A DNA stretch of 54,027 nucleotides. Source: a candidate division WS1 bacterium. GTDB lineage: Bacteria > Armatimonadota > Zipacnadia > Zipacnadales > UBA5352. The notes beneath the pieces are model-generated. The model was not told where the DNA came from and did not search any database. It saw nothing but the letters and a program-made list of their open reading frames with translations. The stretch is taken from the NCBI GenBank assembly GCA_012522765.1, contig JAAYJW010000372.1:1-54027 (forward strand), in the 5' to 3' direction. The translations under genes and the position numbers were made by a program. Shown one piece after another: positions 1 to 54,027 of the stretch (the stretch's first letter is position 1; each line of letters begins with the position of its first letter).

Positions 1-38
1 ACGAAGATGCCTGCGGCGAGATAGGCTGTGGGGGTCAT
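1..38 (-). CDS. N-terminal fragment of a probable membrane transporter (ArsB/NhaD-like start), runs off the window edge
   Basis: ATG at 38-36 overlaps the TGA of the CBS gene (ATGA coupling). Reads MTPTAYLAAGIF, a hydrophobic start. Only 12 codons are visible, so the family is a guess. Confidence 0.35.
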   Translation of the reverse strand, partial: MTPTAYLAAGIF

Positions 39-502
39 GGATGGCACGCAATTCCGAGCGTCGGGTTTACAAGCTCACTGATGATGTGCTTGCGGCAGAG
101 GCGGCCGATGTATTTTCCCCCACTGGTGACGAAGATCTGCGGCTGGTGGTTGCGCGTGATAAGAAGCGCCGCCTGGGCCGCGAGTTCGTCCTCTTCTATC
201 GTAACGAAGTCCTCGGTGCGCATGATCTGCTCCACCCGGACGTCACGGAGTTCTTCGTCCGACAGGTTACGTAAGCCGTAACAGCGCGGAAGGTAGCTCA
301 GGCTGCCCAGTTCGGCAACCGAAGTTGGCAGTGCGAGGGCGAGGATGTCCTCTTCGCCGACCACTCCAAGCAGACGGTTGTCGGCGTCAACCACGGCGAT
401 GTTGCTGTGGGCGTAATCCGTCAGGAGTTCGGCTGCTCGTGTAATGTTGTCCTGAGGAGACAGGGTCGGAGCGTCGGTCTGCATCAGTTCTCGGGCGATC
501 AT
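35..502 (-). CDS. CBS-domain (tandem CBS pair) protein
   Basis: MIARELMQT..., VVDADNRLLGVVGEEDIL and RVEQIMRTEDFVTI are CBS motifs. AGGAGG RBS precedes the ATG at 502. Confidence 0.9.
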   Translation of the reverse strand: MIARELMQTDAPTLSPQDNITRAAELLTDYAHSNIAVVDADNRLLGVVGEEDILALALPTSVAELGSLSYLPRCYGLRNLSDEELRDVRVEQIMRTEDFVTIEEDELAAQAALLITRNHQPQIFVTSGGKYIGRLCRKHIISELVNPTLGIACHP

Positions 503-542
503 GGGGCGCCTCCTGTGCAGCAGCGAGCGGGGGCTTGGCATG

Positions 543-595
543 AAAAAACCGGTGTCCACCATGTGGGCGGTCGCCGGCGCAATTCGCACATGTGA
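543..595 (-). ncRNA. Candidate riboswitch with overlapping intrinsic terminator (resembles Na+-I / DUF1646 motif)
   Basis: Leader reads CAUGUG-CGAAUUGCGCCGGCGACCGCC-CACAUG-GUGGACACCGG-UUUUUU. The P1 stem CAUGUG/CACAUG is mutually exclusive with a CCGG...CCGG hairpin followed by U6. Confidence 0.5.
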
Positions 596-602
596 CGAGG
601 AT

Positions 603-631
603 ATTATAGCGTACGGGGGTGATGCGGGCAA
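603..631 (-). promoter_or_regulatory. Sigma70-type promoter for the CBS operon
   Basis: TTGCCC (631-626), 17-nt spacer, TATAAT (608-603) on the minus strand, just upstream of the structured leader. Confidence 0.65.
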
Positions 632-662
632 GGTGAAACGCGACGATTTCCACTGTACAAAC

Positions 663-774
663 CCGAGCCCGCCCTCGTCGCTGCTCCGACATCATCTGGG
701 GCTTTACGCCCCTCAGGCGGCTCGCGCGTCCTCCGCTCAAATCTTATTCAGTCGGTCAGCCTGGGCGGGCTCGG
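663..774. repeat. Nested inverted-repeat element / possible structured RNA
   Basis: Perfect 12-bp arms CCGAGCCCGCCC (663-674) and GGGCGGGCTCGG (763-774). They enclose GCTG/CAGC, CCGAC/GTCGG and a GGGGC-TTTAC-GCCCC hairpin. Confidence 0.6.
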
Positions 775-881
775 AGCGAAACGGCGATTGTCTCAGCCAA
801 AGGCCTCACTCCGTTCTGAGTAGCGGGTTGGCTGTACCACACCTATCCCACCTCGGGACCCCGCCACCTCACCGCACCTAT

Positions 882-909
882 ATTATACCTCTTCTGACGC
901 GGGTATCAA
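882..909 (-). promoter_or_regulatory. Sigma70-type promoter with no convincing CDS downstream
   Basis: TTGATA (909-904), 16-nt spacer, TATAAT (887-882) on the minus strand. Confidence 0.55.
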
Positions 910-1066
910 ACCCGTACTATCTCCTTCGATCTCCGACAGGGTACTCCTGCAAAGCAGAAAGCTTTTTTTATGCCGGCCTCGCAGGGTCTCCGCCATGTGC
1001 AGGTTGAGGGGGGCATTATGTCGAAGCAGGTCTCAGCAGGCCCAGGTTGAACGGGAGGATGTAAAG

Positions 1067-1843
1067 ATGGCAGAGCGAGTCTGTCCCGACTGTGGAGCGC
1101 GAGTCAATGATGCGCGATTCTGCCCCGATTGCGGGCGTCCGCTTACGGGACCCGAGGGCGCCGAGCAATCGGGGACTGAACTGGCTGCCGAGCCGCCGCC
1201 GGAGCCTGCCGCACAGGCTGAAGAATCTCCGCCCCCGCCACCTGCGCCTCCGGCCGATCAGCCGGGGGTATCTGCCGACGGACTCGAGCCTCAGGGGCCG
1301 CATCAGGAGCCGGAGTATGCCGGAGCGACCGCACTACAGCACGCGGCCGCGGATATCCAGCGCAGTCGCGTGCCTGCTGATGGGCTGCGGCGCTGTCCGG
1401 ACTGCGGAGAGGCAGTCTATGAGGGCGAGCGCGTCTGCTGGGGCTGTTCGAGACGGCTTCTGCCGCAGCAGGAGGCGCCTCCGGCGGGTGTTGCGGGTGG
1501 ACCTCCGATAGCGGGAGGCCCGGCTGTTGAGCCGGGAACTCTGCAGACCCGGGCGGCTGAGCCGCAGGAACCCGCCGCTCCTCGCGCTTCCGATGAAGCG
1601 ATGGCGTACGCGTGGTGGTCGTTCGGCCTCGGGCTGCTTTCGGTATTCAGTTGCGGTCTGCTCGGGCTGGTCGGAATCGCCTCGATCTGGCTGGGGCTGA
1701 TCGCGCACCGAAGGAATGCCGGTCCGGTGGCGATAGCCGGAGTGGTGGCGGGCGTCATCGGGCTGCTCATGCTGCTCGCCTGGGCGGTGGCGATGGTAGT
1801 GATGATGCCGAGGATCTTCCCTTCGGGGCCGATGCACATATGA
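1067..1843 (+). CDS. Double zinc-ribbon, Pro-rich linker, C-terminal two-TM (DUF4190-like) membrane protein
   Basis: CPDCG...FCPDCG and CPDCG...VCWGC ribbons. C-terminal segment AWWSFGLGLLS...AIAGVVAGVIG. GGGAGG RBS before the ATG at 1067. Confidence 0.8.
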   Translation: MAERVCPDCGARVNDARFCPDCGRPLTGPEGAEQSGTELAAEPPPEPAAQAEESPPPPPAPPADQPGVSADGLEPQGPHQEPEYAGATALQHAAADIQRSRVPADGLRRCPDCGEAVYEGERVCWGCSRRLLPQQEAPPAGVAGGPPIAGGPAVEPGTLQTRAAEPQEPAAPRASDEAMAYAWWSFGLGLLSVFSCGLLGLVGIASIWLGLIAHRRNAGPVAIAGVVAGVIGLLMLLAWAVAMVVMMPRIFPSGPMHI

Positions 1844-1869
1844 CCCTGTAGCGATCGGAGGGCTCACTG

Positions 1870-2904
1870 ATGCGGCTGTTGCCCGTTGCGCTCATGATCG
1901 TGGCAGTTCCGGCCTTCGCACAGATGGCGCCGGCACCAGAGGAAGCTCCATCGCTGCTCGCGGGAGAAGCGCTACCGGACTGCCGCGTACTCTCCATCCC
2001 GGTGCTTGCCGGGCATTGCTACGCCCTTCCACGGCTGCTTGAGGGGCTGCAGTCTCCTGATGCTGACGTGCGCGCCCGCTGTTGCTTTCTCCTCGGGCAG
2101 ATTGCCGCTCCGGAGGTGCGTGATCCACTTGCCGCGCGATTGTCCGATGCGGACCGCAGTGTGCGTGAGTTCGCAGGCATTGCACTGTCGCGAATGGGCG
2201 ACATGCGCGGCGCACATGCCGCTGAGGCCGCATATCAGGGCAACCGGTGGTGGGTGAGATTCTGGGCCGTAGAGGCGCTGGGCATCGTGGGGATGATCCC
2301 GGCGGAGGTGCAGAATGACCCCGATCCGCTGGTGGGCCGCCTCGCGGCTGAGGCTCGGGAGGCGCAGTGGGAGCCGTTCGTGGCCGAGGTGTGTTACAGC
2401 GGCCCCGCTGACCTGACGCTGGACGAAGTGATCTTCGGACTTAGTAGCTACCTGATCGCTGAGACCGACTGGTGGTGGCACGCAGGGGACTATCCGCAGA
2501 TCCTGCGCGCGCAGGAGACGATCCTGTGGCTGGACCCGCAATGGACTGAGGGTTACGGCCTGGCCGGCTATCTCTACTGGAGTCTCGGGCGCAATACGGA
2601 GGCGGTTGGCACGTACCGGCGCGGAGTCGCCGTGGTGCCGGAGGCATGGGAGACGCATTTTGAGCTTGGCTTTTACTACTACAACGCGTGGAAGCGGTAT
2701 GAGGAGGCGGTGCCGCATTTCGCGCGCGCGCGTGAGCTTGGAGCGCCATCAGCGCAGGCGCGGCTGCATGCGCATGCCCTCGAGCACGCCGGACATCCGC
2801 GCGAGGCACTGGAGGTGTGGCGCGAGTTGCTTGCCGCCGATCCGAACAACGGCGTGCTGCGCCTGAACATCGAACGGCTGGAGGCACAACTTTCTTCGGG
2901 TTGA
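1870..2904 (+). CDS. Exported HEAT-repeat + TPR protein
   Basis: Signal peptide ending AFA-Q, HEAT repeats (DADVRARCCFLLGQI, DRSVREFAGIAL) and C-terminal TPRs (THFELGFYYYN, EALEVWRELLAADPNN). Confidence 0.8.
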   Translation: MRLLPVALMIVAVPAFAQMAPAPEEAPSLLAGEALPDCRVLSIPVLAGHCYALPRLLEGLQSPDADVRARCCFLLGQIAAPEVRDPLAARLSDADRSVREFAGIALSRMGDMRGAHAAEAAYQGNRWWVRFWAVEALGIVGMIPAEVQNDPDPLVGRLAAEAREAQWEPFVAEVCYSGPADLTLDEVIFGLSSYLIAETDWWWHAGDYPQILRAQETILWLDPQWTEGYGLAGYLYWSLGRNTEAVGTYRRGVAVVPEAWETHFELGFYYYNAWKRYEEAVPHFARARELGAPSAQARLHAHALEHAGHPREALEVWRELLAADPNNGVLRLNIERLEAQLSSG

Positions 2905-2929
2905 CCATGCAGCGGCTTGATGGTAGGAT
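2901..2929 (+). promoter_or_regulatory. Sigma70-type promoter for the OPT-like gene
   Basis: TTGACC (2901-2906), 17-nt spacer, TAGGAT (2924-2929) with a TGn extension. Confidence 0.55.
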
Positions 2930-3050
2930 TGTTTTTGTTATGTGATGAAGGTCCCGCCTCCCCCGGCGGGGAATGGAGTTTGCGTTCGCAGCCCCAGTTG
3001 AAGTCGAGGCCCCGGATTCGCGCTTACGGCCAAGAACTTGGAGTAATGTC

Positions 3051-5036
3051 ATGGCATTGAGAGAGACGCAAGAGCTTGCCGAGTACAGATCACTGATGGA
3101 GGCACCCGACAGCTATGAAGATGGCTTCGGGTGGCAGACTGTAGTCGGTGCATTTTTTATCGGCTTCATCATGATGCCCGGCTCGATCTACCTCGGGCTG
3201 GTAGCCGGGCAGACGATGGGCCCTGCTGCAGAGTGGACGACGATCATCCTCTTCACGGAGATCGCGCGCCGCTCGTTCGCACAGCTCTCGCGGCAGCAGA
3301 TCTACATCCTCTACTACATCGCCGGTGGCCTCACCGCGATGTATGGCGCGGTACACCTCTCCGGTGGAGCGTTTGCCGGTCTGATCTGGGCGCAGTTCTT
3401 GCGCGCCCAGGCACCCGGATCGCTCGGCGAGCAGGTGCCCAACTGGGTCTCCCCGCCTCCCGAGTCCGAGGCCATCACGCTGCGCACCTTCGCGCATGCG
3501 GACTGGGTCCCGGCGATCACGGTATTGCTGCTCACGCAGGTCTTTTCGCGTGTCGCGTGGTTCACCCTCGGCTACTCGCTCTTCAGAATCCTCTCCGACG
3601 GAGAGCAGCTACCCTTCCCGATGGCGCCGATCCAGGCGCAGGGCGCAACTGCCCTCGCCGAGGCGTCGCACAAAGAGGAGACATGGCGCTGGCGGATCTT
3701 CTCCATCGGCAGCATGATCGGGATCGGCTTCGGCATCATCTACCTGGCGGTACCTACGCTGACCGGCGCGGTGCTTATCCAGCCCGTCTCGATCCTGCCG
3801 ATCCCGTGGATAGACTTCACTCAGGGCACGGAGCGCTTCCTGCCCGGTGTGCCAACGGGTATCGGCACGAACCTCGCGACGCTCATGCTGGGCTTTGTGC
3901 TGCCGTTCTGGATGGTCGTGGGCAGCTTCCTTGCTGCGCTCACGACGGCGATCGTCAACCCGATCGCGCAGCACTACGGTTACCTGCCAACATGGCGCCC
4001 AGGCATGGAGACGACGCGAACGGCATGGGCGGGCAGCATTGACATCTGGCTCTCATGGGGTATCGGGACCGCCTTCGCTGTGGCGGGCATCGGCATCTAC
4101 AAGAGCTACCTGCAGTGGCGTGAGGCGAAGCAGTCGGGTAGTGAAGCGTACGCTTCGCGAGTGGGTTTCGGGCTGCCGGTACCGGGGCGCGGTGACTTCC
4201 GCGTATGGGTGATGATAGCGCTCTTCTTCGCCGCCACTACCGGGTATGTGGTCCTCTCCCGGATCCTGGTGCCGCAGTTCCCGCTGGTGTTCCTACTCAT
4301 CTTCGGGTACATCTGGACCCCGCTGGAGTCGTATATCAACGCACGAATGGTCGGCCTGACCGGTCAGTTCGTGTCTATACCGATGATCCGCGAGGCGACC
4401 TTCATCCTGTCCGGGTATAAGGGCGTGGATATCTGGTTCGCGCCGATTCCACTGTCCAACTACGGGGCGCAGGTGCAGCGCTTCCGCGAGATCGAGTTGA
4501 CCGGGAACAAGTTCACTGCGGTGCTGAAGGCGGAAGTCATGATGTTCCCGATCATGCTGGTCACCAGCTTCCTCTTCTGGGGCTACGTCTGGCGGCTGCA
4601 GCCGATCCCGTCAGTTTACTACCCGTACGCTCAGAAGATGTGGGACTACCAGGCGCTCACCCAGTGGGTCTGGTTCTCCTCGACCACCGAGGGTGGCCAC
4701 CAGGAGATCTTCCAGCGCGCCATCAAGCCGTGGCTGATGGTCGGTGGACTGGTCTTCGGCGTCGGGGCATACGGCTTCCTCAACTGGCTGCGCCTGCCGG
4801 TCATGACAATTTACGGCTGGATCCGCGGCCTCGGAATGCTGCCACACATGATCGTGCTGCAGTTCATCGGCGCGCTCATCGGCCGGTACTATCTGCGCGA
4901 GCGCTTCGGTGAGGAGAACTGGCGGCGCTGGCCTCCGGTGCTCTACGCGGGCTTCACCTGCGGCATGGGTTTGATCGCAATGCTGGCAATCGCCATCGTG
5001 CTGATCAAACAGTCCATCACGCAGATGCCCTTCTAA
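3051..5036 (+). CDS. OPT/YSL-like polytopic membrane transporter (peptide transporter family)
   Basis: About 16 hydrophobic segments with OPT-type motifs MPGSIYLGLVAG and EQLPFPMAPIQAQGATALAE. GGAG RBS before the ATG at 3051. Confidence 0.75.
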   Translation: MALRETQELAEYRSLMEAPDSYEDGFGWQTVVGAFFIGFIMMPGSIYLGLVAGQTMGPAAEWTTIILFTEIARRSFAQLSRQQIYILYYIAGGLTAMYGAVHLSGGAFAGLIWAQFLRAQAPGSLGEQVPNWVSPPPESEAITLRTFAHADWVPAITVLLLTQVFSRVAWFTLGYSLFRILSDGEQLPFPMAPIQAQGATALAEASHKEETWRWRIFSIGSMIGIGFGIIYLAVPTLTGAVLIQPVSILPIPWIDFTQGTERFLPGVPTGIGTNLATLMLGFVLPFWMVVGSFLAALTTAIVNPIAQHYGYLPTWRPGMETTRTAWAGSIDIWLSWGIGTAFAVAGIGIYKSYLQWREAKQSGSEAYASRVGFGLPVPGRGDFRVWVMIALFFAATTGYVVLSRILVPQFPLVFLLIFGYIWTPLESYINARMVGLTGQFVSIPMIREATFILSGYKGVDIWFAPIPLSNYGAQVQRFREIELTGNKFTAVLKAEVMMFPIMLVTSFLFWGYVWRLQPIPSVYYPYAQKMWDYQALTQWVWFSSTTEGGHQEIFQRAIKPWLMVGGLVFGVGAYGFLNWLRLPVMTIYGWIRGLGMLPHMIVLQFIGALIGRYYLRERFGEENWRRWPPVLYAGFTCGMGLIAMLAIAIVLIKQSITQMPF

Positions 5037-5063
5037 GGCTCAGCAGCAACCACGTGAGTACCC

Positions 5064-5098
5064 ACGGCGCCGCCCCACTCCAGGAGCGGCGCCGTTTG
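5064..5098 (+). terminator. Intrinsic terminator
   Basis: ACGGCGCCGC / GCGGCGCCGT stem followed by a short T-run, directly after the OPT-like gene. Confidence 0.55.
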
Positions 5099-5140
5099 GT
5101 ATTTGAGGCATCGCACGGGGGGCTCTGAGGAGGACCAGCG

Positions 5141-6103
5141 ATGAGAATACCCCTCTCCCTGTCAGTTTACGAACACGCCGCCGCGATCATCGGCGTGACG
5201 CCGTGGGAGGCCTCGGGCGACCCGGAGCTGTGCTACCGTGCCCATCGCGAGGCGTGGCTGCTCTACGGACATTTTCCCGTTGTTGTTGGCATAGACATAT
5301 ACAATCTGGAGGCGGAAGCCTACGGCGCAGAGGTGCGGCGGCCGAGCGGGACGGGGATTCCGGCTATGACCGAGCCGATAGTGGCCTCAGCCGAGGAGGG
5401 GTTGGCCCTTCCGCCACTCGATCCGGCACACGGTCGCATCCCGATGATGATTGTGGTTGCGCGCAGGCTCGCGGAGGAGTTCGCTGAGGCGGATGTGCGC
5501 CTGCCGGTCAGCGGGCCGTTCTCGGTGGCGCAGAGCCTGCTGGGCCTCAACGCTCTTCTGGAGGCGGTCGCACTGGAGCCGGACGCGGTGCGCGCGCTGC
5601 TCGAGCATCTTGTGACCGGCCAGACGCGTTTCGCGGGGGCGGTGGTGGAGGCAGGGCTGCAGGTAGCGTTCTTCGAGTCGGCCGCGGCGCCTCCGCTGCT
5701 GTCGCCTGCGCAGTTCCGCGCGATTGAGGCGGGGCCGCTCCAGCGCGTGATGCGTGAGGTGGGGGAGATCTGTGGCCGACCGGTCCCGTGCATCATCGGG
5801 GGCGATACTGCGCCGCTTGTGCCGGAACTGCTGGCGACAGGCACTGACTTCCTGATTTGCCCCGCTGAGACCGATCGCCAACGCTTTCTTGCGGCTACGA
5901 TGGGGGCTCCTGAGGTGAAGGTGCGGGTCAACCTCGACCCGCCGGTGTACATGCAGGGGACTGAAGCGGAGATAGCCGCGGCAGTGGATGAGGTGGTGGA
6001 ACTGGCGAGGCTGCGGCCGAATGTGCTGCTGGGCACCGGCGCCATCCCGTATGAGACGCCGCCGGAGAAGCTGCTGTTTCTGAAGAGCTACTGCGAAGGC
6101 TGA
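5141..6103 (+). CDS. Uroporphyrinogen decarboxylase / MtaA-CmuA family protein
   Basis: DIYNLEAEAYGAEV, GRIP, VSGPFSVA, LLSPAQFR and LLGTGAIPYETPPEKL. GAGGAGG RBS. Confidence 0.85.
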   Translation: MRIPLSLSVYEHAAAIIGVTPWEASGDPELCYRAHREAWLLYGHFPVVVGIDIYNLEAEAYGAEVRRPSGTGIPAMTEPIVASAEEGLALPPLDPAHGRIPMMIVVARRLAEEFAEADVRLPVSGPFSVAQSLLGLNALLEAVALEPDAVRALLEHLVTGQTRFAGAVVEAGLQVAFFESAAAPPLLSPAQFRAIEAGPLQRVMREVGEICGRPVPCIIGGDTAPLVPELLATGTDFLICPAETDRQRFLAATMGAPEVKVRVNLDPPVYMQGTEAEIAAAVDEVVELARLRPNVLLGTGAIPYETPPEKLLFLKSYCEG

Positions 6104-6106
6104 AGT

Positions 6107-6937
6107 CTACTGGTCGGGTGGTGGGGCCTCTGCGCCATCTGATTCCTGCACCGGCGCCGCCTGTTCGGTGGCCGGAGGGCTCTCCGCATCCTCGTCGTGG
6201 TCACGGCGCCTGCCGACGCCTGTTACCTGCTCGGCCTGGATCCAGTCCTCCTCGGTCGAGATGACGGCCCTCGGGCAGCGGAACTCGTCGCCCCGGTCAG
6301 TGACGATGCGGACATCGCCAGTCAGCGTGATCAGGTCCTTCTTCTCCTCGTAGACGGCGGTGTCAGCGTAGGCGGTCTTGTCCTCCTGCACTGCCTTCAC
6401 GCGCCCTGTCGCGGTCACCACCTCGACGTCCTCGCCGTACTGATAGACGATCTTCTCGCAGGTGATCGTCGTCTGGTCTTCCCACAGTTCCTCAAGATCG
6501 CGCGGCGGGGCGTCCTCATCCGTCTCTTCCTCAGGCTCCGCCGGCTGCTGGGTAGAATCCTGTTGCTTCTGAGTGACCGCCGTCACGTTGCCTGTGATCG
6601 TCGCGACTTCGTCATCGAAGTTCGCCTCAATGAGATCGCCGGTGATGGTGGTCTCAGGGTCCACCACGCGCGGGTTCCCCTTCGCGACCGCGGAGTTGGC
6701 GTCGTAGTCGTAGACTGCTTCATCGCAGTAGAGCTTGATCTCCTTATGAGAGAAGACCACGTTGCCGTCGAGGTAATACATCCCCTCAACCGGATCGTAG
6801 CGAAGGTGATCGGCCGACTCGATGCGCGCGCGATCCTCGTCCTCCGTGATACCGTCCGGCTCCTCTGGCTCCTGTGCCAGAGCCGGCATCAGCGGCAGGA
6901 CGATCAGCGCCATCAGCATGAGCAGTGGTCGTGTCAT
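6107..6937 (-). CDS. lptA: LptA/OstA-like periplasmic beta-jellyroll protein
   Basis: Signal peptide; repeated motifs YLDGNVVFSH, LYCDEAVYD, AVAKGNPRV, ATGRVKAVQ, AYADTAVY and ITLTGDV. Overlaps lptC by ATGA. Confidence 0.7.
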   Translation of the reverse strand: MTRPLLMLMALIVLPLMPALAQEPEEPDGITEDEDRARIESADHLRYDPVEGMYYLDGNVVFSHKEIKLYCDEAVYDYDANSAVAKGNPRVVDPETTITGDLIEANFDDEVATITGNVTAVTQKQQDSTQQPAEPEEETDEDAPPRDLEELWEDQTTITCEKIVYQYGEDVEVVTATGRVKAVQEDKTAYADTAVYEEKKDLITLTGDVRIVTDRGDEFRCPRAVISTEEDWIQAEQVTGVGRRRDHDEDAESPPATEQAAPVQESDGAEAPPPDQ

Positions 6938-7614
6938 CTCAGTCTGCCAAGCTCCTCCCGCACCGCGTCAACCGTGAAGACCGCCTGTATCGAGTCGAGC
7001 GTATATGCGTGCGTTTGCAGGCTGTAGACCAGGTTGCGCCCGGTTAGTTCGCCCTGATCGGTACGCAGTCTTACGCGACTGGTAGTACGGACGATCTCCT
7101 CAGGAACTACCACGTCAAGATTCTCAGTTCGCAGCGTCATGCCCTCAGAGCGCATCGTGACCTCGCCGGGGCAGTGGAGCGTCTGCGCATCGGGCACCCA
7201 CTGCACGCGCGGGGTGGTGATGATCGCCCCGCGCTGCGAGACGACTCTCACGCCACCGGTGATGTCGAAGCTGCGGTCGCTGGTCTGGTAGGTGGCTTTG
7301 CCGGCGGAGATGCGCACCACCGGTTTGCCGCCCTGGTAGACGAGGCCCTCTTTGAGACCGCTGGCCGCAACAGCGCGCCCGCCGCCGGTGATCTGGACCT
7401 CCTCGATATTGAGCCGCCACTGGGGCGTTCCGCCGCGGCTATGCTCGACCGTCGACTCGCGGATGGATACCGCGGGGGCCCCCGGATCGCGACGCTCAAC
7501 TGCGTCATCGCCGGAGCGCTGCTGCACCAGCCGCACAACAAGAACGGTCGCAGCAGCAGCCGCAATCACGATGAGCAATCCCGCAACGATCCTGCGCCAC
7601 CCGGTCGTCAGCAT
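6934..7614 (-). CDS. lptC: LPS export periplasmic protein LptC-like
   Basis: Single N-terminal TM followed by QWRL, ISAGKATY, ITGGVRVVS, ITTPRVQW and LTGRNL beta-strand motifs. Confidence 0.7.
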   Translation of the reverse strand: MLTTGWRRIVAGLLIVIAAAAATVLVVRLVQQRSGDDAVERRDPGAPAVSIRESTVEHSRGGTPQWRLNIEEVQITGGGRAVAASGLKEGLVYQGGKPVVRISAGKATYQTSDRSFDITGGVRVVSQRGAIITTPRVQWVPDAQTLHCPGEVTMRSEGMTLRTENLDVVVPEEIVRTTSRVRLRTDQGELTGRNLVYSLQTHAYTLDSIQAVFTVDAVREELGRLR

Positions 7615-7699
7615 CGCCTGATCCGCAGCCTCATATCCTGTTGACGCCTGCGATAGGCGCCGCGTTCATCCGGCCGCAAGCAGGGCGGCGGGATGGGTT

Positions 7700-8926
7700 T
7701 CACTGTACTGTGAGCATGAAGTTGACGTCCTCGACGATCACGCCGCCGGGCGGCACTGCTAACTCGCGCGAGATGTTGCGTCCCTCGAACTCGACCGTGA
7801 TCTGATACTGCCCCGGCGGCACAAAGAGCGCGTAATGACCCGACGCATCGGTTGTGTCGCGGTCGAGGACGGTTCCGCTATCGAGACGGGTCGCGGTCAC
7901 CGTCGCGCCCGCATTGTCTGGTGCGCCGCTGAGTGTGACGGTCCCCGTGACGGTAAACGGGTCGCCGGGCGGATCGTCGGCGCGTTCAAAGATCTCGATG
8001 GTGATCTCGCCAATCCCCGGGAGTATCTGCAGCGTCTGGTGGTAGTTCTCGTAACCCTCGGCCGATACCAGCACCTCCTGGTCGCCAACAGGGACATCCG
8101 GGGCGACGAAGCGCCCATCAGGTCCGGTGACAGCAGGAGTGCTCCCGCCGATTGAGACCTCGGCTCCCTCGATCGGCCCCTGCGTGAAGACGTCCACCAC
8201 GGTGCCGGGGACGTCAATCGTGGTGTCGCCCGCCACGAGTTCAATCTGCAGGTCGGCGTTCTGCCCTGCGGCATCGGCGACGATGCGCACTGTGCCCGCG
8301 TCCGGCAGATAGCCTGCAGCCTGAGCCGTGAACATTCGATCGCCCGCGGGAACGCCGCCGATGATGAACTCGCCTGTGTTGTCAGAGAAGCCGCCAACGC
8401 GCGCGCCATCTCCAGTTGGTGGCGCGAACTCCACGAACGCGCTCGTTATCGGCCCACCAGTCACTTCGTCCACGACGATCCCGCCGATGGTGCCAGTAGT
8501 GGCGAGGTCGGCGGGTGTAAGCTCCACAGTGACCCAGGTGGCGGCAGTGACGGCCATCTGTACCTGCTGGACGCTCGTCACGTAGCCCTCCGCCGTTACT
8601 GTAAGCGGCTGGGTCGGCGGGGTGCCTGAGCCGACGGGGACGTTGCGCAGCACAAGTTGCTCGTCGCTCGGCTGGAGTAAGCCCCTGACGCCACCGGCGA
8701 TGACCGTCGCCGGGACCTGCAGTGGCGCGCTGGTGTCGGCATCCACCACGATGACCACGACCGCGCCGCCCGGCTCCACGCCGTCGGATGGTGGCAGGCC
8801 GCCGCAACCGGCGTTCAGCGTCACCAGCGCACACAGCGCGACAAGCATGATGACTTTGCAGCGCGTCAACGCTTGATCTGCCGCGTTAGAATCGAGTTTC
8901 GGTTTCCTCGCCAATGCCGCCATCAT
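7700..8926 (-). CDS. Lipoprotein with tandem carboxypeptidase-regulatory-like (prealbumin-fold) domains; start uncertain
   Basis: Lipobox LNAG-C; repeated G-x-V-x-D...PI-GA-V...T...G-F...VP-G...A-GY units. Confidence 0.8.
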   Translation of the reverse strand: MMAALARKPKLDSNAADQALTRCKVIMLVALCALVTLNAGCGGLPPSDGVEPGGAVVVIVVDADTSAPLQVPATVIAGGVRGLLQPSDEQLVLRNVPVGSGTPPTQPLTVTAEGYVTSVQQVQMAVTAATWVTVELTPADLATTGTIGGIVVDEVTGGPITSAFVEFAPPTGDGARVGGFSDNTGEFIIGGVPAGDRMFTAQAAGYLPDAGTVRIVADAAGQNADLQIELVAGDTTIDVPGTVVDVFTQGPIEGAEVSIGGSTPAVTGPDGRFVAPDVPVGDQEVLVSAEGYENYHQTLQILPGIGEITIEIFERADDPPGDPFTVTGTVTLSGAPDNAGATVTATRLDSGTVLDRDTTDASGHYALFVPPGQYQITVEFEGRNISRELAVPPGGVIVEDVNFMLTVQ

Positions 8927-8931
8927 CCGTC

Positions 8932-11901
8932 CTATCGCGTAACCTGAACCGGCCGAAGCGCCTGTGCCTGCCGCCCGCTGTCGTCGCGAGCGTTCATGCG
9001 GACAAGGTACATGCCGGTCGGCACCGCCGTGCCTGTGTTGTCTCGCAGATTCCAGCTAAGCGTGTTCTGACCGACCTCCCGCGTTCCCAGCGCGATGCTG
9101 CGGACGGGGCGGCCGGCGATATTGAGGATCTCGACCTCCACATCGGCCGCGCTGCTGAGGGCGAAGACGATCTCGGCCGCGCCCGCGGAGCCCTGGAATG
9201 CCGACATGCTCGAGATGACCAGTGGCATCGAAGAGCGCTTGAGGCACTTGATCCGCAGCCGGCGGTTGACGCCCGATTCGTCGGCCGCGAGTTCGGCGCC
9301 TGCGCTCGTGCGCATGTAGGTGCGCTTGCCGGTCAGATCATCAATGAGCACCGGAGTTACATCGTCGGGTACATCGCTCATCTCCGGCCAACTCAGCCGC
9401 ACGGGCGTGTGAGGTAGCGGACTCTGCACCACCAGCGAGAACTCGCTTTCGATCGCCGATGCTGGCCGCACGTCGCGCAGGTAGCTACCCTCGCCACGGC
9501 CGGTGGGATCAAGGCGCGCGGTCAGGTGGATGCCGAAGCCCGGTGGGGCCTGCTGATCGTAGCGGTCCATGCCGTCGTGCGCATCATCAGCAACCCCGAT
9601 CTGCACCGACGAACGCATCGTGCCGGCGGAGACGGTGATCGGCAACTGCCACTGGAGCGCCTCCGTCCGTGGAACTGATGCAGGCGCGCTCGTGCCATCG
9701 ACAGCGAGCGCCGGGAATCGCAGCAGGGCGCCGCCGGAGCTCATGCAGCGGATCCAGTAGCCCTCGAACGGTCGCATCTGCTCGCTCTGCACGTATCCCT
9801 CGGCCTGTGAGTAGCCGAAGATGCCATCCTGGATGATCGTGGCGGCCACGGCGTCCTGGTAGCTGACCGCCGCCTCGCCACCGGCCTCGAACATGAGCGT
9901 GGATATGTCCACCGGCTCGCGACGGGGCGACCCGATCATATTCCAGCCGATCTTCAGCGGCACCACGAACGGCCGGTCCTCCGGCTCCAGCACTCCGCTA
10001 AGGTTGAGCGATATGTCGCTGAAGGTGCGCAGCCAGTATGCCCTGCCGGGTATCACGGGATCGGTTCGCGGGTAGAGCGTGTACTTGTTCGCGCCCGGAG
10101 CCTGAGGATCCCAGCGGGCAATCAGCAACTGATCCTCCGGTACGCCCAGCAACTCCGGGAGGTTCTGCGTTAGCGGGCGCAGCGGGAACGAGATCAGGTG
10201 CAGGCCGGAGCCTGCGGCCGAGAATTGGCGCGTCAGCGACACCTGCTGGCTTCCGTGCAGGAAGGTGACATACGAATCCCACGCCACGTTCATGACGCGC
10301 GTGATGGTCTGCTCCTCCGCGTTGGTGAAGGTGACGGTCAACTGCTGCGGCGTGAGATCGCCCGAGGTGATGCGACCTCCCCAGACGCCACGAGTCACCG
10401 GCTCTTCCGTGAGCCCCGCGCCGCCCTGCACGTCTATCGTGCCTTGATTGGCATCTATGATCGAGCCGTAGAGGTTGTTCTCATTCGACTCGAAGCCGCG
10501 CTGCCCGTAGGGGAATGGCAGCATCCGGCGCAGAGAACCGAGGTCCACCTGCACAGTGATGTTCTGCGGTCCGCCGATGTTGAAGAAGGTCGGTATGAGG
10601 AAGCCTTCGCCGGCATTCTCGCCGGTGCCGGGGATAGTGATAAGGTTCCCCTCTTCGGCGAAGAGCGAGACGGCGAAGTCATAGCTCCAGTAGGTCGTGC
10701 GCGCCTGACCGCCTCGCGGAGTCTCATCGCCCTCGACGTTCGTGTAGAAGTGCTCGGCGACCAGCGCTATTGCCTGCGTCAGCGGGATGTTCCAGATGAA
10801 GAGCTTGGGGCCCACGCGGATGCTGGTGTCGAGCACCCACTGGCGCTGGTACCACTCCTGGAAGGGCATGCCCTCCACCCGCGGGAGCACCTGCGACCCC
10901 AGTACCCGCAGCGCCGGGATGTTCCCCGGCAAGTCATCGCTGAAGTTCGCGTAGTAGGCCTCGTTGAAGCGGCGGAAGAACGTGTCATCCTCGACCCAGC
11001 ACTTGAACCACGCGCTGCGGCTCATCGCGACGCGCCACACGAGCATGCCGCTCCAGCCGGACTCCGGGAAGAATGTCGGCCCCCCGAGGTCCTGCTGGTT
11101 CTGCGGCTCATAGACCGAAGTGGCGTAGAACGGACCGGGACTGATCGGATCATATCCCGGAGCCACGCCGGGGCGCGTATGAATGGCAGTCGCTGCCGCA
11201 CCGGCAAAGCCCAGCTCCCACGAGTCATAGAAGAAGCCGGCATCGTCGTGGAATGCCTGCAGGACAAGGATCAGCAGGACGAACGAGTCCTCGGCGAAAT
11301 TGCCCGACAGCCGCGCCATGACGATCTCGTTGCTGCCGGCGTCGTAAAGGCCGCCCTGGATCGTGGCGAGATCCGGGTCGAGCCTGATGTTGACTGTGAG
11401 GTTGAATGCCGGACGCCCGTAGACGTTGTAGGCAACAGGAAGAGCACGAGTCAGGTAGTCGCCCAAGGCCGTCTGGTCGGCCTGACTGAAGCCCTCGAAG
11501 GTAAAGCGAAGTTCGTTCGTGGGCTCACCGATGGCGGTGTTCATCTGTGCCGCCCGCATCAGGTCGGGCGCGACGATCTGCCCATTGCGCAGGTGAACGA
11601 GCCTGCGTGGGAAGGTCGCGCGCGCCGTCGGGCTCTTCAGCCCGAGCCGCTGCAGTGTGAGCAGGCTCTGCTCGGCGCGGCGAAGGCTGTTGGCATTGTG
11701 CTGCAGGGAGATGGCCCGATGCGTGGCCGCTTTGCTCGCCGTCGCCGTTCGGATGCCATCGTCTGACACCACGACCGCGCCAATGGGGCCGTTGGCGACG
11801 GTAGCGAACGGCTCATTCACCACGTTCCGGAATGGCCCGGCCGTCGCGGCCGTGCAACCGACCGAGGCAACCGCTATCAACAGGGTCAGGAAGCGCAGCA
11901 T
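8932..11901 (-). CDS. Large secreted protein with C-terminal FlgD-Ig (T9SS CTD-like) domain
   Basis: AGGAGAG RBS before the ATG at 11901, then a signal peptide. GLHLISFPL and GWNMIGSP repeats. C-terminus IVFALSSAADVEVEILNIAGRPVR...WNLRDNTGTAVPTGMYLVRM. Confidence 0.85.
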   Translation of the reverse strand: MLRFLTLLIAVASVGCTAATAGPFRNVVNEPFATVANGPIGAVVVSDDGIRTATASKAATHRAISLQHNANSLRRAEQSLLTLQRLGLKSPTARATFPRRLVHLRNGQIVAPDLMRAAQMNTAIGEPTNELRFTFEGFSQADQTALGDYLTRALPVAYNVYGRPAFNLTVNIRLDPDLATIQGGLYDAGSNEIVMARLSGNFAEDSFVLLILVLQAFHDDAGFFYDSWELGFAGAAATAIHTRPGVAPGYDPISPGPFYATSVYEPQNQQDLGGPTFFPESGWSGMLVWRVAMSRSAWFKCWVEDDTFFRRFNEAYYANFSDDLPGNIPALRVLGSQVLPRVEGMPFQEWYQRQWVLDTSIRVGPKLFIWNIPLTQAIALVAEHFYTNVEGDETPRGGQARTTYWSYDFAVSLFAEEGNLITIPGTGENAGEGFLIPTFFNIGGPQNITVQVDLGSLRRMLPFPYGQRGFESNENNLYGSIIDANQGTIDVQGGAGLTEEPVTRGVWGGRITSGDLTPQQLTVTFTNAEEQTITRVMNVAWDSYVTFLHGSQQVSLTRQFSAAGSGLHLISFPLRPLTQNLPELLGVPEDQLLIARWDPQAPGANKYTLYPRTDPVIPGRAYWLRTFSDISLNLSGVLEPEDRPFVVPLKIGWNMIGSPRREPVDISTLMFEAGGEAAVSYQDAVAATIIQDGIFGYSQAEGYVQSEQMRPFEGYWIRCMSSGGALLRFPALAVDGTSAPASVPRTEALQWQLPITVSAGTMRSSVQIGVADDAHDGMDRYDQQAPPGFGIHLTARLDPTGRGEGSYLRDVRPASAIESEFSLVVQSPLPHTPVRLSWPEMSDVPDDVTPVLIDDLTGKRTYMRTSAGAELAADESGVNRRLRIKCLKRSSMPLVISSMSAFQGSAGAAEIVFALSSAADVEVEILNIAGRPVRSIALGTREVGQNTLSWNLRDNTGTAVPTGMYLVRMNARDDSGRQAQALRPVQVTR

Positions 11902-11911
11902 CGCCACTCTC

Positions 11912-14900
11912 CTACTCATACCACTGCCACCACCTGCGCACGCCCTCCCTGAGGCATCGTCCAGCACGCCCGATGAGGCTTTCGGGCGGCCGCTGCCCTT
12001 GCATCTCTTCCCGGCCGAACGGTGCCGGCGGCTGCACCGTCTGTTGATCGGGCTGCTCAAACTCGCCCAGTCCTGTTTCGAAACCAGCGGTGCCGCCGAC
12101 GGGCGCGTAGTAGTGGGCGCTGCTGCCGCGCGTATCGTCGGCACCCGTGAAGAAGTCGGGGGTGCGGTTGGTGAACGTGCCGCTGCTTTGCCCAAAGGGC
12201 GTTGTGCTCATTCCGCCGCCGTAGTAGCCGCCCCCGAAGTCGGATCTGCGGAAGCTACCGCCGGTGCCGAAATCACCGATCCCGCCGGCTTCGTAGCCGT
12301 AGCCGCCCGTGTAGCCGGCGCCGTAGCCGCCGAAGCTCGAGAGCGCGCCGCCGTAGGTCGAGTAGCCGCCGCCCGCCCGGCCCGCCGAGCCGATGCCGCT
12401 GGAGAAGTTGGTCGAGACCTCCAGCAGCATGGTGTGCGCTATGTAGTCCTGGCTGCCGAACGAGCCGGTTCCGGCGCCCGGCAGCGGTAGATCAATATCG
12501 CCTGAGATGTTGCGGATGTAGCGATAACCGAGGTTGACGTCGCCGATGCCGCTGACGCGATAGCGCACGCCGAGTTCGCTGGTATCCTTCACGAAAGCCG
12601 CAAAGCCGCTGTTGTAGTCCGCTCTGCCGATGCGCCCGAAGAGGCTGACGCCGGGGCGCAGTTCGTAGTTAAGCTCACCTGAGATGTCAAAGAGATCGGT
12701 GGGCACGATCCGCGAAACCTGGTTCTCTCCGAAGCCGATGTAGGTTGGGCTGGAACCGCTCTGTTTGTGCAGATTGAGCCCGACACCCCACGGTTGGTTC
12801 TCCGGTCGGTAGTTCACGCCCAGCGCCATTATGTCATTCACTACCGAGCCCCGACCCTCCTCCAAAAACTCCATCCGGTCGCTGCCCAACGTGGCGGTCA
12901 GAGCCAGATCCCTGCTGGGCTGATAGCCGAGGGAGGCATTCATGTAGGTCTGTTCGCTATCGGCCAGATAGCCGACGCTCCCGCCGCTGGAGTAGTTGCG
13001 CTGACCGCCTGAGAGCGTCAGGTTGAGGTTGTCCGCCGGGCGCCACGAGATGTCCATGCGGGTGCTGGTATCTTCAAAGCGGCTGCGCTGGGGCTCATCG
13101 TCATCGCCGCCGGGTATCTCTCCGCCGCCGCCACCGGGATTGCCCGGCAATTGCAGGGTGCCGAAGCTGCCAATACCGCCGCCGATGCCTCCACCGATGC
13201 CTGCAATGCCGCCGTAGAAGCCACTCGAGACTGCGCCGTCGGACTGTGACCGTGTGTGGTCGAGATTGAAGCTGAGTCGGCTTGAGGGCGTCCAACGCGC
13301 GGAGAGCTGAGTGACGATACCGTCCGAGCGGTCGCCTGTGCCCGCGGCGCGCGAGCTGTTGGTGCCGTAGTGCCCGGCGAGAGAGAGATTGGCGGCGGGA
13401 GTATAGGTGGCTGAAATCTGCATCTGGTCGGTAGATGAGCCGCTTGTGGTGACGGATGAATCGGCGGCGAGGCCGGAAAAGCTCTGCTCCGTCTGCGACA
13501 GAGACATGTTGACCGAGAATGGCATGTCGTAGGGCGCGTACTGGAGCGTGAGCATATCGCTGGTCTGAGAGCTATCCCCGCGGCTGCCGCCGCTGTTGTC
13601 CATGGTCTGACGCGTGAGGCTCAGCGTCGGCCATCCCGGATAGCGCACATCTATGCCCATATCGTTGCGCGCCGTCTGTATCTCCAGACCGGTGCCCGCA
13701 GTGGCCTGAGCCGGCTGCATGCCGTAGGAGTAAAGCCCGTCGCTGAAGCCTGAATAGCCGCCGTAACCGCTGTAGCCGAAGCTGAGGCCCGAGTCGCTCT
13801 TCAGGTCGGAGTAGCGCTCATAGATGGAGATGTAGTCGTTGGCCTCCCACTGTGCGGCAAAGTTCAGCCCCTGCTCCTTGCGCTGAAAGCCGACCGTCTC
13901 GATGTAGCTGAAGTCAGGCTGCACATCGCGCATCTCGAGCGTGGCGGTCAGACTCGGGCGCGAGTATGAAAGGCTGCTGCGCCAGGCCTGCCCGCTGCGA
14001 TCCGACTGATCGCTCTGCGCGAAGTCTGCTCGGAAGGTCAGATTGTCATTGACGCGGTAGCCGAGGTCAATGCCGAAGACCTGAGAGTCGGCGGGAGCGG
14101 TCGTGTCGCCGAGGTCATAGAAGTAGCGGACAATAACCAGTGCGGTTGGAGGGACGGCGCGACGGAAGATGATCCGGCCGATCTCGTGGTAGACGTCGTA
14201 GTCCACGCTCTGCACCTGCTCCACGCTATCGACCAGCACTACCACCGATTGGCCGAGCGTCTGCCGCTCGCCCTCGAAGATCACCGTGGCCCCGTTGGGC
14301 AGGATCGGGCGGAAGTTCACGTCGAACGGCCCCGTGCTGCCGGAGGCCTGGAAGATGTCCTCCTGGAAGCCTGCGGTGTCTTCTGTGTGCTCTGGATCGC
14401 GCTTGTCCTGCATCAAGGCGGTGACACCCACCAGCATCCGGTCGTTGAGCAGCGGCATCTGCGCCCGTGCTCCGTAGAGCTGTCCGGGGCTGCTCTCCCA
14501 ACCATAGGACTGATAGGCGGCGGAGATCACCGAGGTGCTGGGGATGATGCGCGGCGGACCATCCACCGGTTCGAACCACAGTTGGCCGGTCTCGTAATCG
14601 AGGCGGTAGTCCTGGCCGAAGCGCATGACCTGCTCATCGACTTTGATGACTTCGCTGCCCTCTATGATCGGCGTGTAGCGGAGGAAGAATGGCCCGGAGG
14701 TGTTATTACCGTTGATCGTCTCGCGGCGGGTGAGGCCCTTCTCCTGAGAGTAGAAACCGCGCACCAGGCCGCCATTGGGGAGGACCTGGTCTATCTGCCA
14801 GCCCTTGAGGGTCTTGTTGAAGCTGGCGAACTCGTTCCCCGACAGCCGCACGTTGAGGTCGCCGAAGTAGAGGGCCGTCTCGTCAGTGGTCCAGCCGAGG

Positions 14901-15229
14901 ACGTAGCGGGTATAGTTCTGTCCCCAGCCGCTCGCGGAGATGTCGGCCTGAATGCCGAGGTTGCGCCAGATGGGCCCTTCGATGTGGAGGCTGCTGCGGC
15001 GGACGAATGAATCCGTGTCCCAGCGCTGGCCCTCGAATGCCGCCGCTGAGCCCTCCAGAGCATGGTTCTGCAGCGTCATGGTGTTCTGGCCGGAAACCTG
15101 CATGCCCTGGAAGAGGCCCCAGTCCTTGAAGATGCGGCCGATTCCGCTGAAGATGTCCTCAGCGTGGGCACCCCGAGCGCCCAGGAGCAGCAAAGCTATC
15201 AGCACCAGCAGGCGTTGACTGTAAAGCAC
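11912..15229 (-). CDS. Large outer-membrane beta-barrel protein with SprA-like N-terminal repeats
   Basis: GGAG RBS and GTG at 15229; signal peptide ending AHA-E. Motifs PIIEGSEVIKVD...GQDYRLDYETGQLWF and SVDYDVYHEIGRIIF. Long run of amphipathic beta-strands (...W/Y-x-P...L-S/N-L). Confidence 0.7.
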   Translation of the reverse strand: MLYSQRLLVLIALLLLGARGAHAEDIFSGIGRIFKDWGLFQGMQVSGQNTMTLQNHALEGSAAAFEGQRWDTDSFVRRSSLHIEGPIWRNLGIQADISASGWGQNYTRYVLGWTTDETALYFGDLNVRLSGNEFASFNKTLKGWQIDQVLPNGGLVRGFYSQEKGLTRRETINGNNTSGPFFLRYTPIIEGSEVIKVDEQVMRFGQDYRLDYETGQLWFEPVDGPPRIIPSTSVISAAYQSYGWESSPGQLYGARAQMPLLNDRMLVGVTALMQDKRDPEHTEDTAGFQEDIFQASGSTGPFDVNFRPILPNGATVIFEGERQTLGQSVVVLVDSVEQVQSVDYDVYHEIGRIIFRRAVPPTALVIVRYFYDLGDTTAPADSQVFGIDLGYRVNDNLTFRADFAQSDQSDRSGQAWRSSLSYSRPSLTATLEMRDVQPDFSYIETVGFQRKEQGLNFAAQWEANDYISIYERYSDLKSDSGLSFGYSGYGGYSGFSDGLYSYGMQPAQATAGTGLEIQTARNDMGIDVRYPGWPTLSLTRQTMDNSGGSRGDSSQTSDMLTLQYAPYDMPFSVNMSLSQTEQSFSGLAADSSVTTSGSSTDQMQISATYTPAANLSLAGHYGTNSSRAAGTGDRSDGIVTQLSARWTPSSRLSFNLDHTRSQSDGAVSSGFYGGIAGIGGGIGGGIGSFGTLQLPGNPGGGGGEIPGGDDDEPQRSRFEDTSTRMDISWRPADNLNLTLSGGQRNYSSGGSVGYLADSEQTYMNASLGYQPSRDLALTATLGSDRMEFLEEGRGSVVNDIMALGVNYRPENQPWGVGLNLHKQSGSSPTYIGFGENQVSRIVPTDLFDISGELNYELRPGVSLFGRIGRADYNSGFAAFVKDTSELGVRYRVSGIGDVNLGYRYIRNISGDIDLPLPGAGTGSFGSQDYIAHTMLLEVSTNFSSGIGSAGRAGGGYSTYGGALSSFGGYGAGYTGGYGYEAGGIGDFGTGGSFRRSDFGGGYYGGGMSTTPFGQSSGTFTNRTPDFFTGADDTRGSSAHYYAPVGGTAGFETGLGEFEQPDQQTVQPPAPFGREEMQGQRPPESLIGRAGRCLREGVRRWWQWYE

Positions 15230-15433
15230 AAGTGAAGCTCCGTTGAAGTGATGTCCCCGGTGGATGATGATAGTGAGACGGCTGCGCGGGGCGATTTGTT
15301 CCAGCCCGCAGTCTCTCAGCCGCTTCTTTAGCCATTCATCGCAGGATACCTTCCCGGACGCAGAGGAAGAGGCGCACACGACGGGGAAGGGTCTGCACCG
15401 ATCTTACCGATTCGCATCGAGGAGTCCAGTGCC

Positions 15434-16831
15434 ATGCGTCATCTCACCGTCGCATTGTGGGCATCTGCAGCGATTCTCGCGACTGTCGCGCTCGGCGGTT
15501 GCCCTTCGGGACAACCCGGTGGCGGCGCCGTTACGCCGACTACTGGCGAAAGTGCGGGTCCCGCCGTGGAACTGCAGATGTGGACGATCTGGAGCGCCGA
15601 GCCGCGAAAGTCGGCTCTAGATCAAATAGTCGCCAACTTCGAGGCCGCGCATCCCGGCATCCGCATCAATGTCGTCCCCACTGAGCCCGACGCCTATAAG
15701 AGCCGGATCCGCGTCGTCACCGGCTCGGGCAGTCCGCCCGACATCTTCTTCGTCTGGAGCGGAGAGTGGCTGCACAACTTCGTCCGCGGCGACAATGTGC
15801 TGCCGATCACTGCCGAGTTGGATGCCAACAACAGCGAGTGGCGTGACCGCGTCATGGGCGACGCGCTGAAGTGGTACACCTTCGATGGCGAGACCTACGG
15901 GATCCCGTTCCTGCGCCAATGCACATTCTTCTTCTACAACACGCAGCTATTCGAGCGAGACAACGTGCAGCCGCCTGCCACGTGGAATGAGTTCCTCGCC
16001 GCCTGCGACACGCTCAAGCGGCCGGACGTGGCACCGATTGCGCTGGGCAACTCCGTGAAGTGGCCCGCGCATCACTATGTATCGTGCCTCTGGCAGCGCC
16101 TGATGGGGCAGGACCAACTCGTCTCGGACTTCGACCCGCTGGGGCCGGGAGCCTATGATGATCCGGGCTACGTGAAGGGCCTGCAGATGTTCCGGGACCT
16201 CGTGGAGCGGGGTGTCTTCAACCGCGCGCCCAATGGAACGACGCGCGAGAACGCCCGTGCGCTCTTCTACACCGCCAGCGCGGCGATGTTCTACACCGGC
16301 ACCTGGGACCTCAACGCGTTGCGCGAGGGCGGAGAGGCTCCCGAAGACTTCTGGGACACGTGGGACTGGTTCAACTTCCCGGCGGTTGAAGGAGGCAGGG
16401 GAGACCAGCAGGCGCTGCATGGTGGCGCGGATGGCTATGTAATCTCCAGCAAGACCGCACACCCGGAGGAAGCCATCACCTTCCTGAAGTACCTGAACTC
16501 GGTGGAGGCGGCGCAGTTGTTCGTGGAGCAGTGCAAGGAGCTTGTGCTGGTCAACGGCGCGGTCACCGAGCAGAACGCCGATGAGCACCTGCTGCGGTAC
16601 GCCCGGCAGGTCGAAGCGGCGCCGACGATCGTCCCCTGGGCCGACACGCTGCTGGAGCGCTCGGTGGCGGAGGTGCTGTTGGATGGCTGCCAGGCGCTGG
16701 TCGAGGGTTCGATCACGCCCGAGCAGATCATGGACAACATGCGAGCGCGTCAGGCAAATGTGAAGAGGCACCTGCAGGAGCTTGGCGGCAGTTCGATGGA
16801 GGTAGAGACGCCCGAGAACGAGGCGGGGTAG
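15434..16831 (+). CDS. Carbohydrate ABC transporter substrate-binding lipoprotein
   Basis: Lipobox LGG-C; FEAAHPGIRIN, PPDIFFVWSG, DGETYGIP, FFYNTQLF, PPATWNEF and SKTAHPEEAITFLKYL. Confidence 0.92.
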   Translation: MRHLTVALWASAAILATVALGGCPSGQPGGGAVTPTTGESAGPAVELQMWTIWSAEPRKSALDQIVANFEAAHPGIRINVVPTEPDAYKSRIRVVTGSGSPPDIFFVWSGEWLHNFVRGDNVLPITAELDANNSEWRDRVMGDALKWYTFDGETYGIPFLRQCTFFFYNTQLFERDNVQPPATWNEFLAACDTLKRPDVAPIALGNSVKWPAHHYVSCLWQRLMGQDQLVSDFDPLGPGAYDDPGYVKGLQMFRDLVERGVFNRAPNGTTRENARALFYTASAAMFYTGTWDLNALREGGEAPEDFWDTWDWFNFPAVEGGRGDQQALHGGADGYVISSKTAHPEEAITFLKYLNSVEAAQLFVEQCKELVLVNGAVTEQNADEHLLRYARQVEAAPTIVPWADTLLERSVAEVLLDGCQALVEGSITPEQIMDNMRARQANVKRHLQELGGSSMEVETPENEAG

Positions 16832-16892
16832 GGCCGCTCCAGCACCCACCGCGCGTCAGAACCAGCGCTCACGTCGTATTACGGTCAAAGCC

Positions 16893-17768
16893 ATGCGTCA
16901 TAGACCAATCACAGCCTGGATGCTCGTGCTGCCCGCGGCGGTGGTCTTCGCGTTCTACATCACCTATCCGCTGCTGCATACCATCGTGCTCAGCGCCTAC
17001 TCGTGGAGCGCGCTCAACCCGGTGCGCACATGGCAGGGCATGGGCAACTATGTTGAGCTTTACCACGACCCCGTGCTGCGCGTCGCGCTGATCAACAACG
17101 GGTTGTGGATCGTGCTGTCGCTGGTGCTGCAGCTTCCGCTGGCGATGCTGCTGGCGCTGGGGATAGGCTCGGCGCTGCGCAGGCATCGCATGCTGCGCAC
17201 GCTCTTCTTCTCACCGCTCATCGTTCCGGCAGTGGCCGTCGGTCTGATCTGGCAGCTATTCTACGAGCCGAACTTCGGAGCGCTCAACGCGCTCTTTGAG
17301 GCGATCGGGCTGGATGGATGGACCGCCGGGTGGCTGGGCGACCCGAAGCTGGCCACGTTGTGCATCATCATCGTCAGTTCGTGGCGCTACACGGGCTTTC
17401 ACATGATGATCCTGCTCGCGGGCCTGCAGGCCATCCCTGACGACATCTACGAGGCCGCGCGCATTGATGGGGCCAGCGCATGGCGCACCTTCTGGCACAT
17501 CACGCTTCCTCTGATGAAGCGCATCGTGCTGGTGGACGCGCTGCTTATCACCGTTGGCTCGGTGAAGATATTCGACCTCATCTGGGTCATGACCGAGGGC
17601 GGGCCGAACCGCGCCTCGGAGGTGCTCGCGACCTACATGTACCGAACCGCCTTCAGCGACGATCGCATGGGATATGCCGCCGCAATCGCCACTGTGATGC
17701 TCGTGCTGACGCTGATCGCCACGGTCATCTACGTGCGACTTACCGGGCAGGAGGAGGCGGAGGCATGA
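16893..17768 (+). CDS. Carbohydrate ABC transporter permease
   Basis: EAA loop LQAIPDDIYEAARIDGAS; MTEGGP; GYAAAIA. Confidence 0.93.
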   Translation: MRHRPITAWMLVLPAAVVFAFYITYPLLHTIVLSAYSWSALNPVRTWQGMGNYVELYHDPVLRVALINNGLWIVLSLVLQLPLAMLLALGIGSALRRHRMLRTLFFSPLIVPAVAVGLIWQLFYEPNFGALNALFEAIGLDGWTAGWLGDPKLATLCIIIVSSWRYTGFHMMILLAGLQAIPDDIYEAARIDGASAWRTFWHITLPLMKRIVLVDALLITVGSVKIFDLIWVMTEGGPNRASEVLATYMYRTAFSDDRMGYAAAIATVMLVLTLIATVIYVRLTGQEEAEA

Positions 17769-18577
17769 GCAGGCGGCTTGCCGCGCGGCTGAGTGACGCG
17801 TTCTACGCGCTGTTGGCGCTGATCTTCATGCTGCCGCTGATCTGGACGGTGGTGGGGTCATTCCGGGCCTCAGGGCTGCGCACCGAGCCGTGGGGTCTGC
17901 CGGAGCGGCTCAACTTGTCGAACTACGCCGCGGCATGGGAGGGAAAAATCGGGGTCTATCTGCTCAACTCGACGGTGGTCACGGTCATCTCCGTCCTGGT
18001 CATCATCGCATTGAGCGCACCGGCAGCTTACGCTTTCGCGAGGCTGCGCTTCCGCGGCTCATCGCTGATGCTGGGCTTCATCCTCACCGGTCTGCTTATC
18101 CCGGCGCATGCGGTGCTGATCCCGCTCTACCAGTTGAACGCGGCGCTGGGAGTGGGGGACTACCTCGCCATCATCGGCCCCTACGTGGCCTTCGGCCTGC
18201 CGCTGTCGGTGCTGCTGCTGAGGGCCTACTTCGTGGAGATCCCGCGGGAACTCATGGAGGCGGCTATCATGGACGGTGCGGGGCACATGCGCATCCTCTG
18301 GACGATCTTCATGCCGATCGCCAAACCCGCTGTCGCGACTGTCGCGATCTTCCAGGCCTCGTGGATCTGGAACGAACTGCCCTTTGCGCTGGTGTTCATC
18401 GCGAGCGGCAGCCACTACACGCTGCCGATCGGCCTGCTGAGCTTCCGCGGTGAGCATATCACCGACTGGGGAGCGATTCTCGCAGGCGTCACTATCTCCG
18501 TCGTGCCGCTGATGGTGCTTTACCTGCTGTTCCAGAAGCACATAGTGCGAGGCCTGACGGCGGGTGCTGTCAAGTAG
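17765..18577 (+). CDS. Carbohydrate ABC transporter permease
   Basis: ATGA overlap with the previous gene. AAYAFARLRFRG, IPRELMEAAIMDGA, WNE, TLPIGL and FQKHIVRGLTAGAVK. Confidence 0.93.
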   Translation: MSRRLAARLSDAFYALLALIFMLPLIWTVVGSFRASGLRTEPWGLPERLNLSNYAAAWEGKIGVYLLNSTVVTVISVLVIIALSAPAAYAFARLRFRGSSLMLGFILTGLLIPAHAVLIPLYQLNAALGVGDYLAIIGPYVAFGLPLSVLLLRAYFVEIPRELMEAAIMDGAGHMRILWTIFMPIAKPAVATVAIFQASWIWNELPFALVFIASGSHYTLPIGLLSFRGEHITDWGAILAGVTISVVPLMVLYLLFQKHIVRGLTAGAVK

Positions 18578-18596
18578 AGACGTCTCAGAAGCGGCC

Positions 18597-19889
18597 TCAG
18601 GTGGCCGCCCGGGGCTCCTCACCCCCGGCGTTCTCGGGCGCCGGCTCTGCAGCCTCCGCCGGGGCCACTGCAGGTCGGACCCACATCCACAGTATTATGG
18701 CGTTCAAAAGCAGCAGCCCGCTCATGATGACGAACGGCATGCGCAGCCCGTAGTGCGCTGCTGCGAGTCCACCCAGCAGCGGCCCGATGCCCATCCCCAG
18801 ACCGCCCGCTATCCGAGTATTGCCGAAGGATCTCCCGTAGGTATCCGCCGACACGGCCTGCCCCACTATCGCGTTCAGGCTCGGCATAGTGCCACCGCGG
18901 GCAAGTCCCATGCCCACCCGCAGGGCAATCAGATGGCCGATGGACTGTGCGAGCGCGTGCGGCGCGGCGAATATGGCCGAGGTGATGGTGCAGCCGACGA
19001 GCACGAGCTTGTGGCCGACCCGGTCGCCGAGCAGGCCGATACCCAGCGCACTCAGCCCGGCGGCGAGGCCAGCGATGCCCATCAGGAAGCCGGCGGTGGA
19101 GGCCGCGCGATCAGGCCCGGACATTGACTCAACAAGCAACGGGAAGATCGGGCCGACGAAGCTCGCGGTGAGACTCATCATGAAGAAGGCGACCAGCAGC
19201 GCCATGAGGCCCTTGCGACCGAACGCCTGGCGTAAACCGTGGTTCTGACCACCGGCGCCGGCGGGCTTGAACTGCTCCTTCGCTCCAAACAGCACGATGA
19301 AGCCGCCGATCGCGAGCAGAACGCCCGCACTGTAGAACGCCATGCGGTAGCCCCAGTGGTCGGCCACAAGCCCGCCCGCCCACGGCCCCACGCTCATACC
19401 GGTGAGCACCGCCACCTGCATCAATCCAAGCGAGAGGCCCATCCGGTGGTTGGGGGTGATAGAAGCAACCAGGGTGGTCGAGGCGACCACGGTGCCTGTG
19501 AGGGCGCCCTGCAGCATTCGGAGGACAAAAAGCTCGTGAACGTTGCTGGCCAAGCCCATCAGGGTGAGTACGAGGGCACCGCCGAACATTGACCGCTGGA
19601 CCATCATCTTGCGGCCGTAGCGATCGGCGAGCGCGCCCCAGATCGGTGCAAAGAGCGCCTGGGTGAGTCCTGCGCCGGTGATTACCAGTCCCGACCAGAA
19701 GGCGACGGCGGCCTCGCCACTGACACCGAGGTGGCGCACGTAGAAGGGCATGAATGGCATGACGCAGGAGAAGCCCACAATGCTCAGAACCTGCGCGATC
19801 CAGCATGCGTACAGCGTACGACGCCACGGGGGTTTCGACGGGGCCGAATCGGGTGTACAAACATCCACGCCTGGCGGGTCTTCACTCAT
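18597..19889 (-). CDS. MFS drug/H+ antiporter (DHA1, MdtG-like)
   Basis: WRRTLYACWIAQ; motif A WGALADRYGRK; LRMLQG; second-half motif GLLGDRVGHK; 12 TMs. Confidence 0.9.
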   Translation of the reverse strand: MSEDPPGVDVCTPDSAPSKPPWRRTLYACWIAQVLSIVGFSCVMPFMPFYVRHLGVSGEAAVAFWSGLVITGAGLTQALFAPIWGALADRYGRKMMVQRSMFGGALVLTLMGLASNVHELFVLRMLQGALTGTVVASTTLVASITPNHRMGLSLGLMQVAVLTGMSVGPWAGGLVADHWGYRMAFYSAGVLLAIGGFIVLFGAKEQFKPAGAGGQNHGLRQAFGRKGLMALLVAFFMMSLTASFVGPIFPLLVESMSGPDRAASTAGFLMGIAGLAAGLSALGIGLLGDRVGHKLVLVGCTITSAIFAAPHALAQSIGHLIALRVGMGLARGGTMPSLNAIVGQAVSADTYGRSFGNTRIAGGLGMGIGPLLGGLAAAHYGLRMPFVIMSGLLLLNAIILWMWVRPAVAPAEAAEPAPENAGGEEPRAAT

Positions 19890-20115
19890 TCTGTAACATC
19901 ACACAGTCTGTCATGGCGACCTTCATTTCGGCGCTGCGGGCAGGTCTGTCGCAGGCCCGTTTCCCATCTGCTGGCCAACCGGCGCCGATCATCGGTACAG
20001 AGTGTATCTGGTCCGCGCGGATTCTTCAAGTAACGCGGCTGCGGAGCGGATGCGCCGCCCTCGGGAGTACGAGGCCCCCGCGCGCGGGCGCACGAGGTTG
20101 GAGCAGAGGCCCGTC

Positions 20116-20436
20116 CTACGCGAGTGCTTCGGCAGGGATTGCGAAGGCGCGGTAGCCGGGCCGCCGCGCATACTCCTCCGCGATGATCTGCTCATTGCGG
20201 CGCAGGATGGCCTGCACGAGTTCGTCGCTGGTGACGAAGGTCAGGATGACCGTGTTCGTACCGGGCCACACGGCCGTCCCCTCGTGCCTTCCGGTCGCGC
20301 CTATGCCGGAGACACCGCTGAAGCGGGTGTAGCCGACCACGTCGAGATCGTCGAGCACGTGCGTGAGCCGCTCAGCCAGGGGCGTCTCACACATCATCAC
20401 CAGCATGGTGCCGGGCCCAAGTTCGTGCTGTATCAC
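20116..20436 (-). CDS. P-II-like small protein (PG0541-type, RND-associated)
   Basis: VVGYTRFSGVSGIGATGRHEGTAVWPGTN. Last gene of the RND operon. Confidence 0.7.
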   Translation of the reverse strand: MIQHELGPGTMLVMMCETPLAERLTHVLDDLDVVGYTRFSGVSGIGATGRHEGTAVWPGTNTVILTFVTSDELVQAILRRNEQIIAEEYARRPGYRAFAIPAEALA

Positions 20437-20456
20437 TGACGGTCACCTCGCATGAG

Positions 20457-23400
20457 CTACTCGCGGTGCAGACGCCTGCTGATCCAACCACCGGCGCTCT
20501 CAGAGAGGCTGTAGGCCACTGGTATGACGAACAGCGTGAGGAAGGTCGAGGTGGTCAGGCCGCCGATCGCGGCGACGCCAAGCGGCTTCCACATCTCTGA
20601 GCCGGTCCTCGCCGCCAGGGCCAGCGGCACCATGGCAAGCAGCGTCGCCATGGCGGTCATGATGATGGGGCGCAGTCGCACGCCGCCACCTTCGATCAGC
20701 GCTTCGCGCAGCGCCATGCCGCGGTGCCGCATCAGATTGACCATCTGCACCAGCAGGATGGAGTTGCTGACCACGATTCCGGTCAGCATCAGGACCCCGA
20801 GCATCGCCATGATGCCCAGAGGGGTGCCGGTCAGAAGCAGAGCCCCGAGCACGCCGATCAGCTCCAGCGGGATCGCCAGCATAATGATGAGCGGCTGCAC
20901 AAGCGACTCGAACTGGGCGGCGAGGATCATGTAGATCAGCAGCACGCCGACCACGATAGCCGTCATCATACCGCCGAATGCTTCGGCCCGGTCTTCCTCA
21001 CTGCCGGCGAACTGGTAGCGGTAGCCCTGCGGCCAGTCCATCTCCGACAACTGCGCATCCACGTCACCGACTACGTCCGAGAGGGCACGGCCCTGGGTGT
21101 TGGCCGATACCGTTATTGCGCGCTCGCGCTCGTTGCGGCTGATCTGCGTCGGCCCCAGCGCGGGAACCACCGTCGCGATTGCGCTCAGCGGCACCATGTC
21201 ACCGGTGGCGGTGGTCAGGCGAGTGGTGCGCACCTGCTCCACCCACCCGCGATCCTCCTCGCGCGCCCGGACTTTGATGTCATACTCCGTGTCGCCCGCC
21301 CGGAACTTAGTGAGCTGTTCGGTGCCCCGCACCTGCGTCTGAATGCTGTGACCGATGTCGCTGACGGTAAGCCCGAGGCGCCCCGCCTCCTCGCGGTCGA
21401 TCAGCACGTGATACTCAGGGTTACTCGCTTCTGCGCTTATCTGCACGTCGATGGCACCGTCGGTCTGTTCGACCTTTTGCTGCACTTCGGCGGCGAGGGC
21501 GGCGAGCATGTCAAGATCGTCGCCGAGGACGCGTACCTCCAGATCACTACCTCCGCCGGGCCCGCCGCCCGCCTCGAAGCGCGTCTCCACGCCGGGAAGG
21601 GCGGCGAACTTCTCACGCAAGTCGTCCTCGATCTCAGTCACCGTTCGTTCGCGTTCGTCCCGGGGGTGAAGCTTGAGGGTGAAGTTCGCGGATCGCGTTC
21701 CGCCTCCTCCACCGAAGGCACTTGCGCCTCCGGCCTGGCCGAGTGTGACGGCGTAATGCTGCCTCTCCTCGACGCCGGCGAGCAGCCCCTCAACCTCCTG
21801 CGCGCGAGCGTTGGTGTACTCGACCGATGAGCCCACAGGGGTCTCCATCACGATAGTGAGTTCATCCTGCTCGACGCTCGGGAAGAACTCCATGCCGACG
21901 AGCGGGACGAGGCTGAGACTGGCGATGAACACTCCAATGGCCACCGCGATCACAATCGCGCGGTGGTTGAGCGACCATGCGATGGCGCGGCGGTACCACT
22001 GCGCGACTCTGTCGAAGGTGCGCGACCACGCCGCGAGCGCGCGGTTCATCGGGCCGAGGAGGCCGGATGTCTTCTCCAGGCGGTCATGTGCGCCCCGGCT
22101 GTACATGCGCTCGGAGAGCAGCGGCACGATCGTGACCGACACGATCAGCGACGCGAGCAGACCGAGCATGACGACGAGGGCCATCGGCGTGAACAGCACC
22201 GAGATCATGCCGCCCACGAACATGAGGGGGAAGAACATCACCATGGTGGTGACGGTGATAGCGGCGATGGCGGCCCAGAGCTCTTCGGTCCCGTTGATCG
22301 CCGAATCCAGCACCGGTTCACCCGACTCGATGTGCCGGTGGATGTTCTCCAACACAACAACCGAGTCATCCACGATACGGCCGATTGCGAGCACCAGGCC
22401 GCCCATCGTGATGATGTTGAGGGTCAGGTTGCTGAAGAACATGAAGACGAAGGTCACCAGCGCCGACAGCGGGATCGACAGGGCCGCGATGATCGTGCCT
22501 CGGAAGGTGGCGAGGAAGAGGAAGATGATCACCATCGCGAGGATCGCGCCCTCGAGGCCGACGCCGTAGAGGTTCTCCAGGCTGGCGCGGATGAAATCAG
22601 CTTCCTCGGAGGTGATGCTGACCTCGACGCCCTCAGGGAGCAGTTCGCCGAGGGCCTCAAGCTCCTCGCGGACGGCGTCAGAGACGGCAACGGTGTTGGC
22701 GCCCGATTCCTTCTGAAGCGAGATGCCGATCGCCGGATCACCGTTGAGGCGCGCGTAGCTGCGGATCTCCTGGTGGGTGTCGCGGATTTCCGCAACGTCC
22801 CGCAGGTAGACGGGGTGCCCGCCTCGAGTCGCCACGACGATGTCGCCGATCTCGTCCACCACGTCAAACTCGCCGATCACGCGGATCGTGTATTCGCGGC
22901 GGCCCTCGGTGGTGAAGCCGGCGGGGATGTTGCGGTTCTCACGCTGCAGCGCGCTTTCAACCTGAGCAACGGCGAGTTGGCGCGCGGCAAGCTTCTCCCA
23001 GTTGACCTCCACGTGAATCTCGCGCTGCAGGCCGCCGTAGATGTTGGCGGCGGCGACGCCCGGAAGCTTCTCAAGCTCCGGCTTGATGGTGTCTTCGGCG
23101 ATATCGCGCAGCCGCTCCATGTCCGCCATGCCGGTGACGTTGAGCGTCATCATCGGCATGATGATGGACGGGTCGATCTTCATGATGAGGGGGCGATGGA
23201 CATCACCCGGCAGGGCCTCGATCACGGGGTCAACCTTCTCCCGCGCGTCGAATGCCGCCCAGTTCATGTCCTTGCCCCAGTCGAACTCGATGATTACCAC
23301 CGAGAGGTCCTGTTGCGAGATCGAACTGATGCTCTCGAGGTCCTCTACGACCGCAGCCGCTTCCTCAATAGGCTTAGTGACGAATTCCTCCACCTGCGCG

Positions 23401-23567
23401 GGTGATGCGCCGGGATAGGCGGTCACCACCGCGACCACGGGGAAGGTGATGTCCGGCATCAGGTCGATCGGCAACTGCGTGAGCGCCACCGCCCCAAGCA
23501 CTACGACGCCCAGCACACACATCGCGATAAGAACTGGCCTGTTGATGGAGAATCGAGCTGGGTTCAC
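20457..23567 (-). CDS. RND efflux permease (AcrB/AcrD/AcrF, HAE1)
   Basis: FSINRPV, YPGASPAQVE, IGRIVDDSVVVLENIHRH (proton-relay DD), AQFES, RLRPIIMT and GGLTTSTFLTLFVIP. Confidence 0.96.
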   Translation of the reverse strand: MNPARFSINRPVLIAMCVLGVVVLGAVALTQLPIDLMPDITFPVVAVVTAYPGASPAQVEEFVTKPIEEAAAVVEDLESISSISQQDLSVVIIEFDWGKDMNWAAFDAREKVDPVIEALPGDVHRPLIMKIDPSIIMPMMTLNVTGMADMERLRDIAEDTIKPELEKLPGVAAANIYGGLQREIHVEVNWEKLAARQLAVAQVESALQRENRNIPAGFTTEGRREYTIRVIGEFDVVDEIGDIVVATRGGHPVYLRDVAEIRDTHQEIRSYARLNGDPAIGISLQKESGANTVAVSDAVREELEALGELLPEGVEVSITSEEADFIRASLENLYGVGLEGAILAMVIIFLFLATFRGTIIAALSIPLSALVTFVFMFFSNLTLNIITMGGLVLAIGRIVDDSVVVLENIHRHIESGEPVLDSAINGTEELWAAIAAITVTTMVMFFPLMFVGGMISVLFTPMALVVMLGLLASLIVSVTIVPLLSERMYSRGAHDRLEKTSGLLGPMNRALAAWSRTFDRVAQWYRRAIAWSLNHRAIVIAVAIGVFIASLSLVPLVGMEFFPSVEQDELTIVMETPVGSSVEYTNARAQEVEGLLAGVEERQHYAVTLGQAGGASAFGGGGGTRSANFTLKLHPRDERERTVTEIEDDLREKFAALPGVETRFEAGGGPGGGSDLEVRVLGDDLDMLAALAAEVQQKVEQTDGAIDVQISAEASNPEYHVLIDREEAGRLGLTVSDIGHSIQTQVRGTEQLTKFRAGDTEYDIKVRAREEDRGWVEQVRTTRLTTATGDMVPLSAIATVVPALGPTQISRNERERAITVSANTQGRALSDVVGDVDAQLSEMDWPQGYRYQFAGSEEDRAEAFGGMMTAIVVGVLLIYMILAAQFESLVQPLIIMLAIPLELIGVLGALLLTGTPLGIMAMLGVLMLTGIVVSNSILLVQMVNLMRHRGMALREALIEGGGVRLRPIIMTAMATLLAMVPLALAARTGSEMWKPLGVAAIGGLTTSTFLTLFVIPVAYSLSESAGGWISRRLHRE

Positions 23568-25267
23568 TCCGTGACGCTCCCCTGCACGGGCGTGTCAGCG
23601 ATACGCACCCGAGTGCCATCCGCAAGCTGATCCTGGCCCTCGATGACGATCTGCTCGCCTACGCGCAGGCCGGAAACAACCTCCATTCGCGTCGCTGTCT
23701 GAAGCCCGGTTTCAACTTCGCGCCGAGTGGCCGTGTCGCCCTCGACAACGAAGACGTATTGCATTTCGCCCTCGGTCTGCACGGCATCCCGCGCGATGAT
23801 GAGGGCGTCGTCCAGTCGCTCGGCGACCACTGTTGCGCGGGCGAACATGCCGACCCGCACGCGATCCCCGCCGTTTACCAACCTTACGCGTACCATGCCC
23901 GTGCGGCTGCCGGGCTCCACTGAAGGCGAGATGGCGATGATCTCTCCGACGAAGACTTCGTCGGAGACGCCATCTACCCTGACCTCTGCCGCCTGCCCAA
24001 CCCGGACGCTCTCCATCTCACGCTCGCCCACCCGCGCCTCGACGTAGAGCACATCGCTGCTGACGATGGTGAGCAGCGGAAGTCCCGGTGATGCCCCCTC
24101 GCCCGGCTCGACGTGGCGGGCGGAGACCGTTCCGTTGATGGGTGATGTCACGACATACTTCGAGAGCTGCACAGCCGTCAGGCGCTCGCCCGCCTGCGCC
24201 TGCCTCACGCCCGCCTGGGCAGCAGCGACCTGTCGCCGCTGCACATCCACCTGGCCGCGACCGGCGACAGCAGCGTTGAGTTGTTCGCGGGCCTGCCTGA
24301 CGCCCTCCTCGGCGGCCCGAACGTCCTGCTGGGCCACCTCCATCTGTGTGCGATTCGCCTGCGCCTGCCCCAGCGCCTGTCGTGCCTGCTCGACGTTAAG
24401 CTCCGCCAGCCGAACCTGTTCGGACCGCGCGCCCTCCTCAACGAGGCTGAGCTGGTCCACCGCTTGCTGATGGCGCTGCTGCGCCAGCCGGTACTCCGTC
24501 TGCGTCTGGTCGAACTGCTGCTGGGAGATCACGCCGCCCTCCAGCAGGCGCCGGTAGCGGTTGAAGGTTTGCTCGGCGAGATCGAGGGATGCGCGCGCCT
24601 GCGCCACCTGTGCCTCGGCCTGGCGCCGCTCCTGGTCACGTGCGCCTGCCCGCACCTCCGCGAGCCGCGTCTCGGCGCTGCTCACCGCGGTGCGAGCCTG
24701 CTCGATCGCATTGTTCACCTGCGACTCCACCAGCCGCGCGGCGGCCCGCGCCTGCTCCAGCCGCTCCTGGGCCGCAGTCACACCTACCTCGGCCTGCCGA
24801 ACGGTGCTGGCAGTGGTGTCGCCGGTCAGTTCGAGCATCTCCCGGGCCTGGTTGAGAGCAGCCTGCGCGCTCTGCACGCCCGCCGCCGCCTGATCGCGCT
24901 GAGCGGCAGCGATCTGCATGTCAACGCGCACCAGCGTGCTGCCGCGCCTGACATAGTCGCCTACATCGGCGAGCACAGCCGTGACTTTGCCGGAGGTCTC
25001 GGCGACCACATCAACCTGATCGGTCGTCTGCACGGTGCCGGAGATCTCCAGCGTCTCCTCGATAGAACCGCGGACGGCAGTTGTCACCTGGACCGGGACG
25101 GCAGAGGCCTCCGCGGCCGTAGCGTCTCCCGGCTGATCTCCGCCCTCGCCGCGGCCACAGCCGTTCATTCCCGCAGTCACTGCTGCGACAAGCAATGCGC
25201 CTATGAAGATGATTGTCAACGGGCTACGGCTCCGTGGGCTCCGCCCCGTTGGCGACTGGTGCTTCAT
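23564..25267 (-). CDS. RND periplasmic adaptor (MFP) with very long alpha-helical hairpin
   Basis: Lipoyl halves VVAETSGKVTAVLADVGDYVRRG and VTSPINGTVSARHVEPGE. C-terminal SGLRVGEQIVIEGQ. Confidence 0.93.
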   Translation of the reverse strand: MKHQSPTGRSPRSRSPLTIIFIGALLVAAVTAGMNGCGRGEGGDQPGDATAAEASAVPVQVTTAVRGSIEETLEISGTVQTTDQVDVVAETSGKVTAVLADVGDYVRRGSTLVRVDMQIAAAQRDQAAAGVQSAQAALNQAREMLELTGDTTASTVRQAEVGVTAAQERLEQARAAARLVESQVNNAIEQARTAVSSAETRLAEVRAGARDQERRQAEAQVAQARASLDLAEQTFNRYRRLLEGGVISQQQFDQTQTEYRLAQQRHQQAVDQLSLVEEGARSEQVRLAELNVEQARQALGQAQANRTQMEVAQQDVRAAEEGVRQAREQLNAAVAGRGQVDVQRRQVAAAQAGVRQAQAGERLTAVQLSKYVVTSPINGTVSARHVEPGEGASPGLPLLTIVSSDVLYVEARVGEREMESVRVGQAAEVRVDGVSDEVFVGEIIAISPSVEPGSRTGMVRVRLVNGGDRVRVGMFARATVVAERLDDALIIARDAVQTEGEMQYVFVVEGDTATRREVETGLQTATRMEVVSGLRVGEQIVIEGQDQLADGTRVRIADTPVQGSVTE

Positions 25268-26676
25268 TGTGTCTCGACCTCCTGCTGCATCTGGTCCGAC
25301 AAACCCATGGCCGTCCGCAGTTGCGTTACCGCAAGCTGCCTGTCATACTCAGCATTCACAAGTGATGCCTCCGCGGCGGCGAGTGCGGTGTCGGCGTCAA
25401 TTACCTCGATGCCCGCCGCCAGGCCCTCACGGTATCTAAGTTGCGCCATTCTCCTCCACTCACGCGCTTCCACCAGGCCCTGTTCTGCGGACAGTATCCG
25501 CTCCTGAGCCTCCTGTACTCGCAGCCACGCCAGCATTACATCCAGCGACACCTGTTCGGTAGCACGCTCAACGGAAAGCTCCGCCGCTGCAACGCGAGCC
25601 TGCGTCGATTCCACTCGCCCATCGCGTGCTCCGCCGTCGAAGATCGGCTTCTGCGCGACGATCCCGACCTGCCACGACCAGTCCGTTCCGCCGAGCCCGC
25701 CGGCGCTCTGTCGCGCATACTGGCCGGTCAGCGCGACCGTCGGCGCCAACTCCTTCTCCGCCAGCCGCAGGCTCAGTCGGGCCATCCGAAGTGACGTCTC
25801 CGCGGAGCGGATCTCGGGTCGGCAGATGCGGGCGGTCTCGATCAATGACGCTACGTCATCATCCGGCATAGGCGGTGAAGGCGCGTCGGCAACGGTGATG
25901 GCAAGCCCTTGCGGCAGTGCGAGGATATCTCTCAGTTGCGCCTTCGCCTGCTCCACCGCGGTCTGCACGACGATAAGCTGTTCGTTCGCCCGCGCCAGTT
26001 CCGTCCGCGCCTGCACCACATCGAAATGCGCGACGACTCCGGCCTCCTCCAACAACTCAGCGTTTCGGACGTGTTCGGCTATCGCGGTGACCTGCGCGGC
26101 CGCCACTCCTGCAAGCTGAACTGACCGCAGCACGCCGTAGCTTATCTGACGCGCCCCCTGCGCCACCTGCAGTTGCGCGGTTTCCACCCCCTGTCGCGCC
26201 GCCTCGATGCCCTCCCGAGCGATATCCTCGCCAATCCCGACGCGTCCGCCGGTGTAGATAGGCAGGTTCGCGGAGATGGTTGCCTGATAGGCCTCCTCCT
26301 GCCCGACCTGCACCTCCATCGGCTCCTCGCCCTCGGCGCCGGGTAGCTGTATCGTGCTCACCGGCCCCATCCGTATGGCTGTCGCCGAGAGATCGACGGA
26401 GAGGTTGTCGGCGGCCTCCGCCTGCCGAAGCTGCCCCTCCGCCTCCGGGATGGATTGTTGCTGGATCAGGATCTGCGTGTTCCGCTCTCGGGCCCAACGG
26501 GCGGCGCTGTCAGGCGTCAGGACCACTGATCCGTCGCTGCCGAGCGTCACGTAGGCCGGGAGTTCCGGACACTCCACCTCCTGCGCGTACGCAGGCGGCA
26601 CAAAGACCACTGCCAACAATCCCGCCGCCCGGACCAGGCGGCGGATCCCCTCACATACCCCGATGTCACGCATCAT
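25264..26676 (-). CDS. TolC-family outer-membrane efflux protein
   Basis: NLPIYTGGR, RPEIRSAE, PIFDGG and RYREGLAAGIEVIDADTALAAAE. Confidence 0.92.
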   Translation of the reverse strand: MMRDIGVCEGIRRLVRAAGLLAVVFVPPAYAQEVECPELPAYVTLGSDGSVVLTPDSAARWARERNTQILIQQQSIPEAEGQLRQAEAADNLSVDLSATAIRMGPVSTIQLPGAEGEEPMEVQVGQEEAYQATISANLPIYTGGRVGIGEDIAREGIEAARQGVETAQLQVAQGARQISYGVLRSVQLAGVAAAQVTAIAEHVRNAELLEEAGVVAHFDVVQARTELARANEQLIVVQTAVEQAKAQLRDILALPQGLAITVADAPSPPMPDDDVASLIETARICRPEIRSAETSLRMARLSLRLAEKELAPTVALTGQYARQSAGGLGGTDWSWQVGIVAQKPIFDGGARDGRVESTQARVAAAELSVERATEQVSLDVMLAWLRVQEAQERILSAEQGLVEAREWRRMAQLRYREGLAAGIEVIDADTALAAAEASLVNAEYDRQLAVTQLRTAMGLSDQMQQEVETQ

Positions 26677-26914
26677 CGCTCGCCGTGCTCCCCTCTTCCT
26701 GCTGCAGACGATTCAGGAACGCTGCCACGCGCTCGAGCATCGATAGCTTACACAGGCATACCATCTCGCCCGTGGGATGGTTGAAGACCAGCAGCTTGTC
26801 CCCGGGCGAAAGCCCCATCGTCTCTCGAGCTTCCGCCGGGATGACGACCTGCCCGCGCTCGCCCACCGTTACCGCGCCTACGAACTGCTCCTCAATAGCG
26901 CTTTCGTCAAACAT
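26666..26914 (-). CDS. AbrB/MazE/SpoVT-family DNA-binding protein
   Basis: FVGAVTVGERGQVVIPAEARETMGLSPGDKLLVF. GAGGGAG RBS before the ATG at 26914. Confidence 0.9.
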   Translation of the reverse strand: MFDESAIEEQFVGAVTVGERGQVVIPAEARETMGLSPGDKLLVFNHPTGEMVCLCKLSMLERVAAFLNRLQQEEGSTASDDA

Positions 26915-26976
26915 CCGCTGCTCCCTCGGAATCATAGTCCCCGTACGATCAATCATATTTACATGAATTATATGTG

Positions 26977-27005
26977 AGTATACCCACTGAAATGCTTCCT
27001 GTCAA
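26977..27005 (-). promoter_or_regulatory. Near-consensus sigma70 promoter of the efflux operon
   Basis: TTGACA (27005-27000), 17-nt spacer, TATACT (26982-26977). An AT-rich imperfect palindrome CATAT-N11-ATATG follows at 26954-26974. Confidence 0.8.
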
Positions 27006-27098
27006 TCTGCTCTTCACAGGAAGGCATCTGTGCGAACCTTGGGATCTCGGCCGCGACCTGTGCGGTGAAGAACTGCTGCGGATGCTGCTGCGATCGAG

Positions 27099-27896
27099 TT
27101 AGCGGAACAGGCTCCCTGCATCCTGCGTTTGCGTCGGAAGGGCGACGGCCTGCCAACGCGTCCCCCCGGTGATGGTGCGCTCAATCTCTACCATGCTCGT
27201 GATCACCGCGATGCCGGCGGGATCCCACACTCTTAACGCGTACTGCCCCAGCGGGACCTTGCCCATGCGATAGTGCCCCTGATTGCCGCTCTGAGTGACG
27301 TAAAGCACCGTGTCGGCCTGCGGATTGAGCAGGGCCACCCGCGCGTTGGGCACGGGGACCGTCTGCATGGCCATCGTCATCCCCTCGGCGCGCTGAATGA
27401 CCTCGCGCTGGACGACTCCGGAAACAGATCCGAGATTGAGGTAGGTCCAGATGAAGGCCGCCAGGCCGAAGATGACGATGCCGGCGACGGCCCTGCCCAC
27501 GTGATCCCGAATAAGCGGCGCGACCATGGCTCCCACGAGCGCAAAAAGCGCGCCTGCCGGCAGCAGGTAGGCAATGATATCAGGCTCCGAGGGTAGCAAT
27601 TCCTGCTTGCGGAGCAGCAGCCAGCAGAGGCTGGCGAGAAAGAGGCCAATCACGGGGGCACGCACCGGGCCCCGGCGACTGTCGCCCACCCCTGCCAGCA
27701 GGCCGGCCATGATGTAGATGAACGGCTGCGTCCAGTACATGAAGGAGGCCACGCGCCCGAGGACGGCCGGTCGTGTCGCCTCCGGGCCCACCAGCAGGTC
27801 GAAGCCAACCAGCGAGACCAGCACGGCGATCGTGCCGCCGGTCACAGCCACGAGCAGGATCATCACAGAAGGCTGGTTGTCTTCTCTACGAGCCAT
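27099..27896 (-). CDS. Membrane protein (about 5 TM) with C-terminal prealbumin-like domain
   Basis: Hydrophobic N-terminal half, then GSVSGVV...PVPNARVAL...GHYRMGKVPLGQYALRV. Confidence 0.75.
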   Translation of the reverse strand: MARREDNQPSVMILLVAVTGGTIAVLVSLVGFDLLVGPEATRPAVLGRVASFMYWTQPFIYIMAGLLAGVGDSRRGPVRAPVIGLFLASLCWLLLRKQELLPSEPDIIAYLLPAGALFALVGAMVAPLIRDHVGRAVAGIVIFGLAAFIWTYLNLGSVSGVVQREVIQRAEGMTMAMQTVPVPNARVALLNPQADTVLYVTQSGNQGHYRMGKVPLGQYALRVWDPAGIAVITSMVEIERTITGGTRWQAVALPTQTQDAGSLFR

Positions 27897-27927
27897 CTCT
27901 GCAGGCCCTCCCGTGCCGGGCTATATT

Positions 27928-28896
27928 TCAGCGAACCTGTGCAATAGTCCTCGCGAGCTCCGGCCGGAACCGCTCGTAGGCGGACGAGGCCGTCAGCGTC
28001 TGGTGCCCCGCGATTACCATTTGTTCCACGCCGGCATTCCGCGCGACCTTCAGTGCCTCAAGCAGCTTGTCTCGGGGGTGCGGGGAGCCGCCGATCCAGA
28101 TCAGCAATGGCTTTCGCTCAGCCCGCACCGCCGCGTTGGCCTCCTCGACCGTAGAGCGCAGAGCCACCTCCATGTCACGGCCCGCACTCTGCCACGGCAC
28201 ATACACAGAAAGCATGTCAACCGCCGCACTCTGCGCCAGCGGCTTGAGTGTATCCGAACCGAGGCCGGCATCGCGACCGCTCTGCAGGCTGGTCGGCATT
28301 ACCACCGATGCCAGCCTTCGATCCACCGCCTGCACAGCCGCCGCAGCCGCCAGGAGGAACATCAGAAGCGAATTGCGGCGGAACCTCGCCACGTCGCTAT
28401 CGAGTTCCAGCGGCATCTGGCGCTGCTGCTCGCCGTAGAACAGGCGCTGACACCACTCACAGCGGCAGGCCCAGACGCCGCGGGCCCCGTACATCGTCGG
28501 TTCATCCCACAGGAAACCGCGGCACTCCAGCAACCACGCCAGCGTCCGCATGTTGGACGAGAACCACTCGAGGAATGCGGGATTGTTCGGACAGGCCTTC
28601 GGCACCTTTCTCCCGCGGCTGTCCACCTGGCAGTGATGCGGATGCTCGCTGACGTAAAGGCTCTCGGTGGAGGCGTCCGGATCCGTTACGCGGCCATAGC
28701 CGAGAGGGACCACGTAGACCTCGAGTCCGGCGCCCTGGCAGGCACGAGAGAAGTCGGCAGCGGTCTGGGCATGCCAGCGCATCTCATCCTCGTAGCAGGC
28801 GATGAAGACGCTGGTGAAACCGTCATTGCGCAGCTCTCGTGGTTCGAGCTGCTCCATGGTCGCTACGCCGCCGCCGATAGAAAGCCCGACCTTCAC
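27928..28896 (-). CDS. Glycoside-hydrolase-like TIM-barrel protein with Cys cluster
   Basis: GTG start at 28896 (MKVGLSIGG). Motifs ACPNNP, GFLWDEP and CRCEWCQRLF recall GH42-like barrels. Confidence 0.6.
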   Translation of the reverse strand: MKVGLSIGGGVATMEQLEPRELRNDGFTSVFIACYEDEMRWHAQTAADFSRACQGAGLEVYVVPLGYGRVTDPDASTESLYVSEHPHHCQVDSRGRKVPKACPNNPAFLEWFSSNMRTLAWLLECRGFLWDEPTMYGARGVWACRCEWCQRLFYGEQQRQMPLELDSDVARFRRNSLLMFLLAAAAAVQAVDRRLASVVMPTSLQSGRDAGLGSDTLKPLAQSAAVDMLSVYVPWQSAGRDMEVALRSTVEEANAAVRAERKPLLIWIGGSPHPRDKLLEALKVARNAGVEQMVIAGHQTLTASSAYERFRPELARTIAQVR

Positions 28897-29117
28897 GGCC
28901 CCAGCGCCCCTTCGCAACGTCACACGCCGCTCCGGCGCAATCCGGCCGCGGCCTATCGCCTGGAAGAAGACATGCGGGTCCCTGTGCCATGCAACCGACG
29001 CATGCGTATTCCCCGCCCTCCCCACGTGCCCCTTCACCTTGCGGCGCGGATGTCAGAATAATCTGCAGCTACCCCGGAGCGGACGGTTGAGCGATGCCGC
29101 AGCAGTCGAAAAATTGT

Positions 29118-29157
29118 CGAACAACCGTTTGCGGCAGACGAACAGTTGTGCTATGAT
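29118..29157 (+). promoter_or_regulatory. lexA promoter overlapped by two GAAC-N4-GTTC-type SOS boxes
   Basis: Boxes CGAACAACCGTTTG (29118-29131) and CGAACAGTTGTGCT (29139-29152). Promoter TTGCGG (29129-29134), 17-nt spacer, TGn-TATGAT (29152-29157). Confidence 0.7.
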
Positions 29158-29234
29158 GGCGCGCGAGGGCAGATGCCCGAGGCACATCCATGGCCCGCGA
29201 GATCGGGTCGGACCAACGGGAGGTATGTTCTATC

Positions 29235-29864
29235 ATGAGCGGTGAAGCACTCACACCGATCAGGCGCCGGATACTCGATTTCATCGCACGGACGGTGGAG
29301 GAGCAGGGCTACCCTCCGACCGTCCGGGAGATCGGGGCCGAGGTGGGGCTGAAGTCAAGCTCCAGCGTTCATTACCACCTGCGGGTGCTGGAGAAGGGCG
29401 GCTACATCGAGCAGGGTCGCACTGCCGAGGGTTCGCTCACCCGCGCGATCCGTGTGTCGGGACCTGAGCACGGGGCCGGCAGAGCGGCGACGCGCTATGT
29501 GCCACTGATCGGGACTGTAGCGGCAGGTCAGCCGATCCTCGCGACGGAGAACATCGAGCAGCTTGTGCCCACCTCCGCGGATCTTTTCGGTGGGGGCGAG
29601 TTGTTCCTCCTCGAGGTCGCCGGCGACAGCATGATAGAGGCAGGCATTCTCAATGGCGACCTGGTGGTCGTGAGCCAGCAGCCTACAGCCGAAGATGGGG
29701 AGATAGTGGTCGCTCTGCTTGGCGACGAGGCGACGGTCAAGTATCTCCACCGCCACCCGGACCGGATAGAACTGAGGCCCGCCAACGCCGCTCTCGAGCC
29801 GATCTTCGTGGATGACGTGCAGATCATCGGCCGCGTCAGGGGCGTGATCCGAGCGCTGCGCTAG
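29235..29864 (+). CDS. lexA: SOS repressor LexA
   Basis: GYPPTVREIGAEVGLKSSSSVHYHL wHTH, cleavage site VAAGQP, catalytic GDSM serine and ATVK lysine. Confidence 0.97.
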   Translation: MSGEALTPIRRRILDFIARTVEEQGYPPTVREIGAEVGLKSSSSVHYHLRVLEKGGYIEQGRTAEGSLTRAIRVSGPEHGAGRAATRYVPLIGTVAAGQPILATENIEQLVPTSADLFGGGELFLLEVAGDSMIEAGILNGDLVVVSQQPTAEDGEIVVALLGDEATVKYLHRHPDRIELRPANAALEPIFVDDVQIIGRVRGVIRALR

Positions 29865-31144
29865 TTCACGCGGCGCAGCACGGCGACCACGGCATCATCG
29901 CGGAACTCGCCGCCGCTGTAATCGCGTACGGTTCGCATGACGGCGGTTGCTATCTCGTTTGCGGAGGCGCCCTCATTCGCCGCCAGCACCTCAATCAGGC
30001 GCTCCTCGCCGAACATCTCGCCGCCGCGCAGGCGCGCCTCATGCACCCCATCGGTCGTCATCACCAGCACATCGCCGGTGCCCATGCGCGTGGAAAGCTG
30101 CGAGTAGTGGGGCTGGAGCGTCACTCCCACGAGCGGTGTGCCGGTGTCCAGCCGTAGCACGTCATCGGTGCGGCCCTCACGCAGGAGCAGCGGGTAGGGG
30201 TGGCCGCAGTTGGTGTAGGTCAGCCTCCCGGTCGGCAGGTGAAGCTGGATGACCACGGCGGAGGCGAAGCTGGAGGGCTGCATCGCATCGTAGACGCCAC
30301 GATTCACACGATCGGCGATCTCGGCGGGCGCCAGCCCCTCCCGTCCGGCGGCGCGCAGATGTGAGTGCATCATCGAGACGTGCATCATGCCGTACACGCC
30401 CTTGCCGGCCACGTCGGCGACCCACAGCAGTAGACGGTCATCGCCGACGAGCATCAGGTCGTAGAGGTCGCCACTGACGACACGGGCTACCTCAAGCCGG
30501 ACGGCCAGTTCGTAGCCTTCGAGTTCGGGGAGATCTTCGGGCAGCATCTGCTGCTGCATGCTGCGGGCCAGAAGCAGTTCGTGGCTGAGGCGAAGAGCGC
30601 GCGCGCGTTCCATCTCCCGAGCGCGCAGCACGTAGGAACTCACAAGCGCGAGAATGAGCAGTACCGGCGCGCCATTGCTCCACAGCAGGATGAGCATAGG
30701 CATCATCCCGAGCTGTCCCTGGGTGAGTATCTCCTGTGAAATTATGAAGCCAATGAGGGCGAACAGCGCGCTGATGATGGCGCCGGGCCTGCCGAACCAC
30801 ATGGCGGCGACGATGACGACGATGTAGTAGAGCTGAAAGAGCGCGACGGTCTGATCGCCCCACGCCATCACCGCGGTGGTGATGAGGTAGAGGTCCACCG
30901 CGATCGCGAGGGGGCGCTGCAGCGGTAACCAGCGGCCCGCGAGCCGTGATACGAAGAGCGCGAGGGTGTAGATGGCGGCGACGACCGAAGCGATCTGCAC
31001 CCCGACGGGTGTCTGACGGGCGAGGCCGAGGAAGGGGGACATGATAATCGCAATGATGATTGCACTGCGCACCAGCGCCACGATGATGTCCGACTCGTCC
31101 TCGCGGTCAGATCGCCTGTCAGCGTTGGTCTGATTGTCCGCCAA
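29861..31144 (-). CDS. Membrane-bound PP2C/SpoIIE (RsbU-like) serine phosphatase
   Basis: About 6 N-terminal TMs, then ARSMQQQMLP, VSGDLYD, VADVAGKG, TNCGHP, TTDGVHEA and RDDA. GGGAGG RBS before the TTG at 31144. Confidence 0.9.
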   Translation of the reverse strand: MADNQTNADRRSDREDESDIIVALVRSAIIIAIIMSPFLGLARQTPVGVQIASVVAAIYTLALFVSRLAGRWLPLQRPLAIAVDLYLITTAVMAWGDQTVALFQLYYIVVIVAAMWFGRPGAIISALFALIGFIISQEILTQGQLGMMPMLILLWSNGAPVLLILALVSSYVLRAREMERARALRLSHELLLARSMQQQMLPEDLPELEGYELAVRLEVARVVSGDLYDLMLVGDDRLLLWVADVAGKGVYGMMHVSMMHSHLRAAGREGLAPAEIADRVNRGVYDAMQPSSFASAVVIQLHLPTGRLTYTNCGHPYPLLLREGRTDDVLRLDTGTPLVGVTLQPHYSQLSTRMGTGDVLVMTTDGVHEARLRGGEMFGEERLIEVLAANEGASANEIATAVMRTVRDYSGGEFRDDAVVAVLRRVN

Positions 31145-31268
31145 TTGGCCACACCTCCCGGGAAGACAGATCGCAGGTGACGCACAAGGTTTTCTCCGGC
31201 GGGCCGCGGAATACCTGCTGAGCGGCACGAACCGCAGCTCAGATCCGGCGCCACGAAGGAGAGACAGG

Positions 31269-31937
31269 TTGAGCGGGCCAATGCCAGAATCCGAGGCCCG
31301 ACGCAAGCGCGAGTGGATGATCGATACCCAGCTTCGGTCGCGCGCAATCACTGATGAGCGGGTGCTCGCCGCGATGGCACGTGTCCCACGGGAGCGTTTC
31401 GTCGCTGAGGCGCTCGGGCACAGTGCCTATGACGACTCGCCGCTGCCTATCGGCTTTGGCCAGACCATCTCGCAGCCATACATGGTGGCGGCGATGCTTG
31501 AGGCGCTGGCGTGCGAGCCGCAGCATCGCGCGCTGGAGGTAGGCGCGGGCTCGGGCTATCAGGCGGCGCTCCTTGCGGAGCTGTGCGCGCAGGTGTGGAC
31601 GGTCGAGATCGTTGAGCAACTCGCGGCGCAGGCTGCGGCGACACTCCGGGCCCTTGGGTACTCCACCGCGAAGGTCGTTGTAGGCGATGGCACACAGGGG
31701 CTGCCCGAACATGCCCCGTATGATCGGATCATCGTGGCGGCGGGCGCACCATCTGTGCCCGAGCCGCTGCTCGAGCAGCTTGCGGAGGGCGGCCGCCTGG
31801 TGATTCCCATCGGCGGCCGGGTGGGGCAGCGCCTTGTCATCTGCCGCCGCGAGAGTGGTCGGATACATCGCTGCGAGAGCATGTCCTGCGCTTTTGTGCC
31901 GCTGATCGGGCTGTATGGTTGGTCACCGGGGCTTTAG
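31269..31937 (+). CDS. pcm: Protein-L-isoaspartate O-methyltransferase
   Basis: VPRERFV, AYDDSPLPIGFGQTISQPYMVA, LEVGAGSGYQAA, APYDRIIVAAG and FVPLIG. Start is either TTG 31269 or ATG 31281. Confidence 0.95.
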   Translation: MSGPMPESEARRKREWMIDTQLRSRAITDERVLAAMARVPRERFVAEALGHSAYDDSPLPIGFGQTISQPYMVAAMLEALACEPQHRALEVGAGSGYQAALLAELCAQVWTVEIVEQLAAQAAATLRALGYSTAKVVVGDGTQGLPEHAPYDRIIVAAGAPSVPEPLLEQLAEGGRLVIPIGGRVGQRLVICRRESGRIHRCESMSCAFVPLIGLYGWSPGL

Positions 31938-31962
31938 ACGCACCTGCATCAAGGAGGACGAT

Positions 31963-32745
31963 GTGACAACGAAGATTGGCTTTCGCAGCATCGGCTACCG
32001 CCGGTATTCACCCGAGGAAGCAATCCGCCGCATCGCTGCCGTCGGCTTCGACGGGGTGGAGGTCTGCCTCGAACATCCCGGCCTTGAGCCTGAGCGGATT
32101 GATGTCATTGACGCGGCCAGGCTGGCTCAGGTCGCCGCTTCTGAGCGGATCGAGATCGCCACGGTCAGCTACCACGGTGACCGCGATCCGCTGCCACTGC
32201 GCTGGGAGCGCGCTCTGCGTGCCATCGAGCTTACGCAGGCGATGGGGACGGGGGTGCTGATCATCAACTCCCCGCGCCCGGGGCCTGATGCGCCCCCCGA
32301 GCTTGAGGCGATCTTCCACGAGCAGCTTGGGCGCCAGATCGAGCGGGCCGAGAGGCTGGGTGTCACGCTGGCGCTGGAGCCTGAGCCGGGGCTGCTGATC
32401 CACGGCTCCGACGATATGCTGGCGTTGCTGGAGCGTACTCGGAGCGATGTCCTCGCGGTCAACCTTGACGTCGGTCACGCCTATCTGACCGAGAGCGATT
32501 TCCCCGGTTCGATCGTGCGCCTGAGCGAGCACATCGCGGGCGTGCATGTTGAGGGGATGCCCGCAGGTGAGCACCGCCACCTCGTGCCAGGCGAGGGTGA
32601 CCTTGATCTGCCCGCGGTGCTCGATGTGCTGGCGGAGATCGGCTTTGAGGGTTGGCTTACCGTTGATCTGTTCGATATTGCGGACGCACCGGATGAGGCG
32701 GCCACCGCGTCGCTGGAAGAGATGCGCCGGTTGGTCGCCCGCTAA
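31963..32745 (+). CDS. Sugar phosphate isomerase/epimerase (xylose-isomerase-like TIM barrel)
   Basis: GFDGVE, LALEPEP, NLDVGH, HLVPGEGDLD and GFEGWLTVD. AAGGAGG RBS. Confidence 0.88.
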   Translation: MTTKIGFRSIGYRRYSPEEAIRRIAAVGFDGVEVCLEHPGLEPERIDVIDAARLAQVAASERIEIATVSYHGDRDPLPLRWERALRAIELTQAMGTGVLIINSPRPGPDAPPELEAIFHEQLGRQIERAERLGVTLALEPEPGLLIHGSDDMLALLERTRSDVLAVNLDVGHAYLTESDFPGSIVRLSEHIAGVHVEGMPAGEHRHLVPGEGDLDLPAVLDVLAEIGFEGWLTVDLFDIADAPDEAATASLEEMRRLVAR

Positions 32746-32771
32746 TGCTCGTCTGAGGGAGCACGGGAGCG

Positions 32772-33542
32772 ATGGTGGACCTGCCGCGACCAATTCCCCC
32801 GCATGACGCACACACATGCACTACTGCCGGTGGTGGCCGCGACAGCGCCGCCGACATGGTACGCGCTGCCGAGGCCGCGGGACTTGAGGCGATCGCCATC
32901 ACTGATCCGGTATCACTCGATAGCGGGGGTCTCGACGAGAGAGTTGACGCGATCAATCGCCTGGCCTCACGCAGCACGATCGCCGTCATTCCCGGGGCGA
33001 GATGCACGATCCTTGACCCCGGAGGGCGGCTGAGCCTTCCATCGGGCGCTGAGAAGCGCATCCCGCTGGTGCTGGCGGCTATGTCAGCGCAGACGAACCA
33101 GATCGGGCGCGATGTCCCGGCGAGCAGGTCAAAGCTCATTGACAGTGTTTTCGGCGCGCTCAGCGAAGTGGTGCGGAGCGAGAGGGTTGATGTGATAGCG
33201 GACCCGTTCAACCTCGGGCGGTTCCCGGCGCCGCTTGGGCCTTCTGACCTGCCACGAGCTTACGTGCGCGATCTCGCGCGCCTGATGGTGAAGCATGACG
33301 TGGCGCTGGAGCTTTCCGCGCGGGCGTGGTGGTGGCACCCGTCGCTGTCGATCGAGGAGTTCATCCGTGACTGGTCATCGGTCTTGGCGGTATTTGCGGT
33401 GGAGGACGTGAAGTTCGTGGCAGGCACCGGAGCGCGCTGCGCCGGTGAGGTGGGGAATAACCACTTCACGCGGCGAATGATGCGCCTGTCGGGCATCGAG
33501 CTTTCGCAGGTAGTGAAGCTGCATAGCCTCGCGGGGCGATAG
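32772..33542 (+). CDS. PHP-fold protein with degenerate metal-binding motifs
   Basis: PHP layout: DAHTCT, MVRAAEAAGLEAIAITDP, DVIADP, DVALELS and KFVAGTGAR...EVG. Confidence 0.75.
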   Translation: MVDLPRPIPPHDAHTCTTAGGGRDSAADMVRAAEAAGLEAIAITDPVSLDSGGLDERVDAINRLASRSTIAVIPGARCTILDPGGRLSLPSGAEKRIPLVLAAMSAQTNQIGRDVPASRSKLIDSVFGALSEVVRSERVDVIADPFNLGRFPAPLGPSDLPRAYVRDLARLMVKHDVALELSARAWWWHPSLSIEEFIRDWSSVLAVFAVEDVKFVAGTGARCAGEVGNNHFTRRMMRLSGIELSQVVKLHSLAGR

Positions 33543-33579
33543 CCTGGGCGTGGGCCGCTGGATCAGCGCGTCTGGCAGG

Positions 33580-34059
33580 CTATCCGAATAGCCTCACGGC
33601 GAGTTCCGCGATCTCACGCCCGTACTCCGCGCAGCGTCGCCGGGCGGTCTCATCCGGGGCTCCCTGGCAGGTGGGGCCGTAGTGAGGGCCCTTCACAACG
33701 CCCTTGACGATCATCCCGTGCACCAGCAGGCAGGTGATGATATCCATCAGCGTCGTCTCATTGCCACCGCCGATGACCCCGGATGTCGAAAACGCACCCC
33801 CGATTTTGCCGTCCAGTTCCCCGTGATGCTTCACCGACTCATCAATAAGCTGTTTCACCTGTGCCGCCATGGTGCCGTAGTAGACGGGGGAACCGATGAT
33901 GATGGCATCGAACTCGAGCAGGTCGTCGGCGTTGAGATCGCCGACCTCGCGAAGCTGCACCTGCGCCCCCTCGGTCTCCGCAGCGGCCTTCGCGATATGC
34001 TCCGCCATCTCCGCGGTGTGGCCGGTCTTCGAGAAGTATGCCACCAGGATGTCGGCCAT
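33580..34059 (-). CDS. Flavodoxin / WrbA-family NAD(P)H:quinone oxidoreductase
   Basis: YFSKTGHTAEMA, DAIIIGSPVYYG and GKIGGAFSTSG...GGNETTL. Confidence 0.9.
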   Translation of the reverse strand: MADILVAYFSKTGHTAEMAEHIAKAAAETEGAQVQLREVGDLNADDLLEFDAIIIGSPVYYGTMAAQVKQLIDESVKHHGELDGKIGGAFSTSGVIGGGNETTLMDIITCLLVHGMIVKGVVKGPHYGPTCQGAPDETARRRCAEYGREIAELAVRLFG

Positions 34060-34268
34060 CGCTTCATCTGCCTCCTCGCGCGCCTGTCGGACCAACAAGC
34101 AATCGCACTTACCGCACCAAGCGACAGAGTCGCAAGTAGAGCGGGTGCCCTCGCCCGCTCACGGAGCGCAACACTATCACAGTTCAATCCGTCGCGGGAG
34201 TGCTGTTGACGGCATCATCGTTATCGCGACATTTCCGGGCGGACCGACGAGCGCGTGATGTCTTCAGT

Positions 34269-34293
34269 GTGCGGGCGTGGGCGCCCGCACTAC
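34269..34293 (-). repeat. GTAG-type REP-like palindrome
   Basis: Minus strand reads GTAG-TGCGGGCG-CCCA-CGCCCGCA-C in an intergenic region. Confidence 0.45.
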
Positions 34294-34443
34294 ATGATGC
34301 TGAGAGGTAGAGTCGACAGCGAGAGACAGGTGCGTGGCTATCTCCGCGCGATCTCTCTCAGTTCCTGCGCTATGAGGGCAGGGGGCGCCTACCATCATCA
34401 GTCTGCGCCCCCGTCCTGATCACTAACCGCTCACTCGCTGCCG

Positions 34444-35247
34444 TCATCCGATCAGCCGCAGGAGTTCCTTCACGCTCGCCTCGATGCCGTCCTCATCCTG
34501 CGGCCCCGGCTCCCACGCGACCCAGCCGCTCCAGCGTCGCTCGTGCAGCATGTCGAAGACCTTTGCGACCGGCGTAACGCCCTGGCCGAGGACGGCTTCC
34601 TTGCCGCGGGGGGCGCCGTTCTCTTCCCAGCGCTCCGCGTAGTCCTTGATGTGGAAGTGCCACGCCCATGGCATGCACTTCATCACCGCGTCGAAGGCGT
34701 CCTGGCCCCAGAGGGTGAAGTTGCCGGTGTCGGGGCAAAGGCCGAGGCCCTCATCGGCGAGCACCTCGCATGCGCGTGCCATGTCCTCCCCGGTGTGCAG
34801 CAGGAAGCCTGCGTTCTCGATGACCAGCTTCTGCTCGACATCCTTGAATAGCTGGAGCTTCTCCCGCAGGCGGTCGAGGTAGCGCTGGAAGTTATCCTCG
34901 CCCTTATGCGCGTGCTGCGAGCCATGGGTGAAGCAGATGGTCGCGCCGAGTGTCTGGGCGTTCTCGATCCCGCGCGGGAAGGCGGCGTCGGCGGCCTCGA
35001 CCTTCTCAGGCCCATCGCTCACGAGGTCGGCGGAGATGTAGTAGCACGAACACTCGAGGCCGGAACTTTCGAGCGCGCTGGCGAGTGTATCCACGCCATA
35101 CTGATCCACCGCGCGGGCGAAGATGTCTATGCCCTCAATGCCCATCTCCCTGAGCATGGCGAATTGCTCGGCCGGCTCCTGCTCCTCGCCGCGCCAGACC
35201 GGGGGGTAGAGCTTGCCCATCCACATAACTGCGGGTCGCATTGCCAT
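34444..35247 (-). CDS. Sugar phosphate isomerase/epimerase family protein
   Basis: LVIENAG, LCPDTGNF, HFHIKDY, LGQG and GWVAWE. Confidence 0.88.
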   Translation of the reverse strand: MAMRPAVMWMGKLYPPVWRGEEQEPAEQFAMLREMGIEGIDIFARAVDQYGVDTLASALESSGLECSCYYISADLVSDGPEKVEAADAAFPRGIENAQTLGATICFTHGSQHAHKGEDNFQRYLDRLREKLQLFKDVEQKLVIENAGFLLHTGEDMARACEVLADEGLGLCPDTGNFTLWGQDAFDAVMKCMPWAWHFHIKDYAERWEENGAPRGKEAVLGQGVTPVAKVFDMLHERRWSGWVAWEPGPQDEDGIEASVKELLRLIG

Positions 35248-35299
35248 AGGTTCTCTTCTCCTTGTGTCATTGCTGGTTCGTAGCGTCGATGAGCAACAA

Positions 35300-35938
35300 C
35301 TACAGCGCCCGTGCGGCCCAGAGCATGCCGCGGGTGATGATCGTCAACGGCTCTTCCTGTGCCGCAACTTCGGCGTTGTGCCCCAGTGAGGAGTAGAAGA
35401 CGCGGCCCTCGCCCCACATCTTCTTCCACACGACCGGCACCGGCGCGTCGCCGTAGTCGCGGAAGTATGTAACCGCCAGCACCTCATTGTTCGGATCAAC
35501 GTGCATGTAGTACTGCTCGCTGGTGACCTCGAAGTCTTCGATGCCGGCGACGATCGGGTCTTCGGGCTTCACGATCTCGACGGCATAAGTGATGCCCGCG
35601 CCGCCCGGATGCGCGACCCACTGGCCGCCCACCATGAACTGGAACTCGGTCTGCTGCCGGAATGCATCGCCCATCCCGCCATGGAGGCCCGCGATGCCCA
35701 CGCCCGATGCTACGGCACCGAGCAGGGGCTTGAGTTGCTCGGTGGTGATCTCGCCCATCGTCCACTGCGGCACGATCAGGTCGAGGCCCTTGAGCTTCTC
35801 CGCGTCGAGAAAAGCGTCCAGCGTGTCGGAGATCTCCACCTCAAAGCCTTCATCACTAAGAGCGGCACCGAGGATGTCGGCCACCTGCTTCGGCTCGTGG
35901 CCATCCCAGCCGCCCCAGACGATCAGTGCCTTCTTCAT
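35300..35938 (-). CDS. ThuA-domain (class I glutamine amidotransferase-like) protein
   Basis: MKKALIVWGGWDGHEP, GLHGGMGDAFR, GGQWVAHPG, EQYYMHVDP and WGEGRVFYSSLGH. Confidence 0.92.
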   Translation of the reverse strand: MKKALIVWGGWDGHEPKQVADILGAALSDEGFEVEISDTLDAFLDAEKLKGLDLIVPQWTMGEITTEQLKPLLGAVASGVGIAGLHGGMGDAFRQQTEFQFMVGGQWVAHPGGAGITYAVEIVKPEDPIVAGIEDFEVTSEQYYMHVDPNNEVLAVTYFRDYGDAPVPVVWKKMWGEGRVFYSSLGHNAEVAAQEEPLTIITRGMLWAARAL

Positions 35939-36023
35939 GTCGCTCCCTCTCCCGTCAATGCGTGAGCGCTGAGTGTGCTCTTCGCCGCACAGCTCGGTGT
36001 GACCTGCGCGGGGAGCCATCTTC

Positions 36024-36060
36024 AGAAAGTGCGAGGCCGGAGGATGACCTCCGGCCCCGC
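36024..36060 (-). terminator. Hairpin downstream of the pilin-like gene (probable terminator)
   Basis: Stem GCGGGGCCGGAGG / CCTCCGGCCTCGC followed by ACTTTCT on the minus strand. Confidence 0.55.
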
Positions 36061-36088
36061 TACGATCATCGTGTGGCGCAGGGTACTT

Positions 36089-36772
36089 CTACCACGGGTG
36101 GTCGTAGTGGGCCCCACCGGTCTTTGTGAGGTAGAAGTAGTAGTTGTTGTAGTCGCCGCTGTCCTGACCCAGTGGCGGGACGCCGAGGCTACTGACCTTC
36201 ATCCACTTGGCGTGACCATCGCACCAGACGACGTTGAGGCCATCGTTGTGACGGGCCTGATACTCGTTGCGTCGCCACGCCTGCCCGCCGGCCTCGGGTG
36301 CGCAACTGCTTGGGATGAAGACGTAGGCGGCAGACGCGTCCACCCACATGACGGTCTCCGCCGGCTTCTCAAGCTTCGCGATAGGCTGATGCGCAAGCTG
36401 ACTGGAAATGTAGCCGTACTCAGCTCTACCGCGCTGGCTGTTATCGGCGGGAGCCGGCAGATCCGGAAGGATGGTGCGGTTATCTGTGGGACAGTCAAAA
36501 AGCTGCGTGTTCATGACGTAGGGCTGAAGCAGCCAGGCTGCGTAGATCAACTCACCCGTGCCGGTCGCCTCGGACCAACTGTGCATCATCTCATCGTAGT
36601 CCTGAACGTACATCATTTCTGCAGTGCCGATCTGCTTGAGGTTGGAGAGGCAAGAACTCTGACGCGCCTTTTCCCGCGCGCGGGCGAAGACAGGAAAGAG
36701 AATCGCCGCGAGGATCGCAATGATCGCAATCACAACCAGCAATTCGATGAGCGTAAAGCCGGTTCTGCGCAC
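36089..36772 (-). CDS. Prepilin-type N-methylation domain protein (DUF1559) with C-terminal H-X9-DG motif
   Basis: [49 protein letters not shown] and [26 protein letters not shown]. Confidence 0.95.
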
Positions 36773-36992
36773 TTGAATCGCCTCCTGTGTATTCGTTCAT
36801 TCGGGTGCACGCTTCTTCTTGTACCGCCGGTCACCTGCAGTTGTGCGTGTTAAGGTTGCGTGATCGCTTGCGGGGAGCAGACAGGTCAGAGTTGACGCGG
36901 TATCAACCGCATCGTCTGCAGGAGCCGATGCACTCGACGGCGAAGCCGCCTGCTGCGGCACAATAGCCACACTACCGGACGGAGGCCCACTG

Positions 36993-37931
36993 ATGACCGG
37001 CGAGAACGTGCAGATCGCGACTAATCCACTGTGGTCGGCCACCCCCACGCCCCTCACTGAGGAGTTCAAGATCGATGTCGACTCCACGGCACGCCTTGTC
37101 GAGCATCATCTCAGACTTGGCGTTGATGGCCTGTTCATCATCGGCTCCTGCGGGGAGGGGCCGTGGCTGCCGCGCGAGCAGCAGCGCATCTTCATCCGCG
37201 AGGTGTGCCGGCGCAACGACGGCCGTATGACCATCGGCGCGCAGGTGACGGACAATTCGGCGCCGCGGATCATAGAGAACGCGCAAATGGCGGCCGACGA
37301 GGGGGCGGACGTTGCGATCATGGCGGCGCCCTTCAAGCTGATGGGGCCGCTGGCATCGAGCAAGCTGCTCGACCTTTACCTCGACGCAATCGAGGGCAGC
37401 CCACTGCCGGTGGGGATCTACGACCTTGGCACGCGGGACAAGACGCTGGTGCCGCTGGAGGTCGTCTATGAGGCGCTGCGGCACCCGAAGGTCGTCGCGC
37501 TCAAGGATAGCTCCGCGGAACCTGAGCGGCAGGCGGCGGCGCTGACAGTGCGGGCCGACCGCCCGGAGCTTCGCGTGATGAGCGGCGATGAGTTCGACCT
37601 GCCGAAGTACCTTGGCGCGGGCTATGACGGACTGGTGCTGGGAGGGGCGATCTTCAACGGTGCCCTCGCGCGGCAGATCATGGACGCTATCGCCGCGGGC
37701 GAGATGGAGCGCGCGCAGCAGATGCAGGATCGCATGAACGCGCTGATGTATGATGTCTACGGCGGCGAGACGATTTCCTGCTGGCTCGCGGGCCTCAAGC
37801 ACCTGCTGGTGCGGATGGGCATCTTCAGCACACATGCGAACCTGCTCGGCTATGAGCTTAGCGACGACTGCGCGACGAGGATTGAGAGCGCGCTCGAGCA
37901 GTACGACGACGTGCTCTTCCCGGAGGAGTGA
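36993..37931 (+). CDS. Dihydrodipicolinate synthase / N-acetylneuraminate lyase family aldolase
   Basis: ATPTP, GVDGLFIIGSCGEG, IYDL, Schiff-base lysine in ALKDSS, SGDE and GYDG. Confidence 0.9.
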   Translation: MTGENVQIATNPLWSATPTPLTEEFKIDVDSTARLVEHHLRLGVDGLFIIGSCGEGPWLPREQQRIFIREVCRRNDGRMTIGAQVTDNSAPRIIENAQMAADEGADVAIMAAPFKLMGPLASSKLLDLYLDAIEGSPLPVGIYDLGTRDKTLVPLEVVYEALRHPKVVALKDSSAEPERQAAALTVRADRPELRVMSGDEFDLPKYLGAGYDGLVLGGAIFNGALARQIMDAIAAGEMERAQQMQDRMNALMYDVYGGETISCWLAGLKHLLVRMGIFSTHANLLGYELSDDCATRIESALEQYDDVLFPEE

Positions 37932-37936
37932 GGGCA

Positions 37937-38884
37937 ATGCCCGAAGCAATGACCATCGCACCCGCACGCGGCTTCATCAATGCTCCCGTGCACAGCGACC
38001 TTGCGACGCTGGAGGCCGACATCGCGATCCTCGGCGTGCCGTGCGGGATGCCCTACACGATCGGGCAGGCGCGCAGCACGATCGCGCCTGCATACATCCG
38101 GGAGAAGTCCATGCGGTTCGGGAGCAGCCTGCTCAATCGCTGGAGCTTTGACCTCGGCGGGGAATTGCTTGATGGCCGAGACGTGCGGGTGGTGGACTGC
38201 GGTGATGTGCGGAGCGATCCGCTGGACTACCCCGGAACGGTTGAGCGCGCTACCGAAGCAGTGCGCATGATCCTGCAGGCCGGAGCGGTGCCGATCGTCT
38301 TCGGCGGCGACGACGCCGTGCCGATCCCGGTGGTGAGGGCATACGAGGAGTCCGGGCCGATCCACGTGGTGCAGATAGATGAGCACCTCGACTTCAAGGA
38401 CGTGGTGCTCGGGCATGGCGAAGGCTTCTCCAGCCCCATGCGCCGGATCTCCGAGATGCCCTGGGTGGAGCGCAGCTACCAGGTGGCGCTGCACGGGCAG
38501 GGGAGCGCGCTGACGAGCGATCGTGAGGATGCGCTGGCGGCGGAGAACGTGCTGATCACCGAGCGCGAGGTGCATGAGCGCGGCGTTGAGTGGCTGCTGG
38601 AGCAGATCCCCGCCGACTGCGACTACTTCGTCACAATTGATCTCGACGGCTTCGACGCCACCGTCTTCCCGTGCGTGAGCCACCCCGAACCCGGCGGGCT
38701 GAACTTCCATGAGGGCGATGACCTGCTGCGGGGACTGGCGCAGAGAGGGCGTGTCGTCGGCGTGGACCTCGTGGAGATGGTGCCCGAGCACGATCTCCAC
38801 GGCCTCGGCGGACATAGCGCCGGGCGACTGATCATCAACTTGATCGGGGCTATGATACGCTCCGGGCAGTTCGACCGTGCCTGA
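37937..38884 (+). CDS. Ureohydrolase (agmatinase/arginase family)
   Basis: ILGVP, VVDCGD, FGGDDAVP, QIDEHLD, TIDLDGFD, PEPGGL and DLVEMVP. Confidence 0.9.
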   Translation: MPEAMTIAPARGFINAPVHSDLATLEADIAILGVPCGMPYTIGQARSTIAPAYIREKSMRFGSSLLNRWSFDLGGELLDGRDVRVVDCGDVRSDPLDYPGTVERATEAVRMILQAGAVPIVFGGDDAVPIPVVRAYEESGPIHVVQIDEHLDFKDVVLGHGEGFSSPMRRISEMPWVERSYQVALHGQGSALTSDREDALAAENVLITEREVHERGVEWLLEQIPADCDYFVTIDLDGFDATVFPCVSHPEPGGLNFHEGDDLLRGLAQRGRVVGVDLVEMVPEHDLHGLGGHSAGRLIINLIGAMIRSGQFDRA

Positions 38885-38908
38885 CAGGCGGGGGAATGGA
38901 GGAGTAAC

Positions 38909-40042
38909 ATGGCTGAGATCACGCTGCGCAGCGCGAAAGAGATCATCTTCGGCTCTGGATCCCGGGTGGAAGTCGGCGCTCAGGCGGCGCTGCTGGGCAA
39001 CCACGCGCTGATCGTTTGCGGGCAAGGCTCACTGCAGGCCTCCGGGGCGCTGGATGAACTTCGGGCGCACCTTGAGGAGGCGGGCGTCACCGTCACAGTC
39101 TTCGCTGAAGTCGAGGCGGAGCCATCGCTGGACACGGTGGAGCGTGGGCGGGAGGCCTTCTCCGCGGGCGGTTGCGACATGGTGGTGGCGGCGGGCGGCG
39201 GTAGCGCGCTTGATGTCGGGAAGGCGATTGCCGCCCTCGCGCCGTTGCCTGAGCCGTTGAGCGACTTCTTCGCAGGCGCGATGATTCCCGGGCAGGGAAG
39301 GCCGTGCATCGCCCTGCCGACCACCTCAGGCACCGGGGCGGAGGTGACGCCCAACTCCGTGCTGACCGACACCGCTACCGGCACCAAGGCGAGTATCCGC
39401 GGCCATGCGCTACTGCCGGAGATTGCGCTGGTGGACCCGGAACTGACGCTGTCGCTGCCGCCCGATCAGACGGCCTTCTCCGGTCTCGATGCGCTGACGC
39501 AGGCGATTGAGGCGTATGTCTCGACCGGTGCAAACCCCGTTAGCGCGCCGATGTCGGAGGAGGCTGTGCGGCGCATTGCAGGGAGCCTGCGGCAGGCGGT
39601 GCAGGATGGTCGCAATCTGCAGGCGCGTGAGGACATGGCGCTGGGGAGCCTGCTGGCGGGGCTGGCGCTCGCGAGCGCCCGGCTTGGGCTGGTGCATGGC
39701 CTCGCGCACCCGCTCGGATCGCTCTACCACCTCCCGCACGGGATGGTCTGTGGGGCGCTGTTGCCCTGGGTGATTGAGTTCAACCTGCCTGCTGCTGAGG
39801 GCAAATATGCGCGCCTCGCGCAGATGGCGGGAGTGGGGGAGAGCGCCGAGGACTTGCTGGAGTGGGTGGATGGCCTGGTGGAGGATCTTGGCGCCGGCGT
39901 GGACTTTACGGCGCGTGGACTGAAGCGAGATGACTTCGACCGCATCGTGCCTTACACGGTGGCGTCGGGCTCATCGAAGCACAACCCGCGCCCGGTGGAT
40001 GAGCAGGGCGTGACGGAGCTGCTGGGGCGGCTGATCGAGTGA
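38909..40042 (+). CDS. Iron-containing alcohol dehydrogenase
   Basis: GGGSALDVGKAIA, PTTSGTGAEVT, GLDALTQAIEAY, LVHGLAHPLG and PHGMVC. Confidence 0.93.
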   Translation: MAEITLRSAKEIIFGSGSRVEVGAQAALLGNHALIVCGQGSLQASGALDELRAHLEEAGVTVTVFAEVEAEPSLDTVERGREAFSAGGCDMVVAAGGGSALDVGKAIAALAPLPEPLSDFFAGAMIPGQGRPCIALPTTSGTGAEVTPNSVLTDTATGTKASIRGHALLPEIALVDPELTLSLPPDQTAFSGLDALTQAIEAYVSTGANPVSAPMSEEAVRRIAGSLRQAVQDGRNLQAREDMALGSLLAGLALASARLGLVHGLAHPLGSLYHLPHGMVCGALLPWVIEFNLPAAEGKYARLAQMAGVGESAEDLLEWVDGLVEDLGAGVDFTARGLKRDDFDRIVPYTVASGSSKHNPRPVDEQGVTELLGRLIE

Positions 40043-40062
40043 GGAGCCACTGTGAACGGTGG

Positions 40063-41367
40063 TCATGATATTAGCGCCCTGACTTCGCGGGCGATGATGT
40101 CGTCTATCTCCGGCACGAAGGGCGCGGGGCGCTCGTGAAAGCAGATCGAGCCCAGCGCCTCATGCCCGCCCTCCGGCAGCATCTGCGCCGTCGGGATATA
40201 CGCGTCGGTGTAGGTGCAGTAGCCGAGGAAGATCGTCTGCTGCTCCGGGAAGAGGTCCTTCACCGCGCGCCCGACTTCGGCCGTCACCTCGCCCGACATA
40301 GCGATGAGCTGAAGCGCGTCATTGAGTCGCCAGTGCGTCAGGTGCATGCGGAAGGCCTCCGGCACCGTGCCGGCGCGCATCTGCTCGAGCAGATCGCTCG
40401 CCCACAGGCGCATGATCGAGCGGTTCGCGGGCCGGTAGCCGTCCGGTATCTCCGTGTCGAAGGGGCTGCTCATGCTCATCAGTTCGTCGCGCGTGGGGAG
40501 CCGCGAGGCGTCGTAGGGTATCGCGAACTCGCGCTCGGCGCTGCTGAGGCTTAGTTCGATCGGCTTCATGTTGTCGGAGCGCACGAAGTCGGCGATGCCA
40601 CGCGCTACTTCGCGCCAGTACTCGCGATACGCCTCCTCGTCACCACGCTCGCTGATGCGGGTCATCACGCTCCCCGCGGCACCCTGCGCGAACGAGGTGA
40701 TGACGTTCTCGCCAAGCTCCTGCTTGAGCCCCTGCGCGATCTGCCCCGGCCAGTCGGCGCTGATGAGCAGCTTGCTCTTTGAGGTCGAGTGGCAGGCGTA
40801 GGAGTAGAGGACGCCGAGCAACTTGTTGTCGCGGTAGAACGCGAAGAGCGGCAACTCGGGATCGTAGTAGCCATCCTCGTTGATCCCGAGGCCCATGATC
40901 CCGGTCTCCGGGTTGCGCCTGCGGCGGTTGACGCCGAAGTGCGCCTCCGTGGTCCCGTGCTTCACGCGCACCGGCTGCAGGTCATCCAGCGCCGCCGCGA
41001 TGCCCTCGCGGATCGTCTGCTCAAGTCTGCAGAGATACTCACGGTCCACGGGCCAGTGCGGGTAGCAGCGCTGGAGGAAGAGCGCCGGCGCTGAGTGGGT
41101 ATGCGAGAGGTTCAGGACAAGTGACGCGCTCGGCAGGCCAAGCTCCGCCTCCGCCCAGAGCTTTGTGCGCCAGGAGAGATCGCGCGACCACTTGAGCAGA
41201 TCGGCGGTGAGGAGGACAAGTCGCGTTCCGGCATCGTCCTCGAGGGCGATGACTCGGAGGTAGAGCGGGTCGTCCACTCCCTGGCTACCCTCAGAGCGGC
41301 TGGGATAGCCAGCAAGAAACGAACCGACCGGTGGCGTGACATCCGCCTCAAAGAAGCCTGCGTTCAT
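40063..41367 (-). CDS. Neutral/alkaline ceramidase N-terminal-domain family hydrolase
   Basis: DVTPP...LAGY, DPLY, SHTHSAP, VNRR, YACHST, SADWPG, QGAAG, SGEV and YIPT. Confidence 0.85.
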   Translation of the reverse strand: MNAGFFEADVTPPVGSFLAGYPSRSEGSQGVDDPLYLRVIALEDDAGTRLVLLTADLLKWSRDLSWRTKLWAEAELGLPSASLVLNLSHTHSAPALFLQRCYPHWPVDREYLCRLEQTIREGIAAALDDLQPVRVKHGTTEAHFGVNRRRRNPETGIMGLGINEDGYYDPELPLFAFYRDNKLLGVLYSYACHSTSKSKLLISADWPGQIAQGLKQELGENVITSFAQGAAGSVMTRISERGDEEAYREYWREVARGIADFVRSDNMKPIELSLSSAEREFAIPYDASRLPTRDELMSMSSPFDTEIPDGYRPANRSIMRLWASDLLEQMRAGTVPEAFRMHLTHWRLNDALQLIAMSGEVTAEVGRAVKDLFPEQQTIFLGYCTYTDAYIPTAQMLPEGGHEALGSICFHERPAPFVPEIDDIIAREVRALIS

Positions 41368-41639
41368 CGGGGTACCTCCCACTGCCGCGCTAGCGTCGGG
41401 GCAGCATTCCTCTCCGGTGATGAATGGCCTCCTGCTAACGCATTTGGTCGCGCATGCGTGAACAGGCGTGGTAACGTTTGTGGCTCGGTTGAACATAGAC
41501 TGTTCATGCTGCGTCCGGGTACCATGACAACGGAGAGGTGGCCGCGTGGTGGGGGTAGACAAATAGCCGAGCAGACGGTATCTTTCCCCGGGGCGGCGCT
41601 TTGCCGGCCCATCACAATGGAAGCTCGCCGACACGCGGG

Positions 41640-42485
41640 GTGAAGCCGGTGGTCGGAAGCTGCAGCGTTGTCTTGAGCAGGAGTCTTCATTCGGACGATC
41701 GCGCTCGCGCACTCGAAGACGAGCTGGCTGAGCGACTGGTCGGGCGCGGCGTTGGCGTGCTCATGCTTCCTCACCTCTATCACCTCCGCCACGGTAGCGA
41801 ACTGTGGCAGGGAGTCGCCTCTCTTCCCGGCGAGATCGCCATCTGCGGGTGGCTCAATCCACGGCCTATCCGGTGTCTCGTGGAGCAGCATGTGGGCCGC
41901 GAAGCCACCTTTTGCTTAGACCTCGGAGCGCTCGCTTCAGTTGATGACGCGCTCGAAACGCTGGCGGGCTTTCTGCCGCAGGGCGGCGGTGAGGGCGAAC
42001 TGCGCGAACTCACCGAGCCGACTGCCGAGCGGTGGTATCCGGTGCTGGATTGCTCGCGCTGCACCTTTTGCGGACACTGCCTGCAGTTCTGCCTCTTTGG
42101 CGTCTACGAGCGGGATGAACAGGGGCGAGTGATTCCGGTGAAGCCCGACAACTGCAAGCCCGGGTGCCCGGCCTGCAGCCGCGTTTGCCCGCAGGGCGCG
42201 ATCATCTTTCCGCTCAGTGACGAACCCGCCATCGCCGGTGCGCCGGGCACGCTCATGCAGCCCGATGCCGCCGCCCGGCGGATGTACTACGTCCGCACAG
42301 GCCTCAACTGCCCCGTTTGTGGTGAAGTGAGCGAGGCGGGCGATCTCTCCTCGCGTGATGCTCCGGTCTGCGAGGAGTGCGGACGGCCTCTGGGCCCCGG
42401 CATCGCTGCCGATTCACCCGTTCATGCAGAAATAGATGCGCTGATCGATTCGCTCGACCGCATGGCCGGCGGTGAAGGCGAGTGA
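41640..42485 (+). CDS. 2x[4Fe-4S] ferredoxin-domain protein with C-terminal CxxC...CxxC
   Basis: RWYPVLDCSRCTFCGHCLQFCLFGVY, NCKPGCPACSRVCPQGAIIFP, then CPVC...CEEC. Start is uncertain (GTG 41640). Confidence 0.85.
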   Translation: MKPVVGSCSVVLSRSLHSDDRARALEDELAERLVGRGVGVLMLPHLYHLRHGSELWQGVASLPGEIAICGWLNPRPIRCLVEQHVGREATFCLDLGALASVDDALETLAGFLPQGGGEGELRELTEPTAERWYPVLDCSRCTFCGHCLQFCLFGVYERDEQGRVIPVKPDNCKPGCPACSRVCPQGAIIFPLSDEPAIAGAPGTLMQPDAAARRMYYVRTGLNCPVCGEVSEAGDLSSRDAPVCEECGRPLGPGIAADSPVHAEIDALIDSLDRMAGGEGE

Positions 42486-43975
42486 CTGCTGTATCGGGAA
42501 AGCCGGTCGTGCTTACCGCCGATCGCACCCTCATGGCCGACCACCGCACGCTCTTCGGCGGTATGATTGCGGCCAGCCAGACGACCACGACCCCACGCCC
42601 GCTGATGGACCACCTTCTCGCGCCGCGCTCGCGGCTCTCTGTGGCTCCCCTGGGACTGAGGCGAGTGGAGGCGGCGCTGCTTTGCGACGGCTTCTCCGAC
42701 GGAGACGTGGCGGTGGTGGAACCTGAGCGGCTGGCTGAGGTCATCGGGCCCGAGACGCGGGTCATCGGCGTGAGCGCCGGTGAGGCATGCGGTCTCGGGA
42801 TGAACTCCACCACGATGACCGCCATCGCCGGAGGCGAGATCTATCCGAGGGCGTTGGTGCTGGAGCTTATGCGCGAAATCGGTCGCCTGCGCGAGCGCGC
42901 TCCGGATGCGCGCGTGGTCCTTGGTGGTCCGGGCGCATGGCAACTGGTGGCCAACGATGCGCTGCGAGTGGAGCTTGGTGTGGACCACGTGGTGCACGGG
43001 CCAGTGGAGGGGAATGTCGCGGGACTGATGCACGCCATGGCCGCCGAAGACGACCTGCCGGTGCTGCTGGAGGGGGGTGCGGTTGATGCCGCGTCCATCC
43101 CGGCGATTCGTGGCGCATCAGCGATGGGGGCGGTGGAGCTTTCGCGCGGCTGCGGGCTGGGCTGCACCTATTGCGTGATGGGGCGGGAGGCAATGCGGCA
43201 TCTGCCGGAGGAGACGATTCTCGCCGACGTGAGGACGAACATCGCGGCGGGGATGCGCGGGATTGCTGCCATCAGCGAGGATCTGCTTCGTTACGGCTGC
43301 ACCGGCTCGAAGCCTCATCCCGAGCGGCTGATTGCTCTGCTGCGGCAGATGCGGGAAATCCCCGGGGCCGGGCTCATTCAGACCGACCACGCGAACATCA
43401 TCTCGGTCGCGGCCTACTCTGACGCTGAGCTTGCACAGGTGAGGGAACTGATGGTTGGCGAGACCGGCTGCCGGCATCCGTGGATGAATCTGGGCGTGGA
43501 GTCGGCCTGCGGGCAGTTGTTGGCACAGAGCGGTTCGGCGAAACTTGGGGGCACTGCTCCGGCGGAGTGGGGTGAGTTCGCGGCTGAGCAGCTTCGACGA
43601 CTGGTGCGAGCGGGGTTCATGCCGATGGCGAGCCTGATAATGTGCCTGCCGGGGGAGACGCCCGAGCATGTGCGGGCGACGCTTGAGTGGGTGAAGGGGC
43701 TATCGCGGGAGCCGCTGACGATCTTCCCGGTGCTCTACGCGCCCATTGACGGCAGCTCGCCACCGACGCGCGCCGATCTGACGCGGGAGCACTGGCGGCT
43801 GATCGGGGCTTGCTACGACATCAATTTCCGTGAGGTGCCGCGGATGTTCCGTGACGGTCAGGCTGCGGTCGGCGTGCCGTGGGCGCGAAGGATGGCGCTG
43901 CAGCTGCTCGGCTACGGACAGGTCGGGCTCTGGAGCGCGCTTTTTGCCTGGCACGGATGGCGCGCCGCACAATGA
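42482..43975 (+). CDS. B12-binding-domain radical SAM enzyme
   Basis: ELSRGCGLGCTYC (CX3CX2C), VVLGGPGAWQ, LGVES and LPGET. GTGA overlap with the ferredoxin gene. Confidence 0.92.
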   Translation: MTAVSGKPVVLTADRTLMADHRTLFGGMIAASQTTTTPRPLMDHLLAPRSRLSVAPLGLRRVEAALLCDGFSDGDVAVVEPERLAEVIGPETRVIGVSAGEACGLGMNSTTMTAIAGGEIYPRALVLELMREIGRLRERAPDARVVLGGPGAWQLVANDALRVELGVDHVVHGPVEGNVAGLMHAMAAEDDLPVLLEGGAVDAASIPAIRGASAMGAVELSRGCGLGCTYCVMGREAMRHLPEETILADVRTNIAAGMRGIAAISEDLLRYGCTGSKPHPERLIALLRQMREIPGAGLIQTDHANIISVAAYSDAELAQVRELMVGETGCRHPWMNLGVESACGQLLAQSGSAKLGGTAPAEWGEFAAEQLRRLVRAGFMPMASLIMCLPGETPEHVRATLEWVKGLSREPLTIFPVLYAPIDGSSPPTRADLTREHWRLIGACYDINFREVPRMFRDGQAAVGVPWARRMALQLLGYGQVGLWSALFAWHGWRAAQ

Positions 43976-45726
43976 ATATTGACCGCGTCCGCCTTGACCA
44001 CGCGATTGATGCGGCCCGGGCGGAGTTGCTCGGGAGGCGCAGCGCCGGGCCGTGGTGGGAGGGGCATCTGTCATCCTCCGCGGTCTCGACGGCCACGGCA
44101 GTGATCGCCCTGCAGTCAGCGGGTTTCGACGAGGATGGCTCGCTCGTTGAGCGGGCAACGGAATGGCTGGTCGGCACGCAGAATGCCGATGGCGGCTGGG
44201 GTGATACTCCTAACAGCCAGAGCAACATCGCGGCAACGGCTCTGACCTGTGCGGCCCTGACGATGGCGCCGGGAGATCATCTCACGGCGCTTGGAGGCGC
44301 CGGTGGATGGATCGAGAGCGAGGCGCCAGGCGGTGATGTGGCGACTGCAATCCGCCGGCGCTACGGAGACGACCGCACCTTCCAGGCGCCGATCCTTGCG
44401 GCATGTGCGCTGGCGGGGCTGGTGGAGTGGGAGGAAGTGCCGCCGCTGCCCTTCGAGCTATCGGTGCTGCCCCGCGGGCTTCATGCGATGCTTCGGCTGC
44501 AGGTGGTCAGCTACGCGCTTCCCGCGCTGATTGCGGTGGGCGCGCTGATACACACGCGGCGCAGGGGCAATCCGGCCGCGCGCATACTGCGCTCGGTGTC
44601 GCTGGGGCGAGCGCTGTCGCTCCTGCCGGACCTGCAACCGAGCAGCGGCGGCTTCCTCGAAGCCGCGCCGCTGACGGCATTCGTGGCGATGAGTCTAGTG
44701 CCGCTGCTCGGCCGCGACCATGTGGTGGTCGAGGGCTGCCTGGAGTTTCTGCGGGAGGGCGTGCGTGGGGATGGCAGTTGGCCCATCGACAGCAACCTTT
44801 CCGTCTGGGTCACTACCAACGCGCTGATGGCGTTGCGCCAGTCGGGAGGCATCCCCGGGGACATCGCCGAGGGGGCGCATGAGTGGCTGCTCAAGCAGCA
44901 GCTTGCGCACACGCATCCCTTCACCGGCGCGGGGCCGGGAGGATGGCCGTGGACGCACCTGCCGGGAGGCGTCCCGGACGCGGACGACACCGCGGGCGCG
45001 GTGATAGAGATGGCCGGCACGGGGGAGGGGGCGGCGGCCAGGGCGGGCGTGGTGTGGCTGAGCGGGCTGCAGAACACCGACGCCGGATGGCCGACCTTCT
45101 GCCAGGGATGGGGGCGCCTGCCGTTTGACAGCAGTTCGCCGGATATCACCGCTCATGCGTTGCGCGCGATAGACGCGACGCTGAAGATGGATGATGATGG
45201 TGGCGGCTATCTGGCACGCCTGCTCGCGCTCAACATGGGCGCCACGATGAAGCGCGGTTTCGGCTATCTGGCCGCGACACAACATGAAGATGGCTCCTGG
45301 GCGCCGCTGTGGTTTGGCAATCAGAGGGTTCGTGGTGAGGCGAACCCGGTCCTTGGGACCGCCCGGGTGCTGGCAGCGTGGGCGGACTGCGGGCACGGGG
45401 ACGATCCTCATGCGCGGCAGGGGCTTGACTATCTGCTGGGCGCGCAGAATGGCGGCGGGGGATGGGGCGGCGGCAAGGGCATCACCAGCAGCGTCGAAGA
45501 GACGGCACTGGCGGTGAGCGCGCTTTCTCGCTTTGCCGGCACTGAGCAGGTTGATGAGGCCATTTCGGATGGTGTGGACTACCTGCTTGCACACGTTGAA
45601 GATGGAAGCTGGGTTGAGCCGTCTCCCATCGGCCTTTACTTTGCGAGCCTGTGGTATACTGAAGATCTCTACCCGATCACATGGACGCTGGAGGCGCTTG
45701 GAAGAGTGCGGAAGCTCGTCGGTTGA
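43972..45726 (+). CDS. Class II terpene cyclase (squalene-hopene cyclase / SqhC-like, two (alpha/alpha)6 barrels)
   Basis: Catalytic VPDADDTA (44971-44994). QW repeats QNADGGWG, QPSSGGF, DGSWP, QNTDAGWP, QHEDGSW and QNGGGGWG. ATGA overlap with the radical SAM gene. Confidence 0.9.
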   Translation: MNIDRVRLDHAIDAARAELLGRRSAGPWWEGHLSSSAVSTATAVIALQSAGFDEDGSLVERATEWLVGTQNADGGWGDTPNSQSNIAATALTCAALTMAPGDHLTALGGAGGWIESEAPGGDVATAIRRRYGDDRTFQAPILAACALAGLVEWEEVPPLPFELSVLPRGLHAMLRLQVVSYALPALIAVGALIHTRRRGNPAARILRSVSLGRALSLLPDLQPSSGGFLEAAPLTAFVAMSLVPLLGRDHVVVEGCLEFLREGVRGDGSWPIDSNLSVWVTTNALMALRQSGGIPGDIAEGAHEWLLKQQLAHTHPFTGAGPGGWPWTHLPGGVPDADDTAGAVIEMAGTGEGAAARAGVVWLSGLQNTDAGWPTFCQGWGRLPFDSSSPDITAHALRAIDATLKMDDDGGGYLARLLALNMGATMKRGFGYLAATQHEDGSWAPLWFGNQRVRGEANPVLGTARVLAAWADCGHGDDPHARQGLDYLLGAQNGGGGWGGGKGITSSVEETALAVSALSRFAGTEQVDEAISDGVDYLLAHVEDGSWVEPSPIGLYFASLWYTEDLYPITWTLEALGRVRKLVG

Positions 45727-45806
45727 CCGGATCTGTTTGCTGCAACGCCCTTCAAGCCCGGATGCGGGGTGGCAGGAGAGGGCGCTTATATTGCCCGTGG
45801 AGGACG

Positions 45807-47234
45807 ATGCCAATGTCAGCAGTAACTGCTCGCACGATCATCGCGACAATAGCCCTGATCGCGCTGGTCGGCGCCGGTGTGTGCGGCGCCGATGATTACG
45901 TGGGCTGGCGAACTGACGGGACCGGGGAGTATCCGGACGCCACGCCGGTTACCACGTGGTCGGCGGAGATGAACGTCATCTGGAAGACGCCGATGTCCGC
46001 AAAGAGCAACTCGCTGCCGACGATCGTCGGCAATCGCCTCTTCGTCTGTTCCGAGCCTGCTACGCTGCTGTGCGTTGACAAGACGACCGGCGCGATCCTC
46101 TGGGAGGCGTCAAACAACCCGGCGGACATCGCGCCTGCCGAGGGGGTCGCCGATCTCGAGGCCAAGACGGCTGAGTTTAACCGTCTGCGGGGCGAGATCG
46201 GCAAGGCGTCTCGCGAACTACGTAATGTGCGCAAGCAGATTCAGGACGCGCCGACTGCCGAGTTGAAGGCGCGCCATGACGAACTGCAGGCGCAGATTGC
46301 GGCGCTCAACGAGCAGATCAAGCCGCTTCGCGAGACGTGGTATGTGCGCCCGGTTACTCATGATTACAACGGCTACTCCTCTCCGACGCCGATCAGCGAC
46401 GGGCAGCACGTCTGGGCGGTCTTCGGCAATGGCATCGCCGCCTGCTACGACATGGACGGCAATCGCATCTGGGCGCGTTTCATCGAGAGGCCGCCAAACG
46501 ACTGGGGAACGTCGAACACACCGGTGCTCGTGGATGGCAAGCTGATCCTGCACCTCGGACAGATGCGGGCACTTGAACCGCTCACCGGCGTCGAGGTCTG
46601 GGCCCAGCCCAAGGCAGGCTGGAACTGGGGTACTTCGTGGGTGCATGAGATTGAGGGCGTGCCGCTGATCATCACCTCCAACGGTGATACCGTCCGTGCC
46701 GACGACGGTACGATCATGGCCAGCGGGCTGGGCAGGCTCCGCTGGGGCTCGGGGCCGATGGTGGACGATGGTGTGCTTTACTACATTGACAACCAGGACG
46801 GCGAGTACATCAGCCGCGCCTGGCAGTTGCCGACGACGCTCGCCGAGCCATTCCAGCCGCAAATGCTCTGGCAGATCACGCCGAAGAAAGATCGTTACTA
46901 CGCCTCCCCGGTCATACTTGACGGGCTAATCTACGCGATCACCCAGGCGGGTGTGCTCTCGTGCATTGATGCCGCCACGGGGGAGATCGTCTACGAGCAG
47001 AACCTGCAGACGGGTAAGCCGGTCTTCTTTGCGAGTATCGTCCTCGCGGGCGACCTGCTCATGGCTTCCCAGGAGAGCGGAACTACGGTCATCTTCCAGC
47101 CCGGGCGCAGCTACGTTGAGGTGGCGCGCAACGACCTCGGCGAGATGGTCCGCAGTACACCGGTGTTTGATGGCGACCTGATGTACGTGCGCGGCTATGA
47201 GCATCTGTTCTGCATAGGTAACGCTGCCGGATAG
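45807..47234 (+). CDS. Exported PQQ-binding-like (BamB-like) beta-propeller protein
   Basis: Signal peptide; WSAEMNVIWKTP, LLCVDKTTGAILW, CYDMDGNRIW, YASPV, CIDAATGEIVY and STPVFDG. Confidence 0.88.
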   Translation: MPMSAVTARTIIATIALIALVGAGVCGADDYVGWRTDGTGEYPDATPVTTWSAEMNVIWKTPMSAKSNSLPTIVGNRLFVCSEPATLLCVDKTTGAILWEASNNPADIAPAEGVADLEAKTAEFNRLRGEIGKASRELRNVRKQIQDAPTAELKARHDELQAQIAALNEQIKPLRETWYVRPVTHDYNGYSSPTPISDGQHVWAVFGNGIAACYDMDGNRIWARFIERPPNDWGTSNTPVLVDGKLILHLGQMRALEPLTGVEVWAQPKAGWNWGTSWVHEIEGVPLIITSNGDTVRADDGTIMASGLGRLRWGSGPMVDDGVLYYIDNQDGEYISRAWQLPTTLAEPFQPQMLWQITPKKDRYYASPVILDGLIYAITQAGVLSCIDAATGEIVYEQNLQTGKPVFFASIVLAGDLLMASQESGTTVIFQPGRSYVEVARNDLGEMVRSTPVFDGDLMYVRGYEHLFCIGNAAG

Positions 47235-47249
47235 CGGAGGACATGATCG

Positions 47250-48989
47250 ATGTCCCACGGCCAACTCGTGCCTGAGGCGCACGCACCAGGTGAGATCAAG
47301 CAGGTGCCGCAGGAGGCGGCGGTCCGGGAGAAGATCCGGACCGCTGCCGCCGACATCATGCATGGCAGACCCCGTGCAAGTGCCCCCGGACGAGACCTAC
47401 TCGCCGAGCTTGGCGCCGAGTTGCTGCAGCGCCTCGAGCTGCCGCCGACTTGCCTCGGCTTCACGATGGTGGCGCTGAGCAACGCATTCTGGCGTGAGCA
47501 ATACGAGGCGGTGCCGCTGCATCGGCGCTTGCTGCTGCTGCCCAAGTGCCTGCGGGACCCCGTCGCCTGCAGGGGGACGTTCGACTCGGTCGGCCTCAAC
47601 TGCGCCGGCTGCGGTGCGTGCGTAATCGGCGACCTCGTGGCGAAGGCACAGACGCTCGGATATTCGGTGATCGTGGCCGAGGGCACCTCGTCGGTCATCA
47701 TGAAGGTGCTCGAAGGAGAGGCCGATGCCATCCTCGGTGTCGCCTGCCTTGATTCGCTCGATGAGTCCTTCGAGCCGATCGCTGACCTCGGAGTGCCGAA
47801 TCAGGCGATCCCCCTCCTGAGGGACGGCTGCGAACGTACGGAGACAGAGCCCGCGCTGATTGCGCAGTTGATGACCGTCATGCAATCGTCAGCGATCCAG
47901 ACCACGCGCACGTCGGTTCCTCTGCTACGGGCCACCCGTGAGATATTCGCCGCCTCGTCTCTTGCCACGCTGCTGGGACTGCACGTCTCGGACGGTGCGT
48001 TTGCCTCAGGGGCGGCCGATGAGCCGCTTCTGCAGACCGAGGCGCTGGGTCTTGACTGGCTGGTGTGTGGCGGCAAGCGCCTGCGGCCGTTCGTGACCGT
48101 CGCGGCTTACGCACTCGGCCGCCATGGTGTGAGGTCGCTGGAGCCGCGCGCGAATGCAGGCGAGATGCTCGATGAGCCGGTGCAGGCGCTGGCGGTGGCG
48201 ATCGAGGCGCTGCACAAGGCGTCGCTGATCCATGACGACATCGCTGATGGTGACGAGTTCCGCTACGGCCGCCGCACACTGCACGCAAGCCACGGCACCG
48301 GGATCGCAATCAACGTGGGCGACTGGCTGGTGGGGCTTGGATATCGGCTTGCCGGGGACCAGGCGGAGGCTTTCGGAGGCGATCGGGCGGCCGAGATCGC
48401 GACGCGACTGGCGAAGGCACAGCTTGCGCTCTGCAAGGGACAGGGCGCGGAGCTTGCGTGGATCGGCAGCGAGAGCAGGGCGCTGCGGGCAGCCGACGCG
48501 CTTGCGATCGGCGCGCTGAAGACCGCTCCGGCGTTCGAAGTTGCGCTGCATGCGGGTCTCATCGCGTCTGGAGCGCACTACGAGCGTGACGTAGTCGCGC
48601 GCTTCGCCACCTACCTCGGTGAGGCCTATCAGGTGCTCAACGATCTTGAGGACTGGCGCGACGATGTCGGCAACAAGGTGTCGGTGGGGCTTGATGTGCT
48701 CAGCGGGCGGCCCACGATGCTGCGCGCCTTCGCCACTGAGGCGGGTGGGTGGGAGCAACTGGCTCGTTTGCGTGAGGAGTCCGATCCGCAGGCCATCGTG
48801 GCGTCTGTGCGGCGACTGTACGATGAGACCGGGGCGTTTGAGAAGACGAGGGCGCTGCTGGGGGGGCTGCGTAACCGGTGCCTGACGCTTGCCGAGGGTA
48901 TGAGGCCGGAGGCACTTGGCGAGTTACTGCGCTTCCTGACGCGGACAGTCCTGCGCGAGCGAGGCGAACCGCGGACGCGGGAGGTCTGA
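47250..48989 (+). CDS. DUF116 (Cys-rich) domain fused to trans-isoprenyl diphosphate synthase
   Basis: N-terminus RRLLLLPKCLR...C...LNCAGCGACVIG...AEG...ILGVAC...IPLLRDGC. C-terminus GGKRLRP, HKASLIHDDIAD, GQ, LKT and YQVLNDLED. Confidence 0.9.
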   Translation: MSHGQLVPEAHAPGEIKQVPQEAAVREKIRTAAADIMHGRPRASAPGRDLLAELGAELLQRLELPPTCLGFTMVALSNAFWREQYEAVPLHRRLLLLPKCLRDPVACRGTFDSVGLNCAGCGACVIGDLVAKAQTLGYSVIVAEGTSSVIMKVLEGEADAILGVACLDSLDESFEPIADLGVPNQAIPLLRDGCERTETEPALIAQLMTVMQSSAIQTTRTSVPLLRATREIFAASSLATLLGLHVSDGAFASGAADEPLLQTEALGLDWLVCGGKRLRPFVTVAAYALGRHGVRSLEPRANAGEMLDEPVQALAVAIEALHKASLIHDDIADGDEFRYGRRTLHASHGTGIAINVGDWLVGLGYRLAGDQAEAFGGDRAAEIATRLAKAQLALCKGQGAELAWIGSESRALRAADALAIGALKTAPAFEVALHAGLIASGAHYERDVVARFATYLGEAYQVLNDLEDWRDDVGNKVSVGLDVLSGRPTMLRAFATEAGGWEQLARLREESDPQAIVASVRRLYDETGAFEKTRALLGGLRNRCLTLAEGMRPEALGELLRFLTRTVLRERGEPRTREV

Positions 48990-48991
48990 GC

Positions 48992-49903
48992 GTGGGCTAC
49001 CTCGACGTGCTGGACGGCATCCTTCGCCCGGGGGTGCACCTGCTTGGAGAGGGATTCGCGGCGCTCGAATGTGGCTGGATTGAGCGCCAGGAGTTGGCCG
49101 GTGGCGGTTTCCGCGGGCGCAGCGGCGGCGATGATCTCTACTACACGGACTTTGCATTGCGCGCAGTGGACCTCATTGGGCCGCAGTCACCTCTGTTCGC
49201 GACAACGGCAGAGCGGATGCGTCACAATCTGCCCGCGCCACTCGACGTTGTTTCTGCGTTCAGCATCCTCAGTTGCGCCCGCACGCTCTCCCGCCACGGC
49301 CACGCCATCAGCGCGGATCAGCGTCACATTCGCAAGCTGCTTGCGCGGCAGACGCTGCCGGAGGGCGGTTTCGGTGTCAACAAGTCCAGCGAGACCAGCG
49401 CCTATCAGACCTTCCTCGGCACGCTCTGCCGCCAACTGCTCGGAGATGAGGCCCCGGTGGCTGCCGACTGTGACGCAATTCGCAGGCTGCAGCGTGAAAG
49501 CGGCGGATTCGCAGAACGCGAGGCTGGCGATGTGGCGCAGACGAATGCCACCGCTGCTGCCGCGGCGGTACTGCTGATGGGCTCCGCGCTGCAATCTGAC
49601 GACGCCGAGGGGGTTACGCGTTTCGTCGCCTCTATGCAGGCAGAGGACGGTGGTCTGCGCGCACATGCCGAGGCACGCGGAGGTGACCTTCTGTCGAGCT
49701 TCACCGCGTTGCTGACGCTGTGTCTGCTGGGGGCGCCGGCGGCGCTGGAGCTCCCGGCGCTGGGTCGGTTTGTGAAGGGCGCAGTCAGGCCCCGTGGAGG
49801 CTTCGGGGCCTCACAGCACGATCCCGGAGCGGACGTCGAGTACACCTACTACGGGATCGCCACTCTCGGTCTGCTGCGCTCGCTGGTGGAGGCGGACTGC
49901 TGA
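48992..49903 (+). CDS. Single-domain prenyltransferase/squalene oxidase repeat protein (GGTase-beta-like barrel)
   Basis: QELAGGGFRGR, DLYYTDFA, QTLPEGGF, LQRESGGF, MQAEDGG, GDLLSSF and GGFGA...DVEYTYYG. GGGAGG RBS. Confidence 0.85.
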   Translation: MGYLDVLDGILRPGVHLLGEGFAALECGWIERQELAGGGFRGRSGGDDLYYTDFALRAVDLIGPQSPLFATTAERMRHNLPAPLDVVSAFSILSCARTLSRHGHAISADQRHIRKLLARQTLPEGGFGVNKSSETSAYQTFLGTLCRQLLGDEAPVAADCDAIRRLQRESGGFAEREAGDVAQTNATAAAAAVLLMGSALQSDDAEGVTRFVASMQAEDGGLRAHAEARGGDLLSSFTALLTLCLLGAPAALELPALGRFVKGAVRPRGGFGASQHDPGADVEYTYYGIATLGLLRSLVEADC

Positions 49904-51198
49904 TGCGCATCGTGCACCTCGCCGCCGGAGCGGGCAGTATGTATTGCGGCGGATGCGTTCGCGATGCCGCGATGGCGCGCGCCCTCATCGCACGGGGGCA
50001 TGACGTGCAGATCGTCCCGCTCTACACGCCGCTGCGAATTGATGCGGATCTTCCGGTGACGGAGGTGCATCTCGGCGCGCTCAACGCGTACCTCCAGCAA
50101 CTGTCCGGCATCTTCGCGAGAGTCCCGCGACCTATCGCGCGTGTGCTCGACAATGAGCGGCTGTTGCGCTTCGTTTCGCGTTTCGCGGTCAGCACGAAGC
50201 CCTCGCAGCTTGGGCCGATGACGGTCTCGGTGATCGCAGGTAGCGATGGCAGGCAGCGCGCGGAACTGAGTCGCCTCGTGGACTTCCTCGCGTGCGAGGC
50301 GCGGCCGGATGCGGTGACGATCACCAACTCGATGCTCTCCGGCGTGGCGCCGGAGATGAAGCGGCGGCTGCGTGTGCCGGTGCTCTGCGAGGTGAAGGGC
50401 GAGGATGGCTTCATTGACGCCATCCCCGAGCCGCATCGATCTGAGGCGCTAACGCTGCTGAGGCGTAATGCAGCCTCGGTGGATCGCTTCATCTCGCCCA
50501 CCGCAGCCTACGCCGATCACATGGCCCAGTGGCTGGAGGTGGAGCGTGAACGGATCGCGGTGGTGAGCACCATCATTGACGCGGAGGCATTGCATCGTGC
50601 CGGGCCACGCCTTCGCCGGCCGTTCACCGTCGGCTATCTCTCCGTGATCACACCGCGCAAGGGTCTGCACGTGCTGGTTGATGCACTGGCGATCCTGGTT
50701 CGTGAGGGCCGCGATGTGAGGTTGCGCGCTGCGGGGCAGGTGCTGGATCGGCGCTACTGGCGGGAGATTCGCGCCACCATCCGCCGGGAGCGCCTGAGTG
50801 ATCGCGTGGAATACCTGGGGGAAGTCAGCGTGGCGGATAAAGTGACGCTTTTGCACTCGTTGAGCGCATTCTGCCAGCCGTCAATCAAGCCGGAGGTGCT
50901 TGGGACGGCCGCGCTGGAGGCACAGGCGGCGGGCGTGCCGGTAGTCGCGCCTGATGAAGGTGTCTTCCCGGGGATGCTCGGGCTCACCGGTGGTGGGGTG
51001 ATGTTCGAGTCGGGGGATGTTGACGCCCTCGCAGAGCGGCTGGCTGAGCTGATGGATGATCCGGTACGCGCGGATGCGATGGGGGAGAGTGGGGCGGCGC
51101 AGGTTGCGCGGCAGTTTTCAGCGGAGTTGGCTTCTGAGACCATGGAAGCGATACTGACGGCACTGGAGGCGCAGGGAGATGGCGAAGAAGCTGTGTAA
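49903..51198 (+). CDS. Glycosyltransferase family 4
   Basis: TGATG overlap with the previous gene. MRIVHLAAGAGSMYCGGC, GHDV, KGLHVLVDA and EVLGTAALEAQAAGVPVV (E-X7-E). Confidence 0.92.
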   Translation: MRIVHLAAGAGSMYCGGCVRDAAMARALIARGHDVQIVPLYTPLRIDADLPVTEVHLGALNAYLQQLSGIFARVPRPIARVLDNERLLRFVSRFAVSTKPSQLGPMTVSVIAGSDGRQRAELSRLVDFLACEARPDAVTITNSMLSGVAPEMKRRLRVPVLCEVKGEDGFIDAIPEPHRSEALTLLRRNAASVDRFISPTAAYADHMAQWLEVERERIAVVSTIIDAEALHRAGPRLRRPFTVGYLSVITPRKGLHVLVDALAILVREGRDVRLRAAGQVLDRRYWREIRATIRRERLSDRVEYLGEVSVADKVTLLHSLSAFCQPSIKPEVLGTAALEAQAAGVPVVAPDEGVFPGMLGLTGGGVMFESGDVDALAERLAELMDDPVRADAMGESGAAQVARQFSAELASETMEAILTALEAQGDGEEAV

Positions 51199-51331
51199 GC
51201 TGGCAAAGAAGCTCGAGTTGAAGGAGATTGCTGCGGCGGCGCGAAGCGGTGACTTCATCTGCAGCAAGTGCGGGCGGACCGCCTCGGACAAGAAGTCTCT
51301 GTGCAGGCCGGTGGGGGTGGAGGAGCTGTAG
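51179..51331 (+). CDS. 50-aa Lys/Cys-rich small protein (missed by the ORF track)
   Basis: GGAGG RBS at 51165-51169. Translates as MAKKLCKLAKKLELKEIAAAARSGDFICSKCGRTASDKKSLCRPVGVEEL*, with strongly G/C third positions. Confidence 0.7.
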   Translation: MAKKLCKLAKKLELKEIAAAARSGDFICSKCGRTASDKKSLCRPVGVEEL

Positions 51332-51350
51332 CCCGAGCCGTGAGAGGGGA

Positions 51351-53735
51351 ATGACAATGTTGGGCGAGTTCTCGATCGTTGCTGCACTGGTCTTTGGCCT
51401 GCTGTTCGCCGCGACAGGTGTCGCGCGTCCGGATGAATTCGGTGATCCGGATCGCGCGGCGGAGATAGCGTCTATGCTGCCTGCTAACCCGGGAGGGCCG
51501 GGGCGCCCGATCAGCGATCGCGAGGCATGGGAGGCGCTAGTCGCTGCTGGCGCCTGCAGCGGCGCGATCGCGACCGCGGAGAAGCATCTCGCCACGCCGC
51601 TCCCGGACCTGCCCGACGAGCTCTTCCTCGACTTCTCCCGCACTGGCAACCGCACACGCTGGCAGAGCGTCTCCGGTCAGCGCCGCGGCAGGCTCGCGCC
51701 GCTGGTGCTGGCCGAATGTGCGGAGGACCAGGGGCGTTTCATCGCGGCCATCGAGGAGCTTGTGGCGGCGCTCTGTGCCGAACGCACGTGGGTCATGCCC
51801 GCGCATGACCGGAGCCTCGCGAACTTCAACCGCGAGCAGATTGACATCGACCTCGCCTCATCCGCGCTGGGGTGGCAACTGGCGCTTACGAACTACCTGC
51901 TTGGCGACCGCCTCAGCGACGAGACACGCGACGTGATCCGCACCAACGTCGCCGAACGCGTGCTGGAGCCGGCGCTCGCCATGTACCGGGGCGACCGCGA
52001 GCCCAACTGGTGGATGCGCACCACCAGCAACTGGAACGCGGTCTGCCTCGCGGGAGTGACCGGGGCGGCGCTGGCGCAGGTCGAGGACCGCAACCTGCGC
52101 GCGGATTACATCGTTGGTGCGGAGAAGTCGTCAGAGGGCTTCCTGAGGGGCTTCCCGGCGGACGGCTACTGCACCGAAGGCCTCGGCTACTGGAACTACG
52201 GCTTCGGGCACTACATCCTGCTGGCGGAGGCGGTATATCAGGCGACCGGAGGCGGCGTTGACTTCATGGCGCGCCCCGGCGTCGCCGCGCCGGCCACCTT
52301 CGGCGCCCGCATTCAGATCATGGGCGGTGTGGCGCCCGCCTTCGCCGACTGCGCGATCAACGCCCGCCCCGACAGCCGCTGGATGCACTACATCAACGGA
52401 CGCTACGGCCTCCGCCTCGATGCACACGATTCTTTTGAGCCGGCGCGGGCGTTCAGCAGTGACCTCCAGGGCGCGACGATCTTCGGCTTCCCCAACTCCG
52501 CCAGCGAAGGCCCGCTGCTCGATGGCGCCGACCTCGGCTCGCCGCTGCGGGCGTGGTTCAATGACGCGGGCATCCTCGTCAGCCGTCCTATTCCCGATAG
52601 CGATTGCCTGCTCGGGGTCGCGCTTAAGGGCGGCAACAACGCCGAGCATCACAACCACAACGATGTTGGCTCATACGTCTGCGTAGTGCAGGATCGCCCG
52701 GTGCTGCTTGATCCCGGCAGCGAGGTCTACACGGCGCGTACCTTCAGCAACCGCCGCTACGAGAGCAACGTGCTGAATTCGTGGGGACATCCGGTGCCGG
52801 TCGTTGCGGGGCAGCTTCAGCGCACGGGGAGCGATGCCCACGGCGTGGTCCTCGCCAGTGACTTCAGCGATGAGCGCGACACGCTCACGCTGGACATCGG
52901 TTCGGCCTACGAAGTGCCCGAACTGACGCGCCTGGAGCGTAGCTTCGTATACGATCGCACCGGTGATGGCTCGCTCACAGTGAGCGACGCTGTAGCCTTC
53001 GCCGAACCGAGGAGCTTCGAGACCGCGCTGATCACCGACGGCTCGTGGGAGCGCGTGGATGGGCAGACGCTGCTGGTGCGCGATGGCAACCGCGCCGTGA
53101 ACGTGCGCGTGGACACCGGTGGCTTGGCGTGGGAGCTTGTGGTGGATGAGATCGAGGAGGACGCGAAGGCGCAGCCTGCACGCCTCGGCATCCGGCTGAG
53201 CGAGCCCGTCTCGGAGGCGACGGTGACGGTGATGATCATGCCGATCCGCGACTTCGGGCTCACGGGCGAGAGCGTGCTCTTCAACGGCGACTTCGCGCTC
53301 GGAGCGGACGGCTGGTCGATCTCGGCGAACTCGCTGGGCGAGATCAGCGACGAGCAGGTGGCGGTGGGGGAGCGTTCGCTGAAGATCACCGACGAGAGCG
53401 ACACTGCCGGGGCGAACGTCACCTCATCGCGCATCAGGGTTGAGGGCGCGGGAAAGTGGCTGCTGCGCGGGCAGGCGCGGATCGAGAGCGGCTCGGGCAT
53501 CGGGATGTACATGCGCTACTACGACGAGAACGGTGCGCGTCTCAACGAGGCCGACCGGCGTGGCAACATTCCGCCGGTGGGGACGCTTGAGGGCCCGGTG
53601 GGGGAGTGGGCGCCCTTCGAGTTCGCCTTCGAGACGCCCGCGGGCACCGCAAGCATGGACCTGTGGATCCACAGCTTCAATGCCGCTGTGGTCACCGCGT
53701 TCATCGGCGACCTGCGGATTGTGCCGGGGGAGTAG
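51351..53735 (+). CDS. Heparinase II/III-family lyase-like protein with C-terminal CBM4/9-like domain
   Basis: Signal-like N-terminus; TWVMPAH, IDL, SNWNAVC, DGYCTEGLGYWNYGF, KGGNNAEHHNHNDVGSY, DPG and HPVPVV. C-terminal LFNGDF...GERSLKITD. Confidence 0.88.
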   Translation: MTMLGEFSIVAALVFGLLFAATGVARPDEFGDPDRAAEIASMLPANPGGPGRPISDREAWEALVAAGACSGAIATAEKHLATPLPDLPDELFLDFSRTGNRTRWQSVSGQRRGRLAPLVLAECAEDQGRFIAAIEELVAALCAERTWVMPAHDRSLANFNREQIDIDLASSALGWQLALTNYLLGDRLSDETRDVIRTNVAERVLEPALAMYRGDREPNWWMRTTSNWNAVCLAGVTGAALAQVEDRNLRADYIVGAEKSSEGFLRGFPADGYCTEGLGYWNYGFGHYILLAEAVYQATGGGVDFMARPGVAAPATFGARIQIMGGVAPAFADCAINARPDSRWMHYINGRYGLRLDAHDSFEPARAFSSDLQGATIFGFPNSASEGPLLDGADLGSPLRAWFNDAGILVSRPIPDSDCLLGVALKGGNNAEHHNHNDVGSYVCVVQDRPVLLDPGSEVYTARTFSNRRYESNVLNSWGHPVPVVAGQLQRTGSDAHGVVLASDFSDERDTLTLDIGSAYEVPELTRLERSFVYDRTGDGSLTVSDAVAFAEPRSFETALITDGSWERVDGQTLLVRDGNRAVNVRVDTGGLAWELVVDEIEEDAKAQPARLGIRLSEPVSEATVTVMIMPIRDFGLTGESVLFNGDFALGADGWSISANSLGEISDEQVAVGERSLKITDESDTAGANVTSSRIRVEGAGKWLLRGQARIESGSGIGMYMRYYDENGARLNEADRRGNIPPVGTLEGPVGEWAPFEFAFETPAGTASMDLWIHSFNAAVVTAFIGDLRIVPGE

Positions 53736-53752
53736 CACGAGACGGACGGTGC

Positions 53753-54027
53753 CTACCCCAGGTCCTCGATCTCCACGACCCGGTGCTGCATCATCGCGTC
53801 ATCGGCCGCGTAGGCGATCAGGTGGCCGTAGACCGAATCGAGGATCTCGGTTGAGCTGATCGAGCGCTCTTCGCCACGCACGGCATGCACGAAGTCCTCC
53901 ACCAGTCGCATGTCGCCGCCACCATGCCCGTCGGCGCTCACATTTACGTCCACGGTCTCCTCGGAGTACTCGTGCCCCTCGCGCGCATCTGCGTGGCGGA
54001 TGACGAGCGATCCGTCCTCCATGAAGC
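53753..54027 (-). CDS. Gfo/Idh/MocA-family oxidoreductase, C-terminal fragment
   Basis: GHGGGDMRLVEDFVHAV...SVYGHLIAYAAD...VVE. The N-terminus lies beyond the window. Confidence 0.8.
   Translation of the reverse strand, partial: FMEDGSLVIRHADAREGHEYSEETVDVNVSADGHGGGDMRLVEDFVHAVRGEERSISSTEILDSVYGHLIAYAADDAMMQHRVVEIEDLG

Follow-up and report, generated by a model that had tools for sequence, protein, structure and literature searches.

Seven co-oriented genes lie on the forward strand at positions 41640-51198 of the window, by which is meant the whole stretch of 54,027 nucleotides of Armatimonadota DNA that was analysed. They encode, in order, a ferredoxin-domain protein (41640-42485, 281 aa), a radical SAM enzyme (42482-43975, 497 aa), a DxDD class II cyclase (43972-45726, 584 aa), a PQQ-like (BamB-type) beta-propeller (45807-47234), a fusion of DUF116 with a polyprenyl synthase (47250-48989, 579 aa), a prenyltransferase-type alpha-alpha toroid (48992-49903, 303 aa) and a GT4 glycosyltransferase (49903-51198, 431 aa). 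The arrangement described in an earlier note on this DNA is borne out by the sequence, from which three overlapping stop/start junctions can be read: GTGA at 42482 between the ferredoxin and radical SAM genes, ATGA at 43972, and TGATG at 49901 between the toroid and GT4 genes. The toroid gene begins at a GTG 3 nt past the synthase stop. The ferredoxin-domain ORF in its longest form starts at TTG 41601 (294 aa), its relatives align from approximately residue 20, and GTG 41640 is the likely start.

Conservation and distribution

A chance arrangement is excluded because the same gene order is found in other phyla; the operon is real and is conserved in several phyla. A check of synteny across phyla found the genes for the ferredoxin-domain protein, the radical SAM enzyme, the cyclase, the DUF116-synthase and the zinc-less toroid together inside 8 kb in 33 of 43 loci, those counted having at least 6 kb of upstream and at least 3 kb of downstream sequence and including three locus pairs that represent one contig fetched twice. 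Loci bearing this core come from Armatimonadota (the phylum of the window), Planctomycetota and Verrucomicrobiota. Beta-propeller orthologs stand between cyclase and synthase in only 11 of the 43 loci, and GT4 is present in 15. The functional unit is the five-gene core, the beta-propeller and GT4 being accessory, lineage-specific additions. A rearranged variant of the locus retains the five functions with a divergent radical SAM protein of 624 aa, and two Gemmataceae loci (L087 and L088) carry cyclase and synthase with neither a radical SAM nor a ferredoxin gene nearby.

Genome-wide occurrence follows a similar pattern. Among 301 Armatimonadota genomes the cyclase is found in 42 and DUF116 in 41, both being present in 40 of the 43 carriers, and the three that have only one of the two are 78-86% complete. 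Orthologs of the radical SAM enzyme were detected in 35 of the 301, every one a cyclase carrier. In Planctomycetota (n=201) the cyclase occurs in 53 genomes, all of which also encode DUF116, the frame being at least 480 aa long in 51. The genes thus do co-occur in other genomes, and the statement in the earlier note that similar cores exist in Planctomycetota is upheld by these genomes and by the shared loci. Bacteroidota, also named in that note, are absent from the 65 loci retrieved with the synthase query, and are hinted at only by Atlas clusters of Fdx-like proteins and by the FCB taxa listed in the unknown-function cyclase clade in the available text of McShea et al. (2025).

Ferredoxin-domain and radical SAM proteins

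The ferredoxin-domain protein consists of a variable N-terminal region of ~130 aa, a 2x[4Fe-4S] core and a Cys-rich tail. Within the 294-aa ORF, residues 148-201 are matched by Fer4_9, Fer4_7, Fer4_21 and Fer4_10, each scoring under its curated cut-off (Fer4_9 E 2e-5), and among 51 relatives conservation is limited to the dicluster core. In most loci the gene runs co-linear with that of the radical SAM enzyme, and its product presumably donates electrons to this enzyme, to the DUF116 domain or to both.

The radical SAM protein matches Pfam Radical_SAM above the cut-off (32.6 bits), its top NCBIfam match is TIGR04013 (75 bits, cut-off 251), and its profile matches RimO/TM_1862 (4e-9) and MiaB (2e-7) in the PDB. 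The sole invariant cysteines of the family (n=28) are those of the CxxxCxxC motif, C224, C228 and C231. Its earlier designation as a B12/radical SAM enzyme holds for the radical SAM domain and, in part, for B12: the B12-binding model PF02310, which corresponds to the N-terminal domain, matches 18 of the 28 aligned family members at E<=0.01 (best 6.7e-8), but the window protein itself falls below threshold (E 0.0034, 17.7 bits, cut-off 32.1).

Cyclase and squalene supply

The DxDD motif ascribed to the cyclase is confirmed as DADD at residues 336-339, within a protein of two toroid domains matching SQHop_cyclase_N (64 bits) and SQHop_cyclase_C (98 bits). The three Asp residues are present in 67 of 67 aligned relatives, an alignment in which 107 positions are at least 97% conserved, and DADD aligns to the DVDD of the best PDB match, the A. 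acidocaldarius SHC (E 1e-12). Judged by these motifs, it is a divergent class II terpenoid cyclase of predicted protonation type. In the cyclase tree it falls on a long branch apart from true SHCs, in a clade that includes Gemmataceae sequences and in which phyla are interleaved. Because it clusters with these Gemmataceae MAG sequences, the cyclase is most likely a member of the 'SHC-like' clade already published, with which it shares, as far as the available text of Santana-Molina et al. (2020) and McShea et al. (2025) describes it, a divergent two-domain architecture with DxDD retained, an occurrence in PVC bacteria including Gemmataceae, and a length (584 aa) inside the 550-700 aa range used for the clade.

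No match to PF00494 (SQS/PSY family) was found in the 4.9-Mb genome of origin, 97.7% complete, in agreement with the claim that squalene synthesis genes are lacking. Of the 42 cyclase-bearing Armatimonadota, 29 are without PF00494 and 13 have it, compared with 160 of the 301 overall, each such absence, like every other reported here, being limited by MAG incompleteness. Control counts show a true hopene cyclase above cut-off in 52 of the 301 genomes, all 52 of which carry PF00494. Five planctomycete MAGs labelled 'Brocadiaceae' contain the cluster with neither PF00494 nor a true SHC. Squalene is therefore available to some carriers, the 13 with an SQS/PSY gene, five of which also have a true SHC, and the squalene independence originally proposed applies to the genome of origin and to 29 of the 42 carriers.

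These data bear on the simplest reading, that the cyclase forms hopene from squalene, whether synthesised elsewhere or imported, and that its neighbours are unrelated or perform hopanoid tailoring. Both Pfam and the source annotations name it a squalene-hopene cyclase, its DxDD is intact, and uptake of squalene from the community is considered possible for SHC bearers lacking a synthase in the available part of Santana-Molina et al. (2020). Such a function is nonetheless highly improbable, as the protein scores 84.3 bits against TIGR01507, for which the cut-off is 431.1, its clade lies well away from true SHCs, it is strictly tied to its own synthase, and the SQS/PSY gene found in all 52 true-SHC genomes is missing from its own genome and from most carriers.

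DUF116-polyprenyl synthase

Both domains of the fusion described in the earlier note were matched in one protein, DUF116 at 100 bits and polyprenyl_synt at 114 bits. In the synthase family (n=28) the FARM, DDIxD, is present in all members, as are A324 and S325 ahead of it (positions -5 and -4) and RYG in place of the usual RRG after it. Small residues, Ala or Ser, before the FARM are a pattern seen in medium- and long-chain trans-synthases. The IPP- and allyl-binding motifs of elongating synthases (GGKRxR, KT and FARM) are retained. The second Asp-rich motif, N/D-D-L-x-D, opens with Asn in 25 of 28 sequences, a departure from canonical DDxxD that could reflect altered chemistry or, because three family members keep Asp, may be neutral. 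Seven Cys residues of the DUF116 domain are conserved in 27-28 of the 28. The genome encodes two PF00348 proteins, this fusion and an IspA-like synthase, also with small residues before its FARM, whose gene lies beside ispH. A MenA- or CtaB-type UbiA enzyme with a need for long chains was not found in the genome, the sole UbiA match being DPPR-synthase-like. The fusion presumably supplies the isoprenoid chain.

The Asn substitution is the same as that of chrysanthemyl diphosphate synthase, a plant enzyme of irregular coupling derived from FPPS, and raises an alternative that we regard as quite unlikely: that the DUF116-synthase, with the ferredoxin and/or radical SAM protein, joins two prenyl units non-head-to-tail in a reductive, Fe-S-dependent reaction, so that a squalene-like or irregular hydrocarbon is then folded by the cyclase and the system substitutes anaerobically for SQS or HpnCDE. 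The absence of an SQS/PSY gene from most carriers is consistent with this, as is the fusion, in every carrier, of the synthase to the Cys-rich DUF116 domain, predicted to act in electron transfer in the available text of Makarova et al. (2015). Against it, the canonical Asp persists in 3 of 28 synthases, the motifs of elongating enzymes are all intact, DUF116 is strictly associated with the SHC-like cyclase and in none of the 301 Armatimonadota is paired solely with a true SHC, the five 'Brocadiaceae'-labelled MAGs have no true SHC, and a precedent for Fe-S-dependent prenyl coupling was not found.

The presence of two synthases also bears on chain length. Bacterial class II di- and sesterterpene cyclases act on GGPP or a C25 diphosphate, and the cyclase of this operon might do likewise, yielding a glycosylated, radical-SAM-tailored natural product and not a membrane lipid. 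The cyclase, of 584 aa, is smaller than the true SHCs found in its phylum (whose frames span 644-766 aa), the housekeeping IspA-like synthase may already yield GGPP, GT4 and radical SAM tailoring genes are typical of biosynthetic gene clusters, and the patchy spread within phyla and the interleaving of phyla in the tree suggest transfer. We consider this proposal unlikely, however, since a second synthase of its own, bearing long-chain-type residues, would be needless for a C20 substrate, and occurrence in 53 of 201 Planctomycetota with a five-gene core shared across phyla fits a physiological lipid better. In addition, the gamma domains of the clade match a triterpenoid-type, not a diterpenoid, profile in the available text of McShea et al. 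(2025).

Toroid, beta-propeller and GT4

The second prenyltransferase-fold barrel of the earlier note was recovered as a single Prenyltrans domain (78 bits), encoded in every case adjacent to the synthase gene. Its best PDB profile match is RabGGTase beta (2.8e-23), followed by class II cyclases (~1e-15) and, weakly, MstE (6e-3). Unlike RabGGTase beta, the toroid has Leu and Tyr in place of the Zn-ligand Cys and His (alignment to 3pz1_B), none of the Cys or His residues is invariant in its family (25 sequences), which also lacks DxDD, and the alpha subunit gene of protein prenyltransferases is missing from the cluster. As a guess, it may bind isoprenoids or be a second cyclase-like protein.

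The beta-propeller (PQQ_2, 69 bits) contains a coiled-coil insert, and its ATG at 45807 is preceded by GGAGGA. From its hydrophobic, signal-peptide-like N-terminus, it is predicted to be secreted. GT4 matches Glycos_transf_1 (98 bits), Glyco_trans_1_4 and Glyco_trans_4_4. A glycosylated product, as first suggested, is thus in keeping with this operon and, GT4 being found in 15 of 43 loci only, is valid for some lineages only.

Discussion

The novelty of the cluster is lower than the earlier note implied, because the available text of Santana-Molina et al. (2020, Mol Biol Evol) already inferred 'different precursors to squalene' from the gene neighbourhoods of SHC-like cyclases in planctomycetes, and the cyclase family had already been flagged as uncharacterised. 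In the available text of McShea et al. (2025, bioRxiv) the function of the SHC-like clade is undemonstrated, and no product is assigned, as the earlier note had stated. Armatimonadota and radical SAM receive no mention in the available text of either paper.

Like this cluster, hopanoid clusters carry a radical SAM enzyme and a glycosyltransferase, there used in bacteriohopanepolyol tailoring, and their DxDD class II cyclase belongs to the superfamily of the window cyclase. Unlike hopanoid biosynthesis, in which SHC is accompanied by HpnCDE or Sqs, HpnH, HpnG and HpnP, the cluster has a dedicated, presumed head-to-tail synthase instead of squalene synthesis genes, a cyclase far below the hopene cyclase model score, and a radical SAM protein with no match to HpnH-, HpnJ- or HpnP-type NCBIfam models at E<=0.001. 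In the sporulenol pathway of Bacillus (HepS/HepT, YtpB, SqhC), cited as a non-squalene example in the available text of Santana-Molina et al. (2020), a polyprenyl synthase likewise feeds a regular chain to an SHC homologue. In contrast, the cluster is without a YtpB-type enzyme and has in addition the radical SAM, ferredoxin, DUF116 and toroid components, and SqhC branches beside SHC whereas the clade of the window cyclase is far from it (McShea et al. 2025, available text). In the same text the epoxy-polyprenyl cyclases Lon15 and AtoE form a sister clade that acts on all-head-to-tail chains of C25-C40. These enzymes, mostly from Actinomycetes, need an epoxidised, O2-derived substrate, whereas the cluster encodes no oxygenase and several Fe-S proteins.

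On balance we lean slightly towards the operon being a self-contained, squalene-independent route to a ring-bearing isoprenoid, which most probably is a membrane lipid. Gene content, motifs, synteny, co-occurrence and SQS/PSY absence were observed, whereas the substrate, chain length, order of steps, radical SAM and DUF116 chemistry and membrane role are inferences. The DUF116-synthase would extend FPP or GGPP, supplied by the only other prenyl synthase of the genome, beyond C20 to give a regular all-trans polyprenyl diphosphate. The DxDD of the SHC-like cyclase would protonate a terminal double bond and several rings would close at that end, the zinc-less toroid perhaps binding the isoprenoid as a partner or a second cyclase-like protein. 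The radical SAM enzyme, with electrons from the co-translated ferredoxin-domain protein, would alter the chain or rings, most likely by C-methylation or another change of C-C bonds. In this lineage GT4 would place a sugar on a hydroxyl group, and the secreted beta-propeller would work outside the cytoplasm. The redox domain DUF116 on the synthase has no part in ordinary elongation and lies outside the account given by this model.

Gene organization of the cluster

As the earlier note had claimed, the interval 41640-51198 of the window holds seven co-oriented genes on the + strand, and the overlapping stop/start codons that it had described are read in the sequence at GTGA 42482, ATGA 43972 and TGATG 49901. 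The propeller gene starts at ATG 45807 (+) and the synthase fusion gene at ATG 47250 (+), each with GGAGGA upstream, and the toroid gene begins with GTG at 48992 (+), three bases past the synthase stop. A scan of promoters and terminators gave output no better than chance. The window corresponds to one entire contig (C190) of a 4.9 Mb genome (GCA_012522765.1) assembled in 521 contigs and 97.7% complete, and the named relatives of its proteins are nearly all from Armatimonadota MAGs. The 281-aa ferredoxin-domain protein carries a 2x[4Fe-4S] domain, with matches that score below the curated cut-offs. The propeller is PQQ/BamB-like in the same databases, with a signal-peptide-like N-terminus, and the GT4 protein matches the Glycos_transf_1 C-domain and Glyco_trans_4 N-domain models of Pfam with 97.7, 41.0 and 40.5 bits, each over cut-off.

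Five of the seven genes form a core conserved across phyla

Conservation was assessed by mapping the window proteins onto 20 loci fetched around cyclase homologues in Armatimonadota and 65 fetched around synthase-fusion homologues in species-representative genomes. Counts refer to the 43 loci whose anchor gene has at least 6 kb of upstream and at least 3 kb of downstream sequence, and are slightly inflated because three locus pairs are the same contig fetched twice. Synteny across phyla, for which the earlier note had proposed a search, is evident, the ferredoxin, radical SAM, cyclase, synthase fusion and toroid genes lying within 8 kb in 33 of the 43 loci. Thus, the seven-gene pathway originally put forward stands as a five-gene core, but not with respect to the GT4 (15/43 loci) and an orthologous propeller (11/43), which are not constant members. 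The titled loci belong to Planctomycetota (Thermoguttaceae, Pirellulales, Phycisphaerales, Tepidisphaerales, Gemmataceae and others), Armatimonadota, candidate division WS1, Verrucomicrobiota and Kiritimatiellota.

Two departures from this arrangement were observed. In a rearranged form (loci L037, L039, L051, L052, L090 and L112), the gene order is ferredoxin, radical SAM, synthase, toroid, cyclase; all five functions are kept and the radical SAM protein is a divergent one of 624 aa. A CobW-like GTPase and a GcvH-like (lipoyl/biotinyl-type) protein are often encoded upstream of this form (L037, L039, L051, L052, L112). Ten of the 43 loci do not have every core gene nearby; what is missing in four of them is the cyclase, the synthase fusion or both (L038, L042, L092, L096, and L116 in part). 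In several Gemmataceae-type loci, the synthase fusion is accompanied by no core gene but the cyclase (L087, L088) or stands by itself (L092, L096, L116).

Co-occurrence of cyclase and DUF116 at the genome level

Association of the core genes extends beyond physical linkage. Among 301 sampled Armatimonadota genomes, 42 carry the cyclase, 41 carry DUF116 and 40 carry both, the three discordant genomes being 78–86% complete, and the two genes co-occur even when located on different contigs (e.g. genomes G048, G095 and G018). Radical SAM orthologs (E≤1e-40) were detected in 35 of the 301 genomes, all of them cyclase carriers, and the remaining seven carriers belong to lineages with a variant radical SAM protein. 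Within 201 sampled Planctomycetota, the cyclase is present in 53 genomes, every one of which also carries DUF116, in a frame of at least 480 aa in 51 of the 53, a length which indicates fusions. A further 36 Planctomycetota genomes have DUF116 without the cyclase, in 34 of them in frames below 480 aa, the standalone form; the other two, G423 and G324, are weak matches in long frames. All absences reported here derive from MAGs and phylum samples, and no statistical test is given because related genomes are not independent.

The cyclase is divergent from true squalene-hopene cyclases

Both squalene-hopene cyclase domains (SQHop_cyclase, Pfam) are present in the window cyclase. Its score on the hopene cyclase model TIGR01507 is 84.3 bits (62.4 in the genome scan), below the cut-off of 431.1 bits, and true SHCs of the same phylum, i.e. 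those exceeding this cut-off, score 640–812 bits. The catalytic-type motif is retained, DADD at residues 336–339 aligning with DVDD of 1gsz, and DxDD is found in 67 of 67 aligned cyclases, in which 107 positions, many of them aromatic, are at least 97% conserved. By sequence, the A. acidocaldarius SHC is the nearest protein of solved structure, with an E value of only 1e-12.

A quick maximum-likelihood tree was computed from 67 rows, with three duplicate loci omitted; in it, a very long, fully supported branch splits the family from four true Armatimonadota SHCs. Armatimonadota and Planctomycetota cyclases interleave, and cyclases of Gemmataceae/Gemmatales MAGs (L087, L090, L091, L100) nest within the clade of the window cyclase at 45–48% identity. 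Judged by this grouping of sequences, the window cyclase appears to be a member of the 'SHC-like' clade. The cyclase and synthase fusion of L086 and L088, two contigs of MAGs titled 'uncultured Alcaligenaceae', also nest in the Gemmataceae group of the tree, which suggests faulty binning or labelling more than carriage by a proteobacterium. A genome of the window's own family (Armatimonadota; G292, contig C227), which has neither the SHC-like cyclase nor DUF116, encodes two neighbouring cyclase homologues that reach 154 and 146 bits against the hopene cyclase model and belong neither to true SHC nor to the window family.

Isoprenoid repertoire and probable squalene independence

If the cluster simply performed plain cyclisation of squalene, a lesser rival explanation for which the SHC domains and DxDD motif of the cyclase could speak, squalene would have to be made elsewhere or taken up. 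PF00494, a family that takes in Sqs, HpnC, HpnD, CrtB and CrtM, has zero matches in the window's own genome, in agreement with the squalene independence advanced in the earlier note. Across the phylum, PF00494 is found in 160 of the 301 Armatimonadota overall versus 13 of the 42 cyclase carriers, leaving 29 carriers without it. As a control, 52 of the 301 genomes encode a true SHC scoring above the curated cut-off, and all 52 are PF00494-positive. Neither PF00494 nor true SHC was detected in five cluster-bearing planctomycete MAGs, for which completeness is not given. 'Brocadiaceae'-labelled MAGs, considered for probing the anammox squalene puzzle, were set aside, as they are without true SHC.

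Only two PF00348 genes are present in the window's own genome, an IspA-like FPP/GGPP synthase gene adjoining ispH and the DUF116 fusion. Since the IspA-like enzyme is the housekeeping one, the fusion is the sole candidate for a chain beyond the housekeeping product. No quinone or haem pathway needing a longer chain was found in this genome, nor were MenA or CtaB, and its single UbiA-family gene resembles decaprenyl-phosphate phosphoribosyltransferase (DPPR-synthase-like) rather than MenA/CtaB. A role for the fusion as supplier of menaquinone or haem side chains was rejected on these grounds, the lone UbiA enzyme being of the DPPR-synthase type. The isoprenoid set of the genome is apparently minimal, with the IspA-like/ispH and UbiA genes located on contigs C248 and C452 (loci L119 and L122).

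The synthase fusion and DUF116

The synthase portion of the fusion scores 114.2 bits on polyprenyl_synt (PF00348) against a cut-off of 27, and the FARM motif DDIxD (D329-D330-I-x-D333) is present in 28 of 28 synthase sequences, with RYG in place of RRG. The Ala and Ser at positions −5 and −4 from FARM are invariant in the same 28 sequences, which is the pattern of medium- and long-chain trans-synthases. A second lesser rival, in which the cluster would make a short-chain specialised metabolite, has to be set against these residues. Evidence on the product chain length is indirect and comprises these residues and the best PDB matches of the synthase, a mixture of GGPP, hexaprenyl and octaprenyl synthases.

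The main rival holds that the synthase fusion, together with the redox partners, makes an irregular, squalene-like precursor. A feature that could be read in its favor is an altered second Asp-rich motif, N-D-L-x-D in the window protein and in 25 of the 28 sequences. This motif is D-D-L-x-D in the other 3 of 28, and the Asn was consequently rejected as a firm marker of irregular coupling because relatives keep the Asp. The cysteine content of the DUF116 domain, in which seven Cys are kept in 27–28 of the 28 sequences, could also be read in favor of this rival. No PDB relative of DUF116 was found by sequence. Makarova et al. 2015 predicts a flavodoxin-like fold and an electron-transfer role for DUF116, and records its fusion to a polyprenyl synthetase in Pirellula staleyi. 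The legend of a figure in a 2025 preprint on a Bipolaricaulota isolate describes a 'terpenoid' cluster of a DUF116 protein, ispH, SHC, adenosyl-hopene transferase and polyprenyl synthetase, and this legend hints that the association of DUF116, synthase, cyclase and radical SAM exists in unfused form too.

Radical SAM, toroid and ferredoxin proteins

The radical SAM domain (PF04055) matches 28 of 28 radical SAM sequences and the CxxxCxxC cysteines, C224, C228 and C231, are invariant in all of them. Cobalamin binding is putative, as PF02310 (B12-binding) matches the window protein with E 0.0034 and 17.7 bits against a cut-off of 32.1, and matches 18 of the 28 relatives at E≤0.01, the best being 6.7e-8. 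Among solved structures, RimO and MiaB are the best matches, and automatic names in the Atlas for related proteins are of the MtaB type. Methylthiotransferases of the MiaB/RimO/MtaB group have three conserved Cys in the N-domain for an auxiliary cluster; the 28 sequences contain no invariant Cys beyond CxxxCxxC, and assignment as a MiaB/RimO-type methylthiotransferase was therefore rejected. In the Atlas, clusters related by the radical SAM protein occur in Planctomycetota, with leads only for Bathyarchaeota and Nitrososphaerota.

The toroid is closest to the RabGGTase beta subunit (2.8e-23). Beta subunits of protein prenyltransferases bind zinc through Asp, Cys and His ligands; in alignment with 3pz1_B, the toroid keeps the Asp and has Leu for Cys and Tyr for His. 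Among 25 toroid sequences, no Cys or His is invariant and DxDD is absent. Assignment as a zinc-dependent protein prenyltransferase was rejected for loss of the ligands. In relatives of the ferredoxin-domain protein, the dicluster core is the only conserved part.

A candidate pathway and its significance

Combined, these results fit a self-contained synthase-to-cyclase pathway, of which we infer the chain length, substrate and product. A dedicated head-to-tail synthase would feed a protonation-type cyclase, with the Fe-S/radical SAM module and the isoprenoid-binding toroid as probable obligatory partners, and glycosylation and the periplasmic propeller would represent lineage-specific extras. 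No known pathway accounts for what DUF116, the toroid and the radical SAM protein do, and this is the most interesting part of the system; the Cys-rich DUF116 domain, obligately fused to the prenyl synthase, stands for biochemistry still without explanation.

Both the cyclase clade and its non-squalene context have been published before. 'SHC-like' cyclases were defined by Santana-Molina et al. 2020, and McShea et al. 2025 lists PVC, FCB, Spirochaetota and Acidobacteriota as carriers and reports no demonstrated function for the clade, Gemmata obscuriglobus included. 'Radical SAM' is absent from the accessible text of both papers, as is 'Armatimonadota' from that of McShea et al. 2025. Literature searches on DUF116-polyprenyl, SHC-radical SAM-Planctomycetes, Armatimonadetes SHC, class II cyclase-polyprenyl-radical SAM and Gemmata terpene cyclase found no description of the gene set. 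For the line of work of McShea et al., the analysis provides a starting point in five defined genes for co-expression versus the cyclase alone. It also gives evidence that squalene is the wrong test substrate and adds a second carrier phylum.

Cyclic terpenoids are membrane regulators and the chief molecular fossils of microbial life, and should the product turn out to be a cyclised regular polyprenol, it would be relevant to orphan biomarkers. Ourisson is said to have postulated 'tricyclopolyprenol' as the compound from which the extended tricyclic terpanes (cheilanthanes) found in sediments and oils would derive. We raise as a speculative and rather improbable extension that polycyclic regular polyprenoids have their long-sought biological source in the five-gene core, in which the long-chain head-to-tail synthase would feed a cyclase closing rings at the omega-end of a C30–C40+ chain to give a 'tricyclopolyprenol'-type parent of the cheilanthanes, produced anaerobically in PVC bacteria and Armatimonadota, with Fe-S/radical SAM modification as a possible diagnostic biomarker. 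A search of literature on cheilanthanes and bacterial cyclases found no biosynthesis paper. A 2026 preprint places cheilanthanes still among the biomarkers without a completely characterised pathway, and a 2026 geochemistry paper gives tricyclohexaprenol as the parent of tricyclic terpanes with up to 30 carbons and allows a possible algal origin too.

Genes adjoining the cluster

The flanking genes, i.e. heparinase II/III-like, ceramidase-like, Fe-ADH and a 318-aa ORF, are not kept beside the cluster in the fetched loci, apart from one weak Fe-ADH match in L081. The first of these, at 51228-53735 (+), codes for a protein of 835 aa that has a hydrophobic segment at its N-terminus and matches heparinase II/III and carbohydrate-binding modules weakly; a 549-aa neutral-ceramidase-like protein is encoded on the opposite strand at 40063-41712 (−). 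At window positions 20457-26676 (−), 15 kb upstream of the cluster, there is an RND efflux operon (AcrB-type pump, HlyD-type adaptor and outer-membrane factor), with no tie to the cluster seen.

A second conserved gene set adjoins the cluster in many other genomes, upstream of the ferredoxin gene (e.g. L034, L036, L044, L056, L075), and is located on a separate contig, C109 (L124, 446-15869), in the window's own genome. It comprises a PQQ-like propeller, an NHL-repeat protein, two polyferredoxins, one of them NapH-like (Fer4_5), and a propeller with collagen repeats, together with a NuoE/NuoF-like fusion, a GltD-like oxidoreductase and an ABC ATPase with a large FtsX-type permease. This set might serve in low-potential electron supply or in lipid export.

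What the first reader, a model, noticed from the sequence alone, without database searches (positions are those of the whole stretch)
42482..43975. Radical SAM enzyme resembling archaeal GDGT ring synthase (Grs/Gms-type) inside a bacterial terpene cluster
Seen: N-terminus VVLTADRTLMADH...APLGLRRVEAAL...GF...VAVVEPERLAEVIGPETRVIGVS...GLG...STTMT...GG, then GGPGAWQ and CX3CX2C. As I recall, this matches the archaeal-type B12-binding radical SAM clade containing GrsA/B, which forms C-C bonds in unactivated isoprenoid chains, better than it matches the HpnP/HpnR methylases. Inference: it may add a ring or cross-link, or a methyl group, to the polyprenyl product. The coupled ferredoxin could be its electron donor.
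Basis: partly seen in the sequence, partly recalled or inferred. Interest (0 to 1): 0.72.

Follow-up and report, generated by a model that had tools for sequence, protein, structure and literature searches.

The report
Bacterial Grs-family radical SAM, terpene operon
This gene encodes a bacterial cousin of the archaeal enzymes that close five-membered rings in membrane lipids, and because it sits in a conserved operon with a prenyl-chain synthase and an orphan hopene-cyclase-like enzyme it probably tailors a still unknown cyclic isoprenoid lipid.

Summary
ORF 42482-43975 (+) encodes a 497-aa radical SAM protein with every quoted motif.

The homology claim holds too. I recovered S. acidocaldarius GrsA (Q4J8I0) and GrsB (Q4JC22) as stored proteins.
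- The window protein aligns end to end with both: 26% and 25% identity, E 9e-44 and 3e-43.
- The best hits are reciprocal.
- An HpnR model hits four other rSAM genes of this genome but not this one.

In trees the bacterial proteins form one well-supported lineage of the Grs superfamily. Their position relative to GrsA and GrsB is unresolved.

The gene is translationally coupled to a ferredoxin-like gene upstream and an SHC-like DxDD cyclase downstream. A DUF116-polyprenyl synthase, a prenyltransferase-toroid protein and a GT4 follow. This order recurs in Armatimonadota, Planctomycetota and Verrucomicrobiota.

The genome has no other SHC-type cyclase and no squalene synthase.

The chemistry (ring closure, methylation or desaturation) and the substrate are inferred, not shown.

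This scan reached the same reading at least five times on other DNA.

The parts
41601..42485 (+). Ferredoxin-like partner gene. It has an N-terminal flavodoxin-like alpha/beta domain, two 4Fe-4S motifs (CxxCxxCxxxC at residues 154-164 and CxxxCxxCxxxC at 185-196 of the long ORF), two CxxC pairs and a conserved C-terminal helix. The true start is probably GTG at 41640 or 41649.
   Evidence: Pfam 4Fe-4S dicluster hits are below cut-off. Homologues align from residue 16-23 of the long ORF. The alignment is A4. The model has pLDDT 73.5, with the N-domain at about 90. The gene lies directly upstream of the rSAM gene in 63 of 70 loci that can be judged. Its stop overlaps the rSAM start.
42482..43975 (+). 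Grs-superfamily radical SAM enzyme (the finding), 497 aa.
42482..43081 (+). N-terminal Rossmann-like domain (residues about 1-200) with the motifs VVLTADRT, APLGLRRxEAAL and GGPGAWQ (42923-42943). It is of the B12-binding type by fold only.
   Evidence: Secondary structure of the model. Foldseek matches span both domains of TsrM, MgmA, CysS, OxsB, TokK, AprD4 and MiaB. PF02310 scores only 14.9 bits, E 0.024. The motifs are shared with the archaeal consensus.
43151..43174 (+). CX3CX2C motif (C224, C228, C231) for the radical SAM [4Fe-4S] cluster.
   Evidence: These are the only invariant cysteines among 30 family members. They are also conserved in the archaeal group.
43784..43972 (+). Two long C-terminal helices (residues 435-462 and 467-496). 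The last one is Trp-rich and amphipathic and may be a membrane or substrate-binding element.
   Evidence: Model. A C-terminal helix is described for the AlphaFold models of GrsA/GrsB in PMC13459092 (passage read). The two models were not superposed here.
43972..45726 (+). 'SHC-like' class II terpenoid cyclase with the motif VPDADDTA (DxDD at residue 367 of the long ORF 43879-45726) and QW-type repeats.
   Evidence: Pfam SQHop_cyclase_C and _N. PDxDDT[SA] is kept in 64 of 65 homologues, with one VSDADDTA. The ATG at 43972 overlaps the rSAM stop. The gene lies directly downstream in 61 of 67 loci that can be judged. It is the only SHC-type match in the genome.
45681..47234 (+). PQQ/BamB-like beta-propeller protein with an N-terminal hydrophobic segment (residues 44-72). 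It is a variable member of the cassette.
   Evidence: Pfam. Hydropathy. Present in 30 of 86 loci before duplicates were removed.
47250..48989 (+). DUF116 (Cys-rich, CAGCGAC) fused to a polyprenyl-synthase-like domain. The first Asp-rich motif is DDIADGD. The second is NDLEDW instead of DDxxD.
   Evidence: Pfam. Motifs. Present in 44 of 51 loci with at least 5.5 kb downstream. The same fusion is noted for Pirellula staleyi in PMC5898192 (section 13 read).
48878..49903 (+). Prenyltransferase alpha-alpha-toroid protein. The probable start is near 48992, just after the stop of the previous gene.
   Evidence: Pfam PF00432. tblastn matches begin at residue 19-41. Present in 52 of 86 loci before duplicates were removed.
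49720..51198 (+). GT4 glycosyltransferase. The probable start is the ATG near 49903. It is a variable member of the cassette.
   Evidence: Pfam. tblastn. Present in 20 of 86 loci before duplicates were removed; many loci end earlier.

Best explanation
The gene encodes a bacterial member of the GDGT-ring-synthase (Grs) superfamily of radical SAM enzymes. It has an N-terminal Rossmann-like, B12-type domain, a partial TIM barrel that carries one [4Fe-4S] cluster on C224/C228/C231, no auxiliary cluster, and long C-terminal helices.

It is made together with a dedicated ferredoxin-like protein and an 'SHC-like' class II cyclase, as shown by overlapping stop and start codons. All three belong to a conserved cassette that also holds a DUF116-polyprenyl-synthase fusion, a prenyltransferase-toroid protein and often a GT4 and a beta-propeller.

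Inferred mechanism:
- The ferredoxin-like protein reduces the cluster.
- SAM is cleaved to a 5'-deoxyadenosyl radical.
- The radical abstracts hydrogen from an unactivated carbon of the isoprenoid made and cyclised by the neighbouring enzymes.

I commit to C-C bond formation (closure of a small ring, as in Grs) as the single most likely outcome, at about 0.35-0.4. Cobalamin-dependent methylation comes next at about 0.2, then desaturation or another reaction at about 0.1-0.15.

Shown here: homology, domain make-up, the operon and its conservation. Inferred: cobalamin use, the electron donor, the substrate and the reaction.
For: Homology to validated Grs enzymes:
- P0571/P0569 and P0563 are the S. 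acidocaldarius proteins Q4J8I0 and Q4JC22. PMC13023045 names these GrsA and GrsB.
- BLASTP gives E 9e-44 and 3e-43 over 478 and 457 residues.
- A profile-profile comparison of 30 bacterial rows with 40 archaeal rows gives probability 100, E 6e-103, over 477 columns.
- The best hits are reciprocal.
- 30 positions are conserved in both groups, including GGPGAW and RGCxxxCxxC.
- phmmer against 1.84 billion representatives finds only 557 proteins at E<=0.001, so this is a tight superfamily.
- Of 20 second-tier representatives looked up, 5 clusters carry an organism name, and all 5 are archaeal.

Trees: the Grs superfamily is supported at 100/99 against four B12/MTTase-like paralogues from the same genome. 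The bacterial clade is supported at 100/99.

Fold: pLDDT is 92.7. The two-domain matches are TsrM, MgmA, CysS, OxsB, TokK, AprD4 and MiaB.

No auxiliary cluster: only 3 cysteines are invariant.

Operon:
- GTGA and ATGA overlaps join the three genes.
- Fdx is adjacent in 63 of 70 loci, the SHC-like gene in 61 of 67, and the polyprenyl synthase is present in 44 of 51.
- The DxDD motif of the cyclase is kept.

Isoprenoid rather than squalene chemistry: the genome (97.7% complete) shows no other SHC-type gene and no PF00494 squalene/phytoene synthase.

B12 is plausible: the genome has a cobalamin riboswitch (79.9 bits) and a B12-binding_2 protein.
Against: - No biochemical datum exists for any bacterial member.
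- Cobalamin binding is not shown. PF02310 is below threshold (14.9 bits), and CobS was not found in the genome.
- AprD4 and MiaB, which do not use cobalamin, are equally good structural matches.
- Grs acts on saturated biphytanyl chains. No geranylgeranyl-reductase-like gene is seen in the cassette, so the substrate carbon may differ.
- Position in the tree does not tie the clade to either validated ring synthase. The backbone is a polytomy, and a tree with all archaeal rows as one clade is not rejected (p-AU 0.74).
- The B12-rSAM enzymes that modify archaeal tetraethers include ring synthases, methylases and a desaturase, and homologous proteins show diverse activities (bioRxiv 10.1101/2025.10.20.683597, abstract and passages read). 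Homology alone therefore cannot fix the reaction.
- In 4 of 75 loci (L032, L050, L055, L072) the gene stands without the cassette.
Confidence: 0.72

Rival explanations
1. It is a cobalamin-dependent radical SAM methylase. It adds methyl groups to the cyclic polyprenoid, functionally like HpnP/HpnR on hopanoids or Gmm/Cgm on tetraethers, but on a Grs-type scaffold.
For: The fold matches B12-dependent methylases: TsrM, MgmA, CysS and TokK. The B12-rSAM subfamily is functionally labile, and homologous GDGT-modifying enzymes methylate or desaturate (bioRxiv 10.1101/2025.10.20.683597, passages). Methylation of cyclic triterpenoids by class B enzymes is well known (PMC13459092, passages).
Against: The nearest characterised relatives are ring synthases, not methylases. 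The HpnR model does not hit the gene. The profile does not detect any other S. acidocaldarius rSAM at E<=0.01, which would include the methylase Saci_1785 if that genome carries it. PF02310 is below threshold.
Confidence: 0.2
2. It is the bacterial ring synthase for branched or other membrane-spanning tetraether lipids (brGDGT with rings). This is how GrsA/GrsB hits in Planctomycetota have been read in the literature.
For: PMC11868695 reports GrsA homologue hits in 94 of 684 Planctomycetota MAGs and suggests ringed brGDGTs (passages read). PMC13023045 uses GrsA/GrsB homologues as the ring step of a brGDGT pathway (passages read).
Against: In 61 of 67 loci the gene is fused into an operon with an SHC-like cyclase, and in 44 of 51 with a polyprenyl synthase. 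No fatty-acid or ether-lipid genes are seen in the window cassette. brGDGT chains are not isoprenoid. I did not test for Tes or Mss in this genome, because no stored reference sequence was available.
Confidence: 0.07
3. It desaturates or otherwise oxidises the isoprenoid, as the tetraether desaturase Ted does, or catalyses another radical rearrangement without forming a new C-C bond.
For: Ted shows that B12-rSAM enzymes acting on archaeal lipid tails can desaturate inert chains (bioRxiv 10.1101/2025.10.20.683597, abstract and passages). AprD4, a dehydratase, is among the structural matches.
Against: Ted is described as a Gmm homologue, not a Grs homologue (same preprint). No hydratase-like partner is present in the cassette.
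Confidence: 0.1
4. It is a MiaB/MtaB/RimO-type methylthiotransferase acting on tRNA or protein, as the automatic names in the ESM Atlas and some records suggest.
For: The automatic cluster names read 'MtaB family'. There are weak NCBIfam and PDB sequence hits to MiaB/RimO. MiaB is the top Foldseek row.
Against: There are no conserved N-terminal cysteines for the second cluster. No TRAM domain is found in Pfam. All MTTase scores are far below cut-off (38.8 against 251 bits). The operon context is isoprenoid.
Confidence: 0.02

Closest known systems
[quoted passage not shown]
   Same: The homology runs the full length: 25-26% identity, E about 1e-43. The motif series is the same: xVLTxDR, AP(Y/L)GLR(K/R)xEA, GGPGAWQ, RGCxxxCxFC, SEDxxxYG, G(I/V)E(T/S), LPGE. 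The Pfam fingerprint is the same, with only PF04055 above cut-off. Both have one cluster motif, no auxiliary cysteines and long C-terminal helices. Best hits are reciprocal.
   Different: The host is bacterial (Armatimonadota and PVC phyla) and the proteins form their own clade at 100/99 support. The gene is always with a dedicated ferredoxin-like partner, which is found in 0 of 173 archaeal loci. It sits in a cassette with a terpene cyclase and a polyprenyl synthase. The substrate cannot be an archaeal GDGT by this context. Five positions are fixed differently in the two groups, for example L226 against R.
Gmm / Cgm / Pgm methylases and Ted desaturase (B12-rSAM enzymes that modify archaeal tetraethers)
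   Same: They belong to the same broad class, act on inert isoprenoid chains, and are predicted to be peripheral membrane enzymes (bioRxiv 10.1101/2025.10.20.683597, passages).
   Different: They were not detected by the family profile in an S. acidocaldarius genome at E<=0.01. Saci_1785 is used as an outgroup to Grs in PMC8473941 (passage read). I had no stored sequence of any of them, so no direct comparison was made.
HpnP / HpnR (hopanoid C-2 / C-3 methylases) and HpnJ
   Same: They are class B-type radical SAM enzymes that tailor cyclic triterpenoids encoded near a squalene-hopene cyclase.
   Different: No NCBIfam hit appears at E<=0.01. The HpnR model hits four other rSAM genes of this genome (3e-35 to 4e-19) but not this one. 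HpnP and HpnJ models were not searched by accession.
'SHC-like' orphan cyclase clade and its gene neighbourhood (Santana-Molina 2020, PMC7306690; McShea 2025, PMC12414744)
   Same: The downstream gene has the conserved catalytic DxDD motif and a neighbouring polyprenyl synthase. This matches the description of planctomycete SHC-like genes in the main-text passages and in the supplement text.
   Different: Those papers do not mention the radical SAM or ferredoxin genes in the passages and supplement text I searched: 0 occurrences of 'radical SAM'. McShea lists PVC, FCB, Spirochaetota and Acidobacteriota. Armatimonadota gave 0 occurrences.
MiaB / RimO / MtaB methylthiotransferases
   Same: The layout is the same two-domain one, a Rossmann-like N-domain plus the rSAM barrel. 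MiaB is the top Foldseek match, at E 1.8e-15 and TM 0.52-0.58.
   Different: The protein has no N-terminal three-Cys cluster and no TRAM domain. Sequence scores are far below the cut-offs.

Membership tests
Grs (GDGT ring synthase) superfamily | Full-length sequence homology to experimentally validated GrsA and GrsB, with reciprocal best hits | tested here: met
   establish the identity of the references. The A1 profile hits only GrsA (2.8e-64), GrsB (2.0e-54) and a short paralogue in that genome. GrsA hits the window gene at 3.4e-37, and the next hit is at 1.8e-3.
Grs (GDGT ring synthase) superfamily | Canonical CX3CX2C radical SAM motif in a partial TIM barrel | tested here: met
   C224/C228/C231 are invariant in 30 of 30 rows. 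PF04055 is above cut-off. The barrel is modelled at high confidence.
Grs (GDGT ring synthase) superfamily | N-terminal Rossmann-like domain of the B12-binding type (as described for the Grs AlphaFold models in PMC13459092) | tested here: met
   The model shows an alpha/beta N-domain. Foldseek alignments span both domains of the B12-rSAM structures 6wte, 9ccb, 9n1b, 5ul4 and 7kdx. This holds at the level of fold only.
Grs (GDGT ring synthase) superfamily | Binds cobalamin | not testable with these tools
   PF02310 scores 14.9 bits, below its cut-off. GrsA and GrsB themselves give no PF02310 hit at E<=10. Cobalamin is not among the ligands offered for complex prediction.
Grs (GDGT ring synthase) superfamily | No auxiliary Fe-S cluster (unlike Tes and Gms) | tested here: met
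   Only three cysteines are invariant or nearly so in the family alignment.
Grs (GDGT ring synthase) superfamily | Phylogenetic position inside the clade spanned by GrsA and GrsB | tested here: inconclusive
   The quick tree nests the clade with the GrsB and ammonia-oxidiser clades. The constrained tree with all archaeal rows in one clade has a higher likelihood, p-AU 0.74. The careful tree gives a basal polytomy.
Grs (GDGT ring synthase) superfamily | Forms cyclopentane rings in GDGT biphytanyl chains | not testable with these tools
   This needs genetics or an enzyme assay. The operon context argues for a different, bacterial isoprenoid substrate.
HpnP / HpnR / HpnJ hopanoid radical SAM enzymes | Match to the curated family models | tested here: not met
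   None is among the 13 NCBIfam families at E<=0.01. TIGR04367 (HpnR) searched over the genome hits C341, C118, C325 and C234 but not C190:42482-43975 at E<=0.001. That NCBIfam holds HpnP and HpnJ models is recalled, not checked.
MiaB/RimO/MtaB methylthiotransferases | N-terminal domain with three conserved cysteines for a second cluster, C-terminal TRAM domain, score above the family cut-off | tested here: not met
   No conserved N-terminal cysteines. No TRAM hit. TIGR00089 scores 38.8 bits against a cut-off of 251.
TIGR04013 (B12_SAM_MJ_1487) | Score above the curated cut-off (251 bits) | tested here: not met
   The score is 75.1 bits. Archaeal Grs-superfamily members give the same sub-threshold fingerprint.

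The most novel reading that the evidence does not exclude
The cassette makes an undescribed class of bacterial membrane lipid. This would be a glycosylated polycyclic polyprenoid, built from a regular polyprenyl chain and not from squalene. Its remaining chain or ring system would be further closed or cross-linked by archaeal-style Grs radical chemistry, driven by a dedicated ferredoxin. If true, three things follow. Bacteria of the Armatimonadota and PVC phyla would share a ring-forming lipid chemistry with archaea. These genes would be a candidate source for orphan cyclised regular polyprenoid hydrocarbons in sediments. GrsA/GrsB hits in bacterial MAGs could no longer be read as the potential for ringed brGDGTs.
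Probability: 0.2. Interest if true: 0.85.

Novelty: new variant of a known kind. Interest (0 to 1): 0.6.

Why it matters
Grs enzymes underlie the TEX86 palaeothermometer. They are the only known way to close cyclopentane rings in saturated isoprenoid chains.

Bacterial 'GrsA/GrsB homologues' are already used in environmental genomics as evidence that Planctomycetota make ringed branched tetraethers (PMC11868695, PMC13023045). This window and 74 related loci show something different. The bacterial clade is wired into an operon with an orphan SHC-like cyclase and a polyprenyl synthase. In a genome with no squalene synthase, it more likely tailors an unknown cyclic polyprenoid.

This gives a concrete, testable gene set for a missing lipid class. 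Related clusters are reported in cultured planctomycetes: the DUF116-polyprenyl synthase fusion in Pirellula staleyi (PMC5898192) and SHC-like genes in Gemmata (PMC12414744). It also warns against transferring function by homology within this superfamily.

In the held library I found no paper that links the two observations (searches; 0 occurrences of 'radical SAM' in PMC7306690, main text and supplement, and in PMC12414744).

Tried and rejected
1. Complex prediction of the ferredoxin-like protein with the rSAM (collected) gave no verdict: score 0.00, controls not run. It says nothing for or against binding.
2. The route to named Grs sequences took several steps.
   - Three alignment-driven scans of genome contigs never listed S. 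acidocaldarius by name.
   - Two homologue searches from archaeal members gave no named Grs.
   - The supplements of PMC11214058 held none of my accession numbers and no Grs accession numbers in the rows shown.
   - The references were finally reached through a genome search of the order and an exact cluster look-up. A paper confirmed the names.
3. I first took the Thermococcus-type member L169 for a Gmm methylase, because it sits next to a SPASM rSAM. I dropped this reading. The protein lies inside the Grs superfamily, and Garcia et al. describe a grs gene in the same gms cluster. Its function stays open.
4. The N-terminal domain of the ferredoxin-like protein gave only generic flavodoxin/CheY/corrinoid-protein-like matches (Z up to 8.5, within the range the tool calls common). 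No family is assigned.
5. The PDB sequence search gave only weak MiaB/RimO/TsrM hits (E 0.006 and weaker). No Grs structure is in the PDB copy.
6. Zeng et al. 2019 could not be read. What I say of it comes from passages in PMC8473941 and PMC13459092.
7. The four loci where the gene lacks the cassette showed unrelated neighbours: a pyridine-nucleotide disulphide oxidoreductase-rhodanese fusion, an RDD protein and a sigma-54 activator. They gave no functional clue.
8. Not done: a test for Tes or Mss in this genome, and direct comparison with Gmm, Cgm, Ted, HpnP or HpnJ sequences. No stored reference was available.
Full report
**Observation.**
The ORF at 42482-43975 on the + strand is listed and translated (497 aa, GTG start).
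- Pfam finds only Radical_SAM (32.6 bits, cut-off 29.5).
- The best NCBIfam hit is TIGR04013 at 75 bits against a cut-off of 251. No named family is reached.
- The gene is real. 705 proteins match at E<=0.001 among the 8000 candidates scored. The best 120 are 52-100% identical over nearly the full length.
- The AlphaFold model on 30 rows has pLDDT 92.7.

**The operon.**
The GTG start overlaps the stop of the upstream ferredoxin-like gene (GTGA). The TGA stop overlaps the ATG of the downstream gene (ATGA). Downstream genes, in order:
- an 'SHC-like' class II cyclase with VPDADDTA;
- a PQQ/BamB-like propeller;
- a DUF116 domain fused to a polyprenyl-synthase-like domain;
- a prenyltransferase-toroid protein;
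- a GT4 glycosyltransferase.

The upstream genes (a ceramidase-like gene on the other strand, Fe-ADH, an arginase-family gene, a DHDPS-family gene) are not conserved with it.

Two scans of one-genome-per-species contigs gave 14 and 74 loci. After removing 11 duplicates, 75 remain:
- the ferredoxin-like gene lies directly upstream in 63 of 70 loci that can be judged;
- the SHC-like gene lies directly downstream in 61 of 67;
- the DUF116-polyprenyl synthase is present in 44 of 51 loci with at least 5.5 kb downstream.

Four loci (L032, L050, L055, L072) have the gene without the cassette, and one (L071) has only the ferredoxin partner. Their neighbours are unrelated. All 74 record titles are bacterial or unnamed metagenome assemblies: Armatimonadota including 'Ca. 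Zipacnadia' and WS1, Planctomycetota including Brocadiia, Pirellulales and Phycisphaerae, and Verrucomicrobiota including Kiritimatiellota and Victivallales. The cyclase motif PDxDDT[SA] is kept in 64 of 65 homologues, and one has VSDADDTA.

**What the protein is related to.**
phmmer against 1.84 billion cluster representatives finds only 557 proteins at E<=0.001, 290 at 1e-10 and 123 at 1e-30. The hits fall into two tiers. The first holds bacterial proteins at 41% identity or more. The second holds full-length proteins at 26-34% identity.

I looked up 20 second-tier representatives. Five clusters carry an organism name and all five are archaeal: Bathyarchaeia three times, Archaeoglobaceae, and Euryarchaeota.

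An alignment of 40 second-tier rows has the same motif series as the bacterial family. The profile-profile comparison gives probability 100, E 6e-103, over 477 columns at 29% identity. Of the best 80 loci, 79 are archaeal by title and one is labelled 'Candidatus Acidiferrales bacterium'. NCBIfam has no model for the archaeal tier either, which shows the same sub-threshold fingerprint.

**Anchoring to validated Grs.**
- I searched the order around a Sulfolobales locus. 149 of 151 genomes have a match at E<=1e-15.
- I took five genomes of about 2.2 Mb. Each has two strong matches and one weak match.
- I looked up ten ORFs by exact sequence.
- The 528-aa protein P0563 is S. acidocaldarius AAY79657.1, UniProt Q4JC22.
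- The 489-aa P0571 is AAY80898.1, UniProt Q4J8I0. The 505-aa form P0569, in the same 90% cluster, differs in length and probably in the called start.
- PMC13023045 states that GrsA is Q4J8I0 and GrsB is Q4JC22 (passage read).

Comparisons with these references:
- The window protein against GrsA gives 26% identity over 478 aa, E 9e-44.
- Against GrsB it gives 25% over 457 aa, E 3e-43.
- GrsA against GrsB gives 31%, E 1e-63, which matches the 31% quoted in PMC8473941.
- The bacterial family profile finds only three places in that S. acidocaldarius genome at E<=0.01: GrsA (2.8e-64), GrsB (2.0e-54) and a short 399-aa paralogue (1.8e-10).
- GrsA finds the window gene at 3.4e-37 in the window's genome. 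The next hit is at 1.8e-3.
- The seven other B12/MTTase-like rSAM ORFs of this genome that I extracted match the window protein only partially, at E 3e-10 to 0.5.
- The HpnR model TIGR04367 hits four of the genome's other rSAM genes (3e-35 to 4e-19) but not the window gene.

**Phylogeny.**
I used 76 rows: 17 bacterial, 55 archaeal including GrsA, GrsB and their Acidianus and Metallosphaera orthologues, and 4 paralogues from the window's genome as outgroup. IQ-TREE (LG+G4, 1000 ultrafast bootstraps) supports the Grs superfamily at 100/99 and the bacterial clade at 100/99. The backbone collapses into about a dozen lineages.

A quick tree had nested the bacterial clade with the GrsB and ammonia-oxidiser clades. 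The tree with all archaeal rows held as one clade is 15 log-likelihood units better and is not rejected (p-AU 0.74). The bacterial proteins are therefore a distinct lineage of the superfamily. Whether that lineage is nested or sister is open. The tool also flags composition bias in many rows, and the outgroup branches are long.

**Structure and cofactors.**
The model has a Rossmann-like N-domain, a partial barrel and two long C-terminal helices. Foldseek matches, at TM 0.51-0.58, are MiaB, MgmA, TsrM, AprD4, CysS, OxsB and TokK.

Only C224, C228 and C231 are invariant cysteines, so no auxiliary cluster is expected. The review PMC13459092 says the same of GrsA and GrsB (passage read).

Cobalamin binding is not shown. 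PF02310 reaches only 14.9 bits, and GrsA and GrsB give no PF02310 hit at all at E<=10. The genome (97.7% complete) shows no CobS. It does have a cobalamin riboswitch at 79.9 bits and a B12-binding_2 protein, so uptake of B12 is plausible. That last step is inference.

**The partner.**
The ferredoxin-like protein has four parts:
- a confidently modelled flavodoxin-like N-domain;
- two 4Fe-4S motifs;
- a double CxxC pair;
- a conserved C-terminal helix.

Its N-domain matches only generic alpha/beta folds (Z up to 8.5). It is found in 0 of 173 archaeal Grs loci, as are the cyclase, the propeller and the toroid protein. The polyprenyl-synthase part is found in 1 of 173. The partnership is therefore specific to bacteria.

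**Context in the genome.**
The cassette's cyclase is the only SHC-type match. No PF00494 squalene/phytoene synthase is found. This agrees with Santana-Molina et al. They suggest that planctomycete SHC-like enzymes keep the catalytic residues, lie near a polyprenyl synthase and may use a precursor other than squalene (PMC7306690, main-text passages and supplement text). McShea et al. call the clade 'unknown function' (PMC12414744, passages).

**Mechanism.**
Shown here:
- a Grs-superfamily radical SAM enzyme with one cluster motif;
- co-translation with a ferredoxin-like protein and a DxDD cyclase;
- a conserved isoprenoid cassette.

Inferred:
- the ferredoxin-like protein reduces the cluster;
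- the 5'-deoxyadenosyl radical abstracts hydrogen from the isoprenoid product of the neighbouring enzymes;
- the outcome is a new C-C bond (about 0.35-0.4), a methyl group (about 0.2), or a double bond or other change (about 0.1-0.15).

The homologous B12-rSAM enzymes that modify archaeal tetraethers show diverse activities (bioRxiv 10.1101/2025.10.20.683597, abstract and passages). Homology alone cannot decide between these outcomes.

**What is known and what is new.**
Bacterial GrsA/GrsB hits have been reported and read as potential for ringed brGDGTs: 94 of 684 Planctomycetota MAGs in PMC11868695, and Planctomycetaceae in PMC13023045. The SHC-like and polyprenyl-synthase neighbourhood has also been noted. 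The DUF116-polyprenyl synthase fusion is mentioned for Pirellula staleyi (PMC5898192, section 13).

I found no paper in the held library that joins the two. 'GrsA' plus 'hopene cyclase' returns one paper, a review that treats them in separate chapters. 'Ring synthase' plus Planctomycet plus polyprenyl plus 'radical SAM' returns none. Supplementary figures are not held and could show the gene without naming it.

This scan has reached the same reading before on other DNA: e1-5045648, e1-7174974, e1-7080279, e1-6578790 and e1-5218777 for the enzyme, and e1-4502513 and e1-3234384 for the cassette.

**Verdict.**
The enzyme is a new bacterial variant of a known kind. Its reaction and substrate are unknown. 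Interest 0.6.

Noticed in passing
window 47250-48989 (+): The polyprenyl-synthase-like domain keeps the first Asp-rich motif: DDI[EA]DxD in the eight commonest variants, 42 of the 52 homologues covered. It has NDL[ED]DW where trans-prenyl synthases have the second DDxxD; all ten listed variants, covering 19 of the 50 homologues, read so. This recalls the NSE/DTE motif of class I terpene synthases, so the protein may not be a simple chain-elongating synthase.
   Followed up: partly
L264 (G047:C1, about 1,830,700-1,831,400) and the matching places in G039, G100, G096 and G153: S. acidocaldarius and four related Sulfolobaceae-type genomes carry a third, short Grs-like ORF of about 376-438 aa in the search table. 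The S. acidocaldarius copy (399 aa) groups with the GrsB clade at 100/98. I did not see it discussed in the passages I read.
   Followed up: partly
L169:4992-8127: In a Thermococcus MAG a Grs-superfamily gene (539 aa) lies directly upstream of a SPASM radical SAM gene (483 aa, Gms-like). Its close relatives are named from Pyrococcus horikoshii, Thermococcus pacificus and Methanocaldococcus fervens. Whether this clade makes rings is open.
   Followed up: partly
L149 and protein P0429: Two archaeal-type members of the superfamily carry bacterial labels ('Candidatus Acidiferrales bacterium', 'Geobacterales bacterium'). This could be gene transfer or mis-binning. I did not check.
   Followed up: no
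L050:3875-5734 (-) and L055:1844-3703 (-): In two Pirellulaceae loci where the Grs-like gene lacks the cassette, it is divergently paired with a 619-aa pyridine-nucleotide disulphide oxidoreductase fused to a rhodanese domain.
   Followed up: no
window 40063-41712 (-): A 549-aa ORF with a weak neutral/alkaline ceramidase N-terminal match (38 bits) lies on the opposite strand. It overlaps the first 112 bases of the long ferredoxin-like ORF. This supports a later start for that ORF (41640 or 41649). The ceramidase-like gene is not conserved with the cassette.
   Followed up: partly
window 51228-53735 (+): An 835-aa ORF right after the GT4 has only weak heparinase II/III and CBM_4_9 matches, both below cut-off. 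I did not test whether it belongs to the cassette.
   Followed up: no
G000 whole genome: No squalene/phytoene synthase (PF00494) and no CobS (PF02654) were found in a genome that is 97.7% complete. A cobalamin riboswitch is present at C329:6685-6880.
   Followed up: partly
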